Shown here: positions 1-64,000 of the stretch, piece by piece | How the letters are laid out: each line of letters begins with the position of its first letter | How positions within the stretch are numbered: position 1 is the stretch's first letter | IMG/VR virus record: IMGVR_UViG_3300044730_000647 | Location: 1,079-65,078 of that record | Strand: one strand, 5' to 3' | Length of the DNA stretch: 64,000 nt | Origin: a virus | Lineage: Duplodnaviria; Caudoviricetes | Translations under genes and position numbers: made by a program | Notes under the pieces: model-generated | Told to the model about the DNA's origin: nothing | Seen by the model: only the letters and a program-made list of their open reading frames with translations | Databases searched by the model: none

Positions 1-52
1 ACTCAACTACTTATTTGCCTTTTGATACAACAATCTCTATAATATATAACAT

Positions 53-1369
53 ATGATCATAGAAAAGTCACATTGGTCTTCTAATGGAAATGCTATTAAT
101 TTATCAGTTCCATTTACGAAGGTCAATAGAGAAAAAAGAACAGTCTCAGGATTCGCAACATTAGATAACCTGGATCAGACTGGTGATGTCGTTACCCAAG
201 AAGCTAGCATGAAAGCGTTTGAAAGCTTTAGAGGTAACTTAAGAGAAATGCATCAGCCACTTGCAGTTGGCAAGGTGGCATCATTTAGACCAGAAACTTT
301 TTATGACCCTGCAACAAAAGAATTTTACAACGGTGTTTACGTTGATGCATACATTTCTAAGGGCGCTCAGGATACTTGGGAAAAGGTTCTAGACGGAACA
401 CTAACAGGATTTTCCATCGGCGGAAAGATTATTGAATCAGATAACGAAGTAAACAAATCAACAGGAGCATCAGTAAGATTTATCAAAGACTATGCACTAG
501 TTGAACTATCAATCGTTGATTCACCAGCAAATGAACTATGTAACATTTTATCTATTGAAAAAGTAAATGGACAAATGATTTTTAAAGGCATCGCAGCAGA
601 TGTTAAAATGGAAAATATTTTTTATTGTGCAGAAAGCGATTCTGTATTTATGTCAACAGAATCAGAATACATATCTCCAGTTACTGGTAAAAAAACAGAA
701 CTCATTGGATGGGTAGAATCAAACGACGTAAACAAAGGAAAAGAAATAGAGAAGATTCTTGATTCACGTAGATCAAGATTGCAAACATTGCCTGACAACA
801 CAAACATAAATATGGCAATTGCAGAAGGAGGAAATGAAGTGGAAAAGCTTAATGTAACAGAAGCAACTCCAGTAGTAGAAGAAGCAGTTGTAGAAACACC
901 TGCAGAAATTATTGAAGAAGTTGCACCAGTAGAACAAGAGTCTGCTGAAGTTGTAGCTGAAGTAACTTCTGCCGAAGTTCTGGAAAAATCAGCAGAACTA
1001 ACAGAACAGGAATCACCTGATTTTGTTAAGATGCTAGGCGACCTTAAGGGTTTCTTCTCAGAGACTTTGGAAAAGGCCTCTGAGGCAAACGCTGCTCAGG
1101 TTTCAACAATCAAGGAGACAGTCGAAGCTTTTAGCAAGAATGTTGATTTGAGAATTTCAGAATTAGCAGAAAAGCACACAGAACTCTCAACAGCAGTTGA
1201 TTCAATTAAGTCCATCATGGACACAGTTGAAAAAAGAGTAGACGCAGTAGAATCAGACACTGCAATCAAGAAGTCCTCTGACCTTGGCGGGTCAGTTGGA
1301 GTAACAACAATCAAAAAATCAAAATGGAACGGCACTTTCCTCGGTTCCGTTAGCGAATTAACAAAATAA
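53..1369 (+). CDS. Prohead (capsid maturation) protease fused to acidic/coiled-coil scaffolding region
   Basis: N-terminal HK97-type protease pattern (VSGFAT...LREMH...LTGFSIGG...ELSIVDSPAN), then an E/V/A-rich linker and coiled coil; lies directly upstream of the major capsid gene. Confidence 0.88.
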   Translation: MIIEKSHWSSNGNAINLSVPFTKVNREKRTVSGFATLDNLDQTGDVVTQEASMKAFESFRGNLREMHQPLAVGKVASFRPETFYDPATKEFYNGVYVDAYISKGAQDTWEKVLDGTLTGFSIGGKIIESDNEVNKSTGASVRFIKDYALVELSIVDSPANELCNILSIEKVNGQMIFKGIAADVKMENIFYCAESDSVFMSTESEYISPVTGKKTELIGWVESNDVNKGKEIEKILDSRRSRLQTLPDNTNINMAIAEGGNEVEKLNVTEATPVVEEAVVETPAEIIEEVAPVEQESAEVVAEVTSAEVLEKSAELTEQESPDFVKMLGDLKGFFSETLEKASEANAAQVSTIKETVEAFSKNVDLRISELAEKHTELSTAVDSIKSIMDTVEKRVDAVESDTAIKKSSDLGGSVGVTTIKKSKWNGTFLGSVSELTK

Positions 1370-1387
1370 GGGTATGGTGAAAAACTA

Positions 1388-2437
1388 ATGAGTAATGAAC
1401 TATTAGCAAAAGCAGCTGAAGCAAACACAACACTAACAGGTGGAATGACAGGCTCAGCAAACCCTACCGACGGAATTCACGTAGGTTCCGAGGGTAAGGG
1501 AGGCTTGCTCAATCCTGAGCAATCCGCAAGATTCCTTGATTACATGTTCGATGCAACAGTAATCGGTAAAGTAGCACGTACAGTTCGAATGAGAGCTGAC
1601 ACTACAGAGATTGATCGTATCGGCGTCGGAGAGAAGCTTATGAAGCTTGCATCCGAAGCAGAGAACACTGGCTCAAATGCAGCCGTACAGTTCTCAAAGA
1701 TTTCTCTCACAACAAAGAAGCTTCGCCTAGATTGGGAACTTTCAACTGAGTCTCTAGAAGATAACATTGAGGGTGCTGATCTAGAAGATCACATTGCAAG
1801 ACTTATGGCAACACAGGCTGGTAACGACCTAGAGGATGTAGTCCTTAACGGTAACACAGCGCTATCTTCAGATAACCTATACAAGGCATTTGATGGTATT
1901 GTCAAGATTGCAAAGACAAATGGTCGTGTAGTAGCTGGAGCGGGCGCAAACGTGTCTCGTGACATCTTCAACAAGGCACTAAAGGCTATGCCACGTAAGT
2001 ACAAGCAACGTCGTCCAGACCTACGCTTCCTTGCAGGCTCAAACCTAATTCAAGACTACTTGTACTCAACATCACAGAACATCCAGAACGTTAACCCACA
2101 AGATATTGCTTCAAGCATTATCCGTGGAGACCAGGGTGGTCTAGGTGGTCCAGCAGGATATGTGGCACCATTCGCATTTGGTATTCCAATTGTTGAAGTT
2201 CCACTACTTAAGGAAACACAGACAGGTTCATATGCAACACCAACAGGAGAGCACGGAGACGTCCACTTGACATTCCCAAATAACGTTGTTATTGGTATCA
2301 AGCGTGATGTAACTGTTTACCGCTTCTTCTGGCCAAAGAAGGACTCAATCGAATATACAATGTATACTCGTGTGGGTACCCAAATTGAGCAAGCAGATGC
2401 ATGGGTAGTCGTAAAAGACGTTAAGGTTGCTTCTTAA
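1388..2437 (+). CDS. Major capsid protein (HK97 fold)
   Basis: 349 aa with GGLLNPEQ, ELSTESLEDNIEG and DLEDVVLNG motifs; follows the protease; highly-expressed-type codon bias (CGT/ATC/AAC); followed by a terminator. Confidence 0.93.
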   Translation: MSNELLAKAAEANTTLTGGMTGSANPTDGIHVGSEGKGGLLNPEQSARFLDYMFDATVIGKVARTVRMRADTTEIDRIGVGEKLMKLASEAENTGSNAAVQFSKISLTTKKLRLDWELSTESLEDNIEGADLEDHIARLMATQAGNDLEDVVLNGNTALSSDNLYKAFDGIVKIAKTNGRVVAGAGANVSRDIFNKALKAMPRKYKQRRPDLRFLAGSNLIQDYLYSTSQNIQNVNPQDIASSIIRGDQGGLGGPAGYVAPFAFGIPIVEVPLLKETQTGSYATPTGEHGDVHLTFPNNVVIGIKRDVTVYRFFWPKKDSIEYTMYTRVGTQIEQADAWVVVKDVKVAS

Positions 2438-2458
2438 TTAAATAAGAAATAACTACCG

Positions 2459-2494
2459 AAAGGCCCCCAATTAATTTTGGGGGCTTTTCATTTT
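2459..2494 (+). terminator. Intrinsic terminator after capsid gene
   Basis: AAAGGCCCCCAA-TTAATT-TTGGGGGCTTTT hairpin followed by a T-rich tract. Confidence 0.85.
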
Positions 2495-2504
2495 AATTTT
2501 ATAG

Positions 2505-2513
2505 TGCTATAAT
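2505..2513 (+). promoter_or_regulatory. Extended -10 promoter TGCTATAAT
   Basis: Perfect TGnTATAAT upstream of the AGGAG SD and ATG 2541. Confidence 0.7.
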
Positions 2514-2540
2514 TTATATACATACCAAAGGAGTATACAC

Positions 2541-2939
2541 ATGTCATTTGACACACTTAAGGTCAAAGATCTAAAGACGTTAGCAGCGGACTTCGCAGTT
2601 GATGTTGATGGACTAAAAAATAAAGCAGATGTTATTGCAGCACTAACAGAAGAAGGAGTAACTTGGTCAGTTTACCAAGGTACACTTAAAAACATAGAGA
2701 ACGCAAAAGAAGATGCAGATGAAATTCTTCCTAGACTTGATCCAAATCAAAAGCTTGATGAAGATATGGTTCTTGTAAAGATGGATCGACCAAACTACAG
2801 ATACGATGCACTTGGATTTACATTCACCATCGAGCACCCATTTGTAGCAATGAAGCCAGATTTGGCTCAAGAAATTTTTGATAAGGAGGAAGGGTTTAGA
2901 TTGGCTACACCTAGAGAAGTACAGGAGTACTACAACTAA
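2541..2939 (+). CDS. Head-region protein with N-terminal HeH/Rho-N-like domain
   Basis: LKVKDLKTLAADFAVDVDGLKNKADVIAAL resembles the helix-extension-helix motif; SD AGGAG. Confidence 0.55.
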   Translation: MSFDTLKVKDLKTLAADFAVDVDGLKNKADVIAALTEEGVTWSVYQGTLKNIENAKEDADEILPRLDPNQKLDEDMVLVKMDRPNYRYDALGFTFTIEHPFVAMKPDLAQEIFDKEEGFRLATPREVQEYYN

Positions 2940-2948
2940 GCCTAACAC

Positions 2949-3932
2949 ATGGCAGAGATATACATAAACACAAGCACGGCAGCAACAACAAAACTTTACG
3001 TAAAAGGTGAAGCTATAACGCCAACATCATCCGTAGTTGTAAAATTTTATGACATAACTGGCGATCCGCTTGTTTCTCCACAGATTAGTCCCTCATCAAT
3101 TATTGCTACTGTAACAGCAGAAGCGAGTGAAGTTGACCAAGGATCATTTAGTGTTTATCTGCCAGTGCAGCATTCAACAAGAAATAGAAAGTTTAAGTTA
3201 GTTTGGGATTGGCAGTATGACTCAGTTGCTTACTCTAGTACTACGTACCTTGATGTAGTTACTCCATATGTAGATATTCAAGAGGCAGCACAGGAGATAG
3301 GGTTTGGCTCAGACTCTAATGATCCAAACCATAAAACTTATCAAGAGCTAAAATTGGCTGAAAGATATGCTAGAAACATAATAGAAGGATATACTGGCCA
3401 AAAGTTTTATTTATATGACTCAAACTTTTCTACTATTGGTGATGATTCAGATACATTATCTTTCCCAATTAAAATAAATAGGCTACACACATTATATGCC
3501 AATGACCAGTTGTTAATAGATAATATTAATAACATAAACTCATTGGGAATGGTTATAGAGAATACCGCAAGTGGGTTTGGAATAAGAGTTAATCAGTCAT
3601 CAATATTAAATAATGATGTGTATATTGCAAACGGAATGGTTCCTCCGTCAATAAATGACTCTTCGCCAAACATATTTAGAAGATCTCAATCTTATAAAGT
3701 TTACGCTAGATTTGGGTGGGATAACGTTCCAAACGAAGTGCGTGATGCCTCAGTAGAGCTGATGAAGATGTATTTTGCAAAAGACAGAGTCTGGAGAGAA
3801 AGATATATTAAGAAAATATCTACAACAGATTGGGATTTTGAGTATTCCTCTGAAGCATTTAGCGGAACGGGATCTTCCTATGCTGACAAGCTTCTAGCAG
3901 ACTACGTTACAACTCAAATGGTATTACTATAA
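2949..3932 (+). CDS. Head-to-tail adaptor/connector protein
   Basis: Position after capsid; ARNIIEGYTGQKF and FGWDNVPNEVRDAS...ADKLLADY are typical adaptor motifs. Confidence 0.7.
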   Translation: MAEIYINTSTAATTKLYVKGEAITPTSSVVVKFYDITGDPLVSPQISPSSIIATVTAEASEVDQGSFSVYLPVQHSTRNRKFKLVWDWQYDSVAYSSTTYLDVVTPYVDIQEAAQEIGFGSDSNDPNHKTYQELKLAERYARNIIEGYTGQKFYLYDSNFSTIGDDSDTLSFPIKINRLHTLYANDQLLIDNINNINSLGMVIENTASGFGIRVNQSSILNNDVYIANGMVPPSINDSSPNIFRRSQSYKVYARFGWDNVPNEVRDASVELMKMYFAKDRVWRERYIKKISTTDWDFEYSSEAFSGTGSSYADKLLADYVTTQMVLL

Positions 3933-4357
3933 TGTTTGAGGCAGTTAGTGGTCTTATGACCATGAAAATGGATGTATATAGACAACAAGAGCAACAAAAT
4001 AAAGATACTGGTGCAATTGTTAGAGAGTTTTCCTATATAAAAACATTAGACTGCTATGCCAGAGGAATAGTTACAGAAAGTAGAAACAGAACAAACGATA
4101 ATCAAAATTTTTCAAATAAATATTCTAATAATCAATATGCAGAAGTTAGAACATCAGAAAGATTAACCCCAAGAGATAAAGTAAAAAATATTAGAGATGC
4201 TAGCGGTAAGCCTATATGGTACGAGCTAAATTACCCAAGCGACACACCAACAGTGTTTGATGTAGTAGGAACAACCCCTATATCAGATCCTTTTGGAAAT
4301 GTTGTCGGATATAACGCATCATTGCAGAGAGCGGAGAACCAGCAAATTGGCATCTGA
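3932..4357 (+). CDS. Head-tail joining (stopper) protein, putative
   Basis: Synteny, 141 aa, beta-rich, overlaps the upstream stop. Confidence 0.55.
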   Translation: MFEAVSGLMTMKMDVYRQQEQQNKDTGAIVREFSYIKTLDCYARGIVTESRNRTNDNQNFSNKYSNNQYAEVRTSERLTPRDKVKNIRDASGKPIWYELNYPSDTPTVFDVVGTTPISDPFGNVVGYNASLQRAENQQIGI

Positions 4358-5138
4358 AATTTTAGCTATTAAAGCAGCAAGCGGTCTAGTTAGCTTAATG
4401 TCTAACAAACCCGCAAGCGGTGCTATAAAAGATAGCACAGTAGCTCAGATATCTGCAGCATTATTTTATAAAACAAATGTTATGGCAAAGCTAGCATCAA
4501 ATCCTCAATTCCAATCAGCATTTAGAAATGTAATATTTGATCAATTGCAAGTTGACTTTGGTGATTATATTGATGCAAAATCAAGAACTTCCCCAAAATC
4601 TTTTCATCACGTTTATGAGTGGGACAGGGTGGGTCAAGACGAGGCAAGATTGTTTAAATTAAAACAACTTCCAGCAGATGGCTTATCATTAAAACTCAAT
4701 TATGAATTGACCGATTCTAAATCTTTCGTACCTTCTGAAAATTCTAAGAATAAGCATGTCTTTGTAAAAAAGGCTGAAATAATGGAGCAAGGAAAGACTG
4801 TAGTTATTGCTCCAAGATTTTCAGAAAGACTTGTGTTTGATATAGATGGATATACTATATTCATGCCAAAGGGGCAATCAGTTACTGTTAGAAAGCCAGG
4901 CGGAGCGGCAACTAAAAATGCATTCTTTGCACAGTATAGATACTTCTTTACTGGACAGCTAGTCAACATGTCAATAAAAAAATCGGGATTTCAAAGATTA
5001 TTTAACTCATCATTATCTAGAGCATTAGGTGTTCCAGCACAAATTAGAACAGTTAAATATAGCTTCTCGCCAAATCAGCTGGCAAATGAAGCAGAAGCTG
5101 CTACATCGGCAGCATTTGCGAGGTTAGTAAATGGCTAA
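4347..5138 (+). CDS. Neck/tail-completion region protein (likely TTG start at 4347)
   Basis: In frame with ORF 4293..5138; TTG at 4347 follows a GGAG; lies between stopper and tail terminator. Confidence 0.5.
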   Translation: MASEILAIKAASGLVSLMSNKPASGAIKDSTVAQISAALFYKTNVMAKLASNPQFQSAFRNVIFDQLQVDFGDYIDAKSRTSPKSFHHVYEWDRVGQDEARLFKLKQLPADGLSLKLNYELTDSKSFVPSENSKNKHVFVKKAEIMEQGKTVVIAPRFSERLVFDIDGYTIFMPKGQSVTVRKPGGAATKNAFFAQYRYFFTGQLVNMSIKKSGFQRLFNSSLSRALGVPAQIRTVKYSFSPNQLANEAEAATSAAFARLVNG

Positions 5139-5640
5139 TTATAAATTAGATTCAATGTTTGAAATAAGAAAGTTCTTATGGAACAGACTCACACTTCTTG
5201 GTATATTTGATGAAGATGAGTACTATTCAGACAATCTTGGAGAAGCTCTTGTTCCAATAGTGCCAGTTCAGCAACAGCCAGAAATGAATCAATTCTTGAG
5301 CGGTAAGAAGCACATAGTCTACGACAAGGTAGGTATGTCCTATGAGAATAACTGGATGATATGTTGCGAGCAAATCCTATTAACCCTATATTCACCAGAC
5401 ATTCTGGATATTGTTGAGATGAGAAACTTCCTAACTGATGAGTTTAGAAGAATGGATGAGTCTGCAAGAGATGTTAATAAGTGGGCGGGATTATCAGATA
5501 AATTCAAGTTCTATAGCATTCAGGTAGCAGATATATCATCTACAGCCCCATCAGAAGAAATCCAAGGATTCTATGCAGCAGATGTCATATTAGAGATAAA
5601 GTACTCAAGAATATTAGATGGCAAAGGTAGATTTGCCTAG
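5131..5640 (+). CDS. Tail terminator protein, putative
   Basis: 169 aa immediately before the major tail protein. Confidence 0.55.
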   Translation: MANYKLDSMFEIRKFLWNRLTLLGIFDEDEYYSDNLGEALVPIVPVQQQPEMNQFLSGKKHIVYDKVGMSYENNWMICCEQILLTLYSPDILDIVEMRNFLTDEFRRMDESARDVNKWAGLSDKFKFYSIQVADISSTAPSEEIQGFYAADVILEIKYSRILDGKGRFA

Positions 5641-5744
5641 TTTGCCTTTTATAAGCTAGTAGAGTAAAATTAGAACAGAGGAAAGGGCCTAGCCAGCCAA
5701 AATATATATATTAATTTCATATGAAATCAGGAGGCAATACAATT

Positions 5745-6506
5745 ATGGCATATCAAAATACAGGAGACGCCCGCAACATTCTTGTTGGAGCATCACCACT
5801 ATTCTTGTCAGTAGAAGACTCAACAGTATCTGGTTACGATTCAAGCATGGATGCAGGCGAAGCAAACGCTTTTGTTGCATCAAAGAACCGTTTTGTACCA
5901 GCATTCTCATCAGGAGAGTCTTACACTACAACACTAAATAAAGTCTTAACAACAACAGGTGCTACTCAGACAGCAACACCTTCAGAATCAACACCAGCAA
6001 TTGGTGGAGCTTACCGTAACGTTGGTTACACAAATAACGGTCTACAGATCAGCTACCAACCAACATTTGACTCAGTAACTGTTGACCAGTTGCTAGATAC
6101 AGCTAAGCTGTTTAAGTCTGCAATGATGGTTCAGATCTCAACAGAAATGGCAGAAGGTACTCTAGAGAACGTTCTTGCAGTATTTGGTCAAAAGGGATCA
6201 ACACTTACATCAGCAGGAACAGGTGCAACAGCAGTTGACACACTAGGTTTGGAAGCAGGTGCACTAGGTGCAGCTCCAACAGAGCGTCAACTAATTGCAA
6301 TTGGACAGGCTCCAACTTCAGAAGCATCAGCAACTGAGCGTGTATATTATGCACGTCGTGTTTTGTCTGTTGAACAGTCACAGTTCTCTTTGGCTCGTAC
6401 AGCAGCAACAACATTCCCAGTAACATTCCGTCTTCTACCATCAGGTGACTCAGCTCACGCTGGTTCAGAATACGGTAAGATTATTGACCGCGTTCTAGCA
6501 ATTTAA
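5745..6506 (+). CDS. Major tail (tube) protein
   Basis: SD AGGAGG before ATG 5745; RNILVGASPLF and VGYTNNGLQISYQP...VDQL are tail-tube motifs; high-expression codon bias; followed by a terminator and chaperones. Confidence 0.85.
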   Translation: MAYQNTGDARNILVGASPLFLSVEDSTVSGYDSSMDAGEANAFVASKNRFVPAFSSGESYTTTLNKVLTTTGATQTATPSESTPAIGGAYRNVGYTNNGLQISYQPTFDSVTVDQLLDTAKLFKSAMMVQISTEMAEGTLENVLAVFGQKGSTLTSAGTGATAVDTLGLEAGALGAAPTERQLIAIGQAPTSEASATERVYYARRVLSVEQSQFSLARTAATTFPVTFRLLPSGDSAHAGSEYGKIIDRVLAI

Positions 6507-6526
6507 TTATATTAATAATTAATATC

Positions 6527-6552
6527 AAAGCCCCCAAGAAATTGGGGGCTTT
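6527..6552 (+). terminator. Intrinsic terminator after major tail gene
   Basis: AAAGCCCCCAA-GAAA-TTGGGGGCTTT; stem nearly identical to the one after the capsid gene. Confidence 0.8.
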
Positions 6553-6576
6553 GCTGTTGTACCCTTATAATGGTTA

Positions 6577-6585
6577 TGCTATAAT
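6577..6585 (+). promoter_or_regulatory. Extended -10 promoter TGCTATAAT
   Basis: Perfect TGnTATAAT upstream of AGGAGG and TTG 6614. Confidence 0.7.
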
Positions 6586-6613
6586 AATTTAGACGATCCT
6601 TAAGGAGGATAAA

Positions 6614-6946
6614 TTGGCAACAACAGTATATGATGTAGAAGAGATTGAACTACAAAGCGGAGCTAAAGTAAAGCTCAAGCCACTATCAATCAAGCAGCTA
6701 CGAAAGTTTATGGAAGTAATTAAGAAAGTTCAAGATGCAGAAGATGAAACAGCAACACTTGGAATTTTGGTTGAAGCATGCGGAGTAGCACTAGAAACAC
6801 AGCTTCCAGACCTAGTTGCTGATCTTGACAAGCTAGAAGATGCATTGGATGTTCCAACAATTAATAGAATCCTTGAAGTTTGCGGAGGAATCAAGATGGA
6901 CGACCCAAACCTAATAGCGGCAGCGGTACTGGCTGGTCAGAACTAG
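6614..6946 (+). CDS. Tail assembly chaperone (gpG-like)
   Basis: 110 aa between tail tube and TMP; strong SD, TTG start; slippery heptamer near its end. Confidence 0.85.
   Translation: MATTVYDVEEIELQSGAKVKLKPLSIKQLRKFMEVIKKVQDAEDETATLGILVEACGVALETQLPDLVADLDKLEDALDVPTINRILEVCGGIKMDDPNLIAAAVLAGQN
6904..6910 (+). other. Programmed -1 frameshift site C-CCA-AAC
   Basis: X-XXY-YYZ heptamer in the gpG frame (GAC CCA AAC); the -1 frame stays open to 7281. Confidence 0.8.
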
Positions 6947-7281
6947 ATTTAGCCGCTTTAGAAGGACAAGTTTTTCTTCTGGGTCACTGGAAGAATTACG
7001 AAGAATTAGAAGAAAATTTATCAATGCCAGAATTGGTTCAAACCATAACAGCGATAAATGAGAAAGAGCATAACCAAAGAAAATTTGCAGCGTCACTAAA
7101 AGGAATACAATTAGATGATGGTGTAGAAGAAAAAGAAAAAGGTTCTACCTTTGAAGATATCCAAAGAAGAGCACTTGGAATAAATGCATCAGCAGATGAT
7201 GTTGTTGGTTTACAAGGGCCCTTCGCAGCAAAAGCTGGATTTGGAATTGGCGCAGGGTTAGGATACTCTAGGAGTAATTAG
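6910..7281 (+). CDS. Tail assembly chaperone frameshift extension (gpT part of gpGT)
   Basis: Open -1 frame (PNSGSGTGWSELDLAALEG...) with no good start of its own, ending at the TMP start. Confidence 0.8.
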   Translation, partial: PNSGSGTGWSELDLAALEGQVFLLGHWKNYEELEENLSMPELVQTITAINEKEHNQRKFAASLKGIQLDDGVEEKEKGSTFEDIQRRALGINASADDVVGLQGPFAAKAGFGIGAGLGYSRSN

Positions 7282-10200
7282 TGGCTGACGAACAAATTGT
7301 AACCAGTATAGTCGCCAAAGCCGACTTGTCTAGCCTTGTGTCTGAAGTACACAGGGCTAGTTCTAGTCTCCAACAATTACAAAGAGAACTTCTTTCATCG
7401 AATAGAGCAATATCTGCTTCAACAAAATTAGCAAATAACTTATTTAGAGATACACTAACTGGAAGCGGACAGTTTTCTAGTCACTTTGTAAACCTTAATT
7501 CTGATGTAGATAAGTTTGGTAAAAACCTAGACTCTGGAAGATTAAAGCTTAAGAACTATTTCCAGACATTTAGAGAGCATGCTACAACTCAAAAGGGAAT
7601 GATAAGGGAGCTTGCCAAAGAGCAGGTAATGCTTCAAAACTCAGTTCTACAACCTTTAGGTAGAAATGCTCAAGGTCTAATGCAGTACAACGTTATGATT
7701 CCAAGAGGTTTGGATGCCGTAAAAAATAGCGCACAGCTAGCTCGCATGGAACTTCAGATAATGAATCGTGCACTATCTGAAGGAGCAGGATCTTTAATTA
7801 ACTGGGGTAAAAATACCCAGTGGGCAGGTCGTCAGCTTACAGTTGGACTTACAGTTCCATTAACAATGTTCGGTGCTGCAGCAGGAAAAGCTTTTAGAGA
7901 AGCAGACCAAGAGCTTGTAAGACTTACAAAAGTTTATGGTGGGCTAGCTGCAACTTCTGCAACCGACTTAAAAGCAATTAGAGAAGAAGTTGTACAGACA
8001 GCAAAATCTTTATCTCAAACAATGGGAGCTTCTTTTAAAGATACGATTGCCCTAGGTGCAGATATTGCGGCAACTGGAAAGATGGGCAACGACCTTTTAG
8101 GTTCCATAGAAGAAACAACCAGACTTGCAATCCTTGGAGAAGTAGATAGACAAGATGCCATGAAGGCTACTCTTTCAATTCAAACAGCTTTTAAGCAAAA
8201 TACACAACAGCTTACAGAATCAATTAACTTTCTTAACGCAGTTGAAAACCAGACTTCTACAACACTTAATGACTTAGTGGAAGCAATTCCAAAAGCTGGT
8301 CCAGTTATACAGCAGCTCGGAGGCAGCATTGAAGATTTAGCTCTTTACATGACTGCAATGAGAGAGGGTGGAATTAACGCATCTGAAGGTGCAAACGCAT
8401 TAAAGTCAGGTTTGGCTTCTCTTATTAATCCAACAAAGCAAACAGTTGGCATGATGTCTGATTTCGGCATAGATGTTCTGGGTATGGTTGCAAAAAATAC
8501 TGGAAACACAACTGGAATGCTTACAGATTTACAAACAGCTCTTAACAAACTAGATCCTTTAAGCAAAGCTAGAGCACTAGAACAAATGTTTGGTAAATTC
8601 CAGTTTGCAAGAATGAGCGCACTCCTAAACAACCTTGGAAAAGAAGGAAGCCAGACGCTTCAGGTTATGGATTTAATGAAAGCAAGTACTTCAGATTTGG
8701 CGGGAATTGCAGAGCGAGAATTAGGAATGATTACAGAGTCTGCATCTGGTAAATATAGAAAGGCAATGGAAAGCCTTAAAGCAGAGCTTGCAAGCGTTGG
8801 AGAAGAGTTTCTTGGAGTAGCAACAAAGCTTATAAATGCAGCATCAAAAATTCTAAACTTCTTTACTGAGTTGCCAACACCAATTAAAAAAGCTCTCACA
8901 TTTATGGCAGGATTTACAGCATTAGTTGGTCCACTAATTATGTTAACTGGTGTACTTGCTAACTTCTTTGGTTATATAACAAAGGGAATAGTCCAGCTTA
9001 GATCTTTCTTTATGAGAGCAAATGGATGGAAGATGCTTACTCCAGAAATTATTGCTGCTCAAAAAGCAGCAGAAATGGTTGAGAATGCATTTTATTCAGA
9101 TGCCGCTGCAGCTCAAGTTCTTCATAATGCATTACAAAAACTTGTTTTAGATTATCAAAACCTTCAAGCAGCATCAATGAAGAGCGCAGTTCCAGTAAAC
9201 GCAGGAGTGTCTACAGTTGCTGGAAATGCAATTGTTGCTCCTGCTCATGGAAGAAGAGTAGTTGACCCTAACGATCCATATGTTGGAGATCTTAATACTA
9301 GAGCAATGTCTCACATTAGACCAAGAGATCCTAATAACCCAGCCACCTTGTTTGGTGGTGTGCCAGGAGCTATACCAGTAAATAGAGGAATATCTAGAAC
9401 CCCTCAAATTTATATGCACGATAGACTTCCGAATGTTGAAGGGCTAACAAGTGTAAAGGGAATATCAACAGGAATTGTTGCGCCAGAGGCTGCAAAATTC
9501 CATGCGTTGATGGCAACTCTAGGAATGCAAACAGAGCAAGAAGTTGCAAATCTAAAGAAAACAATTGCAATGGGTGGAACGGTAAGCAGAGAACTGCTAG
9601 ATACATTCGATGATATTCTTCCAATAACTCAAAGATTTGCAGATAGCGCAGCAACTCAATCTGCATTAATTGTTCAACAAATGAGAAATGCAGAAATTAC
9701 TGTTGATCAAGCAAAAGCAAGAATACTTGCACTTAATGCACAAATAGAAGCAGACATGGGATCAGCAGTAAGTATGTATGCTGCTGGACGAGGAAGAACA
9801 ATTGATTTAACAAGAGCTCCAATGATGGATCAACCAGTTGTTGATGCTAATGGACAGTTTACACTTAGAGATTTGTATAAGAAAAAGACAAATGCTGCCG
9901 TCATGGAAGAGTTTGGAAGAGTCCGTGGTGTAAGAACATTTGGCGCACCTTACAGTATTCAAACAACAAGAATGCCTAAATTTAATATAGGTGGAGACAT
10001 TGAATCATTTGGTCCAAACAAAACAGTGGTTTCAGGACCATCTTCAGTAGACTATGATGATAGATTGGGAAGTGTTCCACTAGGCGGATATGTTTTGAAC
10101 CAGCAAGCTGCAATGGATCCAGCAAATGCCCCATTAGTTGCAATGGCTCCAAGCACATATTTAAATGACGGTGGAAATATTACAGCAGCTCTTACTCCAC

Positions 10201-13200
10201 GGGAAGTAGTTTTTGGTCCTCAAATTCAAAGAATGCCTGAGCTTTATGCAGCAGTTGATGCAGCAAATAGCGGATACAATTTTGGTGGGCAGATTATGAA
10301 CGGTATTCCTGGCTATGGGAAGAAGACAGATAAGACACCATCTAGCAAGATGGACGAAAGACTATTTAAAAAACAATACAAAGAATATTTAAGATTTATA
10401 AATAATCCAAGATATGAAGATGATCTAAGAATTAGAATGATTATGCTGGATGCAGCAGAGCTGGCTGGAACTGCAGGAATGCCAGTAGATGAAGCTATTA
10501 AGAAAGCAACATCTAACTTTGATAAAGCAAAGATGATGTCTGGTGGATCTGATGAAGAGTTCGTTAAGATAAGAATTAAACAGGTACAAAATTTAGAAAA
10601 GAAGTATCCAAAGTTACGTGTTAAGAATGCTAAAACAGCTCAAGAAAGCAAGAGCAACGCTTTAAATTATAAGCTAAATGATGTTAGAGATGCTATGATG
10701 GATAAAAATCGTTTTCCAAATTTTGTTGGAGTAAAGGATTTAATAGAAGCGGTTTCACCAACAACATTTAAAAATAAAGATGGTATGCCAATTATTCAAG
10801 GATTGCATGAAAGAGCACATTTTAGAAGACGTAAAGATCTTGGATATATGACTAGTGGCTATATGGGATTAGCTGCAGTACTACCTCCTGGAATAAATAA
10901 CATAATGAGCAGACTTGAAGGAATTGGTCTCTCTAGAGATGTTCTAAATTTAAATGCAGCAGATGCAAGAGAAAACTTCGAGCTAGCCTTAAAGCGCACA
11001 GGAATGGATAAGTTTGCAACAGTAGATGATCTATATGCCGCAGTTCAAGATGATGGAAAGTTTAAAACCAAATCTGAATATGAATCAGGAAGAGTTGTTA
11101 GGGCAACTAAAGAGCAAAAAAATTCTTTACGGATGTTTTTAGAAGCAGCTGCAAAAAGACAAAGATGGCTACCAACAAGACCTCCTAGGCTTGTTATGGG
11201 TGGATACAATCTTGGCGGAATGATTCCAGGTGGATACATATCTAGGGGCAGATCAAATTATGGAAATATTGCTCCTGCATTAAGATTGCTTGCACCAGAT
11301 AAACAATTAAAGATTTTAGCAAAGGCAAGAGAATTAAGCTCAAGAAGCTCGCTAGGCAAGTTTGCCGATATGCCAGTAACTGAGTATGGGCATCAAATTT
11401 CTGCAAGCACAGGGATGAGTTATCCTGTACCTGGTGTATCTGGATTGTATAAGGTCGGTAACAAAAAAGTTTTTGTTAAAGGTGTTCCTAATGAATTAAC
11501 TGCCGTCCATGAGCCAATTGGCACTCAAATTGCAAGAGATCTTTTTGGAATACATTCTCCAGTACAAACAGCTAGGACAGTTGCAAATCCAGTAGATCCA
11601 ACAAAAAGAACCAAGCTACTTGCTTTAGAATCAGATTACGACCCACGCTTTGCAAACACTAATGTGCCATGGGATGAAGATACAGTGCTCAGACAGCTTG
11701 CTAATTCTCTTCTTTTAAACAACAAAGATTTATCTAGAGCAAACGTGTATGGTAATTTTAATCCAGATGTTGGGCAAGCTGGAGTATTACCTAAAGCATC
11801 TGGCAATACACGTCTTGCAACAGCTGATGAAATGAACTCTATGGAAAAGCAAGCAATGATTAATCTACTTGCCGTTAAAGGTGGAGCAAGAAAAGATTTC
11901 GCACGTGACACTGCACCAATAATTTCTAAGATGAGTCCGAAAAAATATGGTCGACGAATGAAGAAAATATTAGAAGATGCTCGTCCAAAATTATTAAAAA
12001 TAATAAATGATTTACCTGTAGATCTTAGACCTCCTTATCAAGCAATGCTTAAAAGATTGGATGATGGTATAGAGGTTGATTGGAGTCAATATCATGCCGT
12101 GCATGCTAATCCAAAATATCTTAATGCTGGAGGTCCAGTTGGTGGCGGCCCAATTAAGCCAGGAAGACGTGCCTATGGTCGAAAAGATGGTTCACGTAGA
12201 CCAGGAAACCCTGCTGCAAGAGCTAATTGGGAAGCGGAACAACGTGCACAAAGAGAAAGAGATTTAGCAGCAGAAAGATCTAGGGCTTCATCTCGTCAAA
12301 TTACTGGTCAACAGGCTTTAACAACAGGATTAGGAAGAGAAGCAGTTAGATCTGGAACAACAAGCTTCTACAACCCTGGACAAGTAATGGTTAACAATAT
12401 GATCGACCCATTTAGAAATTCAGCAGCAATGAAAACTCAATATTTATCAGCAGCTTTTAGATCTATGGGAAATTCAATTAAGGTAGACTCTATGCAGCTA
12501 GCAAAAGCTATAGATATAAATGCAAGAGTTATTACTCAGTCTATAAAGAATACTGCTACAACCATGAGCAGTTCTGTAAGATCAGCTGCCACATCAACAT
12601 TAAATTTTGCCAGAAGAGCACAAAACGCAATCATAAGAGAGCAAAATGCATTTGCAGCAGCTAGATATCCTGTTGGACAAGCACCAGCACAAGGATTCTT
12701 TGGCCCAGGTTTTGTTGGAAATTACAAGGATTTGGGCGATAATATTCAGTCTAGAAAAGTAGGAACTCTAGGAATGAGAAGAACAGAGTACCTTGTAGAC
12801 GGAAACGTAATGACCGCAAAGCAAGCTAAAGCTGAAGGAATAAATATCCCAAGAAGATACAATGGTATGAGTATGGGTTCTCAAATGGGAATTGGAATGG
12901 CTGGATCAATGGGCGGAATGGCATTGATGAGCAAAGAAAAGGTTAACATCCTAGGAAAAGAAATGTCAGGTATGAATGTTGGCATGGGTGTTATGGCTGC
13001 TACTTCAATACTTCCAATGCTTCCATGGGGTAAAGTTGGTACTGGCATAAAGTCTGCTGGAACTGCGCTAAAAGGATTTTCATTGTCAATGAGCGGGCTA
13101 GCAAAATTTGGAGCTATGCTTGCAAGATTTGCTAAGGGCTTTGGTTTAATAGGAGCAGCAATAACGGTTGCAACTGCAGCATTTAAAATTTATAAGGATT

Positions 13201-16200
13201 ATAAAGATGCTCAGCAAGATGCTTCTATAGGACTTTCTATGACAGCTAAAGCTGCGGAGCAGGCTGGAATAAAGTATTTTAATCTTAAAGAAACCATGCA
13301 AGGCTACATAGATAAACAAAAATTAGCAACCGCAGCAGCCAAGGGTGCAGAAGGAAACTCAATTGGTATGCCTGGACTACCTCAATCAATAGAGGAACTA
13401 AAGAAGGCAAAAGAAGAAGGAAAACAATTAAAAGATGTAATTGAATCCTTAAATAGATCAGAAACAACAGCAGAAACACAAAGATTAATTAATAATCAAA
13501 AAGCACAAATGGTTGCTGCTGGAATGAGCGTTGAAGAAGCAAATAAAAAAATATACGGTGCTTTAGCAAATAGCAATAAAGCCTCTCAAGCATACAAACT
13601 GCTTGCAAATACAGAATTTGGAGCAATAACAGATAAAGCTACAGCGGCAGAATTTTCTGTTGGAAATTTGGTAAACACCTTAAGCAAAGGAACAGGAACT
13701 GCTGATTGGTATAAAGAGGTAGGAAACGGTTTTGAAGGACTAATAGGTGTATTTTCTGAAGCAACAAAATCTTTAGTTGGAACAAAAGATGAGCTTGGAA
13801 ATGTTATAGATGAGTTTAAAGCTTATGAAATGGTTATGTCTAAAGCAGAAACAAATAACCCAGGCATGAATAAAGAAATAGGTAGAGACGTATACTTAAA
13901 TCTTCAAAAAACACAACCTTTGCTAGCGGGAATCATTAATGAATCAGACACTATAAAGGGAATACTTGCAAAGTGGAAACTTTTTACTGCTGGAATAAAT
14001 ATTGATCTAAGCAAAATAGATTCTACTCTAGCATCAAAACTTGCTGGATTTACTTCAGCAATCGGAACAGGAATCTCCCAGCTAACACAAGCTGCTGATT
14101 CTGCTACCACATACGCGACTGTTGGATCTGCTTTATCTAAACTTCAAAAAACAATTGCTGCAACTTCTGCAGCAGCTCAAAGAGCAAATGCAGCTTCTCA
14201 AAGAAGTGCACAGGAAGAATTAAAAGCAATTGCTAAAAAAATTAAGCTTATAGATGAAGAAAAAAATAAAAAGCTGGAGGCCTTAAGAGCAACTCAAGAT
14301 GCATCAAATTATGCATTGCAATTACAAAAGCTTCAGATAGAATATGCAGATGCTGTCTCTCGTGGAGACATGGCTGCAGCAAATCAAGCCAAGTTGGATA
14401 TAGATCAACTCACACTTAATAGACAAGCCGACCTTGCTCAAAAAGCAATAGAGGATGCAGCAAATAAAGCAAAGGCACCTTTAGAAAAAGATGCACAAGC
14501 AATACAAGACGCACAAGATAAAAAGAATACTGTTTTTCAAAATAATCAAGATAACTCTGCAGTAGCAGCTGATATAAAAGAATCTCTTGAAAAATTCCAG
14601 CTAACGTATAACGAGCTTAGTACAAGAGCTGTTAACGCACAGCTTCTTTCAGGTAAAGATAGAGTTGAAGAAGAAGCAGATATTAAGAAACAGCTTATTA
14701 GTTTCCTAAAAGAAATGCAAAAGGCTGGTACTGGACCAGGCCTGCTTGCACAAACAATAAGAAATGCATTCCCAGGATATTTTAATTCAGACGGAAAGCC
14801 AAAAGTTCCTGAAACAGTAACTACTGGATCTCCAACTGGATTTGATGCACAGGGAAGACCTATTCTTTCAACAAATACAACAGTAAACAATGATTCTCTT
14901 TCCCAGTTTAATAAAGATATTGCAGCTGTAAGCAAGCTAGCAGTTGCTATAACTGGAAATGTTACTTTGAGAAAATTACGTGACGACCTTGTGGAAGCAC
15001 TAGGTAAGTATAAGGGTGATATTAAATACGGATCAAAGGCTCAAGCATTAGAAGTTAAAGGTAGCAAGTATGATAAGTATTTGCAAGAAGACGGAAGCTT
15101 AAATTCTCAAGGTAGAAGAGCTTTAATGAAGGACAATAAATTAGGAGCAGATCAGTTCTTTACATATAAAGGAAAGACATATAGGGGGCAGGGAGCTGGC
15201 GCAGATGACTTATTGCCAGCAGTTTTGCAAAAAGCAGATGGCGGATATATAAAACACTTTAATCCAGGAGGAAAAGTTACTGGTCCAGGAACGGCAACAT
15301 CGGATTCTATTCCAGCAATGCTTTCAGATGGAGAGTATGTATTTAGTGCAAAGGCTGTAGACGCCGCTGGTGGTGCAGATGTTGTAGATGGTTGGCACAA
15401 AGCACTTAGAAGAGCAGATGGCGGTCCAATTCTTACATCACCAAGACAAAAGAAACCAGGTGTTCCATATTCAAGATCTGGAAGACCGATAGGAAATCCT
15501 TTTGGACAATACTGGGGAGAGCTTTCAAGATTTATTGGACCACGTAGTCCAGGCATGGATATTTGGGGCGGAACAGAAATACCAGGACTTAAGTTTACTG
15601 GAAAGGTTCCACAGCATTCAGACTACATGCATCAGATGCTTGAGCAGCCACGCAAGCCATTTACAAGCCCAGGAATGGGTCTAGACAAAGACCCTATGCG
15701 CCTTGCAGGCTCTGGAGCCTCTATGGGCGGTATCGGTAATGGAGCCTATGGACTAGGGCCACTCATGTTTGCAAACGGTGGTCCAGTATCTTCGTTTGGG
15801 TATCATGCAAAGCCAGACCCAAAACAATCATTCTTAAATAGAATTCTATTTGGAGTAAAGTATGTTGGGGGGCCACAGCCAACGCAATTAGGTGTTCCAT
15901 TTGGTCCTGGTGGAGTAGCAAAAATTGCTAAAATGTTAGCAAATATTAAAGAAGCAAAAGCGTTTACACATTTTGCTCATTCTCCTATAGATTCATTACA
16001 GCCATCAATAGGAAGAAAAAGCCCAGCAATGGCAAACTTTGGTCTTGGCACTTATGGATCCACTAAGGGGATATTTGAGGGCGCACAATTTGGAGAAGTG
16101 GCACATAAACTAAGCTTGTCACCATTTGCTTGGATTAAAACAGCTTTAGGTAAAGGACCGATTGACGATGCTGGATTGGCATTAGAGGCAGCGGCATTTA

Positions 16201-16736
16201 ATAAAGCAACAGGATCAAAAATTAGTGGAAGCTCAATGTATTTACACAATGAAGATTTTGTAAAATTCTTATCTAGCAGAGGATACACTGGTTATAAAAC
16301 TGGAGACATAGTTACAAATTGGAAAGTTGGTTCCCCAGGATTTGGTTTAAAAACCTCACTAGGAAAAGTTCCTTTCGGTGGTATTCCAAAGTCTACATCT
16401 TCTCAAACAATTGATCCACCTAGCGGACTAATCCTTGCCAACGGTGGTTTTGTTACTAAATCTCTTTCAAACCTTGGCGTACCGATGTTTGAAAATGGAA
16501 TTAATATGGTTCCTGCAAATATGCTTGCGATGCTTCATAAAGATGAAGCAGTTATCCCAGCTAACATGAATCCATTTAATCCAAATGCTACGGCGGCAGC
16601 AACAGGATCAGTATATAATATAAATGTAGAATTAAATGGAACAAACGTGACAGCAAAAGATGTTGCACTAGAAATACGTAATGAGATGAGATTAAAAGAA
16701 ATGGCAGCTGGAGTAAATAGAAAGGTTGGGTCATAA
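7281..16736 (+). CDS. Tape measure protein with inserted putative effector domains
   Basis: 3151 aa after the chaperones; N-terminal TMP core (LNAVENQTSTTLNDLVEAIPKAG, EGANALKS), hydrophobic segments and the GPGTATSDSIPAMLSDGEYV TMP motif; extra inserts described in findings. Confidence 0.93.
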   Translation: MADEQIVTSIVAKADLSSLVSEVHRASSSLQQLQRELLSSNRAISASTKLANNLFRDTLTGSGQFSSHFVNLNSDVDKFGKNLDSGRLKLKNYFQTFREHATTQKGMIRELAKEQVMLQNSVLQPLGRNAQGLMQYNVMIPRGLDAVKNSAQLARMELQIMNRALSEGAGSLINWGKNTQWAGRQLTVGLTVPLTMFGAAAGKAFREADQELVRLTKVYGGLAATSATDLKAIREEVVQTAKSLSQTMGASFKDTIALGADIAATGKMGNDLLGSIEETTRLAILGEVDRQDAMKATLSIQTAFKQNTQQLTESINFLNAVENQTSTTLNDLVEAIPKAGPVIQQLGGSIEDLALYMTAMREGGINASEGANALKSGLASLINPTKQTVGMMSDFGIDVLGMVAKNTGNTTGMLTDLQTALNKLDPLSKARALEQMFGKFQFARMSALLNNLGKEGSQTLQVMDLMKASTSDLAGIAERELGMITESASGKYRKAMESLKAELASVGEEFLGVATKLINAASKILNFFTELPTPIKKALTFMAGFTALVGPLIMLTGVLANFFGYITKGIVQLRSFFMRANGWKMLTPEIIAAQKAAEMVENAFYSDAAAAQVLHNALQKLVLDYQNLQAASMKSAVPVNAGVSTVAGNAIVAPAHGRRVVDPNDPYVGDLNTRAMSHIRPRDPNNPATLFGGVPGAIPVNRGISRTPQIYMHDRLPNVEGLTSVKGISTGIVAPEAAKFHALMATLGMQTEQEVANLKKTIAMGGTVSRELLDTFDDILPITQRFADSAATQSALIVQQMRNAEITVDQAKARILALNAQIEADMGSAVSMYAAGRGRTIDLTRAPMMDQPVVDANGQFTLRDLYKKKTNAAVMEEFGRVRGVRTFGAPYSIQTTRMPKFNIGGDIESFGPNKTVVSGPSSVDYDDRLGSVPLGGYVLNQQAAMDPANAPLVAMAPSTYLNDGGNITAALTPREVVFGPQIQRMPELYAAVDAANSGYNFGGQIMNGIPGYGKKTDKTPSSKMDERLFKKQYKEYLRFINNPRYEDDLRIRMIMLDAAELAGTAGMPVDEAIKKATSNFDKAKMMSGGSDEEFVKIRIKQVQNLEKKYPKLRVKNAKTAQESKSNALNYKLNDVRDAMMDKNRFPNFVGVKDLIEAVSPTTFKNKDGMPIIQGLHERAHFRRRKDLGYMTSGYMGLAAVLPPGINNIMSRLEGIGLSRDVLNLNAADARENFELALKRTGMDKFATVDDLYAAVQDDGKFKTKSEYESGRVVRATKEQKNSLRMFLEAAAKRQRWLPTRPPRLVMGGYNLGGMIPGGYISRGRSNYGNIAPALRLLAPDKQLKILAKARELSSRSSLGKFADMPVTEYGHQISASTGMSYPVPGVSGLYKVGNKKVFVKGVPNELTAVHEPIGTQIARDLFGIHSPVQTARTVANPVDPTKRTKLLALESDYDPRFANTNVPWDEDTVLRQLANSLLLNNKDLSRANVYGNFNPDVGQAGVLPKASGNTRLATADEMNSMEKQAMINLLAVKGGARKDFARDTAPIISKMSPKKYGRRMKKILEDARPKLLKIINDLPVDLRPPYQAMLKRLDDGIEVDWSQYHAVHANPKYLNAGGPVGGGPIKPGRRAYGRKDGSRRPGNPAARANWEAEQRAQRERDLAAERSRASSRQITGQQALTTGLGREAVRSGTTSFYNPGQVMVNNMIDPFRNSAAMKTQYLSAAFRSMGNSIKVDSMQLAKAIDINARVITQSIKNTATTMSSSVRSAATSTLNFARRAQNAIIREQNAFAAARYPVGQAPAQGFFGPGFVGNYKDLGDNIQSRKVGTLGMRRTEYLVDGNVMTAKQAKAEGINIPRRYNGMSMGSQMGIGMAGSMGGMALMSKEKVNILGKEMSGMNVGMGVMAATSILPMLPWGKVGTGIKSAGTALKGFSLSMSGLAKFGAMLARFAKGFGLIGAAITVATAAFKIYKDYKDAQQDASIGLSMTAKAAEQAGIKYFNLKETMQGYIDKQKLATAAAKGAEGNSIGMPGLPQSIEELKKAKEEGKQLKDVIESLNRSETTAETQRLINNQKAQMVAAGMSVEEANKKIYGALANSNKASQAYKLLANTEFGAITDKATAAEFSVGNLVNTLSKGTGTADWYKEVGNGFEGLIGVFSEATKSLVGTKDELGNVIDEFKAYEMVMSKAETNNPGMNKEIGRDVYLNLQKTQPLLAGIINESDTIKGILAKWKLFTAGINIDLSKIDSTLASKLAGFTSAIGTGISQLTQAADSATTYATVGSALSKLQKTIAATSAAAQRANAASQRSAQEELKAIAKKIKLIDEEKNKKLEALRATQDASNYALQLQKLQIEYADAVSRGDMAAANQAKLDIDQLTLNRQADLAQKAIEDAANKAKAPLEKDAQAIQDAQDKKNTVFQNNQDNSAVAADIKESLEKFQLTYNELSTRAVNAQLLSGKDRVEEEADIKKQLISFLKEMQKAGTGPGLLAQTIRNAFPGYFNSDGKPKVPETVTTGSPTGFDAQGRPILSTNTTVNNDSLSQFNKDIAAVSKLAVAITGNVTLRKLRDDLVEALGKYKGDIKYGSKAQALEVKGSKYDKYLQEDGSLNSQGRRALMKDNKLGADQFFTYKGKTYRGQGAGADDLLPAVLQKADGGYIKHFNPGGKVTGPGTATSDSIPAMLSDGEYVFSAKAVDAAGGADVVDGWHKALRRADGGPILTSPRQKKPGVPYSRSGRPIGNPFGQYWGELSRFIGPRSPGMDIWGGTEIPGLKFTGKVPQHSDYMHQMLEQPRKPFTSPGMGLDKDPMRLAGSGASMGGIGNGAYGLGPLMFANGGPVSSFGYHAKPDPKQSFLNRILFGVKYVGGPQPTQLGVPFGPGGVAKIAKMLANIKEAKAFTHFAHSPIDSLQPSIGRKSPAMANFGLGTYGSTKGIFEGAQFGEVAHKLSLSPFAWIKTALGKGPIDDAGLALEAAAFNKATGSKISGSSMYLHNEDFVKFLSSRGYTGYKTGDIVTNWKVGSPGFGLKTSLGKVPFGGIPKSTSSQTIDPPSGLILANGGFVTKSLSNLGVPMFENGINMVPANMLAMLHKDEAVIPANMNPFNPNATAAATGSVYNINVELNGTNVTAKDVALEIRNEMRLKEMAAGVNRKVGS

Positions 16737-17326
16737 TGAGTTTTCAAAATTTAAGTAAAGGCTCAATTTTATACATAGAGGCACTAGACCCATTTGCAAT
16801 TGATACAGCAAACAACTCATTTGATTACAAAGGAGCGTCTGTTGTTGCACCAGGTAATTCATATACATCATCTGTAGCAACTAGAAACAACTTGTCCTAC
16901 AGCTCTAAAAATCAATTAAGATTTAGAAGAGTTACTGAGCATAATAGACAGCCAATCTCAATAGATACAAACAGAATTGAGCAATCGTCTAGAATGTCAA
17001 ATGGCACACTCAGAAAATATTTTGTTGCTGATAAACTTACCATAAATATTTCATGGGAAATGCTACCTTCTTTTAGAAATGAAACAGTTGACGGTGCCTG
17101 GGGCGCAGAAGATTTAAAAAACTTTTATGAAAGTTCTGCTGGTAGACTACCTTTTAGAATTAAATTAAACCCAACAGTTTTTAGTACAGATTTAATTGAG
17201 CAATCTGATGGAGCCTTATCAGATGACTATACTTACACAGTAATGTTTACATCTTGCAGTTTTTCAGTTATTAAAAGAGGACTACAAACATTTTGGAGTG
17301 TTGACATATCTTTGGAGCAGGTATGA
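16736..17326 (+). CDS. Minor tail protein (distal tail-like)
   Basis: Immediately after TMP; RMSNGTLRKYFVADK...ISWEML; ends VDISLEQV. Confidence 0.65.
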   Translation: MSFQNLSKGSILYIEALDPFAIDTANNSFDYKGASVVAPGNSYTSSVATRNNLSYSSKNQLRFRRVTEHNRQPISIDTNRIEQSSRMSNGTLRKYFVADKLTINISWEMLPSFRNETVDGAWGAEDLKNFYESSAGRLPFRIKLNPTVFSTDLIEQSDGALSDDYTYTVMFTSCSFSVIKRGLQTFWSVDISLEQV

Positions 17327-20300
17327 TAACTGTATCAAATGAAACTAAAGATTTAATTAAAAAAGGATATTCGCTATCAACTTCAGCTGGAGCTACAATT
17401 GAATACAATCTTAACTCTATGGTTGAATATATAAAAGCAACATCATCTGCTTTAACAAACCCGTTTGGTCCTGCTTTTAAAAAGCTATTTCCAATAGATA
17501 CTATTTATAAGCCATTTAGACCACTATCTCCAGGAATTAAATATCTAGTTCATACAAATAATAACACAGACACCCCCGTTGATTCTTTTGAAAGACCAAG
17601 GGATTTAGATATTGGAACAAGGCCAAGGCTTTATTATCCTGGACCAGATATGGTTTATAAATATTGGTTAGCGCCTAAAAACACTAATATAGATATTTCT
17701 TTAGAGTATTTTTCAGATGAAGCAAAGACTACTGCAAAATTAGTTCCCGCCAATAAGATTGTTGCCAGATTTGAAACTAGCCACGACACACCCACATCAT
17801 GGACAATAACTGGAGTTAAGCAAGATAACACAACCATAACGGTATCTGGCACAACTCTCACCCAAAAAGAAGCGCCAGATTATAAAGGCGGGGAAGCAAT
17901 AATATATTATGATGGAACTACATGGTCAACTGCAGAACCTACTACATATACAACAACTCAATACTTTAAAAAGATATCTTTAGCTGCAGTTAATTCAAAT
18001 ACAGGAAAGTTTTTGGGAGTAATTGAGTTAAGTCCAAGATGGGTTATGTCAATAGATTCAGACATTGTTTCGTTTACAGTAAATAAAGAAACTACTTCAG
18101 ATGATACCTCTATTGTTCCAGTTGGGGTTATAACGGCAAACTACCTCAGCCTTTTGATAACAAAATACAATACTACATCTAGGCAGATAGTTGAATATGA
18201 TAGGTTTGGCCCAATAGATAACTCAAAACTATATTTGTTTAAGAATGCAATTATAAGACCACACATAAATATTGGAGACGGATCTTCCGTGCAAAAGGTA
18301 CCTCAAGGAGTTTTTTATGTAGCCTCTTGGTCACTATCAGAGTTTGGAGAAGCATCCATAGATGCAACAGATGCTGCAAAAATACTTCAAGATACTATAT
18401 GTCCTCAGCTTTTAGTAGAGTCTTCACCTGTAACTTCAGTAATTAAAAGAATTTTAGACTCAGTTGGATTTTCTAATTACAAGATAAATATTAAAAAAAC
18501 AGATGGGAAGGTTGATGACGACTCTATTCCATCTTTAGTTTATTGGTGGTCGGACGGTGAACAAACAGTCTGGGAAGTTTTGCAAGAGCTATGTAGAGAC
18601 ATACAGATGAATGCATTTGTAGATGAATACAATGTATTAAACTTTTATACTAGAAACTTTATATACGACAAAGAATTACCTACCTCATGGATATTTACAA
18701 ATGAGGAAATCAAGTCTGGATCTAATGTAGAATATGCGCCTAACATAATTAGGTTGTCTACCAAGGAGCTTTTTTCAGCTAATAATGTTAGAGTAAGATA
18801 TAAAACAGCATTTGTTTCTACCAATTCAGAATCATCCTCTCCTTTGTGGAAATCTGAATCTTCATTTCTAGGTGCTGGCTCCCTTGCAACAGATATCAAT
18901 GACGACAGTACAAAGTTTCAGCTTAATCAAAATACAATAAATTCTGCAAGAGTAGATAAAATCTTAGATCAGTTTAACGGTTATGTTTTAATAAACGGAG
19001 AAGTTATTGAGTATGATGGAGTCTGGTATCAGTATGTACCTGAAGAGAAAGACACAACATTTACTCCTCCACGTGATAAGCCTCCAGTTAGAGTGCTAAT
19101 TAAAAATCAATCTGACATATGGAAGTATTCAGCTTTAGCTAAACCAGGTTATAAATATTTTTATCCTACTGGAGAGTATAATATAAAAACCAGAGGAGCT
19201 TTGTCCACCTCTAAAATGTCTCACAAAAAAACTTTAAACTCTTACATAAATGAGCCTGGGCAAAATGATTCAAATAGATTTAATAAATATAATATTACCC
19301 TAGCTACTCCAGATGTAGCAAAGCTAAAGCCTGGTGTGGGAAGTATTACAACTCCAGCAAACACCGAAGAAGAAACAATTGCAAAAAGCTTTTTAGCAAT
19401 TTCAAATCTAGATAAAGATAAAAAAACTTTTGATATTGCAGTTAAAGATTTTAATTCAGTAGATACTACAAAGCCTTTTGTTTCATTTGGAACAAGGATG
19501 TTTTTTGATAGCCAGCTTAATACACCAGAGCAGGTAGGTGGCATTGGATTTTGCTTAGACTCAACTGGCAAAAATGGTTACTACGTGCTTGTACGCACAA
19601 CTGCATTTTCTGGCCTTCAAAAAGATATTATGGTTGTTAGAGTTAATAATAATAAGCTTACAGTTTTAAAAGATAGCCAGCAGACATCTACCAAAACATT
19701 GGCTGGAATTTACGCTGGCAGCTCTTACAATATAGATGTACTGGTAAAAAAAGAATCTTTAAAAAATATAATTACTGTCTTTATTAATGGATTTAAAATT
19801 GAAGCAATTGATTCTGGAAGTGATTCTGTTAATTTAACTATTCCACCTCTTTCAATAACAAAAAATGTTGGACTACACTGTGGTCAGGGAATTGCTTATT
19901 TTGAATATCTGTATGCTAAAAGTATTGATGAAGATGTATACAAAAATATATCTTTAACCAGGAATTATGAATACAATGGTGTTTATGCTGATGATACTCT
20001 TTCTATGCTATTTGGAGATTTAATTTACAATGCTGGCCAAACCGCTGCCGACGAAAACGGTGCCCTTTTTGAATTCGGAACTACCGCTAGAGAAATAAGA
20101 AAAGTAAAAGAGTCTTATGATGATGAGTCTAGACCAGCCGTACCAATTACTTTTAGAACCGCATTAAATAAATATGTTAAAATATTAGATCAAAGGTTAC
20201 AGCCTTTCGGTGCCGAATCTTACGTTTTAAATAACACTTCAACTACTGTAGTTTTAGATGATAGTAATAATACAAGTTTTTATGTTTTGGGAAATTCTAT

Positions 20301-20625
20301 AAGAAGGTCTGGCGCCATAGACTACGATACAGATCAGTCAGAGGACTCCTCAAATAAAGAATTTGTTGTTTTTGAATCTTCTTGGATTCAGTCTGAAGAG
20401 GACGCAAAAACTTTAGCAGATTGGATAAAGTCAAGCGTATTAAATAAAGGAAGGTTTGTGGACATAGAAGTTTTTGGAAACCCTTTAATTTCTGCTGGCG
20501 ATATTATAAGTATTAAATACCCAGTTTTGGGCATGTCTGAAACAGATACTAAATATTTAGTTGTTAGATGCTCCTTGCAATATAGTGAGGGGGTAACCAC
20601 TACGCTTTCATGTAGAGCAATCTAA
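17323..20625 (+). CDS. Minor tail / tail-tip hub protein
   Basis: 1100 aa; TVWEVLQEL...AFVDEYNVLNF and the C-terminal FGNPLISAGDII hub motif; internal beta-sandwich-like region. Confidence 0.7.
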   Translation: MITVSNETKDLIKKGYSLSTSAGATIEYNLNSMVEYIKATSSALTNPFGPAFKKLFPIDTIYKPFRPLSPGIKYLVHTNNNTDTPVDSFERPRDLDIGTRPRLYYPGPDMVYKYWLAPKNTNIDISLEYFSDEAKTTAKLVPANKIVARFETSHDTPTSWTITGVKQDNTTITVSGTTLTQKEAPDYKGGEAIIYYDGTTWSTAEPTTYTTTQYFKKISLAAVNSNTGKFLGVIELSPRWVMSIDSDIVSFTVNKETTSDDTSIVPVGVITANYLSLLITKYNTTSRQIVEYDRFGPIDNSKLYLFKNAIIRPHINIGDGSSVQKVPQGVFYVASWSLSEFGEASIDATDAAKILQDTICPQLLVESSPVTSVIKRILDSVGFSNYKINIKKTDGKVDDDSIPSLVYWWSDGEQTVWEVLQELCRDIQMNAFVDEYNVLNFYTRNFIYDKELPTSWIFTNEEIKSGSNVEYAPNIIRLSTKELFSANNVRVRYKTAFVSTNSESSSPLWKSESSFLGAGSLATDINDDSTKFQLNQNTINSARVDKILDQFNGYVLINGEVIEYDGVWYQYVPEEKDTTFTPPRDKPPVRVLIKNQSDIWKYSALAKPGYKYFYPTGEYNIKTRGALSTSKMSHKKTLNSYINEPGQNDSNRFNKYNITLATPDVAKLKPGVGSITTPANTEEETIAKSFLAISNLDKDKKTFDIAVKDFNSVDTTKPFVSFGTRMFFDSQLNTPEQVGGIGFCLDSTGKNGYYVLVRTTAFSGLQKDIMVVRVNNNKLTVLKDSQQTSTKTLAGIYAGSSYNIDVLVKKESLKNIITVFINGFKIEAIDSGSDSVNLTIPPLSITKNVGLHCGQGIAYFEYLYAKSIDEDVYKNISLTRNYEYNGVYADDTLSMLFGDLIYNAGQTAADENGALFEFGTTAREIRKVKESYDDESRPAVPITFRTALNKYVKILDQRLQPFGAESYVLNNTSTTVVLDDSNNTSFYVLGNSIRRSGAIDYDTDQSEDSSNKEFVVFESSWIQSEEDAKTLADWIKSSVLNKGRFVDIEVFGNPLISAGDIISIKYPVLGMSETDTKYLVVRCSLQYSEGVTTTLSCRAI

Positions 20626-20633
20626 TGGCGTAA

Positions 20634-20642
20634 TGGTATAAT
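20634..20642 (+). promoter_or_regulatory. Extended -10 promoter TGGTATAAT, leaderless arrangement
   Basis: TATAAT ends 6 nt before ATG 20649; no SD. Confidence 0.7.
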
Positions 20643-20648
20643 AAATAA

Positions 20649-20996
20649 ATGGGAATTGAAGTAGGAAAAATACCAGTCATCTTTGATGATGACCCTCGTT
20701 TAGCCGAAGTTTGGAAGGGCAAGTCTGGAGAGACTAAGTCCATTACTCAATCCTTTCCATTTGGATCAAACAGTTCTGTAGGATCTCCTGGGGACGAAGA
20801 TGGAGACGACGATCCCAAAGGCGGTAAAAGGCCTCAGCTTTCAGACATAGTTTTAAAAGGATTTGAGCTGTATGAGGATGCATCTGGAATGCAAAGAGCA
20901 AGAGCTAAGTTTAGAATTTACAATTCAAGCGAAGAGAAGATAGATGGTTTCTTATACGCAATAACAATATCAGATAAGCAGGGAGGAAGATCATGA
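20649..20996 (+). CDS. Hypothetical tail-region protein
   Basis: 115 aa, own promoter, overlaps the next gene. Confidence 0.6.
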   Translation: MGIEVGKIPVIFDDDPRLAEVWKGKSGETKSITQSFPFGSNSSVGSPGDEDGDDDPKGGKRPQLSDIVLKGFELYEDASGMQRARAKFRIYNSSEEKIDGFLYAITISDKQGGRS

Positions 20997-21853
20997 TAAC
21001 TAAATTTGGTAAAAGATTTCTTACTAATTTTGTAGCTGGTAACTCATCATTTTCTTCAAAAGAAATGGCTATTGGAATTGCAACAGGAACTGAATATGCT
21101 TTGTCAGATACAAACTCAAGACTTGGTTTTGAGTTCTATCGTGTTCCAATTAGGGTCGGAGGGATCGATATAGACTCTTCTGTATCACCAATAAAATATA
21201 CAGTAATCTATTCAGCTACACTTCCTACAAACATTGCAGGTAAGATTAATGAAATTGGAATCTACTCTGGCCAGTCTTATTCAAGAAATTTATATGAAAG
21301 CAAATTTATATCTAACTTTGAATTGCCATACCAGTGGAGTCCAGAGCCAGAGCTAGATCAAACAAACTTTAGAGTTGGAGATAGTTCGTTAACATTTACA
21401 TCAAATGGGGCGGCCCCAAAAGAGTACACTTACATACTTGATAGTATGGATATATCTGGGTACAACCCATTAGATACATTATCATTTTCATACAAAGCAA
21501 ATGATGCAAACCTGTCCTCATTGAAGGTAAGGCTCTATAGCTCAAATACCGATTACTTAGAATTTACATTTACTGGACACTCAGTTGGAAACAATATAAA
21601 GAATTTAAACATGTCTACTGGGGTATCAACAGGAACATTTAATCCACAAAGTGTTGTTAAGTTAGGAATTATTGTTACTCCAACAACTGCTCAAACATCT
21701 GTATCTATGGATGGTCTTAGAATAAATGACGAGGACACCTTTGATCCAGAATACGGTCTCATTGCCAGATCTATACTAGACTCAACAATGATTAAAGTAA
21801 TTGGAAGAGAAGCATCAATAGAATTTAAACTAGACCTTTCGTTTGGGGTTTAA
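20993..21853 (+). CDS. Tail/baseplate-associated structural protein
   Basis: MITKFGKRFL...MAIGIATG...INEIGIY N-terminus typical of tail collar/fibre-anchor proteins, plus a carbohydrate-binding-like C-terminal half. Confidence 0.6.
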   Translation: MITKFGKRFLTNFVAGNSSFSSKEMAIGIATGTEYALSDTNSRLGFEFYRVPIRVGGIDIDSSVSPIKYTVIYSATLPTNIAGKINEIGIYSGQSYSRNLYESKFISNFELPYQWSPEPELDQTNFRVGDSSLTFTSNGAAPKEYTYILDSMDISGYNPLDTLSFSYKANDANLSSLKVRLYSSNTDYLEFTFTGHSVGNNIKNLNMSTGVSTGTFNPQSVVKLGIIVTPTTAQTSVSMDGLRINDEDTFDPEYGLIARSILDSTMIKVIGREASIEFKLDLSFGV

Positions 21854-21854
21854 T

Positions 21855-24800
21855 GTGTCAGAACAATATCCAGATCTAGGAATAACTCAGAGTCAAGATG
21901 GAGACTACTGGGATGTTGTAATCCCAGATCTAGATTGTAATACTGATTATGCATTGCAGGCTGCTTGGATATATAGCGATAAGTCTTTGGGAACAAGCGA
22001 ATTTTCAGACAGATTTAATTTTACTACACCTGCACCCTCAAGGGTTTGCCCAATAAACGTAGTCGCCACATGGGATGCAACGGCTGGATTAAATTTAACA
22101 TGGACAAAAAATGATGACCGTGTAAGAAATTATGTAGTGTCGCTAACTGCTGGTGGATATACAAGATCTCAACTTATTCCAGCATCTGGCTCATCATTAA
22201 ATTATTCATGGGTTCTTACTAAAGAAAATAATATTTTTCAGTTTGGAAATAAATTTAGAACAGAATTTACATCTTTTACTATTCAAAGTGTGTATGGTGA
22301 TGGAAGCTCAGACCAATGCCCAGTAACGCTAGCACCGTATGTTGATCCAATATGTGCAAACTCTATACCAGACGATAAATGGAAAGTGGCAAGTACTATA
22401 GATGGAATAATGGTATCTTGGCAAGATGATCTATCAAAAGCTTTAACGTATAGAGAGACAAGAGTTTTTGTATCTTTAACCAATAACCCTTACAATTGGG
22501 TTCAAAGGTATACTGGAATTGGCCCTGCCGATATAGGCCTAGATACAATAAATGATGTTTATGTTAAAGTTAATCACTTATCATATTCCGATTGCCAGGG
22601 TCTGGACTCTTCTGTAAAAACAGCAAAGATATTTGATCCTCAAACATTTGATAAAGAGCCTCCAAACGAAGTAGTTCTAGGAAATGTAACCTGGTCTGGA
22701 GAGGACCTTGTTATACCATACACAATGCCTTTAACAAACCCTCCAGATAGATTTAAGATTACTTTAACAAATACTTTAACTCCTCCAACATCAGCAATAT
22801 TTTATGGCGAGCCTCCATCTGCTTCTGGAACTCATAGTTTAAAAATACCATATTCTGATTTTCTTCTAAATTTTGGTTATTTAAATTTAACACCCTCATA
22901 CACTGGGCTTTTTCAGTCTAGAGATATTGCTGGAAACTTTACTGCTGGAGTATCATTCACAACTCCCACAATTGGATGCCAAGGAACTGGATTAACTCCC
23001 ACCATTGATGACGCATTTGGCATAAGTGCTGGTTACACTGTTATATGGACAGCACCATCGTGGGCGGTAGCAACAGAAGTTTATGCGAGAGATGCTGGTA
23101 GCCAGCAATCAACTTTAGTTTATTCTGGCCCAAGCCCAGCAATAAAAGGCACCGAGCTTGACACAAGCCCTTTTGCAGATAAGATAGTAAAAATAAGATA
23201 CGTTGGAAAATTTGGCTGCTACTCTAATTTTTCTTTAGAGAAAACAGTAAAGCCAATAGATTCAATTGCATTTGATGACAACCCTCCAGAGAATGATTTT
23301 GAATTGCAATCAGCTACAGTATCCGATGACTCTAACGGCTTATTTTCTTTTGATAAAAAAGTTTTATTTACATGGACAGAAAATACAGATCCAGACACTG
23401 CTGGATATAGAATTAGATTTAGGATACAGGGATCAACAGGTCCTTACACATACATGTCTGTACCAGGAAGAACCAAAACTTCCTCTTATCTTTATGGTCT
23501 AAAAGGCGGAAAGACATATGAGATTGCTGTTAGCACATTTGATATTTACGGAAACACAAATGAAACCGCATGGAGAACTTATGATCCTGTAGTATCTCCA
23601 GTCAGCAACTCCTTGCTTCCAGATGTAGCAATAACCGCTGGAGACATGAAGCTTGGATATGGAATTGACGGAGATAATTCTCAAAAAGGACTTTACGTAG
23701 CGCCAAATAATTATTGGTATGTGCAAGGAAATACTAATGAGTCGAGTGCTGCTTACTTTACAGTCGGTGGAACAACAGACAAAATGGTTTGGGACGGAAT
23801 GGATTTATCAGTAACTGGAACTGTAAATGCAAATGCTGGAAACTTTACTGGATCAGTTGATATTGGAAGTGCTACAGTTCCTGGCCAACTAAGAGTTTAT
23901 TCTGGTGCCAATAAATTTGAAGTAGGACAATTAAAAAATTCATCTGGTGCATTTATAAATGAGTATGGAATTCAGGGGACAGATGCAAGTGGACAGCTGT
24001 TTCAGCTCGATACATTAAATGGAATTATAACAAATAAAGGACGCATTGGCGGATGGGAAATTTCTTTAGACAAGATAGAAAAGGGAAACACGGTTTCTGT
24101 AGGAACCCCTGCTGTTTCATCTATGAGATATGCGGGAATGTCTCCAGGAAGCACCTATTCATTTTGGGCAGGCTCACCTTCAGCAGGCGGATCTGATGCA
24201 GCAGAATTTTACGTTAAGCCTAATGGATATGTTAAAGCAAACAATATTGATATTACTGGCGGTAAGATAAAAGTTGGCTCAGGGTTTGAAGTTGCAGCAA
24301 CTACTGGATTACTAAAAGCCAATGATGCTAATATACGAGGAAGCATATATGTAGACAATGGAGTGATAGGTTCTATTCAAATAGGTGGATCGGCTACAAG
24401 AACTGGTGACACATCTCCTACTAACTTCGGCGACGGCCAAATACTTTTGAACACAGACCAAGGAAAGATAGAGTTTGGAGTTTTAAAAGATCAACTCGGT
24501 GCTAAAATTGGAACTGGTATTCAGGTAACAAGCACAGCAGACGGACAATTTGTTTCTTTGGATACAGTGAATGGAATTAAAGCAGTAAAAGGATTAATAG
24601 CTGGATGGACATTGTCAAAGGATGCATCTGGCTCATCCATTAACTATGGTGGAAATGTTGGACTATATGCTCCAAATACATCATCAGATTCAACAGTAAT
24701 GATTTGGGCTGGAGGATCTAGAACGGTCTCTCCTAATTTCTCTGTTACCTACTCAGGTAAAATGACTGCAGTAGATGCAGTTATTAAAGGAGCACTATTT

Positions 24801-25574
24801 GCAGGTCAAGGAGGTTTCGGAACAGCTGTTCCTACAACAGCCGCAGATATTGCTGCAGGTAATACTACAGGATATAAGATTACAAGCGGCTGGACAATCG
24901 ATTCTGCAAATATTAAGTCTACAAATACATTATCTCAAGTAACACTTAATGGAGAACAAGGCTCTATTATTGGCGGAAACATTGTTGGGTCAAATCATTA
25001 CTTTACAACACCTGCTGAATGGAATACAGTATATCCAGGATCGGGAAGCGGCAACCCAGGAAATATTGATTACATATCTTCATCTGGTGCATTTAGATTA
25101 GCTGGCGGAAAAATAACCTATTCAACTCCTACCCAAGAAAACCCTAATGGAACATTTAATATTCAAACAGATTTAGTTGCATCAAATATATTTTTAGGAG
25201 CAGGTGAAAGTTTTTCAAATGATTATTTACTAGGAAAATCTACAACTATACCAGCAACAGGACCAGGCGGGGTAACAAAAGGTGCTGGAAGCTTTAGTTT
25301 AGGAAACAGATCAGTTGTTTACGAAAATGGAATTTTTTCAATAAATCCAGATCAAAAACCTTATGCTGCCTTTAAAATCAGATTAAGCGTAACATCAAAT
25401 AATGATGGGTATGGCGGAGACACAACTGTTGTGCAGGATAAAGATGGATACTTGACTACTGGTAGAGCATTTCATTATGGAGGAGGAAACCTTCCTAACG
25501 GTGCTTTAACTAGAGACGTTGGCGGTACATCTGTAAGCTTTAATCCTGGAGATATATGGCTTTCAAGAATTTAA
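21855..25574 (+). CDS. Tail fibre/adhesin with fibronectin-III-like domains
   Basis: GTG at 21855 in frame with ORF 21843; repeated FN3 patterns (LNLTW, VSWQD, FTWTEN...GYRIRFR...YEIAVSTFDIYGN); Gly-rich IGGW/IAGW repeats; ends GDIWL. Confidence 0.7.
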   Translation: MSEQYPDLGITQSQDGDYWDVVIPDLDCNTDYALQAAWIYSDKSLGTSEFSDRFNFTTPAPSRVCPINVVATWDATAGLNLTWTKNDDRVRNYVVSLTAGGYTRSQLIPASGSSLNYSWVLTKENNIFQFGNKFRTEFTSFTIQSVYGDGSSDQCPVTLAPYVDPICANSIPDDKWKVASTIDGIMVSWQDDLSKALTYRETRVFVSLTNNPYNWVQRYTGIGPADIGLDTINDVYVKVNHLSYSDCQGLDSSVKTAKIFDPQTFDKEPPNEVVLGNVTWSGEDLVIPYTMPLTNPPDRFKITLTNTLTPPTSAIFYGEPPSASGTHSLKIPYSDFLLNFGYLNLTPSYTGLFQSRDIAGNFTAGVSFTTPTIGCQGTGLTPTIDDAFGISAGYTVIWTAPSWAVATEVYARDAGSQQSTLVYSGPSPAIKGTELDTSPFADKIVKIRYVGKFGCYSNFSLEKTVKPIDSIAFDDNPPENDFELQSATVSDDSNGLFSFDKKVLFTWTENTDPDTAGYRIRFRIQGSTGPYTYMSVPGRTKTSSYLYGLKGGKTYEIAVSTFDIYGNTNETAWRTYDPVVSPVSNSLLPDVAITAGDMKLGYGIDGDNSQKGLYVAPNNYWYVQGNTNESSAAYFTVGGTTDKMVWDGMDLSVTGTVNANAGNFTGSVDIGSATVPGQLRVYSGANKFEVGQLKNSSGAFINEYGIQGTDASGQLFQLDTLNGIITNKGRIGGWEISLDKIEKGNTVSVGTPAVSSMRYAGMSPGSTYSFWAGSPSAGGSDAAEFYVKPNGYVKANNIDITGGKIKVGSGFEVAATTGLLKANDANIRGSIYVDNGVIGSIQIGGSATRTGDTSPTNFGDGQILLNTDQGKIEFGVLKDQLGAKIGTGIQVTSTADGQFVSLDTVNGIKAVKGLIAGWTLSKDASGSSINYGGNVGLYAPNTSSDSTVMIWAGGSRTVSPNFSVTYSGKMTAVDAVIKGALFAGQGGFGTAVPTTAADIAAGNTTGYKITSGWTIDSANIKSTNTLSQVTLNGEQGSIIGGNIVGSNHYFTTPAEWNTVYPGSGSGNPGNIDYISSSGAFRLAGGKITYSTPTQENPNGTFNIQTDLVASNIFLGAGESFSNDYLLGKSTTIPATGPGGVTKGAGSFSLGNRSVVYENGIFSINPDQKPYAAFKIRLSVTSNNDGYGGDTTVVQDKDGYLTTGRAFHYGGGNLPNGALTRDVGGTSVSFNPGDIWLSRI

Positions 25575-25586
25575 TGGTGTAGAAAT

Positions 25587-28500
25587 ATGACAATCTGGAG
25601 AAGAATTAACGACTCAGGCGGTGAGGTTTCTGTAGCCACTAATGGCTGGGTAAAAATAAAAAATATTTTTAGAAGAATAAATGACTTCGGTGGAGAAGTC
25701 AACGTGGCTGATCGTGGCTGGGTAAAACTTAAAAGCATATGGAGATACGAAGGAAGCGGCATCTGGAGAAGAATATTTGGAGCAGCGTTCCCATATCCAA
25801 AATCAGACGTGGGTCTTGTATTTATATCTCCATCATCGATAGAGTCAGAGTATCAGTGCACTCAGCAAGACAAGATGTATGTCAGAAGAGGAAAGTGGTA
25901 CGAAGACCCTAAATCCTTTTTAATAAAAATTCAAAAGGCTGCCCTTGGCGGGTGGGCAGATCAAACAGATTTAATAACTCAAGAATTAGAGTATCTAGAA
26001 TATAAAGACTCTGACTACCTAGATCAGGTTCCAACGAATACTGCATTGCGCCCAGTAATTAATTTAGAAGACATTAAAAATAAAGTTGGGTTTAGAGCAA
26101 AGATTCAAGCTGCAGAAGATAAAAATCCAGAAGAGTCGGATTACTTAGAGGCAACTACATGGTATCCAAGTGCAAACGGAATATTCCCAAAACTAACATT
26201 TGGATTTCACACATACAGCACTGGAGATCAAATAATTGAAGATGAAACACTTAGCATGCCTGAATTTAAAATATTTGGATTTAAATGGCAGTACCTAACA
26301 TCATCTGCATCATCATATCCAAATGGACAATATTTTTCTTCATCTCGGACTGATGAGTTTATTGGAAAGCAAATAGTTGAGTTTACTGATTTTTATGGTA
26401 CAAGGATAGGAGATCTGAAAAGCGAAGACGTACTTCCAAATCACCAGTACTCTAGTTTTGTACAGTATACACAAGCAATGATTGATTCTGGTGAAGACTA
26501 TATAATTAATGTTTATGCAGTTGCAAAAGATTACTATTATAATCCCAGCCTTTCTTTGGAGCAGCACCTGCTAGATTTTAATGAAACCCAACAAGTTGCT
26601 TCATATGTATTTACCCCTCCTAGGGAAATAGAAAACCCAGAAATAACAATATCAAATAGAACAAAAAGCTCCGCAGACATTTCTTGGTATTCACCAGATG
26701 CAGAAAGATACAAGGTTGATCTAATTGATTCTATTACAGGTAACTCTTTGCCTGGCTATCCATTAGCCTCAACAACAAGTACTTCTGCCAGCCCTTTTGG
26801 ATTAACGGAAAACAGACTGTATACCGTTTTGGTAACGGCACTTGCTGGAGAAGGAGATAAGTACAAAAGCGACGAGGTTTCTAAAAGCTTTAGAACAATT
26901 TCTACTGGCGTAGAGGCAATTCTTGGAGAGCCTTATGATATTACAGAAAATAGTTATAAGGTATATATAGCAAACTATAGCAGCTTATCTGGATTTACTA
27001 TAACAGCAAATGTAAGCTTAGGGTCAGCATCCATATCTGCAGATGTAATTTCAGTATCTGGAATAACAAGCAGTGGAGATTCCTGCCTAACTGTTACAAC
27101 TGAAAAAATAGATAATGTCAATTTAACTGCAGTCTCTTATGAGCAAGCTACATCCGACACTCTATGTACAGAAATAGGTTCCATATGGTACTGCTTAACA
27201 TATGGAAATACTCAGCCAGTAGTTTGTTCTGGGCCAACAATTGAGTTATCGGATAAATCTGGAGGCGCTAGCGGATACTCTATAACCTGCTCTAAAACAG
27301 AAATATGTTGTCAAAAGGTCGTGCTGGAGCCAAAGGTTTATACAGAATGGGTTATTGGATTGTGTACAGTTTTCCCTGCAGATCCTAAGAGACCAAGAAC
27401 TAGACAATGGACACAGCAACAAAAAACTACTTCTCAAAATTGCGTAGTTACTACTGTTGAGCTTTCTGGCTCAGAAACAGAATACATAGATTGTTGTATT
27501 GCCACCTCAACTTTAGGCGAAAAGACTTATGGAACTCCTGGTCCTTGGGGTACGTGTACTCCTAACGTAGGAATAACTAGACTAGTACCATGGACTGCTA
27601 CTAGAACTAATTACAGCAGAGACTGCATTACCACTACAACTCAAGAGTCTGGGAATGAGCAGCAGTTTAAAGATTGTTGTGTTGCCAGCACAGTTGACGG
27701 GGATAAGACATACAGTGCCTGGTCTGAATACGGCGAGTGTTATGGAGCTGATCCTAGAAGAACTCGATCAAGAACCTGGACTGCACTAAGAATAACAACA
27801 AATACTAGCTGTGTTGAAACAACAACAGAAATAAGTGGTACAGAGCAACAGGACACAAGCTGCTGTACACCTTCTACAACTTATGGACCAAAAACTTACG
27901 GAACACCTGGCCCATGGGGTACATGTAATTTAAATACTGGACAAATAGGAAGACTAATTCCCTGGACAGCAACAGCTACTACTATAAACTCAAGCTGTGT
28001 TACTACGGTTGGTCCAGGATCTGGAAATGATGTCGATTATAAAGATTGCTGTACTTCCAGCGTCACCACTGGCCCAAAGACATACAGTGACTGGTCTGCA
28101 TACGGAAGCTGTATCCAAGGAGAAAGAACACGCTATAGAACCTGGACGGCAATTGAAACAAGCAATACAATTAACTGCACATCATCAACAAAAGAAGTAA
28201 ACGGAACTGAGTTTGGGTATGCGCCATGCTGCACAGCTGGGTGTACTCTGGGTACTAAAACCTACGGTGATTGGTCTGCATACGGAAGTTGCAGTAATGG
28301 CGAGAGAAGAAGACAGAGATCTTGGACTGCAATAAATACGTGTATCGATTCAAGCTGTAATATAATTTCTCAAAATGAATTAAATAGTGTTGAGTATGAG
28401 TACACATCATGTTGCACTCAGGTATGTACAACTGGTGAAAAGACTTATGGGGCCTGGGGTGCGTATGGAAGCTGTAATCTATTTACCTCACAGATTTGCA

Positions 28501-29663
28501 GAACAAGACCTTGGACAGCTCAACAATCTTGTTTTACAACAAGCTGCACAAATGAAGTAACTACTATTTCTGGAAATGATATTGAGTGTATAGATTGTTG
28601 TACTGCTAGCGTTACCACTGGTCCAAAGACATATAGTGCCTGGTCTGCATACGGAAACTGTAGCCAAGGAGAAAGAACACGCTCTAGAACCTGGACGGCA
28701 ATTGAAACAAGCAATACAGTTAATTGCACTTCATCAACAAAAGAGGTTAGCGGAACTGAGTTTGAGTATGCGCCATGCTGCACGGCAGGATGTACAACTG
28801 GTGATAGAAGTTATAGCGCATGGGGGTCATGGGGGTCATGTAGCCAAGGAGAACAGGCTAGAATTAGAACTTGGACTGCTATAGAAACATGTATTAATTC
28901 AAGCTGCAATGTTTTGTCTACCAGAGAAGTTAGTAGTTTTGAAATAGAATACAGAAACTGTACCACTATTAATACAATTAATACTATTAACACAATTAAT
29001 ACTATTAACACAATTAATACTATTAACACAATTAATACTATTAACACAATTAATACTATTAACACAATTGATACAATTGATACAATTAATACTATTAACA
29101 CAATTGATACAATTAATACTATTAACACAATTGATACAATTGATACAATTGATACCATTGACACAATTGATACAGGCGGTGGTGGATGTCACGTTGTAGG
29201 AACTAAAATACAGATGGCAGATGGCACATTTAAAAATATTGAAGACCTTTATATTGGAGATGAAGTAATGGCAGCAGACGTTCCAGGTGTTGGCGACAAC
29301 GAAGCTGACATAAGCAATCTATCTCTCTGGTCATCCGAAGATATTTCTGGAACAACTAAGACTGTAGCAAATGTAACAAATGTTATTATAAGATCTTATG
29401 GACAGTACTACTTAATAAATGATACAATTAAGATAACGTACGAGCATATTATTCCAGCAAGACAAAACGGTGTTTGGAAATTTATTGAGGTTAAAGACTT
29501 AAATGTGGGTGATACAGTTATGAATGAGAATTTAGATAACGTTACGGTTACCTCAAAAATTTTAGTTGATGAAATAGTCGAAACAGTTTCAATTAATATT
29601 GAAAATAAAGACATATACTTTGTTGAGGGCTTAATGGCTCACAACTTCAGCGAAAAGACATAA
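25587..29663 (+). CDS. Tail-associated Cys-rich repeat protein with I[N/D]T repeats and C-terminal Hint domain
   Basis: N-terminal W-rich repeats, an FN3-like domain, nine ~61-aa CC...W..C...R.R.W...C repeats, 23 I-[N/D]-T units, then GGGG-CHVVGTKIQMADG...TYEH...AHN. Confidence 0.8.
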   Translation: MTIWRRINDSGGEVSVATNGWVKIKNIFRRINDFGGEVNVADRGWVKLKSIWRYEGSGIWRRIFGAAFPYPKSDVGLVFISPSSIESEYQCTQQDKMYVRRGKWYEDPKSFLIKIQKAALGGWADQTDLITQELEYLEYKDSDYLDQVPTNTALRPVINLEDIKNKVGFRAKIQAAEDKNPEESDYLEATTWYPSANGIFPKLTFGFHTYSTGDQIIEDETLSMPEFKIFGFKWQYLTSSASSYPNGQYFSSSRTDEFIGKQIVEFTDFYGTRIGDLKSEDVLPNHQYSSFVQYTQAMIDSGEDYIINVYAVAKDYYYNPSLSLEQHLLDFNETQQVASYVFTPPREIENPEITISNRTKSSADISWYSPDAERYKVDLIDSITGNSLPGYPLASTTSTSASPFGLTENRLYTVLVTALAGEGDKYKSDEVSKSFRTISTGVEAILGEPYDITENSYKVYIANYSSLSGFTITANVSLGSASISADVISVSGITSSGDSCLTVTTEKIDNVNLTAVSYEQATSDTLCTEIGSIWYCLTYGNTQPVVCSGPTIELSDKSGGASGYSITCSKTEICCQKVVLEPKVYTEWVIGLCTVFPADPKRPRTRQWTQQQKTTSQNCVVTTVELSGSETEYIDCCIATSTLGEKTYGTPGPWGTCTPNVGITRLVPWTATRTNYSRDCITTTTQESGNEQQFKDCCVASTVDGDKTYSAWSEYGECYGADPRRTRSRTWTALRITTNTSCVETTTEISGTEQQDTSCCTPSTTYGPKTYGTPGPWGTCNLNTGQIGRLIPWTATATTINSSCVTTVGPGSGNDVDYKDCCTSSVTTGPKTYSDWSAYGSCIQGERTRYRTWTAIETSNTINCTSSTKEVNGTEFGYAPCCTAGCTLGTKTYGDWSAYGSCSNGERRRQRSWTAINTCIDSSCNIISQNELNSVEYEYTSCCTQVCTTGEKTYGAWGAYGSCNLFTSQICRTRPWTAQQSCFTTSCTNEVTTISGNDIECIDCCTASVTTGPKTYSAWSAYGNCSQGERTRSRTWTAIETSNTVNCTSSTKEVSGTEFEYAPCCTAGCTTGDRSYSAWGSWGSCSQGEQARIRTWTAIETCINSSCNVLSTREVSSFEIEYRNCTTINTINTINTINTINTINTINTINTINTINTINTIDTIDTINTINTIDTINTINTIDTIDTIDTIDTIDTGGGGCHVVGTKIQMADGTFKNIEDLYIGDEVMAADVPGVGDNEADISNLSLWSSEDISGTTKTVANVTNVIIRSYGQYYLINDTIKITYEHIIPARQNGVWKFIEVKDLNVGDTVMNENLDNVTVTSKILVDEIVETVSINIENKDIYFVEGLMAHNFSEKT
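27306..28961 (+). repeat. Nine tandem ~61-aa Cys-rich thrombospondin-type-1-like repeats
   Basis: Consensus CC-x6-G-x-KTY-x2-W-x2-[YW]G-x-C...R-x-R-x-WTA...C...SG-x-E; units 5-6 and 8-9 are very similar in DNA (offset 549 nt). Confidence 0.9.
28968..29174 (+). repeat. 23 x 9-bp tandem repeat encoding I-N-T / I-D-T
   Basis: ATT-[AG]A[TC]-AC[ATC] x23 (15 INT, 8 IDT), with a higher-order 18-bp unit ATTAATACTATTAACACA. Confidence 0.95.
29187..29645 (+). other. Hint (Hedgehog/intein-like) autoprocessing domain within CDS 25587..29663
   Basis: Block A C1 (CHVVGTKIQMADG..KNIEDL..GD.V), block B TxxH (ITYEH), C-terminal HN followed by FSEKT-stop; no endonuclease. Confidence 0.88.
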
Positions 29664-29677
29664 GATGGGGGAACAAG

Positions 29678-30259
29678 TTGAAGGTAGAAGACCTGGGAAA
29701 TAAAATATTTATGTATAAGAATGCAATAGAAAATGATTTGCAAATTCTTACTGAGCTAAATAGTATATTTTCTGATTATAATCAAGACTATAAGTCCGCA
29801 ACAATAAATAATCATGACTATGACCCCTCCTTGCGTTCGTGCACTGTTTTTTCATTATACACAAACTTGCAAGACAAATCCGATTACAATAATGCAAAAA
29901 GAGTTCTTAATAAAAAAATAGATCTAGCATTATCTAAGTGTATATTGCATTTTGTAAGATCAACTGGAATAAAGATAAAAGAAAGGGAGCCGTGGGAGAT
30001 ATTAAAGTATGAGCAGTCTCAAAAGCTCACATGGCACAGTGACGATGGAAAAAGCCACCCGTCTACTATATCGTTTGTTTACTATATAAATGATGATTAT
30101 GAGGGAGGGGAAATTCAGTTTAAAGATAAAGCATACAGCATACCGATAAAGCCTCAAAAGAATAGCCTGATAATATTCCCTTCCAGCTCAGATTATATAC
30201 ACAGGGTTTTGCCAGTAGTAAGCGGAGTGAAGCACTCGGTAATATCCTTTGGCAAATAA
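29678..30259 (+). CDS. 2OG-Fe(II) oxygenase (prolyl-4-hydroxylase-like)
   Basis: ILKY...WHSD (HxD), YINDDYEGGEIQF, IIFPS, YIHRVLPV..G.K motifs. Confidence 0.9.
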   Translation: MKVEDLGNKIFMYKNAIENDLQILTELNSIFSDYNQDYKSATINNHDYDPSLRSCTVFSLYTNLQDKSDYNNAKRVLNKKIDLALSKCILHFVRSTGIKIKEREPWEILKYEQSQKLTWHSDDGKSHPSTISFVYYINDDYEGGEIQFKDKAYSIPIKPQKNSLIIFPSSSDYIHRVLPVVSGVKHSVISFGK

Positions 30260-30318
30260 ATTTTTTACTAGACATCTATTGCAATAAATGATATGATTCA
30301 TTGTGTTAAGGAGATATT

Positions 30319-30552
30319 ATGAATAAGTCAGACATGCAAGGAAGTACATACATGGTTCTTGTTGATGGTGAGTATGCTGGGTGGTTTAATATCGCTGGCC
30401 CTGGAACTGATCTATTAAGAGCTGGTCTTTCTAGCACACCAATTTTAGTAGATATGGAAGACATTGCAATTGATATTCCAGATTTACCAAAAGCTGGCGC
30501 TAATTATTTTTGGAACGGCCAGTCGTTTGAATTGAGGGAAATAAGTGGCTAG
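30319..30552 (+). CDS. Hypothetical protein
   Basis: SD AGGAG; ends YFWNGQSF, as seen in small fibre-associated phage proteins. Confidence 0.6.
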   Translation: MNKSDMQGSTYMVLVDGEYAGWFNIAGPGTDLLRAGLSSTPILVDMEDIAIDIPDLPKAGANYFWNGQSFELREISG

Positions 30553-30781
30553 TAAATGGGAGCAAGCAAAAAAGCTTGTTTCTTCAAATGAAGTAAAACC
30601 CTGGGATTTTTTAAATCCAAACACAGAGTATTCTTCAGAAGAAGAGTCAAGTGCCAGGTATTCTTTATGTAAAGCCTGCCCTAAATTTAATGACGGGGTA
30701 AAGACCTGCCAAGAATGCGGTTGCTTTATGCCAGCGAAAACAAGATTAAAGGGAGCGGTTTGCCCAATAGGTAAATGGTAA
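30545..30781 (+). CDS. Small Cys-rich metal-binding protein
   Basis: R..LCKACP...CQECGCFMPAK..L....CP.GKW. Confidence 0.7.
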   Translation: MASKWEQAKKLVSSNEVKPWDFLNPNTEYSSEEESSARYSLCKACPKFNDGVKTCQECGCFMPAKTRLKGAVCPIGKW

Positions 30782-30816
30782 TGGTATAATAATATGACAA
30801 ACAAGGAGGAAGTAAA

Positions 30817-31038
30817 ATGGCAGAATACGTATTAACCAATGAAGAAAAAAGCTCAATAATTGAGTCTCACCTGAGAACGCTTGCATACTCAAAGTATAAT
30901 TTACAGGTAAATTTAATGGAAGAGGAAGCAGCAGAAACTCCATCTACAGATGGTATTGCATCTATTAATGTGCAAATTGCTTCAGTTAATAAAAAAATAG
31001 AGGCTCTTGTCGAAGAGCTAACTTCTCTATCAGAATAA
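30817..31038 (+). CDS. Small coiled-coil hypothetical protein
   Basis: SD GGAGG; TGGTATAAT promoter at 30782-30790. Confidence 0.7.
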   Translation: MAEYVLTNEEKSSIIESHLRTLAYSKYNLQVNLMEEEAAETPSTDGIASINVQIASVNKKIEALVEELTSLSE

Positions 31039-31050
31039 GTTAGGTAAAAA

Positions 31051-31239
31051 ATGTCTTCTAAAGAAGAATTAATTATAACTGCTCTTCAAGAAAGAATTGG
31101 CCAGATGGCGGCTCATCATGAATTGCAGATTGCAATGCTAAGAGCAGAGCTTACTACAATTATAAATCAAAATCAAGAAAAAGAAAAAGCTATTTCTGAG
31201 TACTCTAATCAAATAGAGTCAAAGGTGGAGGAAATTTAG
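31051..31239 (+). CDS. Small coiled-coil hypothetical protein
   Basis: 62 aa, tightly packed. Confidence 0.6.
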   Translation: MSSKEELIITALQERIGQMAAHHELQIAMLRAELTTIINQNQEKEKAISEYSNQIESKVEEI

Positions 31240-31665
31240 TTGACAGTTACATTCCAAGATGGAGAGCCAGTAGATCCTAAAAAATTACAGGATCTTCAAA
31301 CACAAATAGATAGCATTAAGCTTCAGTCTGATGAGACTTATAAGCTTAGTACAACAACTGCAGGTAGTATCACACAGTCAACTAGAATGCATTTAGAAGC
31401 TGGCGTAGTTACATTTGAAACTGGATTACCTGGCGGAAAAGTTAGCTCAATCGAAATTGATTTAGGTTGGGGACCAGAATATGAAATTGCTTATGTTGTT
31501 GCAACACCAAGAAACCAAGATCCTAAAACTAATAACATGAGATGGTCTATTTCTGGACAGTGGTCGGGATCAACTAAACTAAATGTGTATGCTGAAAAAA
31601 CTATATCTGGACCAGTTAATTTTCACTGGTTGAGTGCAGGTAAAAAGGTTATAAGCAAACCTTAA
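31240..31665 (+). CDS. Hypothetical protein (possible short fibre/lectin-like)
   Basis: N-terminal coiled coil plus beta-rich C-terminus ending FHWLSAG; SD GGAGG. Confidence 0.5.
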   Translation: MTVTFQDGEPVDPKKLQDLQTQIDSIKLQSDETYKLSTTTAGSITQSTRMHLEAGVVTFETGLPGGKVSSIEIDLGWGPEYEIAYVVATPRNQDPKTNNMRWSISGQWSGSTKLNVYAEKTISGPVNFHWLSAGKKVISKP

Positions 31666-31673
31666 AGTATCTA

Positions 31674-31701
31674 TTGACACATTGATTTAATATGTTACAA
31701 T
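31674..31701 (+). promoter_or_regulatory. SigA-type promoter TTGACA-N16-TACAAT with TG extension
   Basis: TTGACA 31674-79, TG 31693-94, TACAAT 31696-701; at the head of the replication block. Confidence 0.7.
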
Positions 31702-31713
31702 TGCTATAACATT

Positions 31714-31736
31714 AAGCCACGATATCGTGGCTTTTA
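31714..31736 (+). terminator. Perfect 20-bp palindrome plus T-tract (terminator or operator)
   Basis: AAGCCACGAT/ATCGTGGCTT followed by TT. Confidence 0.65.
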
Positions 31737-31754
31737 TATATATTAAGGGTTTTA

Positions 31755-32555
31755 ATGAGCAACGATTTAAAGTGGATGATATCATCCGATCAACAATTTC
31801 CGTATCAAGATGATAAGATGATTGCGCTTTGGTTTAAAGTCATGAAGTGGTTTAAACCAGATGTCGTTGATTACCTCGGAGACACAGATGATCAGGCTTG
31901 CTATAGCAAGTATACTGAGGGCAAATCAGCAGAGTTTTTAAACTATCATAAGAATGATAGCAAAGATCTTATTGTTCCGATGATGAGGCATGAAGCAAAG
32001 GGCGCAAGAGACTTTTATGCAAAGACAAGAGAGATGCTTCCAGATGCTCAGCTTTTTTCAGCATTAGGAAATCATGATATTAGAATATTTAATTATGTAG
32101 ATGCTAAGTTGCCAGAGTACATTTCTGAAGTAACTCCAGAATCAATGTGGAGCCTAGATTCTCTAGGCTATGAGTATATTTATTATAATGAACTTCCTAA
32201 GCGCCGCTTTGGAGATATACATGTTCATCATGGACTTTCAATTGCTTCAACTGGTTCAGTAAGAAAAGATATGGAAGACCTTCAGATATCTTTGATGAGA
32301 GGCCACTCTCATAGAATAGCATCACACTTAGTTACTTATGAGTTAAGAAACGGTGGACAGGGAGAAACTCTTCGAGGTTATGAGCTTGGCCACATGTGTG
32401 ATGAAAAATCAGATGGAATGAAATATATGCAGCACCATGATTGGCAAAAGGGTTTTGCCATTGCACATATTGTAAATGACTACCCACATATTCAAATGAT
32501 CCATGTGGCACCAGATTACTCATGTGTTGTTGATGGGAAGCTATTTACACTATGA
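31755..32555 (+). CDS. Calcineurin-like metallophosphoesterase
   Basis: SDQQ, LGDTDD, GNHD, HHG and GHSH motifs. Confidence 0.85.
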   Translation: MSNDLKWMISSDQQFPYQDDKMIALWFKVMKWFKPDVVDYLGDTDDQACYSKYTEGKSAEFLNYHKNDSKDLIVPMMRHEAKGARDFYAKTREMLPDAQLFSALGNHDIRIFNYVDAKLPEYISEVTPESMWSLDSLGYEYIYYNELPKRRFGDIHVHHGLSIASTGSVRKDMEDLQISLMRGHSHRIASHLVTYELRNGGQGETLRGYELGHMCDEKSDGMKYMQHHDWQKGFAIAHIVNDYPHIQMIHVAPDYSCVVDGKLFTL

Positions 32556-32740
32556 TGAAATGCAATAAGTGTCAGGGGAGAGTTTTTGTAGATAGGGTAT
32601 TTTCACAAAAACTACACGTAGAGCTTTTCTGCATGATGTGCGGTAAAAGATGGATGATTAATAAGGATACGAGTGCACTAGGTAAATGGATAGAAAAAAG
32701 AGAAAACAATCAGCTAAGAGCATTCGGTATTTCTTCTTAA
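32552..32740 (+). CDS. Small zinc-ribbon protein
   Basis: CNKC...CMMCG. Confidence 0.65.
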   Translation: MMKCNKCQGRVFVDRVFSQKLHVELFCMMCGKRWMINKDTSALGKWIEKRENNQLRAFGISS

Positions 32741-33168
32741 ATAACAAGATACATAAAGTATTAAGTCATTCAAGATCTAAAGACCAGATGGTTGCTTGGT
32801 GCTATCCAGATAAAAAGAGATTGCTATACTCTTATTCACAAGTTTTAAAAACTATGGAGAATGCATACTCAACTAGTCAGGTAGCTCAACTGCTTGGTAA
32901 GCATAAGGTTACTATAGAAGATTATATTTTGGACGGCAAGATAAGATATCCTCAGAAAGTATATCCAATAGGTAATCCAGATAGTACATGGTATAAGTTT
33001 ATGTATAGTGAATCGGACATAATGGACATTCATGAGTTTATATTAGAATCAGGATATTCTAATAACATGCCTTCAAAAAATGAGATGAGGGCTCTTCTCA
33101 AACACAACACTATATTGTATACTAAGACAACAGAAGGGAACTTTGTACCAGTATGGAAAGCGGAGTAG
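32686..33168 (+). CDS. Helix-turn-helix DNA-binding protein
   Basis: YSTSQVAQLLGKHKVTIEDYILDG, a MerR/excisionase-type HTH. Confidence 0.7.
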   Translation: MDRKKRKQSAKSIRYFFLNNKIHKVLSHSRSKDQMVAWCYPDKKRLLYSYSQVLKTMENAYSTSQVAQLLGKHKVTIEDYILDGKIRYPQKVYPIGNPDSTWYKFMYSESDIMDIHEFILESGYSNNMPSKNEMRALLKHNTILYTKTTEGNFVPVWKAE

Positions 33169-33275
33169 CACAAGCAAGAGTTGTAGTATGTGAAGTATGT
33201 AAGAAAGAATTAGTAGTGCGTTGGGGCATTTTTGCTCATGACACTTTAAGCAGACATAGAAAGGCGGAGCACTAA
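33153..33275 (+). CDS. 40-aa C2H2-type zinc-finger microprotein (not in ORF track)
   Basis: MESGVAQARVVVCEVCKKELVVRWGIFAHDTLSRHRKAEH*; stop overlaps the next ATG (TAATG). Confidence 0.6.
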   Translation: MESGVAQARVVVCEVCKKELVVRWGIFAHDTLSRHRKAEH

Positions 33276-33484
33276 TGGAAAAAGGAACTCAGGTTAGAGT
33301 TGATTTGTCTTTTACACGCAACCTAGGCAATTTTGAAAGCATTAAGATTGGTATTGGCGTTGACGACTTTGTTCGAGACGGCGAGACAGTAGATGCTGCA
33401 GCAGACAGAGTCTATAAGTTTGTTGAAGACAAGCTTATTCAAAAGACACAAGAAGTAGAAGAGGAATTGCGTGGCAGTAAATAA
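33275..33484 (+). CDS. Hypothetical protein
   Basis: TRNLGNFESIKI motif; translationally coupled. Confidence 0.65.
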   Translation: MEKGTQVRVDLSFTRNLGNFESIKIGIGVDDFVRDGETVDAAADRVYKFVEDKLIQKTQEVEEELRGSK

Positions 33485-33785
33485 AGAACCCTACATCCTC
33501 TTATCTTTATATTCAAACTTATACGAAGGCCTGTACAATACAAAGCCAACAATTAATAGATATAAAGAGAAGTGGGCTATGCAGGATGTAATTGATAGCA
33601 TAGGGTTTGATAGAGCTAGAGATGTTTTAGAATATTATTTTAAGACTGGAAAGAATAGACACCCACTTAATTTCTTTTACAATAATTTTGACAGAATAGA
33701 AGACATGATGATTCAAATTAAAGAAGATAAAGTTAACAGAAGCCGTCTGTTGCAAGAAACTAAAAGAATGGTTGAGGATAATTAG
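33471..33785 (+). CDS. Hypothetical protein upstream of helicase
   Basis: 104 aa, coupled to dnaB. Confidence 0.6.
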   Translation: MAVNKEPYILLSLYSNLYEGLYNTKPTINRYKEKWAMQDVIDSIGFDRARDVLEYYFKTGKNRHPLNFFYNNFDRIEDMMIQIKEDKVNRSRLLQETKRMVEDN

Positions 33786-35020
33786 TGAATACAGAAGCAG
33801 AACTAATTTCAGCAGTTTGTAAAAACAAAGACATAAGCACCATTCTTGCAGATAATTCAGACGACCTATTTGTATCTCATAAAGATATCTGGGAAGGTCT
33901 CAAGTCATACTATTATAAGTTTAGGGCAGTTCCAGAGGCTGGAATTTTGCAGGATAAGTTTAAAGACTTTGAGCCAGTTGAAACAAAAGGGGAGACTGGA
34001 TACTATTTAGACAAACTAAAAAATGAATTTGTGGGCAACAAGCTAAAGACAATTCTTATGCAGGCTGGCTCATCTCTAAAAGAAGATGCACCATCTAGAG
34101 TGCTTGGAACAATGCAGTCTCAATTAGCAAACTTAAGTAGATACACTAATAATGTTAAAGACTTAGATATCACAGACCTTGACTCAGCTGAAAGACACTA
34201 TGAGTCAGTTAAAACTAGATCTCTAGCAATGGGAGGAAGCCCAGGAATTTTAACTGGCTTTGAAGCTATAGATAAGGCCTACCCAACTGGTATGGCTCCA
34301 GGCCACCTCATTGTTGCAATTGGATGGCCAGGCCGAGGAAAGACATGGTTCACATCTTACTTAGCATGCAAAGCTTGGGAGCAAGGGTTTAAGCCAATGA
34401 TTGTTTCTCTTGAAATGGCTCCAGAAAATATGCGAGATCGAATTTACACAATGCTAGGATCTGGATTATTTAGAGCCAGCGATCTTTCTAAGGGTGATAT
34501 TAATATTGATGATTTTAAAACTTGGGGAAAGAAAAAAACCGAAGGTAAGAATAGTTTTATCCTTGTCTCAAATGAAGGTGCTGGAGAAGTAACACCAGCA
34601 ACTATTCAAGGAAAGATCGATCAACATAAACCAGATCTAGTTATCCTTGACTACCATCAGCTGTTCAATGATAATAAGAGAAGTAATTCTGAAGTTGAAA
34701 GAAATAGAAATATCTCAAGAGACTTCAAGCTCCTTGCTGTAACAAATGGAATTCCTATTATTGATATTACTGCTGCAACTGCAGATGATATCTCAGATCA
34801 AAAGGAACCCCCAATGATGAGTCAGGTTGCATGGTCAAAAGCCATTGAGTATGATGCTGATATGGCTATTGCAATTCATAAGCATGCTAATACAGATCTT
34901 ATTGAGGTTGTCTCTAGAAAGAATAGACATGGACATGACTTCAGGTTCTTCCTTGACTGGGATATAAATAGGGGAGTAATTACTCCAATCTATGAAGACC
35001 TTCCAGAGCTGAGCAAGTGA
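33785..35020 (+). CDS. dnaB: DnaB-like replicative helicase
   Basis: Walker A GWPGRGKT, SLEM, LVILDYHQL, IEYDAD, KNRHG. Confidence 0.92.
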   Translation: MNTEAELISAVCKNKDISTILADNSDDLFVSHKDIWEGLKSYYYKFRAVPEAGILQDKFKDFEPVETKGETGYYLDKLKNEFVGNKLKTILMQAGSSLKEDAPSRVLGTMQSQLANLSRYTNNVKDLDITDLDSAERHYESVKTRSLAMGGSPGILTGFEAIDKAYPTGMAPGHLIVAIGWPGRGKTWFTSYLACKAWEQGFKPMIVSLEMAPENMRDRIYTMLGSGLFRASDLSKGDINIDDFKTWGKKKTEGKNSFILVSNEGAGEVTPATIQGKIDQHKPDLVILDYHQLFNDNKRSNSEVERNRNISRDFKLLAVTNGIPIIDITAATADDISDQKEPPMMSQVAWSKAIEYDADMAIAIHKHANTDLIEVVSRKNRHGHDFRFFLDWDINRGVITPIYEDLPELSK

Positions 35021-35307
35021 CTCATAAAAATATTAAAAGGTTTCAGATAAGAGTTGAGTTTTTAGATGATTCTGACATGATCAGAATTAAAAAACAATAT
35101 GAAGATTTGCTTGTAAGCCAAATGAAAGATTCTGGATACGCCAGGGTACTTGACATAGACCCAGCTTTTTCGGTAGAATTTGACGGACAGACATGGAAGT
35201 TCTTAATGACTCTCCATGGAGTTTATGTAGGAAAGAAGAAGGCATGGCAATTAGAGGGTATGACACAAGGAAAGTTGATACAACGGAATATTCCCATGCC
35301 CACATAA
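35017..35307 (+). CDS. Hypothetical protein
   Basis: 96 aa overlapping both neighbours. Confidence 0.55.
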   Translation: MTHKNIKRFQIRVEFLDDSDMIRIKKQYEDLLVSQMKDSGYARVLDIDPAFSVEFDGQTWKFLMTLHGVYVGKKKAWQLEGMTQGKLIQRNIPMPT

Positions 35308-36233
35308 GGTCAATAGTACAAAGCCTAGGAATAGATATGGTTGGAGAAACATCCAACGACTTTTTGGCATACTGTCCATTTCATTCAAACAGACACACAT
35401 CAAGCTTTAGCATAAGTAAAACAAAAGGTGCCTACATATGTTTTAATCCATCCTGTGGCGAAGCTGGAACATTAAGCGATCTAGTAAAAAAGATTTTAAA
35501 CAAAAATGAATTTCAGTCTTTAAGGTATATTGAATCAAAGCAGTCAGAGTCTCTAGAAAACTTTGATGAATCATTAAAGGATATCTTAGAGGATAAGCCA
35601 GACTTTATTGAATTCCCAGCAGAAAAATTGATTAACTTACATAATGGATTAATCAATAGCGACAAGGCTCAGGAATACTTAAAGTCTCGTGGTATTGATT
35701 TAGATTCAATTAAACATTTTTCATTAGGATATTCAGACAATATGGACATGATAACTGTTCCAGTTCATAGCCCAGACGGTATAGCAGTAGGTGTTGTTGG
35801 TAGATCTATTTCTGATAAGAGATTTAAGAATAGCAAAGACCTTCCAAGAAGCAAAACTATGTTTAATATTCACCGTGCTAAAAAAATTGGAGATAGGGTT
35901 ATTGTTGTAGAGTCTAGCTTTGATGCAATTCGTGTTCACCAAGCTGGATTTCCAAATGTGGTAGCAACTCTTGGTGGACACATATCAGGGCAAAACCTTA
36001 GTCTATTAAATAGATACTTTAATACAGTTATAATTATGACGGATGCTGATAAGGCAGGAAGAGATTTAGGCTCAACGATTGCATATAAACTAAATAATAA
36101 AAACATCTTGTGGGCATCGCATTCTTATGGTAGAATATATCCAGAGGGTGTAAAAGATGCAGGTGATATGTCTGATGAAGATATTAAATCTTGTATAACA
36201 AATGCCATATCTAATTTCGAATACAGAACTTAA
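35244..36233 (+). CDS. dnaG: DNA primase (Zn finger + TOPRIM)
   Basis: CPFH...CFNPSC zinc finger, YLKSRGI, VVESSFDA, MTDADKAG, KDAGD; start uncertain. Confidence 0.9.
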   Translation: MAIRGYDTRKVDTTEYSHAHIRSIVQSLGIDMVGETSNDFLAYCPFHSNRHTSSFSISKTKGAYICFNPSCGEAGTLSDLVKKILNKNEFQSLRYIESKQSESLENFDESLKDILEDKPDFIEFPAEKLINLHNGLINSDKAQEYLKSRGIDLDSIKHFSLGYSDNMDMITVPVHSPDGIAVGVVGRSISDKRFKNSKDLPRSKTMFNIHRAKKIGDRVIVVESSFDAIRVHQAGFPNVVATLGGHISGQNLSLLNRYFNTVIIMTDADKAGRDLGSTIAYKLNNKNILWASHSYGRIYPEGVKDAGDMSDEDIKSCITNAISNFEYRT

Positions 36234-36285
36234 AAAATACGTGGTTACAAACGGATATATACCGTTACATACATAAGGAGAAAAA

Positions 36286-36960
36286 ATGGGAATAGTAAAA
36301 GGTTTGTCAGGAATGACAAAGGCAATGGACAAGGTTACATACACTAGTTCAGAAGATAGCAAGGCAAAGTGGTTAAAGATTGAAGATGGTGAAGCAGTAA
36401 AGATTCGCTTCTTGCAAGAGCTTGATCCAGATTCACCACACTATAATGAAAAAATGGGTTGCGGATTTTTTGCAATTGAACACACAAATCCTAAAGATTA
36501 TCGCCGTAAGGCATTAGATACAATGGAAGATGAAGGCCGTGACTGGGCTCAAGAGCAGCACCGCAAGGATCCAAAGGCTGGTTGGGGCGCAAGAAAGCGT
36601 CTTTACATTAATGTTCTAGTCGATGATGGAAAGACTGAGCCATATGTAGCAATTCTTTCTCAAGGAGTAAGCGGTAAAACAATTACACCAACACTGATTG
36701 AATATGCAAATGAAATGGGAAGCATCACAAATCTAATGTGGCGTGTAAAGCGTAGTGGTCTTAAGACAGACACAAGCTACACAATTATACCGTTGGCTAA
36801 AGATGAAAAGCCATTCGACTTTTCCGCTGTCGAGCTGTTTGATTTAGAAAAAACAGCAGTGCGTAGCGTTCCATACGCAGAGCAGGAAGCATTCTATACT
36901 GGTGAGTCATCTCCAGAAGAACGAGAGTCATCTTCAACAAGCAGCAGCGTAGACTGGTAA
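36286..36960 (+). CDS. Single-stranded DNA-binding protein (T4 gp32-like)
   Basis: KIRFL, RLYINVLV and KRSGLKTDTSYTII motifs with an acidic Ser-rich tail ending DW. Confidence 0.7.
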   Translation: MGIVKGLSGMTKAMDKVTYTSSEDSKAKWLKIEDGEAVKIRFLQELDPDSPHYNEKMGCGFFAIEHTNPKDYRRKALDTMEDEGRDWAQEQHRKDPKAGWGARKRLYINVLVDDGKTEPYVAILSQGVSGKTITPTLIEYANEMGSITNLMWRVKRSGLKTDTSYTIIPLAKDEKPFDFSAVELFDLEKTAVRSVPYAEQEAFYTGESSPEERESSSTSSSVDW

Positions 36961-36985
36961 GAGAGAGTATAGGCGGAGAATTAAG

Positions 36986-39900
36986 TTGAACTTCACACAT
37001 TTGCATGTGCATTCTTTCTATTCATTAATGGATGGGCTTAATTCTCCTGCCGAACTTGTAAAAGCTGCAAAAGAAGCTGGTCAGACTTCTCTGGCTATTA
37101 CTGACCACGGAACACTATCTTCACACCGTGAAATGCAAATTGCATGTAAAGAGCAAGGGATCAAGCCAATTCTTGGAGTGGAAGCATACATTTCTCCAAC
37201 AGATAGATTTGATAGATCTTCAAAGACAGATAAATCAATTCAGGCCTATAACCATATTATTCTTTTAGCTAAGAATAAAAAGGGTCTAGAGAATATCAAC
37301 ACCCTTCAGGAGCTTGCATGGACAGAAGGCTTTTATCATAAGCCACGTATTGATAGAGAGGTATTGAAAGAGTATGCAGAAGGTATTATTGTATTGTCTG
37401 GATGCCTTAACGGGCTTATTAGTAAGGCTATTGAACGCCAGGAATTCTCAGAAGCAAAACTTGTACTTCAAGACTTTAAGAAAACTTTTGGTGAAGACTT
37501 TTACGTTGAGGTGCAGTCTCATAACCCGACAGAAATCAACTCAAAGCTTTTGGAGCTGGCTGATCAACTCAAGATAAAAGCGGTGGCAACAGGAGATGCT
37601 CACTTTGCTAAAGAAGAAGATAGAGTATTAGAAGAAGCAATGCTTATTCTATCAACATCTCCTAAGTCGGATAAAGATGCAGACTTTGAAATGTCTAGAC
37701 AAATGCCAGACATGATGGATAGATTTAATTACTTATACCCAGACCGTAGAATATCATTTCAAGATTATAATCTATTTATTCAAAGCAGGTCTGAAATTGA
37801 GGCGGACTTTAATAAGGCAGGAATTACTCGTACAGATATATATGATAATACAATGGAAATTGCTAATAAGATTGGCGAGTATGACTTCTATGAGGGTCTA
37901 GATCTGCTGCCTATCCCAAAGACCAATGCTGATAAGAAACTGGCTGATATGGCCTTAGAAGGCCTTAAAAGACTATCTCTGGACAAAGATCAGGTCTACT
38001 TGGATAGAATTGCAGAAGAGTTATCTATAATTAAAGATAAGGCGTTTGCTTCATATTTCCTAGTTGTAGCAGATATGATTACATGGGCTAAGTCAAATAA
38101 TATTATGGTTGGTCCAGGTCGTGGTTCTGCAGCTGGCTCTTTGGTCTGCTACGCTCTGGGCATTACAGATGTAGATCCAATTAAATATGATTTACTTTTC
38201 TTTAGATTTATTAATCCAGAACGTAATGACTTTCCAGATATAGATACAGACTTTGAGGATCGCCGCCGTAAAGAAGTAAAAGATTATTTAAAGAAGAAGT
38301 TTAAGCACGTTGCATCTATTTCTACATTCACTTATTTTAAAGATAAGGGTGTAATTCGAGATGCTGCAAGAGTGTTTATGGTTCCTCTTTCAGATGTTAA
38401 TCGTGCAATGAAGTCTATCGATACATTTGAGGACTTTATGGATTCTCCAAATACAAAAGAGTTTAGAGCAAAATATCCAGAAGTAACTTGGCTTGCGGAA
38501 AGACTTCGTGGAAAGATTCGAAGTGTTGGAGTCCATGCTGCAGGTGTAGTTGTTGCAAAAGATGATTTGAGAAAGTATGCTCCAATAGAGTCCAGAGCTG
38601 ATGCAAATGATGATGTTTCTGGAAGAATTCCAGTCGTGGCATACGATATGGATACGGTTGCAGATATAGGTCTTATTAAGCTAGATGCCCTAGGTCTTAA
38701 GACTTTATCTGTGATCTCAGATACATTGAAATCAGTTAAGGATAGACACGGTAAAGAAATCAATCTATACTCCATACCGCTTGATGACCAAAAAGTTTAC
38801 AAGATGTTTAACGATGGTTATACAAAAGGTGTGTTCCAAGCAGAAGCAACACCGTACACAAACCTGCTAATTAAAATGCAGGTAGATAAGTTCGAAGACC
38901 TTGCAGCGTCTAACGCTTTGGTTAGACCAGGTGCAATGAATACTGTAGGTGCTTCATACATTAAGCGTAAACATGGAAATGAAGCGGTTAATTATATCCA
39001 TCCAATTATGAAGCCATTTACAGAAAATACATACGGAGTTATTATTTATCAGGAGCAGGTTATGCAAGCATGCGTACACCTTGGCGGAATGACTTGGTCG
39101 GAAGCAGACAAGGTTAGAAAGGTTATTGGTAAGAAGCAAGATGCAAAGGAACTCGGTCCATTCAAAGATAAATTTATTCAGGGTGCTAAAAAGCATATCA
39201 GCGCCGATGAAGCAGAAAGTCTCTGGAAAACATTCGAAGCTCACGCTGGATACTCATTCAATCGTAGTCACGCTGTCGCTTATTCTATGCTTTCTTATTA
39301 TACCGCTTGGCTTAAGTGCTATTATCCTTTGGAATTTTTATTCTCGATCCTTAAAAATGAAGGAGACAAAGACGCAAGAACAGGTTATTTGATCGAAGCC
39401 AAGAGGCTTGGAATTAAAGTTAAGCTTCCACATGTAAATGAATCAGATGTAAATTTCTCATTACAAAAGGATTCAATTAGATTTGGTTTAGCTGAAGTTA
39501 AATTTATTTCAGACAGCATTGCAAATAAAATTATTGAAAAGAGACCATATGAAAACTATAAAGATTTTGTTGACAAAGCATCCAAAAAGGGTAGCGGCAT
39601 TAATTCTAGGGCCATTAATTCTCTCAATGCTATTGGGGGTGCTGCTTTTGATGATAATCCTAGAAGCGGTAAAGAAGGAGAGTCTTATTACGAATTTTTA
39701 GGAATACCTTCGTTTAATCTTTCTAACTTAGAGCCAAGGGTCAAAGCACAGGCTAGACCTATTGATGAGTTTGAAGAGCTAGGATCGTTTGTTATGTTTG
39801 GTATGGCTAAAAGCATAAAGCGTGGGAATGGTTGGTCACGAATAGAACTTGTTGATGAAAGTGGATCAGTTGGATTGTTCGATATTGAGCAGACAAAAAT

Positions 39901-40255
39901 AGAAACAAACAAAATGTATTTTGTTTTAGTCGGAGACAATAGAATATCTAGGTATATAGATGTAGACTCTATCACTAAAGATTCAGACGATGCATTTGTA
40001 AAGTACTTGTATGCAAAGTCATACCCTATTGACGAAAACCAAAGGTTTGTGATAAGCTATACTCCATATAAAACAAAAGCTGGCAAGACCATGGCACACC
40101 TTGTAATGTCAGATAAAGATAAAAATTTAAATAGAGCAATTGTATTTTCAAGTATGTATCCGATTTCGTTGGCAAAAATGCGAGAGGGAATGATATGCGA
40201 GCCAGTTCTAAAAACTTTAGAAGATGGAACACTTATGGTTAAGGAAGTAAAATGA
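36986..40255 (+). CDS. dnaE: DNA polymerase III alpha subunit (DnaE)
   Basis: PHP motifs HLHVHSFYSLMDG and AITDHG; GPGRGSAAGSLV; PDIDTD; HAAGVV; KLDALGL; GYSFNRSHA. Confidence 0.97.
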   Translation: MNFTHLHVHSFYSLMDGLNSPAELVKAAKEAGQTSLAITDHGTLSSHREMQIACKEQGIKPILGVEAYISPTDRFDRSSKTDKSIQAYNHIILLAKNKKGLENINTLQELAWTEGFYHKPRIDREVLKEYAEGIIVLSGCLNGLISKAIERQEFSEAKLVLQDFKKTFGEDFYVEVQSHNPTEINSKLLELADQLKIKAVATGDAHFAKEEDRVLEEAMLILSTSPKSDKDADFEMSRQMPDMMDRFNYLYPDRRISFQDYNLFIQSRSEIEADFNKAGITRTDIYDNTMEIANKIGEYDFYEGLDLLPIPKTNADKKLADMALEGLKRLSLDKDQVYLDRIAEELSIIKDKAFASYFLVVADMITWAKSNNIMVGPGRGSAAGSLVCYALGITDVDPIKYDLLFFRFINPERNDFPDIDTDFEDRRRKEVKDYLKKKFKHVASISTFTYFKDKGVIRDAARVFMVPLSDVNRAMKSIDTFEDFMDSPNTKEFRAKYPEVTWLAERLRGKIRSVGVHAAGVVVAKDDLRKYAPIESRADANDDVSGRIPVVAYDMDTVADIGLIKLDALGLKTLSVISDTLKSVKDRHGKEINLYSIPLDDQKVYKMFNDGYTKGVFQAEATPYTNLLIKMQVDKFEDLAASNALVRPGAMNTVGASYIKRKHGNEAVNYIHPIMKPFTENTYGVIIYQEQVMQACVHLGGMTWSEADKVRKVIGKKQDAKELGPFKDKFIQGAKKHISADEAESLWKTFEAHAGYSFNRSHAVAYSMLSYYTAWLKCYYPLEFLFSILKNEGDKDARTGYLIEAKRLGIKVKLPHVNESDVNFSLQKDSIRFGLAEVKFISDSIANKIIEKRPYENYKDFVDKASKKGSGINSRAINSLNAIGGAAFDDNPRSGKEGESYYEFLGIPSFNLSNLEPRVKAQARPIDEFEELGSFVMFGMAKSIKRGNGWSRIELVDESGSVGLFDIEQTKIETNKMYFVLVGDNRISRYIDVDSITKDSDDAFVKYLYAKSYPIDENQRFVISYTPYKTKAGKTMAHLVMSDKDKNLNRAIVFSSMYPISLAKMREGMICEPVLKTLEDGTLMVKEVK

Positions 40256-40476
40256 CATACAATGCAGAAGATGTATTTAAGACAATGAATGCCTCTAGAG
40301 TTTTAGTAGCTATATTAAGCAAGATGGGTTCTGTTGAGGTATCAACTGAAGATTTTATGAAGAGTACTAATGATGACATGCAGCTTTCAGTTACATACAA
40401 TGATCAGTCACTATCTTTTGAGTTTAAGCTAGAGCCACTAGGATTTAAATCTGATTATGAATTGGCTAACGATTAA
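40252..40476 (+). CDS. Hypothetical protein
   Basis: 74 aa, coupled to dnaE. Confidence 0.6.
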   Translation: MTYNAEDVFKTMNASRVLVAILSKMGSVEVSTEDFMKSTNDDMQLSVTYNDQSLSFEFKLEPLGFKSDYELAND

Positions 40477-40480
40477 TTAA

Positions 40481-41485
40481 ATGGACATTAACCTAGATGA
40501 TATTCTGGCAAAGCTGGACCCTAAAACTAGAGCAAGGGTTCAGTCTGCAGTCGATATTCAAATCGAAAAGCAGCCAACGCCAAGCATAGGTTTAAACTTT
40601 GCCTTGAATGGCGGATTTGCTTATGGACGACAGATATTGGTTTGGGGAAATAAGTCAGCAGGAAAATCTTCATTTTGTTTGCAAATGATAGCACTTGCAC
40701 AAAAAGAAGGAAAGACTTGTGCTTGGATTGATGCTGAGCATTCTTATGATCCAGAGTGGGCAGAAAAACTAGGAGTTAATTCAAAAGAACTAATTTATTC
40801 TCCAGCTAAAACTGTTAATGACATGGTAGATGTTGCAACAAAGCTTATGGAGGCAGGAGTTGATTTAATAGTAGTTGATTCTATTTCAGCATTGCTACCA
40901 GCAATCTACTTTGAAAAAGATGGAAATGAAATGAAAGATTTGCAAGACACTAAGCAAATCGGCGCAGAAGCAAAGGATATGACTCACGCAGTCAAGATGT
41001 TAAATTATGCAAACAAAAACACACTACTTGTTCTCATCTCGCAACAGCGAAATCAATTTGGATCTATGCATGCTAGTCACATCCCAACAGGTGGCATGGC
41101 AGTCAAGTTCTTTTCTTCCACGGTCATCAAGCTATGGTCTTCAGAAGCTGAGGCTAATGCTATTAAAGCTGGTATTAAAGTTGGCGACAAAATTATTGAA
41201 CAAAGAGTTGGGCGACCAGTTAATTGGATTGTTGATTACAACAAAGTTGGCCCCCCAAATTTATCAGGACAGTATGACTTTTACTACCAAGGGCAAGCTC
41301 TTGGTATAGATTATGTTGGAGAGACATTAGATGTTGCAGAAATGTGTGGCATTATTGAAAAGGGTGGCGCATGGTATACAGTAAATGGAGAACGTTTTCA
41401 AGGACGTGCAAAGGCTGTAGCGTATTTAAAGGAAAATCCAGATGTTGTAGACAGCTTAATAGGAGAAATAAATGCCAAGCATTAA
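40481..41485 (+). CDS. recA: RecA/UvsX-like recombinase
   Basis: GNKSAGKS Walker A, CAWIDAEH, IVVDSISAL, TGGMAVKFFSS, IEKGGAWY...FQG. Confidence 0.95.
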   Translation: MDINLDDILAKLDPKTRARVQSAVDIQIEKQPTPSIGLNFALNGGFAYGRQILVWGNKSAGKSSFCLQMIALAQKEGKTCAWIDAEHSYDPEWAEKLGVNSKELIYSPAKTVNDMVDVATKLMEAGVDLIVVDSISALLPAIYFEKDGNEMKDLQDTKQIGAEAKDMTHAVKMLNYANKNTLLVLISQQRNQFGSMHASHIPTGGMAVKFFSSTVIKLWSSEAEANAIKAGIKVGDKIIEQRVGRPVNWIVDYNKVGPPNLSGQYDFYYQGQALGIDYVGETLDVAEMCGIIEKGGAWYTVNGERFQGRAKAVAYLKENPDVVDSLIGEINAKH

Positions 41486-41663
41486 TGAGTTTTTTGGTTC
41501 AAAGACTGAAGAGCCTGTAGATAGCAGAGTTGAAAAGATAGAGCAACAAAGACCATGCAGTAAATGTGAATTGTATGCTCCATATTATAACTTTAACCAG
41601 GCTACTTTAGAGATGTACTGGAAATGCCCATCTGGTCATGAGACAAAGCACAAGCTTAACTGA
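41472..41663 (+). CDS. Small zinc-binding protein
   Basis: CSKC...WKCPSGH. Confidence 0.6.
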   Translation: MPSINEFFGSKTEEPVDSRVEKIEQQRPCSKCELYAPYYNFNQATLEMYWKCPSGHETKHKLN

Positions 41664-41971
41664 TGTCAGAAAGAGCAGAAGTAAAAAGAGATGGCGCCAA
41701 GGCACAAAAGAATAGTGGCCGTGGAGAATATCAAAAAGGTGATGCTAAGTGGAAAAATTTTGTAGTAGACTACAAAGAATCCAAAGCTTCATTTAATTTA
41801 AATAAAGATGTATGGGCTAAAATCTGTACGGATACTTTTAAGGTTAGCAGGGACATGCATCCAGCCCTTAAAATTATTATTGGTGGGGATTCCAAGGTCC
41901 GTCTTGGAATCATAGAGTGGTCAGTACTAGAAGAGCTGATCACATTTTGGGAGGAAAATAAAAATGGCTAA
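41663..41971 (+). CDS. PD-(D/E)xK nuclease / Holliday junction resolvase-like
   Basis: SE...NSGRG...KGDA...VDYKE pattern. Confidence 0.65.
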   Translation: MSERAEVKRDGAKAQKNSGRGEYQKGDAKWKNFVVDYKESKASFNLNKDVWAKICTDTFKVSRDMHPALKIIIGGDSKVRLGIIEWSVLEELITFWEENKNG

Positions 41972-42356
41972 TCCGATTATTACAATCGTTGGACGAGTTG
42001 GTAGTGAACCAGAGTCTGTTGGGTCAAATGGCCTTAGATTCAGAGTTGCAACCAATGATCGTGTCAAGAATGATTCTACTGGTGAATGGGAAGACAAGAA
42101 TACTTCATGGTGGACAGTCAAGGCTTGGCGCACACTTGCAGATCAATCAAAGTCTGTGATTAAAAAGGGCATGGAAGTTATTATCGTTGGAAAGATTTAT
42201 GAAGAAAACTGGACAGATAAGGATGGCGTTAAGAGAAGCTCATATGAAATTAACGCAGACTCAATCTCAGTAACAGCATACACGTTGTCTAAGGACAAGT
42301 CTCCAAGTAATAACGACTTTCCTTCATATAAGACATATGCTGAGGTTCCATTCTAA
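41964..42356 (+). CDS. ssb: Bacterial-type single-stranded DNA-binding protein
   Basis: ITIVGRVGSEPE, FRVATNDR, WWTVKAW..LA, KKGMEVIIVGK, C-terminal EVPF. Confidence 0.92.
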   Translation: MANPIITIVGRVGSEPESVGSNGLRFRVATNDRVKNDSTGEWEDKNTSWWTVKAWRTLADQSKSVIKKGMEVIIVGKIYEENWTDKDGVKRSSYEINADSISVTAYTLSKDKSPSNNDFPSYKTYAEVPF

Positions 42357-42460
42357 TGCTATACTTTGTTTATGGAACCCTGTTTGGCTTTGTTGTTGGA
42401 TATGGAGTCGGTCTATTAATGGATAAGTGGGATAAAAAGATTAAAAATGACAGAGGATAA
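42356..42460 (+). CDS. 34-aa single-pass membrane microprotein (not in ORF track)
   Basis: MLYFVYGTLFGFVVGYGVGLLMDKWDKKIKNDRG*; start overlaps the ssb stop. Confidence 0.55.
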   Translation: MLYFVYGTLFGFVVGYGVGLLMDKWDKKIKNDRG

Positions 42461-42785
42461 GAATACATTAGAGTTAATTAATTCTATAACAGAGTTCAAT
42501 GATCTACATGAGTATATGAACGATGCTCAATTAGACAGAGCACTAGCTGTTATAGTAAAGCTTTTATTAAATCCAGATGTACCTGCTGCAAAAGCTCCTC
42601 AACTTATTATTGAGCTTCAAGCTATGTCAACTAAGTTTGCTATGATGGCATCTTACTATTCAACAATAGCAAAAGATAAAGCGGGAACAATGAACAATAA
42701 TAAGAAAAATATATATTATTCAGCAAAGGAGTCCATAGACAAACTTGTAGATGCACTTAAGTATGTCGTTAGGTATAATTTGTAA
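42447..42785 (+). CDS. Hypothetical helical protein
   Basis: 112 aa within the recombination cluster. Confidence 0.6.
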   Translation: MTEDKNTLELINSITEFNDLHEYMNDAQLDRALAVIVKLLLNPDVPAAKAPQLIIELQAMSTKFAMMASYYSTIAKDKAGTMNNNKKNIYYSAKESIDKLVDALKYVVRYNL

Positions 42786-43573
42786 TGGGTAGAAACATAG
42801 TTAAAAATTTAAAGTTTAAAAAGCATACTGGTAAGTTCTTTGATCCAGAGCTTTTTGCATCAATGCTTGATGAGTCATATAAGAATACTAAAAGGGAAGA
42901 TGGAGAAATGACTAAGAAGTCTTTTAGTCCAAGCTCTTTGGGTTATGGTCATGGAACATGCCCAAGGTATTGGTATATGGCTTTTTCTGGCGCAGTCTTT
43001 ATTGACAATAATGATGCTGTTGCAGTCGCTAACATGGCTCAGGGTACCCAGGCCCACGAGAGACTTCAGAACTTAATTAAAACTATGCCTCAATGGGTTG
43101 CAGAAGAAGAAGAGATTATAAATGAGTATCCACCAATTCGCGGCTTTATTGACCTTATTATGGAATATGATAATGAAACCGTAATTGGAGAAATTAAAAC
43201 TGCAAAGCAAGAGGTCTGGGATACAAGGCAAGCAGAGATGAGCCCATCACCAAACCATTTGCTTCAGCTTTTAACATACATGAAACTTAAGGATGCCAAA
43301 GAAGGATTCTTTCTTTATGAGAATAAGAATACTCAAGAGATCCTAATTATTCCAGTGTCAATGAACGACAGGAATAAAAAGATTATCGAAGATACATTCT
43401 TGTGGATGAGGGAAGTCTGGGATAACTTTAAAGAAGGTGACCTACCAATGAAGCCAGAGGGCGCAACAAAAACAAAGATGCCTTGCACGTATTGCCCAAT
43501 TAAAAAAGAGTGTTATTCAAAAGACACACCAGTTGGAACGGTACAGATAGAAAGATTTAAGGTGCCTTCGTAA
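42785..43573 (+). CDS. Cas4-like PD-(D/E)xK exonuclease
   Basis: SPSS...CPR, GTQAHERLQ, RGFID...EIKT, QLLTY, CTYCPIKKEC (Fe-S-type Cys set). Confidence 0.85.
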   Translation: MGRNIVKNLKFKKHTGKFFDPELFASMLDESYKNTKREDGEMTKKSFSPSSLGYGHGTCPRYWYMAFSGAVFIDNNDAVAVANMAQGTQAHERLQNLIKTMPQWVAEEEEIINEYPPIRGFIDLIMEYDNETVIGEIKTAKQEVWDTRQAEMSPSPNHLLQLLTYMKLKDAKEGFFLYENKNTQEILIIPVSMNDRNKKIIEDTFLWMREVWDNFKEGDLPMKPEGATKTKMPCTYCPIKKECYSKDTPVGTVQIERFKVPS

Positions 43574-43866
43574 TGATATGCGCTAATTCAGATTGCACAA
43601 ATGAAAAAGAGTTTACCCCAAAAACACATAATCAAAAATATTGTTCAGATGATTGCTGCAGAATAGCAACAAATAAAAAGATTATGGAGAAATACTATGA
43701 GAAAAAAGCAATTAGATCTGGGCAAAAAAGACTATGCAAGTCATGCAGCTCAAGATTGAGTAGGTATAACAGCTTAGACATATGCTCTAGATGTGAAAAA
43801 AATAACTCTGAGTCTGATAGGAGTAAAATATTAAGGATGATACGTGACTCTGGCGAAATTATCTAG
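43573..43866 (+). CDS. Zinc-binding hypothetical protein
   Basis: Multiple Cys pairs, KYCSDDC. Confidence 0.65.
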   Translation: MICANSDCTNEKEFTPKTHNQKYCSDDCCRIATNKKIMEKYYEKKAIRSGQKRLCKSCSSRLSRYNSLDICSRCEKNNSESDRSKILRMIRDSGEII

Positions 43867-44410
43867 GACAAAAGCAAGCAGAGTCCTTGGAATAGATGCA
43901 TCAACATCATCTGTTGCCTTTTGTTTAATCGAAGGTAGCACACCAATTAAATGGGGTAAGATTAATTTAGTTGGAAATGATATATACGAAAAGATTTATA
44001 ATGCTAAAAGTAGAGTTGCTATGATGCTAGATGAGCTAAAAAGCGATTACATTGCAGTAGAAGGAGCTATACTTGTCAGATCACCAGATGCTGTGATAAA
44101 ATTATCATATGTTTATGGTGTTGTCATTGCTGAGCTTATGTCTACGGGTGCTTCAGTTATTACTATATCTCCTAGCTCTTGGCAATCGTATATTGGGAAC
44201 AAGAACCCTACTAAAGAAGAGAAGGCGGCAATACGTTTAGCCAATCCAGGTTACGCAGACTCGTGGTACAAAAACCAGTTACGAAATATGCGTAAGCAAA
44301 GAACGGCAGATTACTTTAATAAAAAGCATGGTTTATCGATAGAAGATTTTGATGTAGCTGATGCATTCGGCATCGCTTATTATGCTAGAGAGGTTCTCAC
44401 AAATAAATGA
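43844..44410 (+). CDS. ruvC: RuvC-like Holliday junction resolvase
   Basis: VLGIDAS, IAVEG, DVADAFGIA. Confidence 0.85.
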   Translation: MTLAKLSRTKASRVLGIDASTSSVAFCLIEGSTPIKWGKINLVGNDIYEKIYNAKSRVAMMLDELKSDYIAVEGAILVRSPDAVIKLSYVYGVVIAELMSTGASVITISPSSWQSYIGNKNPTKEEKAAIRLANPGYADSWYKNQLRNMRKQRTADYFNKKHGLSIEDFDVADAFGIAYYAREVLTNK

Positions 44411-44997
44411 CACAAGTATGGAACGATAGAAGTGCACAGGAAGAGTTTGTTTTAGAGCTTCTAGATAATAAAAAAGAAGGATACTATGTTGAGCTAGGAG
44501 CATTTCATTCAAAAAATGGAAGCAATACCAATAGGCTAGAAAATGAGTTTGATTGGAAGGGTGTGTCTTTTGAAATTAAAGAAGAACTAAGAGCAGAGTT
44601 TAATGAGAACAGATCTAACCCATGTATGGGAGATGCTCTAGATTTCAACTATATATCCTACTTTGAAGAAAACTCATTTCCTAAACAAATAGATTATCTT
44701 CAGGTAGACATTGATGCTGGTTACAATCTAAACGGAAGGCCAGATGGAAATGCCTACACAAGTTTGCATGGACTAATAGCAGTACCATTAAATTCATACA
44801 GGTTTACTGTTATTACATTTGAGCATGATGCAAACATGTACTGGCGTAATGTTGCTATGAGAGATGTTCAGAGAGAGATACTAGACTCACTTGGGTATTC
44901 AATTGTTGCTAGAACTGAATCAGAAGACTGGTGGGTTGATCCAACTGTCATTGATTTAGAATCTTACAGAAAACATTTTAGATGGGATCATCTGTGA
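44407..44997 (+). CDS. FkbM-like SAM-dependent methyltransferase
   Basis: GYYVELGA...SNT..LE...WKG, IDYLQVDID, VITFEHD, EDWWVDP. Confidence 0.75.
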   Translation: MTQVWNDRSAQEEFVLELLDNKKEGYYVELGAFHSKNGSNTNRLENEFDWKGVSFEIKEELRAEFNENRSNPCMGDALDFNYISYFEENSFPKQIDYLQVDIDAGYNLNGRPDGNAYTSLHGLIAVPLNSYRFTVITFEHDANMYWRNVAMRDVQREILDSLGYSIVARTESEDWWVDPTVIDLESYRKHFRWDHL

Positions 44998-44999
44998 AA

Positions 45000-45134
45000 A
45001 TGTATAAAAATAAAGATTGGCTACATAGGAGATACGTTGTTCAAAGGAAAAGTATGGAAGAAATTGCACAGGAATGTGGCGTAACAGTTATGACCATATA
45101 TAGAGCATTAAAAGAAAAGGGTTTAATTAAATGA
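45000..45134 (+). CDS. 44-aa HTH microprotein (not in ORF track)
   Basis: MYKNKDWLHRRYVVQRKSMEEIAQECGVTVMTIYRALKEKGLIK*. Confidence 0.7.
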   Translation: MYKNKDWLHRRYVVQRKSMEEIAQECGVTVMTIYRALKEKGLIK

Positions 45135-45472
45135 CACCTTCACCAGTTTTTGAGGATTCAAAAGTATTTAAATACGATGACCTTTATTTGCTTACAGTAG
45201 GGACAGAAGCTGGTAAAGAAATTCTATCAACATGCCTTGATATTGCTCATATGCTTATAAAGAAAAATATTTCATATGGAAATTCAGCCCTAGATCCAGT
45301 TCGTATATTTTCCAAGGCAGGTCCAAGAGAGCAGCTATACGTCAGAATTGATGATAAATTAAATAGATTAATTAAGGGAGAAGAATATCCAGGGGATAAT
45401 GATATTGATGACCTTATTGGATATTTAATATTACTCAAAGTTGCTAAGGAATTTGCTATTTCAGTCGACTAG
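45131..45472 (+). CDS. DUF1599 / nucleotide-modification-associated domain protein
   Basis: KKNISYGNS...RIDDKLNR...DDLIGY. Confidence 0.7.
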   Translation: MTPSPVFEDSKVFKYDDLYLLTVGTEAGKEILSTCLDIAHMLIKKNISYGNSALDPVRIFSKAGPREQLYVRIDDKLNRLIKGEEYPGDNDIDDLIGYLILLKVAKEFAISVD

Positions 45473-45489
45473 AAGTATAATGTATTTAT

Positions 45490-46026
45490 ATGGAAATTGA
45501 ACTAGCTGATCATTTTGATCGTATGAATAAAGTAGTTGAAGAACTACTTAGGGGCAACAGCCCTACACAGATTGCTACCCTTACTGGTCTTAAGAGGGCA
45601 GAAGTCATTGAGCTAATAGATGAGTGGAAGAGTGTTGTCCACAACGATACATCAGCCCGTGAACGTGCTAAGGAGGCTATCTCTGGAGCTGACCAACACT
45701 ATGCAATGCTGATAAAAGAAGCATGGAAAACAGTTGAAGACGCTGATCAAGCAGGTCAGCTTAGTGTTAAATCTGGTGCACTTAAGCTAATCGCTGACAT
45801 TGAGGGCAAAAGAATTGGAATGTTACAAGAAGTCGGTTTGCTTGACAACGCAGAGATGGCAGGACAGATAGCTGAGGCGGAAAGAAAACAAGAAGTTCTA
45901 GTTAAGATTCTAAAAGAAGTTACTGCAACATGTCCTAAGTGTAAGATGGAAGTGGCTAAACGTTTATCACAAATTACTGGAATTGTTGAGCCGATAGAGA
46001 TTATTGAGGAAGTCAGTGGAATTTAA
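45490..46026 (+). CDS. Terminase small subunit, putative
   Basis: N-terminal HTH, directly upstream of and overlapping TerL; TATAAT at 45476-81. Confidence 0.65.
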   Translation: MEIELADHFDRMNKVVEELLRGNSPTQIATLTGLKRAEVIELIDEWKSVVHNDTSARERAKEAISGADQHYAMLIKEAWKTVEDADQAGQLSVKSGALKLIADIEGKRIGMLQEVGLLDNAEMAGQIAEAERKQEVLVKILKEVTATCPKCKMEVAKRLSQITGIVEPIEIIEEVSGI

Positions 46027-47806
46027 TTTTGATGACCTCATTGATATACTTGATGGAGAAGAGTTTGAAGAAAGACCTGTCGATCTAAGAACATTTGTAA
46101 CAGACAAAAATTATTTAGGTCTTCCTGAGTTGTCAGAAAATCAGTATACTTTAATTGAAAAATCTTCTCAGATTTATAAAGAGTCAACTCTAATTAAACT
46201 TTTTGGTGAAAAGGAAGGTTCTTTAAGATATAAACAGACATGCAATGAAGTTGTAGCTCAATTAGGTAAGGGTAGTGGAAAAGATTATTGCTCTACCATA
46301 TCTGTTGCTTATATTGTTTATCTTCTACTATGCCTTAAAGATCCAGCATCCTATTATGGTAAGCCACCAGGTGATTCAATTGATATTATCAATATTGCTA
46401 TAAATGCCCAGCAAGCAAACAATGTATTCTTTAAAGGATTCAAGAATAGGGTAACACACTCACCCTGGTTTGTAGGTAAGTATTTTGAAAAAGCTTCAGA
46501 GATAAAGTTTGATAAGAATGTTACAGTTTACTCTGGACACTCAGAAAGAGAAGCTTTTGAAGGCTATAACGTTCTTGTCGCAGTGCTTGATGAAATTTCT
46601 GGTTTTGCTTTAGACAGTACAAGCGGACATGATCAGGCAAAAACAGCAAGTGGCATCTATGATATGTATAGGGCATCTGTAGATTCTCGTTTCCCAGATT
46701 ACGGCAAAGTAATTCTTCTTTCATTTCCACGTTTTAAGAATGACTATATTCAGCAAAGATATGACGAAATTATTTCAGAAAAAGAAGTTATATCAAGATC
46801 ACATAGATTTAAACTAGATCCAGACCTTCCAGAAAATACAGTAGGTAATGAGTTTGATATATTTTGGGATGAAGATCAAATTATTTCTTACAAGTATCCA
46901 AGAGTCTACGCAATACGTAGGCCCACCTGGGAAGTTAATCCAACAAGAAGTATAGAAGATTTTAAAATTGCATTCTACAGAGACGTAACAGATGCTCTGG
47001 GAAGATTTGCATGTATGCCACCAGAAGCAATTGATGCTTTCTTTAAATCTCGTGAGAAGATTGAGATGGCATTTAAAGATCTATCTATAGCAGTTGATGG
47101 CTTTGGAAGATTTGAAGATTGGTTCTTGCCAGAAGAAGATAAAGATTACTACATACACGTTGACTTAGCTCAAAAACATGACCATTGTGCTGTATCTATG
47201 GCCCACATTGAAAAGTTTGTTAGTGTAAAAGTTACTGATACTTACTCTCAGCCAGCACCAATTGTTAAGGTGGATGCTGTTATGTACTGGACACCTACTT
47301 CAGACAAGTCAGTGGATTTTGCTGAAGTAAGAGATTATATTCTGTCTCTTAGATCCAGGGGATTTAATATTAAGATATGCACATTTGATAGATGGAACTC
47401 TCACGACATGATGCAGCAGCTCAAGCAGTATGGAATAAATACTCAAACTTTATCTGTTGCAAAAAAACATTACGATGACATGGCTATGGTAGTTTTAGAA
47501 GAAAGATTAAATGGACCTCATATACCATTGCTTGTAGATGAATTATTAGAGTTAAGAATTATGCGTGATAAAGTTGACCACCCAAGAAAAGGCTCTAAAG
47601 ACTTAGCCGATGCTGTTTGTGGTTCAATATATAATGCGATTAGTTTAACAAGAGAAGCTTTTGGAGACATTGAGGTTCATGACTATGCTTCTGTAAAAAA
47701 ACAATATAGAGAAAGTTTAACACAAGAAAGCCCGAATTTAATTAAGGCACCTTCAGCAATGCCTAGGGATCTTTCTGATGCATTAAGTGGAATGGAAATA
47801 CTATGA
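46016..47806 (+). CDS. terL: Terminase large subunit
   Basis: GKGSGKD Walker A, AVLDE Walker B, nuclease motifs IHVDLA, FDRWNS and KVDHPRKGSKDLADA; GTG 46016 is the likely start. Confidence 0.92.
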   Translation: MEFNFDDLIDILDGEEFEERPVDLRTFVTDKNYLGLPELSENQYTLIEKSSQIYKESTLIKLFGEKEGSLRYKQTCNEVVAQLGKGSGKDYCSTISVAYIVYLLLCLKDPASYYGKPPGDSIDIINIAINAQQANNVFFKGFKNRVTHSPWFVGKYFEKASEIKFDKNVTVYSGHSEREAFEGYNVLVAVLDEISGFALDSTSGHDQAKTASGIYDMYRASVDSRFPDYGKVILLSFPRFKNDYIQQRYDEIISEKEVISRSHRFKLDPDLPENTVGNEFDIFWDEDQIISYKYPRVYAIRRPTWEVNPTRSIEDFKIAFYRDVTDALGRFACMPPEAIDAFFKSREKIEMAFKDLSIAVDGFGRFEDWFLPEEDKDYYIHVDLAQKHDHCAVSMAHIEKFVSVKVTDTYSQPAPIVKVDAVMYWTPTSDKSVDFAEVRDYILSLRSRGFNIKICTFDRWNSHDMMQQLKQYGINTQTLSVAKKHYDDMAMVVLEERLNGPHIPLLVDELLELRIMRDKVDHPRKGSKDLADAVCGSIYNAISLTREAFGDIEVHDYASVKKQYRESLTQESPNLIKAPSAMPRDLSDALSGMEIL

Positions 47807-48042
47807 GTATATATCAAGAAAAAGCTAAAGAGTGCAAGTGCTGCAGCAAGCATGTTCCTTTGCCAACAAGACTAAAGGATTATGATGGCATACTTGTATG
47901 CCCAACAACATTTGACAACATTCATGAATATAAAAGAGTGTGGTCTGATATTGGCAAGAGACCGCCTGGCAGCATAAGAAAACATTTTTCAGAGTATGTT
48001 CAACAAATAGTAGAGCAGTCTATTGACAAAATCGGTAACTAA
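47803..48042 (+). CDS. Hypothetical protein
   Basis: 79 aa coupled to terL; CKCC...CPT. Confidence 0.55.
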   Translation: MSIYQEKAKECKCCSKHVPLPTRLKDYDGILVCPTTFDNIHEYKRVWSDIGKRPPGSIRKHFSEYVQQIVEQSIDKIGN

Positions 48043-48052
48043 ATAATATAAT
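48023..48052 (+). promoter_or_regulatory. SigA-type promoter TTGACA-N18-TATAAT upstream of tRNA
   Basis: Consensus -35 and -10 hexamers ending 8 nt before the tRNA. Confidence 0.75.
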
Positions 48053-48060
48053 TAGGCTAA

Positions 48061-48134
48061 GCAACAATAGCTTAGTTGGTTAAAGCCCCGAACTCATAAT
48101 TCGGTAATCGTAGGTTCAAGTCCTACTTGTTGCA
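48061..48134 (+). tRNA. tRNA with CAU anticodon (elongator Met or Ile2)
   Basis: Acceptor GCAACAA/TTGTTGC, D-arm GCTT/AAGC, anticodon arm CCGAA-CTCATAA-TTCGG, T-arm GTAGG-TTCAAGT-CCTAC; no initiator GGG/CCC; CCA not encoded. Confidence 0.9.
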
Positions 48135-48147
48135 CAGAAAGGTAGCA

Positions 48148-48486
48148 ATGTCAAAACCATTTGATGAAGAAGATGAAGAAGATCTAATGATTAAGATTCA
48201 GCATTATCTAGATATTGGTGCAATTAAAATTGTTGGATTCTCAAAAGACGGAGAAGCAATTTTTGAGTTAAATGAAAATGTAACTCCATTACTTGCACCA
48301 GATTTGTGGGAAGCTCATGAGCATTATGTAGAATCCGAACTAATAGATCTATTAAATAGTGATTTAATGCAGGTTGAGTATGATGAAAATCTTCGGGTAA
48401 CATATAACTTTACAGAAGAAGGATATAATATAGCAAAGCAAAAGGGAATAATTCCATTAGAGGCTATTGAAGATTTTGATTTTTAA
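48148..48486 (+). CDS. Hypothetical acidic protein
   Basis: ATG 48148 after GAAAGG, located between the two tRNAs. Confidence 0.65.
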   Translation: MSKPFDEEDEEDLMIKIQHYLDIGAIKIVGFSKDGEAIFELNENVTPLLAPDLWEAHEHYVESELIDLLNSDLMQVEYDENLRVTYNFTEEGYNIAKQKGIIPLEAIEDFDF

Positions 48487-48503
48487 TAGTATAATTTAAT
48501 TAT

Positions 48504-48578
48504 ACCTCTGTAGCTCAGAGGAAGAGCAACAGACTTCTAATCTGTTGGTCGCTGGTTCGATTCCAGCCAGGGGTACCA
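48504..48578 (+). tRNA. tRNA-Arg(UCU)
   Basis: Acceptor ACCTCTG/CAGGGGT, anticodon arm ACAGA-CTTCTAA-TCTGT, T-arm GCTGG-TTCGATT-CCAGC, encoded ACCA; TATAAT at 48490-95. Confidence 0.93.
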
Positions 48579-48610
48579 CAACAAGTATCGCTTATAAATA
48601 AGGAGAAAAA

Positions 48611-49147
48611 ATGAAAACAGTAGGAGATAGATTAGGTAACTTTGCGGTTACTGGAGTTAAGCCAGGGGCTTTGTCGTATGATGAATCTTCTTTTGAGATA
48701 GTTAATCAAGATTCTTTCCCAGGAAAATGGAAGATTATTGTATTCTATCCAAAAGATTTCACATTTGTATGCCCAACAGAAATTGTTGCGTATGACGCTT
48801 TAGTTAATGACTTTAACGATAGAGATGCAGTTTTAATGACTGGTTCAGTTGACAATGAGTTCTGCAAGATTGCATGGAGAAATGCTCATGACGACCTAAA
48901 GAAAACAAACTCTTGGTCATTTGCAGATACTGCACACCAACTAGCAACCGACCTTGGTGTTCACCACTCTTCTGGAGTAACTTATCGTGCCACCTTTATT
49001 GTTGATCCAGACAATATTATTCAGCATGCAACAGTAAACAATTTGGATGTTGGAAGAAACCCAGACGAGACATTGCGTATTCTAGATGCACTTCAAACAG
49101 GAGAGCTATGCGCTTGCAATAGATCTTTGGGCGGGGAAACGCTGTAA
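48611..49147 (+). CDS. ahpC: Peroxiredoxin AhpC
   Basis: FYPKDFTFVCPTEI, RATFIVDP, GRNPDETLRILDALQ, ELCAC. Confidence 0.95.
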   Translation: MKTVGDRLGNFAVTGVKPGALSYDESSFEIVNQDSFPGKWKIIVFYPKDFTFVCPTEIVAYDALVNDFNDRDAVLMTGSVDNEFCKIAWRNAHDDLKKTNSWSFADTAHQLATDLGVHHSSGVTYRATFIVDPDNIIQHATVNNLDVGRNPDETLRILDALQTGELCACNRSLGGETL

Positions 49148-49659
49148 TGAATTGGGTGGATCAGCTTAAAGATTCTCTTCCAGAATATGCTAAAGATATA
49201 AAGCTAAATCTAGATGCAGTAATTAATAGGTCAACAATTGAACCAGAGCATGCCACGTATTTATCAATTGCTGCAGCCTTTGCAACTGGAAATTCTAAGT
49301 TGCTTGCATTTATTACTGCAAGCGCTACTGATGAAGTTGAAAAAAATGCAGCCTTAACGGCTGGTGCTATTATGGCTCAAAACAATGTATGGTATCCATT
49401 TATTGAAATGGCAGATGATCAAAACCTTAAGGGGTTGCCAGCCCAGCTAAGAATGAATGCAATCACCTCTCACGGTGGAACAACAAAGGGTAGGTTTGAA
49501 GCTTATTCTTTAGCATCATCAATTATTGGCAAATGTCATTTTTGTGTTAAAGCACACTATGAAACATTGAAAGAGGAAGGCTATACGGTTGAGCAGTTGC
49601 GTGATATCGGAAGAATTGCAGCAACAATTAATGCATTAGCAAAAATTCTTTCTGCTTAA
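49147..49659 (+). CDS. ahpD: Alkylhydroperoxidase AhpD
   Basis: LPEYAKDIKLNL, MAQNNVWY, LRMN, CHFCVKAH; coupled to ahpC as in Actinobacteria. Confidence 0.93.
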   Translation: MNWVDQLKDSLPEYAKDIKLNLDAVINRSTIEPEHATYLSIAAAFATGNSKLLAFITASATDEVEKNAALTAGAIMAQNNVWYPFIEMADDQNLKGLPAQLRMNAITSHGGTTKGRFEAYSLASSIIGKCHFCVKAHYETLKEEGYTVEQLRDIGRIAATINALAKILSA

Positions 49660-49685
49660 TGCCAATGTAAGGTTATGGATATATT

Positions 49686-50354
49686 ATGAAGAAAGCAATT
49701 GTTACTGGAGTTGGTGGAGGAGTAGGTAACCTATTGGCAGAGCGCTTGTCTGATAGCGGTTACTTTGTTATTGGAACATCAAGAAATCCAGAGGGAGTAA
49801 AGAATTTAAATTTTGATAATATAAAAATTGAACACTTAGATTTGTCAGATGAGACAAGTATTGGTAATTTTTATAAAAAATATCAAGATGAAACAATAGA
49901 TCTAATTGTAAATAATGCTTCATGCGCTGGGATTGATGGGGCTAAACAGTTATCTTCAGAAACCCCTAAAAACTTTTTGCATTCATATATGGTTAATGTT
50001 GCTGGCCCAATGTATTTGTCAAAACTTTTTATACCAAACCTTAAAAAATCTGACAATGCCACCATTATTTTTATATCTTCATTTGCAAAAAAACATTTCT
50101 ATGCTGGCGGAGGAAACTATGCTACCTCAAAGCTATCAATATCTGGACTTGCAAAATTATTTAGGCTAGAGCTATCTCATTTTAAGGTAAAGGTTACAGA
50201 GGTATGTCCAGCAGCAATTAATACCCACCAGCATAATGATGGGGCATTGGAAGCAGAAGATATAGCAAATGCTATATTGTGGGTAGGTAAATTGCCTCAG
50301 AGATGTAATATTGATCTTATTGAGATATCCCCTTCTACTGGAGCACAGGCATGA
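49686..50354 (+). CDS. Short-chain dehydrogenase/reductase (SDR)
   Basis: TGVGGGVG, IVNNA, ISS, YATSK (YxxxK), VCP. Confidence 0.88.
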   Translation: MKKAIVTGVGGGVGNLLAERLSDSGYFVIGTSRNPEGVKNLNFDNIKIEHLDLSDETSIGNFYKKYQDETIDLIVNNASCAGIDGAKQLSSETPKNFLHSYMVNVAGPMYLSKLFIPNLKKSDNATIIFISSFAKKHFYAGGGNYATSKLSISGLAKLFRLELSHFKVKVTEVCPAAINTHQHNDGALEAEDIANAILWVGKLPQRCNIDLIEISPSTGAQA

Positions 50355-51874
50355 ATAAAAATATAGTTGTTGTTGGTGGAGGTAGTGCTGGATGGCTTAC
50401 TGCTTTAACAGCAAAGAAGAATTATCCAAAACTAAATGTTACTGTAATAGAATCAAAAGATATTGGAATACTTGGTGCAGGAGAAGGATCTACTCCGTAT
50501 CTTCCTGCATTCTTAAAAACATTGGATATAGGGGTAGAGGATTTAGTAAAAAATTGTGATTTAACTATAAAAAATGGAATTAAGTTTACTAGATGGAACA
50601 ACCAAGATGATTTTTACTACCACGGATTTGACTTTACAGACCCAACTGTTGGAACAGAAGGACTTTCTTCTATGTTTTTGTCTTCAAGCCCCATCCTCGT
50701 TTCAAGTATTGCACTAAACAATAGCTTAAAAAATGTAGACTTTACAGAAACAGTTTCAGAAAATAACAAAGTTCCCTTCATTATTGAAAAAAATAAAGAT
50801 GGAAAATCTATATCAGACTATAAACAGATAGGTCTTGTTTCTTTTCATTTTAATGCTACAAAACTTGCAGCAAGGCTTAAAGAGATAGGAATAGAAAGAG
50901 GAATTAAAGTTTTTGAAGATACAATAATCAAAGTGTCTTTAGATGAGTCAAGCAATGTAACAAGCTTGGATCTTGATAACGGAAATAGCATTCCTTCCGA
51001 TTTTGTTTTTGATTGCAGTGGATTTCATAGGCTTATTATTGGAAAAACATTTAACTCAAAATGGAAAAGCTATAAGGAATTTTTACCAACAAATTCTGCC
51101 GTCCCATTTTTTATTGAAATGACAGATGCGATTCCTCCATACACAGAAGCAATTGCAATGAAATATGGTTGGATGTGGAAAATCCCATTACAATCAAGAT
51201 TTGGCTGTGGCTATGTGTATGATTCTTCTTTAATATCAGAGCAATCTGCCATTGAAGAGATAGAAGAATTACTAGGATTTGTTCCAACATATCCAAGAAA
51301 AGATAAAGGCGGATTTAGTTTTAGTCCAGGGTCATTCGAAGAGCCTTGGCAAAACAACTGTGTTGCAGTTGGGCTTGCAGCAAACTTTGTAGAGCCCCTA
51401 GAGGCAACTTCTCTTTGGGTCAGCATGGTTCAGCTGACAGAAATATTTGGCGCACCAAGCCTATTTGTTAGCAACACTCAGCAAATAAGAGATGAGTTTA
51501 ATAAAAAGATTGTAAGAATGAATGACGATATACTTAACTTTATATACTTTCACTACATGTCTTTAAGGAAAGACACACCATTTTGGGAAAAATTTTCTTA
51601 TGAAAACGCCCCAGAAGAACTAAGGAATAAGATAAAAATTTGGGAAAGCAGAATGCCAGGGAAACTAGACAATGGAGAGTATTGGAAGTCCAAGAGCTGG
51701 TTTGTGGTAGGATCTGCTATAGACAAAATAAATAAAGAACTTGCCAAAGAATACGTAGAAATTTATAATGAGTACAAAAAAGCTATTGATCTGTATGACT
51801 ACTATAGTACATATCGTAATCACAAGGTGTCAGAATGTGTAGATCACAGGAAATTTTTGGAGGGATTAAAATGA
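50351..51874 (+). CDS. Flavin-dependent (tryptophan halogenase-like) halogenase
   Basis: VVGGGSAGW, GAGEGST, TIKNGIKF (catalytic Lys position), DCSGF, GWMWKIP (WxWxIP), GYVY, FVEPLEATS. Confidence 0.9.
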   Translation: MNKNIVVVGGGSAGWLTALTAKKNYPKLNVTVIESKDIGILGAGEGSTPYLPAFLKTLDIGVEDLVKNCDLTIKNGIKFTRWNNQDDFYYHGFDFTDPTVGTEGLSSMFLSSSPILVSSIALNNSLKNVDFTETVSENNKVPFIIEKNKDGKSISDYKQIGLVSFHFNATKLAARLKEIGIERGIKVFEDTIIKVSLDESSNVTSLDLDNGNSIPSDFVFDCSGFHRLIIGKTFNSKWKSYKEFLPTNSAVPFFIEMTDAIPPYTEAIAMKYGWMWKIPLQSRFGCGYVYDSSLISEQSAIEEIEELLGFVPTYPRKDKGGFSFSPGSFEEPWQNNCVAVGLAANFVEPLEATSLWVSMVQLTEIFGAPSLFVSNTQQIRDEFNKKIVRMNDDILNFIYFHYMSLRKDTPFWEKFSYENAPEELRNKIKIWESRMPGKLDNGEYWKSKSWFVVGSAIDKINKELAKEYVEIYNEYKKAIDLYDYYSTYRNHKVSECVDHRKFLEGLK

Positions 51875-52155
51875 AATTTAGAACAGAGTGGATTAATGCT
51901 CTAAAGACAATGAGGCATAAGTCTTATTGGGACCTACCAAATACCGTAGAGTTCTTTGCCTTTATGACCAAGGCAGCAATTATTATTCCAGGTCTTATTT
52001 TTGGTGTACAGTTTTGGTGGCTATACATCTTTGCACTAATAACTAGTTTATCTTTAATTTGGTCATCAACAGTTAAAACATTACCAACAATTATTTGGTT
52101 TAATATAATATGGTCTTTGCTCGCCACAACTGCTATAATTAAGTATTGGGTCTAA
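51871..52155 (+). CDS. Small multi-pass membrane protein
   Basis: ATG overlaps the halogenase stop; about three hydrophobic segments. Confidence 0.65.
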   Translation: MKFRTEWINALKTMRHKSYWDLPNTVEFFAFMTKAAIIIPGLIFGVQFWWLYIFALITSLSLIWSSTVKTLPTIIWFNIIWSLLATTAIIKYWV

Positions 52156-52165
52156 GGAGGACTAT

Positions 52166-52573
52166 ATGTTTGAATATTATGTAAAGAAAGTAAGCAAGGT
52201 TGTAGATGGGGATACTATTGATGTAGATATCGATCTTGGATTTGATATATCATTTACTTCAAGGGTAAGACTGGCTGGTATAGACACCCCAGAAAGCCGT
52301 ACAACAGACAAGATGGAAAAGGCACTGGGTCTTGAAGCCAAGGCTTATCTTAAGAATGCAATCGACTCAGCTAAAACTGTCGTTATTAAAACAGAAAAGA
52401 TGAACTCATCTGAAAAGTTTGGTCGCATTTTAGGTTGGGTTTTCTTGGACGGATCAGATAAATCTATTAATCAAAAGATGATTGAAGATGGTCATGCTTG
52501 GGGTTATATGGGAGAAACAAAAATTAAAGACTTTGATGCACTAGCAAAAGCTAGGGCTAAATCAAAAAAATAG
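52166..52573 (+). CDS. Staphylococcal nuclease (thermonuclease) homologue
   Basis: VVDGDTI, VRLAGIDTPE, EKFGRILG, INQKMIEDGHA; TGCTATAAT at 52131-39. Confidence 0.9.
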   Translation: MFEYYVKKVSKVVDGDTIDVDIDLGFDISFTSRVRLAGIDTPESRTTDKMEKALGLEAKAYLKNAIDSAKTVVIKTEKMNSSEKFGRILGWVFLDGSDKSINQKMIEDGHAWGYMGETKIKDFDALAKARAKSKK

Positions 52574-52603
52574 TTGCAATTTTATTTGCTTAAATGATAT
52601 AAT
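52574..52603 (+). promoter_or_regulatory. Promoter TTGCAA-N18-TATAAT with TG extension for hsp20
   Basis: TTGCAA 52574-79, TGATATAAT 52595-603. Confidence 0.65.
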
Positions 52604-52638
52604 ATATTAGTGCCTGCCAAATGGGGGTACTAATTTAA

Positions 52639-52653
52639 CTCGCTTAAAAGGAG
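52639..52653 (+). promoter_or_regulatory. ROSE-like RNA thermometer hairpin over hsp20 SD
   Basis: CUCGCUUAAAAGGAG: UCGCU pairs with AGGAG with a bulged G. Confidence 0.55.
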
Positions 52654-52658
52654 CAAAA

Positions 52659-53075
52659 ATGGTAACAAATTTCGCCATGGATCTTTTCAAGGATCCATTT
52701 TTTATTGGTTTCAACCGAGAGTTGGAACGTTTTAACAGTCTAAGTAAAGTAAATAATACAGCTTTCCCGCCGTATGATTTGTTAAAGCTAGACGAAGATA
52801 ACTATCAGCTTTCGCTGGCAGTGGCTGGATTCACAAGAGATAATCTAACTGTATCTATTGAAGACGGAAGTCTATGGATTACAGGTGAAATCAAAGAGGT
52901 AATAGACGCAGAAGTTGTTCATAAAGGAATAGCTGCACGTAAGTTTACAAGAATCTTTGAGCTTAGTGAATACATGGAAGTATCCAATGTCGAGCTGAAG
53001 GATGGAATGCTACACATTAATGTAGTAAGAAACATCCCAAAGGAAAAGCAACCAAAAATTTTAAAGATCAAATAA
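52659..53075 (+). CDS. Small heat-shock protein Hsp20 (IbpA-like)
   Basis: FPPYDL, LAVAGF, HKGIAARKFTRIF, LKDGML. Confidence 0.93.
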   Translation: MVTNFAMDLFKDPFFIGFNRELERFNSLSKVNNTAFPPYDLLKLDEDNYQLSLAVAGFTRDNLTVSIEDGSLWITGEIKEVIDAEVVHKGIAARKFTRIFELSEYMEVSNVELKDGMLHINVVRNIPKEKQPKILKIK

Positions 53076-53127
53076 TATTGCGACCTGGGTAAGTCCAAAA
53101 ACTGCCTACTAATATTAAGGAATAGGT

Positions 53128-53316
53128 ATGCCAGTATACGAATACAAATGTTCATATGATGAAGCACATGCATTGATGTCAGTAAATAGATCAATTACAG
53201 ATAGTGATCCAGGTTATACATGTGTTGAATGTGATTCAAGTATGATAAGACATTTCACCCCATTTGGTATACAATTTAAAGGTAATGGCTTTTATAAAAC
53301 AGATAATCCTAAATAG
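53128..53316 (+). CDS. FmdB-family zinc-ribbon protein
   Basis: MPVYEYKC...CVEC...IQFKGNGFYKTD. Confidence 0.85.
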   Translation: MPVYEYKCSYDEAHALMSVNRSITDSDPGYTCVECDSSMIRHFTPFGIQFKGNGFYKTDNPK

Positions 53317-53367
53317 TTAAAGTGGTATAATTACTAGGTAGACATATTGTTTACTTAGGGGCCCTAC

Positions 53368-55569
53368 TTGACAAGGAATAAATTATTTAGAATAACAGCA
53401 GCCACAATGCTTGCATTTGGTTGGCTCTTTATGTCACCCGCTTATTCTGATGATCCACTAAGCTTAGCAGCTCAAGAAATTGAAGACCTAAACAATAGCG
53501 TTGACGACCTTGGTTACAAGGATAAATTTATATCCTTAATCCAAGAAGCAGAAGACAAATATGATCTTGCCGTATCTGCAGAAGAAGCCAAGACACAAAC
53601 CTCTGTCCTATATGATGACTCCCTTGACGCAGAAACCACGGCACTTGAAGAAAAAGATTTAGCCCAATCAGCAGTAGATGGACAAACAGCCACAGTAGCC
53701 ACTGCCCTAACTAATAAGAATAATGCACTAGATGCACTTGAAGTAGCCAACATTAATCTACAAACAGCACAATCTAACATGCAGTCTGCTGGAGGAACAG
53801 GTTTGGCATACACTGTTTATACTCTTGTTAGACAGGGTAATGTTGCTACCCCAGGATCTGTTCTTTGTTCTGGTACTTGGAACTCAAGCCACATGCAACT
53901 ACCAGTTTGTGGTAACAGATACGAAAACTTTATAGTTAAGTTCACTGGTCAAATAACAGTACCGTCTTGGTTCACATCAACCTACTTTGCAGGATATACA
54001 GATGATGGGTTTAGAATGTATGTTGATGGGCAACTTGCCGTTGATAACTGGGTAGAGCAAGGTGCTACATGGAGCGACTATTCTCCAGCATATGATGTTA
54101 GTGAAGACAAGACTTTAGATGTAGAAATATGGTGGTATAACGGCGGAGGCCCAGGTTCATATCATCTTGGATGGGCAATTCCTGGAGGATGGACTGGAGC
54201 AGGATGTGACTATGCTGGAAATCCAAGAGTCTGGGGACAAAATTTTAGCTGTAACCTTAATACATTTTCTTCTGGACCAGGTGCAACACAGGAGCAGATA
54301 GATGATTATAACCAAGCACTTGCCACAAAGAACTTAGCACAAGATGTATATAATGACAAACTAAATATTTATAATCAAGCAGTTTCAACATTAAATAATT
54401 ATAATCAAACATTAATTAATAAAACAAACGAATATAACAACGCAGTTTTAAATGTTGCCACTGCATTGCAAAATAAAAATAATGCTGAAGATGCATACGA
54501 GCAGTCAATAAATAATCTTAATAGTGCGATTGATAACGCATGGCGTTACTATGAAGAACAATTACAAAGAGAAATTCAGTCTGCTATTGCTCAGGCAGCA
54601 GCTAACGCTGCAGCCAATCAGCCTACTCCAGAACCAACTCCAGAAACAACTCCAGAACCTACCCCAGAACCAAGTACTGAACCTACAGATGAACCTACAG
54701 ATGATCCATCTCCAAAGCCTACAGAGGAACCTACAGGTGAGCCAACAGAGGAGCCAAGTCCTGAGCCTACAGAAGAGCCTACTGAGGAACCAAAGCCCAC
54801 TCCTACGCCAAAGCCCACTCCTACGCCAAAGCCATCTACTGAGCCTACAGCAGAGCCTACAGAGGAACCAACTCCTGAACCTACAGTAGAACCTACACCA
54901 GACCCAGAACCAACTACAGAACCAACTACAGAGCCTACTGAGGAACCCACAGAAGAGCCTACGCCTGAACCCTCGCCAGAACCAGGACCAGATCCTGAGC
55001 CTGAAGAAAACCCATGGACTGAGCCAGATGTAGAAGTTAAAGATGAGGTTTTAGCAGAACTTATTCCTGAAAAGGGTACAGGAACAGCAGAAGACTTATC
55101 TGGAGTTATTGCTAACCTTACAAGCAAGGATAATAAGTTAGTTACTCTTTCCCCTGAACAAGTAACAGCAGTTAGCCAAACACTTAGAGCCTTGACGCAA
55201 GAAGCAAAGGCTGAGGTTGCAGAAGACCTTGGGATTAAGCCTTCAGAGGTTGCACAAATTGCTGAGCAGATGAAGTCTAACCCAGCACTGGCAGAAGCAT
55301 TCGTTGAGTTTACAGATAGAGAGGCGGAGGCAGGAGAAACTCCAATGCCATTTACATTAGCAGATGCAGTAACAGAAGTACAAACAGAAGAATTCTTAGC
55401 AGACCCACTTGGAGCGGTATTTGCGGTGGACCCAGTAGAACTACTATCTAATTTCTCTGAATTAGGTATGGACATGACAGATGATCAGAGAGAAAAAGCA
55501 CAGGAAGTAATTGTCCCAGTGGTCATTGTATCACAAATTGCAGGGGCAATGATAAGGAGGAATAAATGA
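53368..55569 (+). CDS. Secreted/membrane-anchored protein with PA14 domain, coiled coils and Pro/Thr/Glu-rich stalk
   Basis: Signal peptide (..SPAYS/DD); PA14 motifs (ENFIVKFTGQI, TDDGFRMYVDG..AVDNW, WWYNGGGPG); (P/T/E)n tract; hydrophobic C-terminus; TGGTATAAT at 53323-31. Confidence 0.8.
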   Translation: MTRNKLFRITAATMLAFGWLFMSPAYSDDPLSLAAQEIEDLNNSVDDLGYKDKFISLIQEAEDKYDLAVSAEEAKTQTSVLYDDSLDAETTALEEKDLAQSAVDGQTATVATALTNKNNALDALEVANINLQTAQSNMQSAGGTGLAYTVYTLVRQGNVATPGSVLCSGTWNSSHMQLPVCGNRYENFIVKFTGQITVPSWFTSTYFAGYTDDGFRMYVDGQLAVDNWVEQGATWSDYSPAYDVSEDKTLDVEIWWYNGGGPGSYHLGWAIPGGWTGAGCDYAGNPRVWGQNFSCNLNTFSSGPGATQEQIDDYNQALATKNLAQDVYNDKLNIYNQAVSTLNNYNQTLINKTNEYNNAVLNVATALQNKNNAEDAYEQSINNLNSAIDNAWRYYEEQLQREIQSAIAQAAANAAANQPTPEPTPETTPEPTPEPSTEPTDEPTDDPSPKPTEEPTGEPTEEPSPEPTEEPTEEPKPTPTPKPTPTPKPSTEPTAEPTEEPTPEPTVEPTPDPEPTTEPTTEPTEEPTEEPTPEPSPEPGPDPEPEENPWTEPDVEVKDEVLAELIPEKGTGTAEDLSGVIANLTSKDNKLVTLSPEQVTAVSQTLRALTQEAKAEVAEDLGIKPSEVAQIAEQMKSNPALAEAFVEFTDREAEAGETPMPFTLADAVTEVQTEEFLADPLGAVFAVDPVELLSNFSELGMDMTDDQREKAQEVIVPVVIVSQIAGAMIRRNK
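54622..55026 (+). repeat. Low-complexity EPT/EEPT/PTP repeats
   Basis: Degenerate 12-bp units (GAGCCTACAGAA-like) encoding PTPEPTEEPT... Confidence 0.85.
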
Positions 55570-55796
55570 AAATAATGAAAAAGGCATTTAATCTTATAGG
55601 CAAGGCTATTAAGGGCTTGGCTAAGTGGTTTAAAGATGCAGGAATGGAGCTAATTGCCCAGGCATTCACCCTCCTTGGATTCTTTATCGCATGGTTAACT
55701 TTGACTGGCTCAGCTAGAGATATTGTTGGAATTGCAGTATTAATAACTACTGTAATTTGGCTAATAACTATACCACTTAGAAAAGACGATAAATAG
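55566..55796 (+). CDS. Small two-TM membrane protein (holin-like candidate)
   Basis: Amphipathic basic N-terminus, two hydrophobic helices, charged C-tail. Confidence 0.5.
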   Translation: MKIMKKAFNLIGKAIKGLAKWFKDAGMELIAQAFTLLGFFIAWLTLTGSARDIVGIAVLITTVIWLITIPLRKDDK

Positions 55797-55810
55797 TGTA
55801 TAATTGTACT

Positions 55811-56032
55811 ATGAGAAAAATATTTTCTATTGCTTTAGCAGGCTTACTAATGATATCATTAAGTGCATGTTCACCAGAATCTTTAAATAGATACCGATAT
55901 CCATGCCAAGATCCTAAAAATTGGGAAATTGCAGAATGTAATCCTCCAGAATGCGAAGCTACGCAGACTTGCACAAAAGATGTAATAAAAATTACACCTA
56001 ACACACCAGAACAGGAAATAACAAATGGCTAA
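55811..56032 (+). CDS. Small Cys-rich lipoprotein
   Basis: MRK + hydrophobic + LSAC lipobox; TATAAT 6 nt upstream (leaderless), so the start is moved from 55796. Confidence 0.7.
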   Translation: MRKIFSIALAGLLMISLSACSPESLNRYRYPCQDPKNWEIAECNPPECEATQTCTKDVIKITPNTPEQEITNG

Positions 56033-56435
56033 ACAAAAACTAACGCCCGCAGATTTAGATGCTCGATTAAAGTTTATTCTAGGAATAACTCTTGGAAGTA
56101 TTCTTTTTATGACAGCTCTTGGAATTATCTATGGGCTGTTGTTTGTAACACAACCTATTGGAGCTCAGTCAGAAAATGACAAAATGTTCTTCAATGTTCT
56201 AGGTAGCATTGCAACATTTATTACAGGAACACTTGCAGGAATTCTAATTGGTAACTCAGGCGCTAAAGATATTATGGCGGCACAGATACAAAATAAAGAA
56301 GTAGATGCAAAAAATACACAGGCAGATAAAAAATTAGAAGCAGAAATTGATGCAACTGCAGCTCGTTTGGCAGCAAAGCCAGATGGAGCAATGCCAGAAG
56401 AGCAACCAGTTGATCTAGATTGGGATAAAGACTAA
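56025..56435 (+). CDS. Two-TM membrane protein
   Basis: Two hydrophobic helices followed by a coiled-coil tail; upstream of the lysin. Confidence 0.65.
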   Translation: MAKQKLTPADLDARLKFILGITLGSILFMTALGIIYGLLFVTQPIGAQSENDKMFFNVLGSIATFITGTLAGILIGNSGAKDIMAAQIQNKEVDAKNTQADKKLEAEIDATAARLAAKPDGAMPEEQPVDLDWDKD

Positions 56436-57064
56436 TGTCAGAACAAGGTACAGCAGCTCGTCTAATAGAAGTTGCTACAGCAGAGCTAGGAACTATTGAA
56501 GGTCCTAAAGACAACGAAACTAAATACGGTGCTTTTATGAAAGCAAACTTCCAACCATGGTGCGGAAGTTTCGTAAACTGGTGCGGGTCAGAATCTGGCG
56601 TAAAGATTCCTAATACTGTTTACACACCAGGAGGTGCAGCAGCATTTAAAAAAGCTGGTGCTTGGATTGATGTAGATGTTGCAGATCCAGAGCCAGGAGA
56701 TATAGCGTATTTTGATTTCCCTTCAGATGGCGTCGATAGAATTTCTCACGTAGGTATTGTTGTTAAAGACAATGAGGATGGAACTGTTTGGTGTATAGAA
56801 GGAAACACATCTTCAAAAAAGTCTGGAAGCCAAAGAAATGGCGGAGAAGTTTGCAAACAACTTCGTGCTTACAAGAAAAATAAAGCTGGTGTTCTTATTT
56901 CAATCGTAGGATTTGGAAGACCAAAGTTTGGTGCTTCAGCAACTACAGCAAAAAAGGCGGCGGCAACAAAAGATACTGCACAAAAGATACCAGCAAAAGT
57001 GGATCCTAAAGTAAAAGCAGCAATTGATTTATTAACTAAAAACGGATATACTGTATCAAAGTAA
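56435..57064 (+). CDS. CHAP-domain peptidoglycan hydrolase (probable endolysin)
   Basis: NETKYG, QPWCGSFVNW (catalytic Cys), PGDIAYFDF, SHVGIV (His), IEGNT, GFGRP. Confidence 0.88.
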   Translation: MSEQGTAARLIEVATAELGTIEGPKDNETKYGAFMKANFQPWCGSFVNWCGSESGVKIPNTVYTPGGAAAFKKAGAWIDVDVADPEPGDIAYFDFPSDGVDRISHVGIVVKDNEDGTVWCIEGNTSSKKSGSQRNGGEVCKQLRAYKKNKAGVLISIVGFGRPKFGASATTAKKAAATKDTAQKIPAKVDPKVKAAIDLLTKNGYTVSK

Positions 57065-57220
57065 ATGAATAAATATTTGATTAAGCTAGAAATTTCAGCA
57101 GAGGTAGAAGCTTTTGATGAAAATGATGCAAAGGAATACATTTCGGATGTATTTGGCACAGACGATGAAGTAAAGTCTGTAAAAATTGCATCAATAAAAA
57201 TAAAAGGGGACAAAAAATGA
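57065..57220 (+). CDS. 51-aa hypothetical protein (not in ORF track)
   Basis: MNKYLIKLEISAEVEAFDENDAKEYISDVFG...; fills the gap; stop overlaps the next ATG. Confidence 0.6.
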   Translation: MNKYLIKLEISAEVEAFDENDAKEYISDVFGTDDEVKSVKIASIKIKGDKK

Positions 57221-58104
57221 AATCACTATATGACCTAGAACTAAATGCAGCAGACGGCACACCAGACTTTTTGAAAAAGTATAAGGGTAAGGTTACAATG
57301 TTTGTAAACACTACAGTAGGTTGTGGAAATGCAAACCAAATGGAGGTCTTAGAGTGGCTTCAGCAGAAATACAAGGACAGAGGCTTTGAGATTGTAGCTC
57401 TTCCAACAAATGATTACTGCGGTCCAGGAGTTACAAAGGGAGCATGGTCACAAGGATTAGTTGAAGGAATGGATTCACAAAACTATGGTTGCGATGTATA
57501 CGGGACTACATTTGGATTCTCTGAAAAAGTAAACTCAATTCCAAACAGAGAGATAGTCGGAGATCTAAATGGAATAGACCAGCCATTTGGAGAGCCAAGC
57601 GAAGTTTTTAATGTAATTTCAGATCACGCAAATAATTTATGGGGTAAGGCCCTAGAGCTAGGAATACAATTCCCATTCGACCAGTATTACTCATGGTGGC
57701 TATGCCAAGGCTTTTATGCTGGAGCAATCCAGGCCGCAAATTTTGAAAAGTACTTAGTAGACAAAGATGGCTTTGTAGTTAAGCACTATTCACCTTCAGT
57801 TCTCAACCTTGATGTTGAAAAAACATTAAAGGAGAACCTAATAAAAGATTTAGGTCTAGACTACGGAGATTTTGGATCAGAGCTATCTAGAATAAATCAC
57901 GAACCTAATCTTTCTATAGGGGAAGGTGGCAGAGTAGAGCTTGCTGCCGACCATATATTAATGGTCTCTCATAGACAACAAATTGCACCAGGACCAGGGC
58001 ACGGAAGATCTTACAAGCTATTTGAAGAAGAGTGGGATGTTGTATGCTCACACATTGAAGAATTGCTAAATGGTGAAGTTTCAATGATTAACCCAAATAA
58101 ATAA
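57217..58104 (+). CDS. Glutathione peroxidase-family protein (Cys-type) with extensions
   Basis: KGKVTMFVNTTVGCG, LQQKYKDRGFEIVALPTNDY, FSEKV, NFEKYLVDKDG. Confidence 0.85.
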   Translation: MKSLYDLELNAADGTPDFLKKYKGKVTMFVNTTVGCGNANQMEVLEWLQQKYKDRGFEIVALPTNDYCGPGVTKGAWSQGLVEGMDSQNYGCDVYGTTFGFSEKVNSIPNREIVGDLNGIDQPFGEPSEVFNVISDHANNLWGKALELGIQFPFDQYYSWWLCQGFYAGAIQAANFEKYLVDKDGFVVKHYSPSVLNLDVEKTLKENLIKDLGLDYGDFGSELSRINHEPNLSIGEGGRVELAADHILMVSHRQQIAPGPGHGRSYKLFEEEWDVVCSHIEELLNGEVSMINPNK

Positions 58105-58113
58105 CAAAAACAG

Positions 58114-58143
58114 TTGACAACTACTGTTTTGCTCCTGTATAAT
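58114..58143 (+). promoter_or_regulatory. SigA-type promoter TTGACA-N18-TATAAT
   Basis: Consensus hexamers upstream of the whiB-containing operon. Confidence 0.75.
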
Positions 58144-58176
58144 AATATATAGGTATAAATAAGACAAATTGGACAA

Positions 58177-58410
58177 ATGCTACACTTATATGAAAACGGA
58201 GTAGAAATTCTAAGGAATAGAATTCCTAGTAATAAGTTTGATTTATACTGGAACAATTATAACTTAATTGTTTGGGAGAAAAATAATAGCGGATATTTTG
58301 ACACCAAAGGTATTTATAAAAACAATTCCTGGGGAATCGCAAATGAATTTCCAGTTAATTCAAAAGGGGCATGGACTCTTCCGCTAAAGTATGTCAAATA
58401 TTTTAAATGA
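58177..58410 (+). CDS. Hypothetical protein
   Basis: 77 aa, W-rich. Confidence 0.6.
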   Translation: MLHLYENGVEILRNRIPSNKFDLYWNNYNLIVWEKNNSGYFDTKGIYKNNSWGIANEFPVNSKGAWTLPLKYVKYFK

Positions 58411-58702
58411 ATTAGATTCAGATGAACAGTCAGTAAGATGGTGGCATTTAGCTGCATGCAGTGGAATGGATACTAATCTATTCTTTGATCAATACGAGTC
58501 AGATGTTAATATGGCTAAAGCTATAGATCAGTGTTGTTTATCCTGCCCAGTCAGATCCATTTGCTATGAGTCTGGAGTAAAAAACAGCGAGTATGGTGTT
58601 TGGGGTGGAGTTTTTCTTTCATCTGGTTTGGTTGATAAAATGAAAAATGCTCACAAAACAAAAGAAGTTTGGAAGCATCTAAAGGCTAATAAAAATGTCT
58701 AA
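58391..58702 (+). CDS. whiB: WhiB-family Fe-S transcription factor
   Basis: AAC..MDTNLFF...C.SCPVR..C...EYGVWGG. Confidence 0.92.
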   Translation: MSNILNELDSDEQSVRWWHLAACSGMDTNLFFDQYESDVNMAKAIDQCCLSCPVRSICYESGVKNSEYGVWGGVFLSSGLVDKMKNAHKTKEVWKHLKANKNV

Positions 58703-59000
58703 TGTGTATGACAACCATCATTTTAAATATGGAATGAATCAGTGGACTGGTGAACCAAACAAGCCAGTTTTTTATAATGAAGATATGAAGAAAAAGCTAA
58801 GAGAATTAAATAAACCAATGTTTTTGTTAATGGATGTTGTTCAGTATCCAGAGTTTCTTGCTTTAAGGTTATATGAGGATAATTTTATACAGTTTGATGG
58901 AATTGAAAAAGAAAAGGTTATAGATTATGTGTCTAAAGCTAAAAAACTACTTGAGTCGTATGGTGTTCGAGTAGAACTAGAAGGAAGGCCAATGGCATGA
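58695..59000 (+). CDS. Hypothetical protein
   Basis: 101 aa, overlapping neighbours. Confidence 0.6.
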   Translation: MSNVYDNHHFKYGMNQWTGEPNKPVFYNEDMKKKLRELNKPMFLLMDVVQYPEFLALRLYEDNFIQFDGIEKEKVIDYVSKAKKLLESYGVRVELEGRPMA

Positions 59001-59461
59001 GTGAATTAAAATCAGAACATATTTCCGTAGTTGATAATTTTCTTAAAGAAAACTTAAACGGCAGCACCCACTATATGTTAACTATTGCAAGAGATGGAGA
59101 AAGTCCCGCTAGATCTATCTACCACTACAACAGCCCAATAGATGTCACTGATGCATACAATAAGTATACTGACTGGGGATTTGCAAAAGATTACCTAACA
59201 GTAACAATGTACGGACCAGGTGGACAACTAGCCCAAAAAGTTAATCGCAGATCGTCGGGCGGAACCCAGGGAGACTGCACTTTTGTCAGAGAAGATTACA
59301 TAAAAGCAGAAAAAATAATTCTAAGCTATAAAAATGATATGACAAAAGATGTATACACAAGCCTAGTAAAAGATTTTGCTGGGCTTTTTTCAAGAGACAA
59401 CATTAGATTTAATGTTAGTCGTTTTTTTAAAGAAACAGAATGCGAAGAGGTTTTTGAATGA
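58997..59461 (+). CDS. Hypothetical protein
   Basis: 154 aa; C-terminal F.RDN.RFN..RF motif. Confidence 0.6.
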   Translation: MSELKSEHISVVDNFLKENLNGSTHYMLTIARDGESPARSIYHYNSPIDVTDAYNKYTDWGFAKDYLTVTMYGPGGQLAQKVNRRSSGGTQGDCTFVREDYIKAEKIILSYKNDMTKDVYTSLVKDFAGLFSRDNIRFNVSRFFKETECEEVFE

Positions 59462-59697
59462 GTGAAAAGATATTTTGTTATTCATGTAACAAAACAAAGA
59501 ATAAGCTAAACTTAAAGAAGTCATCATTGCTTACAATAAACTTATTTCTTTGCCAAACATGCATAGACAATAAGTTTGAGCCAAGGTGGGTAATCCTTAT
59601 TGCTGGAAGACAAAATGGGCACGAATTAGTTAAAGATTTTATACAAAAAAAGAGATATATTGGCGCGGATATTACAGCATCTGAGTTATTAATTTAG
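59458..59697 (+). CDS. Zinc-binding hypothetical protein
   Basis: CYSC...CQTC. Confidence 0.6.
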   Translation: MSEKIFCYSCNKTKNKLNLKKSSLLTINLFLCQTCIDNKFEPRWVILIAGRQNGHELVKDFIQKKRYIGADITASELLI

Positions 59698-59725
59698 ACT
59701 AATTATAAGGTATAATTACCTTATA

Positions 59726-60040
59726 ATGGAAACAATTTATATAACGGTTGTAGCATCAATATTAGCTGCAACGCTTAGCGGATTTGCTACTGCGTTGGTT
59801 AATGGATTTAGAGACTCTAAAAAGGAAAAAATCAGGCGGGAAGAGCGTGAAAAAGACCACCTTAAATTAGATATAAAAGATCTAAAGATAGAGTTATACC
59901 AACTTGAAAAAGAATTAAATGAGTGGAAAGATAAATATTATAAAGCCATTCAAGACCTAATTGAAATGAAATCTGAGCTGGAAAGCGTATTATCACAATT
60001 AAATCATATAGAATATCATGAGATGCTGGACACAGAATAA
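59726..60040 (+). CDS. Membrane-anchored coiled-coil protein
   Basis: N-terminal TM helix then heptad-rich region; TATAAT 59711-16. Confidence 0.65.
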   Translation: METIYITVVASILAATLSGFATALVNGFRDSKKEKIRREEREKDHLKLDIKDLKIELYQLEKELNEWKDKYYKAIQDLIEMKSELESVLSQLNHIEYHEMLDTE

Positions 60041-60061
60041 TTAAAATAGTACAATAAAGGT

Positions 60062-60619
60062 ATGACTTGTATTGTTGCAATTGCTCAAGGTGGTGTCGTT
60101 TATATGGCATCAGATCATGCTGCCTCAGATGATAAAACTGGTTGGATCCTAGCAAGAAAAGAACCAAAGTGTTTTAAAGTTGGTCAGTATGCTATTGCAT
60201 TTACAGATTCATTTCGCATGGGTCAAATTCTTCAGTATATGTGGACACCACCAAAATATACTCCAACTAAAACAAATTCTGGTTTAGATAAGTTTATGAG
60301 AACCAAGTTTGTTGATTCAGTTAAGGCTGCATTTAAAGAGCATGGATATGGAAGCATTGGATCCTCTTCAGAAGAGGATACAGGTGGAATTTTTATAGTT
60401 GGGCTTGAAGGTAGAATCTTTACTATAGATGAAGACTTCCATGTTGGAGAAAATGTTGTAAACTATATGGCAGAAGGTAGCGGTGGAATGATTGCGCTAG
60501 GTGCACTTCATGCTACAAAGAATCAAAAAAATCCTAGACTGAGGCTTAAGGCAGCATTAGAAGCAGCAACTGAGTTTAATATGAGCGTAGCTGCCCCCTA
60601 TACATATATTCAAGTTTAG
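60062..60619 (+). CDS. HslV/proteasome-beta-like Ntn threonine protease
   Basis: N-terminal MTCIVAI...VYMASD, PKCFKVG, AEGSGGMIALGAL; TACAAT 6 nt upstream. Confidence 0.8.
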   Translation: MTCIVAIAQGGVVYMASDHAASDDKTGWILARKEPKCFKVGQYAIAFTDSFRMGQILQYMWTPPKYTPTKTNSGLDKFMRTKFVDSVKAAFKEHGYGSIGSSSEEDTGGIFIVGLEGRIFTIDEDFHVGENVVNYMAEGSGGMIALGALHATKNQKNPRLRLKAALEAATEFNMSVAAPYTYIQV

Positions 60620-60633
60620 TGTATAATTGAACA

Positions 60634-60843
60634 ATGGACATCAATGACCTAAGACCAGACTATTCACATTCAATGGACATAAGAGGCGTTCCAACACATG
60701 TATGTCCATGCGGTTGTGAAGTTTGGAATCTTAAAGTCATTTTTGATAGTTGCGAGATTGCAACTTATTTTTTAGACATGGAGTGTGCTAATTGTGGCAC
60801 ACTGGCAACTGCACCAACGCCACTTGATAGAGATGAAGAATAA
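60634..60843 (+). CDS. Small zinc-ribbon protein
   Basis: CPCGC...CANCG; TATAAT 6 nt upstream. Confidence 0.65.
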   Translation: MDINDLRPDYSHSMDIRGVPTHVCPCGCEVWNLKVIFDSCEIATYFLDMECANCGTLATAPTPLDRDEE

Positions 60844-61019
60844 TGAGAGCGCAAAGAAGAATAGATTTACTAGAACTTGAGCTATTTAAACTTAGAATTG
60901 AATTAGATATAATGCATGAAATTATGAGCAACATTGTAAATACTCAAGTGCAGGCAGCGGAAGCCAAAAATATGGATTCTGGAAAATGGTATCCACGCAC
61001 AAGACCACCACAGAGCTAA
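60843..61019 (+). CDS. 58-aa hypothetical protein (not in ORF track)
   Basis: MRAQRRIDLLELELFKLRIELDIMHE...; start overlaps the upstream stop. Confidence 0.5.
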   Translation: MRAQRRIDLLELELFKLRIELDIMHEIMSNIVNTQVQAAEAKNMDSGKWYPRTRPPQS

Positions 61020-61026
61020 CAGCCTA

Positions 61027-61055
61027 TTGACAACCATCGCTGCATTTAGTAGAAT
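61027..61055 (+). promoter_or_regulatory. SigA-type promoter TTGACA-N17-TAGAAT, leaderless
   Basis: -10 ends 7 nt before ATG 61063. Confidence 0.7.
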
Positions 61056-61062
61056 TAGCTTT

Positions 61063-62025
61063 ATGAAAAAACTAATAACTATGGCAATTATCGCCAGCAC
61101 ACTCGCTATTACCACAATGCCTGCACAGGCAAATCTAAAGCCAAAAACAGTTGTCCCAACATTGGCTATTTTAGACACAGCGCTAGACACATCAATCCCA
61201 TCAATTAAGTCAAGACTAGTTGCTGAGGTATGCATTTTAGATTGGCCATCATGTCCAAATAAAACTAAATTTATGGAGGGCGCAGGAGCATCAGTTCTTC
61301 CAATTAGTATGTTATCAACAAATAATTTTAACCATGGAACCCAAATGGCTTCCGCAGCAATTGCATCTAACCCAAATATTAATATTGTATTTATTAGAAT
61401 TGTTGGTAACACAACAAAAGGCGGACAGCAAACTTATGGTCTAAACACTCTTGTAAACGCTTTAACATGGGTTAATAACAACAAGGCAAAGTATAATATT
61501 GTAGCAGTTGCATCATCTCATGCTACTAATGCTCCAGTTATTAAGCGCAGCGCAACATCTGCTTATTGTTTACCAACAGCAGTTGATACAGTAGTTTCTA
61601 ATTTAAATAACTCTGGTGTACCAGTATTTTTCCCTTCTGGAAATAGCGCGGGAAACCCAAATATGGCAGGCAAGATTGAATGGCCAGCATGTATTAGCCA
61701 GTCAATTGCAGTTGGTGGAGTTGAAACTCTAAATCTAGATAAGCCTCAAGTTTCTTTAACAAGTAACTATGATGTAAACCTTGTAGATCTATGGGGTGAA
61801 ATCCAGCAGCCAACTATTTATCCTGGAAATGTTAACGGGTATTCTTATGGAACATCTGTTTCCGTTCAGGTAATTGCTGCAAAGTACGTACACCTTAAGA
61901 CTACAAAGCCTACATTAACATCAGCACAGCTGATTTCATTAATGAAGACCGCTTCTGATCCAGTAGAAAACCGTTATGGACAAAAGGTTTATTTGTTTAA
62001 CTTGAGTAAAGTAATCAATGGATAA
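61063..62025 (+). CDS. Secreted subtilisin-like (S8) serine peptidase
   Basis: Signal peptide MKK...AQA; triad motifs AILDT, NHGTQMA and GTS; oxyanion motif SGN. Confidence 0.85.
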   Translation: MKKLITMAIIASTLAITTMPAQANLKPKTVVPTLAILDTALDTSIPSIKSRLVAEVCILDWPSCPNKTKFMEGAGASVLPISMLSTNNFNHGTQMASAAIASNPNINIVFIRIVGNTTKGGQQTYGLNTLVNALTWVNNNKAKYNIVAVASSHATNAPVIKRSATSAYCLPTAVDTVVSNLNNSGVPVFFPSGNSAGNPNMAGKIEWPACISQSIAVGGVETLNLDKPQVSLTSNYDVNLVDLWGEIQQPTIYPGNVNGYSYGTSVSVQVIAAKYVHLKTTKPTLTSAQLISLMKTASDPVENRYGQKVYLFNLSKVING

Positions 62026-62227
62026 TAAGCTAACTGTACTAGAAGAAATTATTAAAGACATTGGTGAGGAGTTGTACCAGAAATGGTACAACGCCTTAGC
62101 AATTGAAGATAGAACAGAAGAAGCCTCTAAGGCAATGGCTGCTAATGCAGGAGAGACTGCAATTTGGGTAATTCAAACATTTATGAATAAGTTCAATGAT
62201 GCAGCGGATGAATTAAAAGGAGACTAA
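62018..62227 (+). CDS. Hypothetical protein
   Basis: 69 aa, helical. Confidence 0.6.
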   Translation: MDNKLTVLEEIIKDIGEELYQKWYNALAIEDRTEEASKAMAANAGETAIWVIQTFMNKFNDAADELKGD

Positions 62228-62228
62228 A

Positions 62229-62531
62229 TTGATTGTTACAGACGAAAGCTTTGATAGGGTTTTAGATTCTCACGCTTTAGTCCTTATCGACTTTTGGGCA
62301 CCATGGTGCGGTCCTTGCAAAAGGATATCTCCTATACTAGATGAGATATCAAATGAGTGCGGGCTCTGGGTAGGAAAGCTAAATGTTGATGAAAATCCTG
62401 TAAAATCAGCAGAATACTCTGTAACTTCTATCCCTTATATGGTACTATTTAAGTCGGGGAAACCAGTAAAGACTATTACTGGAGCAAAACCTAAGCATGT
62501 AATGCTAGAAGAACTTTCAGAATGGATCTAG
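62229..62531 (+). CDS. trxA: Thioredoxin
   Basis: IDFWAPWCGPCK, KLNVDENP, SIP, GAKPK. Confidence 0.95.
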   Translation: MIVTDESFDRVLDSHALVLIDFWAPWCGPCKRISPILDEISNECGLWVGKLNVDENPVKSAEYSVTSIPYMVLFKSGKPVKTITGAKPKHVMLEELSEWI

Positions 62532-62716
62532 AAAACATAGATTCAAATCATTTAGAGTTTGAGATATGGCTCAAAAATGGTTACGATAGGGGCTGGGTCT
62601 CAGATGTATTTTGCGATACACACGATGGTCCGCCTTTAACAGATGAAGAAATGCAAGAATGGGAAGAAGGAGGAGATCCCTGCTCTTTCCATGTAAAAGT
62701 AAATGCACTACACTAA
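62522..62716 (+). CDS. Hypothetical protein
   Basis: W..G...GW...C.THDG.P.T.EE..EWEEGGDPC. Confidence 0.6.
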   Translation: MDLENIDSNHLEFEIWLKNGYDRGWVSDVFCDTHDGPPLTDEEMQEWEEGGDPCSFHVKVNALH

Positions 62717-62764
62717 ATTTCTGTAATCGCAAAGATGACAGAGGAAATAAGGAGAATAAATTAA

Positions 62765-64000
62765 ATGAACTCATTTAAGAAAATCGCACTAGCCATGGTT
62801 GCAGCCATGACTTTGGGCACAATGGTAGCAACACCTGCAAGTGCTAACACCATGTCAGTTGTAGCATCCACATGGAATGCCGCAAAAACAGGTGGCGCAG
62901 GATATGACACGCCAGCAACTGCTGGAACAGCGCTAACGACTGCAATCGTACGTCCAGTACCTGCAGACAACACTGTTGACAATACAGACGTTGTTCAGAT
63001 CGTAGCAACAGTCGTAGCAGGAACATCAGTTACTGCAACTTCAACAAATGCAACAATCGTATCTGCACTACACTCAACTGCTGCACCAGTAGGAGCAACA
63101 TCAGGATCATCATCTTTGACAGTTGCAACTGGTACAGGAACAACAGCAACATTCTATGTCTACACAAAGACAACAGCAATTGGAACAGTTGTAGTTACAA
63201 ATGGTCCAGTAACGGTAACATACTATGTACAGGGTACTGCTGGCCTAATCAATAATCTATCAGTTTCTGCACCTACAACAGGTGCTGCTGGTACAAAGCA
63301 AGACATCGTTGTAACCGCAACAGATGCATTTGGCAACAAGGTATCTGGTAAGTCAATTACAGCAACTGTATTTGCTTCAACAGCAGTTATGGATACAGCA
63401 ACAGTAACAACTGGTGCTACACTAACAGATTTTGGAACAGCAACCTTTAAGGCCACTCTTCCAACAACAGGAACACGCTCACTAATTACATTTGCTCCAA
63501 CAACATCAACAGATGCAGTTGCAGCAGCAGTAGTTGGTTTGACTGCCCCAACACTTGCTCCATTCGCAGAGATTTCAGTTCGTGATCTAGTATCAGAACT
63601 TGCTGCTGAAAAGGCTGCACTTGCTGCTGAAAAGGCTGCACACGCTTCAACAAAGGCTCAGCTTGAAGCAGAAGTTAAGGCTAAGTCAGATCTAGCAGCA
63701 AGCCTAGCAAAGGCTAATGCTGACATACTAAAGGCTACCGCAGAAGCAACTGATGCAAAGAAGGCAGAAGCAAGCGCTCTAAAGGCACTCGCAGATGCAG
63801 GCGTTGCTGCAGATAAGATTATTGCACAGTTCAAGTTGGACTTGGAAGCAGCGAATGCTTCACTTGCAACACTTACTGCAGAACTTGCAGAACTAAAGGC
63901 TTCACATGCCAAGGCACTTGCTGATCTAAAGGCTACATCAGATAAGGCACTTGCAGATGCAAAGGCTGCTTCAGATAAGGCAGTTTCAGATGCTGTAGCA
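62765..64000 (+). CDS. Secreted Thr/Ala-rich Ig-like surface protein with Ala/Lys coiled coil (3'-truncated by window; not in ORF track)
   Basis: SD AAGGAG; MNSFKKIALAMVAAMTLGTMVATPASA signal peptide; VTATDAFGN Ig-like motif; AAEKAALAAEKAA heptads; frame appears open to the window end. Confidence 0.8.
   Translation, partial: MNSFKKIALAMVAAMTLGTMVATPASANTMSVVASTWNAAKTGGAGYDTPATAGTALTTAIVRPVPADNTVDNTDVVQIVATVVAGTSVTATSTNATIVSALHSTAAPVGATSGSSSLTVATGTGTTATFYVYTKTTAIGTVVVTNGPVTVTYYVQGTAGLINNLSVSAPTTGAAGTKQDIVVTATDAFGNKVSGKSITATVFASTAVMDTATVTTGATLTDFGTATFKATLPTTGTRSLITFAPTTSTDAVAAAVVGLTAPTLAPFAEISVRDLVSELAAEKAALAAEKAAHASTKAQLEAEVKAKSDLAASLAKANADILKATAEATDAKKAEASALKALADAGVAADKIIAQFKLDLEAANASLATLTAELAELKASHAKALADLKATSDKALADAKAASDKAVSDAVA

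Follow-up and report, generated by a model that had tools for sequence, protein, structure and literature searches.

Phage tail tape measure proteins (TMPs) are cut in at least two cultured phages, T5 and lambda, and these remain the only two TMPs for which cleavage is known, each being cut once near the C-terminus. In phage T5, the TMP pb2 is cut during tail assembly after R1127 into pb2* and pb2C (PMC10038345), the cut lying between a hydrophobic stretch and a C-terminal piece that is expelled and has been proposed to digest peptidoglycan. Inspection of the pb2 sequence shows that the mapped cut falls inside the word RAEGG, in the context FVPR|AEGGMMYPG..GEHGTEVVTP. Similarly, the lambda TMP gpH (853 aa) is cut into gpH* and gpHC in its glycine-rich C-terminal region, giving fragments of about 78 and about 14 kDa, whereas neither the site nor the catalyst is known according to the 2025 Ur-lambda paper (PMC12617516). 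In addition, some TMPs carry embedded wall-degrading domains that are delivered at infection, such as the Rpf/M23 motifs of the mycobacteriophage TM4 type and the enterococcal TMP transglycosylases, although these are single lytic domains for which no kinase, no repeated joint motif and no cassette swapping have been described. Polyvalent proteins of phages and plasmids (Iyer et al. 2017, PMC5512222) are very large, mosaic, virion-delivered proteins that mix kinases, GNATs, ARTs, peptidases and lysozymes, with cassette-like variation and a proposed autoproteolytic release, but the main text of that study contains no occurrence of the term tape measure. Finally, the Sle1-type TMP-related effectors of actinobacterial contractile injection systems consist of a TMP-derived scaffold with exchangeable, ejected C-terminal functional domains (PMC13277306), which are cargo of an injection system and not the ruler of an infectious phage tail.

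Here, a giant TMP was analysed in a 64,000-nucleotide stretch of an uncultivated siphovirus (Caudoviricetes; IMG/VR record IMGVR_UViG_3300044730_000647, positions 1,079 to 65,078), hereafter the window. A sequence-only reading had proposed that the region 9972-16560 encodes a TMP built as a polyprotein, in which about ten copies of a [FYLKR]-[NA]-x-GG motif bracket inserted cargo domains, and had inferred that the motif is a cleavage and/or recombination junction that turns the TMP into a delivery vehicle for host-takeover or anti-defence enzymes. The observation itself is confirmed. The gene is a single plus-strand ORF at 7281-16736 encoding 3151 aa, thus the start proposed in that reading (9972) lies in the middle of the gene. 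It begins with GTG at 7281, while another GTG at codon 20 (7338) is the start implied by a 3132-aa database copy. The regular expression matches at aa 901, 961, 999, 1309, 1614, 2651, 2660, 2711, 2830 and 3052, corresponding to window positions 9981, 10161, 10275, 11205, 12120, 15231, 15258, 15411, 15768 and 16434, which are all ten of the proposed sites; those at 10161 and 12120 had been written with a preceding Y and hence one codon earlier. The related FENG is at 16488, and the four ranges proposed as inserts (10290-11204, 11220-12116, 15426-15767 and 15783-16433) are correct as inter-motif segments.

The protein belongs to the TP901-type TMPs, since it matches Pfam PhageMin_Tail (PF10145) at aa 239-438 with 95.5 bits (cut-off 33.2) and TIGR01760, the only NCBIfam match, at aa 192-549 with 96.8 bits (cut-off 28.8), and 13 PHROG families labelled TMP hit its N-terminus. 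Its neighbourhood is that of a tail module: upstream lie an Ig-domain protein (5721-6506) and two small overlapping ORFs without a functional label (6614-6946 and 6880-7281), and downstream a 196-aa ORF, a 1100-aa 'minor tail protein' (phrog_10359, 3.4e-91) and a 'tail protein'. Against 50,697 cultured phage records, a megablast search with the gene and a tblastn search with aa 901-3151 at 1e-5 returned nothing, and only a 65-aa module query found records. A scan of genome contigs with the profile of the kinase-like domain described below gave 89 pattern matches, none of which was confirmed, and therefore no clue to the host.

The ten words exceed chance expectation, as the mean was 1.28 in global shuffles and 1.27 in shuffles of 200-aa blocks, with a maximum of 7 and with 0 of 5000 shuffles reaching 10 in either scheme. 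Because the expression was fitted after reading the sequence, this comparison overstates significance, and the independent support comes from the conservation of the words at the same junctions in 28 related metagenomic TMPs. The word opens a conserved joint module of about 60 residues, phi-A/N-x-GG..GPG..D..PAxLSxGExV-helix-phi-A-x-GG. A 65-aa module query hit 20 PHROG families, of which 13 are labelled TMP, 6 are of unknown function and 1 is labelled endolysin, and the module occurs in TMPs of 245 cultured-phage records, among them Gordonia, Arthrobacter, Casadabanvirus and Pelagibacter phages. With an extended module HMM, aa 2644-2735 of the window's protein score 57.5 bits and lambda gpH 717-810, a region bounded by FATGG (733) and YATGG (778), scores 20.1 bits, against a null maximum of 6.8 in 300 shuffles. 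The claim that other words lead into degenerate versions of the TMP motif is only partly supported, since a 34-residue motif HMM scores the copy at aa 2660-2693 at 54.7 bits and LAMLHKDEAVIP at 5.2 bits (E 0.12), and does not report the two copies in 9981-10289, which fit by eye and by position only. In this window, then, only 1 of the 10 words heads a motif copy that scores strongly.

The N-terminal TMP core (7281-9980) contains PhageMin_Tail at 7995-8594 and a hydrophobic, hairpin-like stretch at 8889-8981, and is 88-99% identical to relatives. It is followed by segment B (9981-10289), which holds three joint words (FNIGG at 9981, LNDGG at 10161 and YNFGG at 10275) with eroded copies of the PAxLSxGExV motif, at a position that holds a canonical copy in the wider family. 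Cassette C (10290-11204, 305 aa) occurs in two allelic types among relatives, with about 28% identity over the first third, and is flanked by an imperfect 24-nt direct repeat encoding GYN[FL]GG. No fold could be assigned to it: there was no Pfam or PHROG hit, the best PDB profile match had an E-value of 1.5, and the Atlas gave no usable hit. The C/D joint YNLGGMIPGGYISRGRSNYG (11205-11264) is conserved in all aligned relatives, and the D/E joint LNAGGPVGGGPIKPGRRAYG (12120-12182), on the far side of cassette D (11220-12119), is likewise conserved in relatives. Segment E (12183-15230) is a long Ala/Lys/Glu/Gln-rich body with a second hydrophobic stretch (13128-13184), and is presumed to be the ruler or channel part. 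Module F (15231-15425) is the one canonical joint module (KADGG, FNPGG-KVTGPGTATSDSIPAMLSDGEYV-helix-RADGG). Cassette G (15426-15767, 114 aa) ends in a glycine-zipper-like stretch (AGSGASMGGIGNGAYGLGPLMF) and is followed by the G/H joint FANGG (15768-15782). Cassette H (15783-16433) has a conserved core of about 160 aa (15906-16385) that is present in 6 other giant TMPs. Its AlphaFold model, built from a 6-row alignment, reached a pLDDT of only 45.3, a PDB profile search gave nothing below E 0.76, a scan of viral contigs gave one weak locus, and the Atlas gave only leads below 0.9, including ART-PolyVal at 0.82 (rank 7). Module I (16434-16733) comprises the LANGG joint, an eroded motif copy (VPANMLAMLHKDEAVIP, 16506-16580) and a C-terminal tail (YNINVELNGT plus a helix), and is by position the counterpart of T5 pb2C and lambda gpHC.

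Cassette D is an atypical protein-kinase-like domain by structure prediction. The model (pLDDT 68.6, pTM 0.68) has strands at domain residues 75-88, a helix at 92-109, strands at 117-139 and then helices, in agreement with the bilobal fold of the protein-kinase-like (PKL) superfamily. The Foldseek list is dominated by kinases, with CtkA in the top five rows (E 2.1e-3, TM-scores 0.35-0.40), and in a VIA-wide fold comparison nearly all 50 rows are kinase-like folds, the top rows all being kinases with Z 9.5-7 over 175-206 aligned residues (MavQ 9.5, CtkA 9.2, CotH 8.9, PI4KIIalpha 8.9). These scores and the model quality are moderate. The predicted catalytic residues, namely the beta-3 Lys, the helix-C Glu, the D-x4-N of the catalytic loop and the Asp of D-x-G, are K1400 (11478-80), E1411 (11511-13), D1483 (11727-29), N1488 (11742-44) and D1496 (11766-68), which correspond to K87, E98, D170, N175 and D183 of the domain. 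Together with G75, these are conserved in 132 of 132 representatives, except for D170 with 131 of 132, and the catalytic residues are also invariant in the 18 close relatives, although their assignment to kinase roles rests on spacing and model position and not on a superposition. No Pfam family matched at E<=10, no NCBIfam family matched, and no kinase was found among the PDB sequence hits, therefore the domain is best filed as a new sequence family with a predicted PKL fold and not as a member of a named kinase family such as Pkinase, HipA_C or PI3_PI4_kinase. It occurs almost only in giant TMPs: 160 representatives match at E<=1e-3, and of the 150 listed, 114 are at least 2000 aa long. The domain is thus a conserved core part of a large family of giant TMPs, and the view that it is a sporadic insert is not supported.

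Alignment of TMPs from related phages, the check that the sequence-only reading had asked for, showed that homology blocks break at the joints in the 28 relatives, which measure 2798-4130 aa for the 23 ORFs that end inside their locus. Segment identities are discordant, as relative L017 shares 97% with A, 28% with C and 96% with D, while relative L010 shares 76% with C and 52% with D. DNA homology to L017 and two further relatives, L019 and L026, stops at aa 1007-1017 and resumes at aa 1310-1312, in the C/D joint. Cassette G (aa 2720-2836) is a transposed block, with 87-89% DNA identity to L017 and relative L003, where it sits about 290-300 aa further along the protein. The C-terminal region of relatives gains 0 to about 1300 aa, and 4 of 10 regions submitted to Pfam contain CHAP and 2 of 10 contain LysM, all above the Pfam cut-off. 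Among 14 whole proteins of wider family members, M23 was found in 1, OmpA in 2, LysM in 1 and CHAP in 1. GNAT-like and HExxH modules also occur in relatives, the latter being absent here. Overall, 255 of 566 internal ends of HSPs of at least 100 aa lie within 25 aa of the motif, whereas random positions give 10.8% (maximum 23% in 1000 trials) and control words are not enriched. However, 'any GG' is also enriched at breakpoints (84.6% against 41%), hence part of the signal may simply reflect Gly-rich linkers between domains. At the DNA level, only one weak repeat pair was detected at the joints, the 24-nt pair flanking C at 79%, which makes a DNA recombination signal unlikely.

As in T5, where a hydrophobic stretch precedes the cut, a glycine-zipper stretch is followed here by FANGG, and LANGG heads a 99-aa C-terminal tail, but T5 has one joint and one small cargo, whereas this protein has about 10 words, several large cassettes and a kinase-like domain. 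RAEGG is one of only two regex matches in the 1219 aa of pb2, yet the similarity of T5 to the module is not statistically significant: the module HMM gave no hit at the cut site, the tail HMM gave 1.7 bits against a null 95th percentile of 2.7, and the hhalign probability was 0.2, thus the T5 link rests on a five-residue word plus position. Lambda gpH carries the joint module but no inserted cassettes and no enzyme, and its comparison with the C-terminal-tail profile gave an hhalign probability of 0.4. A cut of gpH before A734 (F|ATGG) would give fragments of 79.8 and 12.5 kDa, close to the published sizes. The many unrelated domains and the mosaic variation of this family, with the kinase-like D here and CHAP, LysM, GNAT-like and HExxH modules in relatives, are shared with polyvalent proteins, while none of the signature domains of that class (MPTase, ART-PolyVal, the truncated polyvalent kinase and others) was detected, as no polyvalent-protein Pfam family scored for any segment. 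Furthermore, the polyvalent kinase clade lacks the C-terminal subdomain, whereas D has a helical C-lobe in the model. Literature searches with strings of the motif found no relevant paper, and those combining tape measure protein with polyvalent protein or with kinase domain found none that describes this arrangement, judging mostly from search listings.

Taken together, these findings suggest, with a confidence only slightly better than even, that the gene encodes a giant TMP in which an ancient and common TMP joint module, with some copies reduced to eroded remnants, separates independently evolving cassettes: C with its two types, D as an atypical protein kinase that is very probably active as far as fold prediction and residue conservation can tell, the glycine-zipper piece G, the 160-aa domain of H, and CHAP, LysM, HExxH and GNAT-like modules in relatives. 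In this view, related phages exchange, insert or lose cassettes by recombination whose surviving products break at the joints. The motif, its conservation, the breakpoints and the predicted kinase fold with its catalytic residues rest directly on the analysis, whereas the catalytic activity of D, the exit of the TMP from the tail ahead of the DNA, so that three to six copies of each cassette would reach the host envelope or cytoplasm, and any proteolytic processing are inferred. By analogy with R|AEGG of T5, at least the C-proximal joints (FANGG 15768 and LANGG 16434) may be processing sites. That at least one such cut occurs seems about as likely as not, but several cuts that would free the kinase and other cassettes appear unlikely on present evidence. 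There is no direct evidence of any cut in this protein, the first motif residue varies (F, Y, L, K, R), which is odd for a sequence-specific protease site, and no protease was identified. The sequence-only interpretation is therefore partly supported: the TMP identity, the position of the motif at module borders, the exchange of modules at these borders and the presence of at least one segment with a predicted enzyme fold hold, polyprotein processing is plausible but unproven, and a host-takeover or anti-defence role is not supported, since the recognisable cargo is mostly cell-wall directed, a PADLOC search of 5 segments gave no hits, and C, G and H have no assignable fold.

An alternative that remains possible, though less favoured, is that the modules are purely structural joints, flexible or lightly folded linkers that let bulky cassettes be threaded in the tail lumen and keep the chain in register, with the TMP never being cut at them except perhaps once near the C-terminus and the cassettes acting while tethered to the TMP channel. 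Breakpoints would then accumulate at joints only because recombinants that split a domain are lost. Conservation of the motif as protein and not as DNA repeats, the enrichment of any GG at breakpoints, the erosion of most copies in the window, the scarcity of TMPs known to be cut, and the fact that the module region is unresolved in the lambda and T5 tail-tip maps, as expected of a flexible linker, are all compatible with this view. On the other hand, the mapped T5 cut lies exactly in the word, the lambda fragment sizes fit a cut at its copy, and strong conservation of a specific 30-residue motif is more than a plain flexible linker needs.

It is very unlikely that the motif is itself a small catalytic or wall-binding element whose repeats raise local cell-wall activity rather than marking borders. 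Linares et al. describe a 'metallopeptidase motif shown to have muralytic activity' directly after the T5 cut, and GEHGTEVVTP lines up by eye with LSDGEYV and HKDEAVIP, but there is no conserved metal-ligand pattern across copies (S/H and D/G/K vary), the alignment to T5 is not significant, and the dedicated CHAP and M23 domains of relatives would make such an activity redundant. Chance or composition is even less probable. Although the expression is degenerate and the protein contains 9.4% Gly and 11.6% Ala, this reading is contradicted by the shuffles, by the breakpoint analysis and by the conservation of the words at orthologous junctions across relatives that differ in the flanking cassettes. 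In addition, the expression picks out the module in lambda, T5 and MP22, with 2, 2 and 1 matches, of which 2, 1 and 1 lie at the module or cleavage site (the other T5 match, RALGG at 138, does not). At the speculative end, and unlikely on present evidence, phi-[NA]-x-GG could be the general processing determinant of siphophage TMPs, in which case giant TMPs that repeat it would be true polyproteins, the tail lumen would serve as a delivery channel from which a dedicated protein kinase and other enzymes are cut free and injected ahead of the DNA, and new cargo could be plugged in at any joint by recombination.

To conclude, where and how TMPs are cut is an old open question, and a short conserved word that coincides with the mapped cut of T5, bounds the lambda module and bounds every cassette here yields a concrete prediction, namely that gpHC would start at A734. 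The joints are also natural splice points for engineering cargo into phage tails. Furthermore, a large uncultivated phage family (160 clusters at 50% identity) carries a conserved, apparently active predicted kinase inside its tape measure, therefore protein delivered through the tail lumen may include signalling enzymes, and not only wall hydrolases.

The region lies inside a single open reading frame of 3151 aa, which spans 7281..16736 on the + strand; the window is most of a 65-kb IMG/VR virus record. A database copy of this protein is 3132 aa long, that is, called from the GTG at codon 20 (7338) instead of the one at 7281, but relatives align from the first codon, which leaves the true start uncertain by 19 codons. 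The N-terminal third is a tape measure protein (TMP), since it matches the Pfam family PhageMin_Tail with 95.5 bits (cut-off 33.2) and TIGR01760 with 96.8 bits, and it hits 13 PHROG families labelled TMP. The protein also contains two separate, strongly hydrophobic stretches, one in the N-terminal TMP core (8889-8981, aa 537-567) and one at the start of the long segment E (13128-13184, aa 1950-1968), and looks like two ruler or channel units in tandem. The neighbouring genes fit a siphovirus tail module, with a head maturation protease, an Ig-domain protein and two small overlapping ORFs upstream, and a 196-aa ORF, a 1100-aa 'minor tail protein' and a 'tail protein' downstream. Directly after the tail genes, two very large ORFs of 1243 and 1358 aa (21843-25574 and 25587-29663) have no PHROG match at E<=1e-3, and are presumably fibre or receptor-binding proteins of an undescribed kind.

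The sequence-only reading had described ten [FYLKR]-[NA]-x-GG words and a related FENG in this region, and this observation holds, as all eleven were recovered at the positions it had assigned to them. Shuffled sequences give 1.3 such words on average with a maximum of 7, and 0 of 5000 shuffles reach 10, although the pattern was fitted after the fact, and the stronger evidence is therefore conservation. In 28 related TMP genes retrieved from viral metagenome contigs, the words recur at the same junctions; the 23 of these ORFs that end inside their locus are 2798-4130 aa long, while 5 more run off a contig end.

The word is the first element of a longer conserved unit, for which 362 instances give the consensus FAKGG-VVSVPG-(loop)-D-TVPAMLSPGEAVIPAKAV-(helix)-GKIPGFAKGG. 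The one well-preserved copy in the window, aa 2651-2715, alone hits 20 PHROG families (13 labelled TMP, 6 of unknown function and 1 labelled endolysin) and 245 cultured-phage records, nearly all of which are annotated as TMP where the row is annotated. Lambda gpH carries the unit at residues 717-810 (20.1 bits, as compared to 6.8 for the best of 300 shuffles), and the pattern matches gpH only at 733 and 778, the two ends of that unit, whereas in the MP22 TMP it matches only at the start of the unit. The other copies in the window are eroded. A 34-residue HMM gives 54.7 bits to aa 2660-2693, 5.2 bits to LAMLHKDEAVIP, and nothing to the two copies in 9981-10289, yet these two occupy the position where the wider family has canonical copies.

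That cassettes are exchanged at the word is supported by several lines of evidence. Identities to the window are discordant between segments: the relative L017 (L numbers denote the related metagenomic loci) shares 97% with the N-terminal segment A, 28% with cassette C and 96% with cassette D, L010 shares 76% with C and 52% with D, and L002 shares 95-98% with A-D, 55-63% with E and 90% with the C-terminal module I. Cassette C exists in two types, swapped between the conserved joints GY[NS]FGGQIM.G..GYG and phi-N-x-GGMIPGGSISRGRSNYG, and at the DNA level homology to L017, L019 and L026 stops at aa 1007-1017 and resumes at 1310-1312. Small extra insertions also sit exactly at the C/D joint, where L019 has a second FNAGG word plus 36 aa (TMP aa about 1329-1368), and L006 and L014 have a 44-aa piece after ..SYG. 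Similarly, cassette G (aa 2720-2836) is an 87-89% identical block that sits about 290-300 aa further along in L003 and L017, and homology in the tail resumes at 3063-3070. Between the canonical joint module F and the tail, relatives carry from nothing to about 1300 aa.

Furthermore, of 566 internal ends of HSPs of at least 100 aa among 17 complete, non-redundant TMPs (11 of the 28 loci were left out, namely near-duplicates and the 5 ORFs that run off a contig end), 255 (45%) lie within 25 aa of the word, while random positions give 10.8% (maximum 23% of 1000). Three control words are not enriched, but 'any GG' gives 84.6% against 41%, and the endpoints are not independent, because the sequences are related. 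Within the gene the joints share almost no DNA similarity, which indicates that the peptide is conserved and not a DNA recombination signal. The only similar pair is a 24-nt imperfect direct repeat (79%) at 10272-10295 and 11202-11225, which flanks cassette C and encodes G-Y-N-[FL]-G-G, so that the joint looks as if it was duplicated when C was inserted; most members of the wider family have the kinase directly after the first joint, with no C.

Cassette D (aa 1314-1613) is predicted to adopt a protein-kinase-like fold. A model built from 18 sequences has a pLDDT of 68.6 and a pTM of 0.68, and in a Foldseek search CtkA fills the top five rows (E 2.1e-3), with the rest of the list dominated by protein kinases. 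An independent VIA-wide search gives MavQ (Z 9.5), CtkA (9.2), CotH (8.9) and PI4KIIalpha (8.9), followed by Fam20, actin-fragmin kinase, HipA and PIKKs, and nearly all of its 50 rows are kinase-like folds. Although these scores are moderate, the predicted catalytic set of Lys 1400, Glu 1411, Asp 1483, Asn 1488 and Asp 1496 is conserved in 131-132 of 132 representatives that share no more than 50% identity. No Pfam, NCBIfam or PDB sequence match to D was found. The D profile finds 160 representatives among 1.84 billion proteins and no classical kinase; of the 150 that were listed, 114 are at least 2000 aa long and 108 contain a TMP core word. Of 121 representatives with complete flanks, 73 have a canonical motif copy upstream of D, 43 have one downstream and 40 have both. 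In addition, a D-x-D-D-T-L word (IFDIDDTLLD, YDFDDTLIDL), seen by eye only, follows the kinase domain in some TMPs of the wider family (proteins P0014, P0057 and P0082), which suggests a HAD-type phosphatase cassette next to the kinase.

The C-terminal regions of relatives hold CHAP (4 of 10 regions submitted) and LysM (2 of 10) above Pfam cut-offs, and weak GNAT matches below cut-off (2 of 10). L010 and L011 (TMP aa about 2925-3415) and L002 (aa about 2885-3400) hold long C-terminal cassettes with no Pfam match. HExxH words are visible by eye, as L002, L013 and L016 contain HELGHR and L025 contains HEFAH, which appear zincin-like by eye but reach only E 0.1 as SprT-like. Fourteen wider family members with long C-terminal extensions add Peptidase_M23 (1), OmpA (2), LysM (1) and CHAP (1). 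By contrast, cassettes C, G and H of the window could not be assigned: cassette H has a 160-aa core that is shared with 6 other giant TMPs, but its model was unusable (pLDDT 45.3) and the Atlas gave only weak leads, and searches with C against Pfam, against the PDB by profile and in the Atlas gave nothing. G ends in a glycine-zipper-like stretch directly before the FANGG word.

Cleavage of this protein at the word can only be inferred, but the literature offers a pointed parallel. The cleavage of T5 pb2 was mapped 'after R1127', between a hydrophobic stretch and the C-terminal muralytic piece that is expelled into the periplasm (Linares et al., PMC10038345). In the T5 record the sequence at this site is FVPR|AEGGMMYPGVSYQMGEHGTEVVTP, and RAEGG is one of just two matches of the pattern in 1219 residues and holds the only GG in the last 219. 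Lambda gpH loses an approximately 14-kDa peptide from its glycine-rich C-terminal region, which leaves an approximately 78-kDa gpH*; the site and the catalyst are reported to be unknown, and only the T5 and lambda TMPs are known to be cut (PMC12617516). A T5-like cut before A734 (F|ATGG) would give 79.8 and 12.5 kDa. However, the T5 stretch is not significantly similar to the module by two HMMs or by hhalign, the first residue of the motif varies, both known cases are single cuts, and no protease is identified, the only recognisable one near the TMP being the 438-aa head maturation protease that opens the window (53-1369; phrog_9427, 6.8e-125). It therefore seems about as likely as not that at least one joint here is cut, most likely FANGG or LANGG, whereas multi-site polyprotein processing is possible but rather unlikely.

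The interpretation offered by the sequence-only reading, a modular vehicle for host-takeover or anti-defence enzymes with the motif as a cleavage and/or recombination junction, is thus supported only in part. The words, their conservation and the breakpoints near them were established by the analysis itself, while proteolytic processing and any kinase activity of D are inferences from sequence, from a predicted fold and from the T5 and lambda precedents. The anti-defence reading has no support, as a PADLOC search gave nothing and the recognisable cargo is wall-directed. TMPs with lytic domains, T5-type and lambda-type cleavage, polyvalent proteins (PMC5512222, the main text of which never mentions 'tape measure') and TMP-derived swappable effectors in contractile injection systems (PMC13277306) are already known. 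In the openly accessible literature that was searched, neither a conserved TMP-borne kinase, nor the repeated joint module as the unit of cassette exchange, nor the coincidence of the word with the T5 cut was found. As for the kinase-like cassette D, the distribution of its representatives indicates that it is a conserved part of a family of giant TMPs and not a sporadic insert.

Follow-up and report, generated by a model that had tools for sequence, protein, structure and literature searches.

The window (the whole 64,000 nucleotide stretch of viral DNA that was analysed) carries, as the last large gene of its tail module, a gene for a 1358 amino acid tail-fibre-like structural protein, P0001 (25587–29663 in the ORF list and its translation; this and all features below are on the + strand). 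Upstream of it lie genes for a protease, a capsid protein and a minor tail protein, and a 3151 amino acid ORF of tape-measure size. P0001 contains an fn3 domain at residues 352–432 (26.5 bits, cut-off 25), and its translation includes about nine Cys-rich repeats of about 55 amino acids each (27504–28964, approximate borders) with the motif W/Y-x-x-W/Y-G-x-C...G-E-R-x-R-x-R-x-W-T. These resemble thrombospondin type 1 repeats; their language-model feature similarity to TSP1 clusters (0.82–0.85) is a lead only, and Pfam TSP_1 has no match in P0001 at E ≤ 0.1.

The C-terminal part of P0001 consists of an array of 23 I-[N/D]-T triplets (28968–29174, residues 1128–1196), which is the proposed substrate of the oxygenase discussed below, a GGGG linker (29175–29186, residues 1197–1200) whose Gly1200 is the −1 residue of the predicted scissile Gly-Cys bond, a 153 amino acid Hint domain that runs from C1201 to N1353 (29187–29645), and a tail, FSEKT, with the stop codon (29646–29663; stop at 29661–29663). 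The residue at +1 after the Hint domain is Phe, and the protein ends after five residues in all. An initial annotation of this DNA had listed each of these parts, and all are present; the repeat that it described is real, but the start that it gave for it, 28959, precedes the first unit by 9 nt. The array is built from six different 9 nt units with synonymous variation and has a Tandem Repeats Finder score of 259–267, the number of triplet units ranges from 12 to 24 in close relatives, and the repeat-Hint-oxygenase layout is seen again in relatives with merely 35–82% Hint identity. Its score, the synonymous variation among its units and the recurrence of the layout in diverged relatives indicate that the array is not a chance feature. 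The repeat-GGGG-Hint-tail arrangement, with its adjoining oxygenase gene, is a real feature of this locus.

The next gene starts 14 nt past the P0001 stop codon and, as the annotation had recognised, encodes a prolyl-4-hydroxylase-like 2OG-Fe(II) oxygenase of 193 amino acids (29678–30259; 57.4 bits to PF13640, 2OG-FeII_Oxy_3, cut-off 27; phrog_61). It has the iron triad H120-x-D122...H175 and the basic residue K185, and it is the one PF13640 match in the 65-kb contig; the H-x-D...H...K/R set is kept in 38 of 39 distinct oxygenases of relatives, and no solved homologue is closer than the PKHD-type hydroxylases (E 1e-3). The two small ORFs noted past the oxygenase, one of them Cys-rich, are also there. 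The first (30319–30552, 77 amino acids) belongs to no family and is found in close relatives only (cluster c28), and the second (30545–30781, 78 amino acids, six Cys; phrog_13558) matches DUF6171 (PF19668) at 28.8 bits, with a cut-off of 27. A DUF6171 gene (cluster c8) lies near the oxygenase gene in synteny groups A and B and in part of group C, not in all loci, and the relative L022 scores 21.7 bits, under the same cut-off. A PF11397 GlcNAc-transferase gene (136 bits) is present in the same cluster in three relatives (3 of 50 records); the window contig and the complete relatives G001, G004 and G050 yielded no glycosyltransferase gene.

A BIL-type Hint domain and its tail

An AlphaFold2 model of the Hint domain, built from a 40-sequence alignment, has a pLDDT of 89.0 and a pTM of 0.82 and takes the horseshoe-shaped, all-beta Hint fold; the tail is predicted with low confidence (mean pLDDT 58 for the last block). 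Foldseek matched the model to 56 PDB chains at E ≤ 0.001, and the approximately 40 matches listed are all Hint-fold proteins (BIL, intein, Hedgehog and Vint). The best are BIL2 (6y75/6tmm, E 4e-9 to 3e-8) and the Clostridium thermocellum BIL domain (2lwy, 8e-9), behind which rank the mini-inteins and Hedgehog 1at0 (E 2.3e-5). When the A2 profile was run against 177,635 PDB sequences, the sole matches at E ≤ 0.01 were 2lwy (1.3e-6, the best) and BIL2 6y75 and 6tmm (1.6e-6). The catalytic set is complete in P0001: Cys1 is C1201 (29187–29189), the block B TxxH is TYEH at 1284–1287, the block F Asp is present, and the domain ends in H1352-N1353 (Asn codon 29643–29645); the block B T and H are invariant or nearly so in alignments A1 and A2. 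Among the Pfam Hint-clan models considered (PF01079, PF05203, PF07591 and PF13403) none reaches its gathering score with P0001 (PF05203 22.6 vs 32.1, PF07591 19.0 vs 27.7 and PF01079 16.3 vs 29.7), and the Hint family is captured by no existing Pfam model; one of its members matches PF07591 at 41 bits.

BIL domains are reported to be self-cleaving and to occur in variable, non-conserved proteins (PMC7765530, from which their defining features were also in part taken). The P0001 domain has the A-type features: a terminal His-Asn, a +1 residue (Phe) that is no nucleophile, as the initial annotation had pointed out, no endonuclease, and variable fibre- or adhesin-like N-terminal parts. By predicted fold and by profile it is of the bacterial intein-like (BIL) type, and the initial annotation's mention of BIL types is upheld by both. 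The features that define related or comparable classes are lacking. A canonical intein would have Cys, Ser or Thr at +1 where P0001 has Phe; here the C-terminal flank is five residues long, and 121 of 142 family proteins carry the domain at their end. A Hedgehog Hog domain would bring a sterol- or adduct-recognition region, and P0001 ends five residues past Hint. A pretoxin HINT of polymorphic toxins would be followed by a toxin domain, of which there is none C-terminal to this Hint; no immunity-like gene was recognised downstream of P0001. The Peptidase S74 chaperone domain has no Pfam or PHROG match in this protein, whose C-terminal domain has the Hint fold.

The family to which this domain belongs comprises 1430 cluster representatives at E ≤ 1e-3 and 336 at E ≤ 1e-10. 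Among the best 150 of these representatives, Cys1 is present in 150 of 157 domains and His-Asn in 143 of 154, the protein ends no more than 25 amino acids past the Asn in 121 of 142, and the +1 residue, most often A, I, F, K, V or L, is Cys in none of 153 cases. Cys1 is preceded by G at −1 in 76 of 157 domains, by GG in 53 and by GGGG in 33. N-terminal parts of family members include Phage_tail_fib (90 bits), fn3, collagen, Ig-like, MBG and PASTA, the last of these in small members, and the Hint proteins of Erwinia and Dickeya jumbo phages are annotated as virion structural or tail proteins. Nearly always, a domain of this family lies at the very C-terminus of a fibre- or adhesin-like protein.

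The initial annotation overlooked a near-invariant Lys in the short tail, K1357 in P0001 (29655–29657). Of 112 short family tails, 109 contain Lys; composition alone would give 25.5, and 2000 draws of random windows averaged 23.9 Lys-containing stretches and never exceeded 38. In the viral loci it is present in 48 of 48 distinct tails, the control C-termini of neighbouring genes giving a mean of 24.2 and a maximum of 37; in these loci about every second C-terminal stretch of an ordinary protein has a Lys. The tail Lys is found at positions from +1 to +15, as would be expected of a tethered nucleophile more than of a fixed catalytic residue, and in an orthologous fibre that ends in ...HNK the tail is a single Lys. 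Because BIL2 is reported to splice through a Lys isopeptide, we propose that the tail Lys resolves the Gly-Cys thioester; by this analogy the near-invariant Lys, which is new here, is the likeliest acyl acceptor. We found no description of a conserved tail Lys in BIL domains in the literature searched, and Dassa in 2004 and Aranko in 2013 are said to have described BIL ligation without a nucleophilic side chain.

Oxygenase genes and repeat type in related phages

In 23 of 49 related records the gene directly downstream of the Hint gene, and on its strand, is a PF13640 gene. The initial annotation had made its interpretation depend on a conserved linkage between such Hint proteins and oxygenases, and a linkage is indeed present across three synteny groups; it tracks the repeat type, and the tie, as the annotation had not noticed, is to the repeat and not to Hint: of the 65 Hint proteins compared, the 33 without polar or Pro-rich repeats have no intact oxygenase beside them. 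In that comparison, which covered 65 viral loci, one or two oxygenase genes lie directly downstream in all 32 loci with [IV][NDA]T, TQN, NPP(V)Y or SGGSTN repeats, and an intact oxygenase gene is found at this position in none of the 33 loci that lack polar or Pro/Tyr repeats. In one synteny group the gene is missing from L026, L030 and L032, variants whose repeat is hydrophobic and whose flanks are otherwise identical, and another such variant, L023, has a degenerate copy without the first His and the Lys. In the oxygenase tree the deepest split (SH-aLRT 100) lies between the neighbours of Pro/Tyr repeats and the neighbours of INT or TQN repeats, and locus L011, where group B upstream genes are combined with an IDT repeat and an INT-type oxygenase, looks like a cassette swap. 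In 18 of 33 loci the oxygenase start codon overlaps the Hint stop codon (−1 or −4), and 31 of the 33 have a gap of 17 nt or less. In the complete relative G001, other oxygenase genes lie two genes from (FFSPPFFPPG)n and (AKKAP)9 repeat proteins. As judged from these sequence comparisons, the oxygenase follows the repeat type rather than Hint, with only about three independent transitions.

A putative fibre maturation pathway and its alternatives

We lean, by a little, towards regarding the 1358 amino acid protein as a tail-fibre-like virion protein with a C-terminal maturation cassette composed of a polar triplet repeat, poly-Gly, a BIL-type Hint domain and a Lys-bearing tail. The course of events that we modestly favour is as follows. 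The oxygenase would hydroxylate repeat residues inside the cell (with Asn, Asp or Thr as candidates in this protein and Pro in relatives of the NPPVY type), Hint would catalyse an N-to-S acyl shift at Gly1200-Cys1201, the ε-amine of the flexible Lys1357 would attack the thioester to form a Gly-Lys isopeptide, as reported for Tetrahymena BIL2, and Asn1353 would cyclise and free Hint, leaving the fibre as ...IDT-GGGG with a pentapeptide cap. We know of no established hydroxylation chemistry on the I-N/D-T motif. Together these observations suggest a virion-fibre maturation pathway that has not been described before. They bear out the initial interpretation in part: its analogy with ubiquitin-like conjugation has a real precedent in Tetrahymena BIL2, since that domain is reported to conjugate a ubiquitin-like domain through a Lys isopeptide (PMC8616854), and its suggestions of fibre cross-linking or small-molecule attachment received no specific support.

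If Lys were not the nucleophile, water would hydrolyse the thioester, giving plain self-cleavage after GGGG; Hint would be discarded, and the tail Lys would be there for some other purpose, for example fold stability, Asn cyclisation or solubility. The complete catalytic set and the frequent Gly at −1 are compatible with such a module, N- or C-terminal cleavage by BIL domains has been described (PMC7765530), and self-cleaving C-terminal chaperone domains are an established theme of phage fibres (S74, PMC7824862). We nevertheless hold simple cleavage to be doubtful; it leaves unexplained why His-Asn (143/154) and a tail Lys (109/112) are kept in proteins that end just 4–11 residues later, and the variable position of the Lys is ill-suited to a fixed structural or catalytic role. 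The thioester might alternatively be attacked in trans, by a Lys of a virion protein (fibre anchoring) or a host cell-wall amine, by a chemistry like that of sortases or thioester adhesins. Conjugation of the N-terminal flank to various substrates is reported for BIL2 (PMC8616854), and the N-terminal PASTA domain of small family members could mean that the binding end is the N-terminus. A conserved Lys tethered in cis would, however, out-compete external amines, no candidate acceptor was found and the conserved His-Asn would be superfluous, all of which makes transfer in trans quite improbable. Least credible of all is that the domain is a selfish element of no use to the fibre, either a canonical intein or a decayed one: it does have the Hint fold, and N-terminal block A matches Hom_end_hint and phage inteins in RecA/UvsX, terminase and helicase genes, but there is no +1 Cys, Ser or Thr, at most five residues of C-extein and no endonuclease, the catalytic residues are clearly conserved, and the reading is already contradicted by the BIL-first Foldseek ranking and by a terminal position that is kept in proteins with unrelated N-terminal parts.

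The oxygenase could also be a mere syntenic neighbour, kept adjacent by descent, that acts on a host protein, a nucleic acid or a metabolite. The relatives have up to 11 PF13640 genes per 115-kb genome, so some adjacency could be chance; the oxygenase-linked loci are all from related phages with other shared genes; the 32-versus-33 split amounts to three phylogenetically independent contrasts, all as predicted, for which a sign test gives p = 0.25; and the oxygenase is absent in the more distant Hint families and from within 6 kb of the Dickeya phage Hint locus (the one locus examined among Erwinia and Dickeya phages). Against this stand its loss or decay exactly where the repeat is hydrophobic and the flanks are otherwise identical, the agreement of oxygenase clades with repeat type, including the L011 swap, the overlapping stop and start codons, and the placing of the G001 oxygenase genes close to repeat proteins, and we think it rather unlikely that the adjacency is of no consequence for the fibre.

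Returning to Lys capture with repeat hydroxylation, one can speculate, with considerable reserve, that in aquatic phages fibre repeats are hydroxylated by paralogous oxygenases and some are glycosylated, while the Hint thioester is captured by the tail Lys and Hint is ejected. It is similarly conceivable, on tentative grounds of analogy, that hydroxylation followed by GlcNAc-transferase glycosylation in some lineages gives fibres that can be likened to collagen or plant cell-wall glycoproteins. If true, this would amount to lysine-directed protein splicing that occurs naturally in viruses of bacteria and needs no ATP, and it would supply a first concrete class of substrates for the many 2OG-Fe(II) oxygenases of marine and freshwater phages that lack an explanation.

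Relationship to known systems

The best structural match of the P0001 Hint domain is BIL2 of the Tetrahymena thermophila BUBL1 polyubiquitin-like locus (6y75/6tmm; E 4e-9, TM 0.70–0.80), which likewise starts with Cys1 and ends in His-Asn (it was crystallised as the C1A-N143A variant) and which is reported to join its N-terminal flank, a ubiquitin-like domain, to a Lys side chain by an isopeptide bond (PMC8616854). BIL2 differs in being eukaryotic and placed between two ubiquitin-like domains, in having only about 21% sequence identity to the P0001 domain, in that its acceptor Lys is in a folded C-terminal domain rather than a five-residue tail, and in that neither an oxygenase nor a repeat array is involved. 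The C. thermocellum A-type BIL domain (2lwy), the third-best structural and the best profile match, also ends in His-Asn, but it is internal to bacterial proteins and has a real C-terminal flank.

The Hedgehog Hog domain (1at0) shares the Hint fold, the C-terminal place, the Gly-Cys thioester and the passing of the N-terminal part to a nucleophile; it differs in its sterol-recognition region and in using cholesterol as the nucleophile, where P0001 has just five residues after Hint. The conserved His-Asn end (143 of 154) suggests that here, unlike in Hog, the C-terminal junction reacts too. Pretoxin HINT (PF07591), to which the C-terminal half gives a weak match of 19 bits, is likewise a releasing peptidase on long, repeat-containing secreted proteins; it is reported to precede a toxin domain, which it releases (PMC3482391), whereas P0001 has only a pentapeptide after Hint and scores under the cut-off of 27.7. 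In phage biology the closest functional analogy is with the S74 chaperone domains, reported as C-terminal, self-removing modules on fibres with low-complexity or repetitive shafts (PMC7824862); their fold and chemistry (a Ser-Lys dyad) are unrelated.

Oxygenases of the P4H type act on repeat proteins in several systems, among them collagen P4H, the Chlorella virus P4H (Pro-rich repeats) and the P4H1-Gnt1 pathway of Skp1. The present enzymes resemble these in PF13640 membership, in the H-x-D...H...K/R set and in having genes that adjoin those of repeat proteins. Unlike in those systems, the window repeat has no proline, so that a hydroxylation target would have to be Asn, Asp, Thr or Ile; the repeats found beside oxygenases in relatives include NPP(V)Y, poly-Pro, (FFSPPFFPPG)n and (AKKAP)9, and three relatives have a GlcNAc-transferase gene as well.

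The fibre gene and its terminal Hint domain

The window makes up 64 kb of a 65-kb viral contig with an estimated completeness of ~54%, and all of its genes lie on the + strand at a GC content of 33–42%. The tail-side module upstream of the fibre gene (within 53–25574) includes genes for a head maturation protease, a capsid protein, a 1100-aa minor tail protein and a 1243-aa fn3 protein, as well as a 3151-aa ORF (7281–16736) of the size and position of a tape measure; such a tape measure would imply an exceptionally long tail. The last gene of the tail module (25587–29663) encodes the 1358-aa tail-fibre-like protein P0001, and a few small genes farther on the replication module begins, with a DnaB-like helicase, a primase-sized ORF and a DnaE-type polymerase. 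This polymerase (36986–40255) shares 55–58% identity along its whole length with the polymerases of ~127-kb Streptomyces phages, which, with the PASTA domains found in relatives, hints at a low-GC actinobacterial host. The window also has two tRNA genes, Met(CAT) at 48061–48135 and Arg(TCT) at 48504–48578, and a 507-aa ORF (50351–51874) that matches phrog_2928, annotated as a tryptophan halogenase (E 6e-103). Megablast of 27000–31000 against isolated phages gave no match. The complete relatives are ~115 kb long (viral records G001, 96%; G004, 98%; and G050, 100% with terminal repeats).

The initial annotation had described a fibre that ends in a repeat, a glycine linker and a Hint domain, followed by an oxygenase and two small genes, and the ORF list, translation and Pfam matches bear out each of these elements and its position. 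Residues 1128–1196 of P0001 (28968–29174) are 23 I-[N/D]-T units; GGGG and Cys1201 follow, then TYEH at 1284–1287, His1352-Asn1353 and the tail FSEKT, whose Phe is the +1 residue. Past the fibre gene by 14 nt is the gene for a 193-aa PF13640 oxygenase (29678–30259; 57.4 bits, cut-off 27) with H120, D122, H175 and K185, and downstream of it lie a 77-aa ORF without a family (30319–30552) and the gene for a 78-aa protein with six cysteines that matches DUF6171 in Pfam (30545–30781). The array DNA is made of six different 9-nt units that differ synonymously, which shows an array that is evidently maintained at the protein level, besides growing by slippage; unit number ranges from 12 to 24 across close relatives. 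Minus-strand ORFs over the repeat (for example 28811–29164 and 28899–29192) are by-products of it and not genes. Ahead of the array, residues ~640–1126 (27504–28964) form about nine Cys-rich repeats of ~55 aa each with the motif W/Y-x-x-W/Y-G-x-C...G-E-R-x-R-x-R-x-W-T. They look like thrombospondin type 1 repeats, which would be unusual for a phage; atlas feature scores against TSP1 clusters are 0.82–0.85, a lead only, and a Pfam search of P0001 gave no match to TSP_1.

No Pfam Hint-clan model reached its gathering score on the terminal domain of P0001. AlphaFold2 gave an uninformative pLDDT of 31 from the single sequence and 89.0 with a 40-sequence alignment, the tail being modelled poorly (mean pLDDT of the last block 58). 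The top PDB structural match to this model is BIL2 of the Tetrahymena BUBL1 locus (6y75 and 6tmm, E 4e-9 to 3e-8) and the next is a C. thermocellum bacterial intein-like domain (2lwy, 8e-9), followed by weaker matches to mini-inteins (~1e-6 and weaker) and then Hedgehog (1at0, 2e-5); a profile built from ten members of the family found only 2lwy, 6y75 and 6tmm at E <= 0.01 among all PDB sequences. Because the best structural matches and the sole profile matches in the PDB are BIL domains, the terminal domain is, by sequence and predicted fold, a BIL-type Hint. An intein proper is ruled out by the missing +1 nucleophile, real C-extein and endonuclease, a Hog domain by the lack of an adduct-recognition region past the Hint, a pretoxin HINT by the lack of a toxin there, and an S74 chaperone by the Hint fold of the C-terminal domain and the lack of any Pfam or PHROG match to S74.

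The Hint family

With the 159-residue domain as query, phmmer found 1430 matches at E <= 1e-3 among 1.84 billion representatives, 336 of them at E <= 1e-10; family representatives were clustered at 50% identity. Among the best 150 of the 1430, from which all position and residue counts come, 121 of 142 proteins carry the Hint at their very C-terminus, with a tail of <=25 aa (median 7), and the other proteins have tandem or internal copies. In this same set Cys1 is present in 150/157 domains and His-Asn in 143/154, the -1 residue is Gly in 76/157 (GG in 53, GGGG in 33), and the +1 residue is mostly A, I, F, K, V or L, with Ser found 9 times, Thr 4 times and Cys never. The N-terminal parts of ten members contain a phage tail-collar fibre N-terminal domain (90 bits) and fn3, collagen, Ig-like, MBG and PASTA domains. 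Word-based protein searches, which serve as examples only and carry no statistics, found three matches among longer proteins with the Hint alone and five with the N-terminal part. A locus search with a further query protein, P0004, found no relative, and the 40-sequence Hint alignment (A1) had no usable conserved stretch for such a search, so the narrower ten-sequence alignment A2 was used.

Only Erwinia, Dickeya and Yersinia jumbo phages have full-length Hint matches among isolated phages, and there the domain caps collagen-repeat proteins that carry virion structural, tail or tail-fibre annotations; the remaining tblastn matches in isolated phages are partial and are to true inteins of RecA/UvsX, terminase and helicase genes. 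Dickeya phage AD1 (locus L001, CDS AD1_108) and Erwinia phage Y3 both encode such a collagen-repeat protein with a C-terminal Hint, and a passage of PMC6143709 terms these two phages 'hairy' Myoviridae. Nothing connects the virion hairs with the Hint protein.

Two synteny groups encode small Hint proteins (300–510 aa; loci L017, L019, L020, L031, L035 and L047, and protein P0008) in which a PASTA-like N-terminus is followed by repeats, poly-Gly and the Hint (PF03793 scores 29 bits in P0008). In Gram-positive bacteria, PASTA domains are binders of peptidoglycan fragments. Three further proteins, P0159, P0160 and P0161, have N-terminal parts orthologous to the window fibre and carry (FFPPHFPP)n as their repeat instead; two of them have a divergent Hint after it that ends ...HNK, and the third ends in GGGGGG and seven residues with no Hint, its C-terminus possibly being incomplete.

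The oxygenase and the repeat

The only PF13640 gene of the window contig is the one adjoining the Hint gene. A degenerate-pattern scan with A2 yielded 79 viral loci, and PF13640 was searched in 49 records of these; 30 had at least one match, and a single genome can carry as many as 11. In 23/49 records a match immediately follows the Hint gene in the same orientation, one more record shows just a weak match at 19 bits, and in another the nearest copy is 1.5 kb away. ORF clustering placed the Hint-oxygenase pair in three synteny groups, and several Hint-bearing groups have no oxygenase at all.

The sequence just upstream of the poly-Gly was then classified in 65 rows (64 loci and the window, near-duplicates kept). 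Oxygenase genes lie directly downstream of the Hint gene in the rows with [IV][NDA]T triplets (20 rows, one or two genes), NPP(V)Y (seven rows, two genes), TQN triplets (four rows, one gene) and SGGSTN (one row, one gene). Of the four rows with the hydrophobic repeat FxFTP, L026, L030 and L032 have none and L023 has a degenerate copy; the poly-Pro row (L043) has none directly downstream and three within seven genes, and the 28 rows that are Pro/Thr-rich with poly-Gly, or have no repeat, have none directly downstream. An oxygenase is thus directly downstream in 32/32 polar or Pro/Tyr repeat rows, against an intact one in 0/33 others, and the linkage between such proteins and oxygenases posited in the initial annotation holds up in this survey. 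The link is to the repeat and not to the Hint, since Hint families without such repeats have no oxygenase nearby; none was found near the Hint in the Dickeya jumbo phage (one locus).

Genes that flank the four FxFTP loci are shared with loci that do carry an oxygenase. The L023 oxygenase has a long branch and has lost both the first His of the iron site and the Lys that binds 2-oxoglutarate, and it is the single exception among 39 distinct oxygenases, 38 of which keep all four catalytic residues. The deepest split of the oxygenase tree (SH-aLRT 100) separates neighbours of Pro/Tyr-rich repeats from neighbours of INT or TQN repeats, and the residue at the 2-oxoglutarate site is Arg in the former clade and mostly Lys in the latter. 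In locus L011 the upstream genes are those of synteny group B, the repeat is IDT and the oxygenase is INT-type, which gives the impression that the repeat-Hint gene and its oxygenase were transferred jointly. The oxygenase start codon overlaps the Hint stop in 18 of 33 loci, and the gap is <=17 nt in 31/33. The oxygenase-linked loci are all from related phages, and the contrasts between repeat classes on the Hint tree number only three that are independent, all concordant (sign test p = 0.25), so we do not claim co-evolution as statistically proven.

Modification of the virion fibre repeats would be a testable role for the oxygenase. Phages of aquatic bacteria have many 2OG-Fe(II) oxygenase genes whose role is unexplained, and the repeat-dependent coupling offers one that can be tested. 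Otherwise orthologous fibres differ in the type of array and in how many units it has, and the cassette may therefore affect host recognition or the virion surface.

Other genes accompany the Hint or the oxygenase in relatives. A PF11397 'Glycosyltransferase (GlcNAc)' gene (136 bits) is in the Hint cluster of 3/50 related records, one to three genes after the Hint gene (L022:3906–4949, with homologues in L034 and L026), and was not found in the window contig or the complete relatives; we take PF11397 to include the enzyme that glycosylates hydroxyproline of Skp1. Relative G001 has five tandem oxygenase copies two genes past an fn3 protein (L085:2879–3775) that ends in (FFSPPFFPPG)n-GFGGGG and six residues, with no Hint, and one copy two genes past an 84-aa (AKKAP)9 protein (L086:1705–1959).

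The tail lysine and the proposed reaction

Short tails preceded by an exact His-Asn contain lysine in 109 of 112 cases, where 25.5 are expected from each protein's own composition and 2000 draws of random windows of equal length averaged 23.9 and never exceeded 38. In the viral loci all 65 tails (48 distinct sequences) have a lysine, and control C-termini from other genes of the same loci gave a mean of 24.2/48 and a maximum of 37. The first tail lysine lies between +1 and +15, most commonly at +2 and +5, and in two orthologues of the window fibre the tail is a single lysine (...HNK). The tails of the NPP(V)Y proteins (L017, L020, L021, L025, L028 and L029) have a C-x-x-C pair ahead of the lysine, for example I-I-C-Y-E-C-A-G-K-L; cysteine is absent from all other tails.

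A nucleophile at variable distance, a conserved dipeptide for Asn cyclisation and a tail of less than domain size are most simply explained if the tail participates in the reaction. In P0001, Lys1357 would capture the Gly1200-Cys1201 thioester, and cyclisation of Asn1353 would afterwards free the Hint. Hydrolysis of the thioester in place of this capture is a strong rival. Because of the conservation of the tail lysine and the isopeptide precedent of BIL2, we consider the protein's own tail lysine, which the initial annotation had overlooked, the most likely acyl acceptor.

The kinds of component involved, a BIL-type Hint and a prolyl-hydroxylase-like oxygenase, are already known. The searchable literature held no description of a phage-fibre C-terminal Hint family, of a conserved Hint tail lysine, or of a Hint paired with repeat arrays and dedicated oxygenases, which is weak evidence because subscription journals lie mostly outside that search. 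The family, which no Pfam model captures, is marked by its terminal position, frequent poly-Gly junction and near-invariant tail lysine; it is natural material for studying ligation by Hint domains that lack a +1 nucleophile, and might furnish compact self-cleaving or self-capping tags.

The initial annotation had likened the system to ubiquitin-like conjugation and had suggested cross-linking of fibres or attachment of a small molecule. Its interpretation is supported in part. Cross-linking and small-molecule attachment found no specific support, and the ubiquitin-like analogy holds up, with a precedent in BIL2: according to section 2.4 of PMC8616854, it forms an isopeptide bond between a lysine epsilon-amine and a C-terminus, and joins its upstream ubiquitin-like domain to a lysine of the downstream domain and of other proteins. 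BIL2 is the structurally nearest domain to the window Hint, and the lysine isopeptide is its reported feature.
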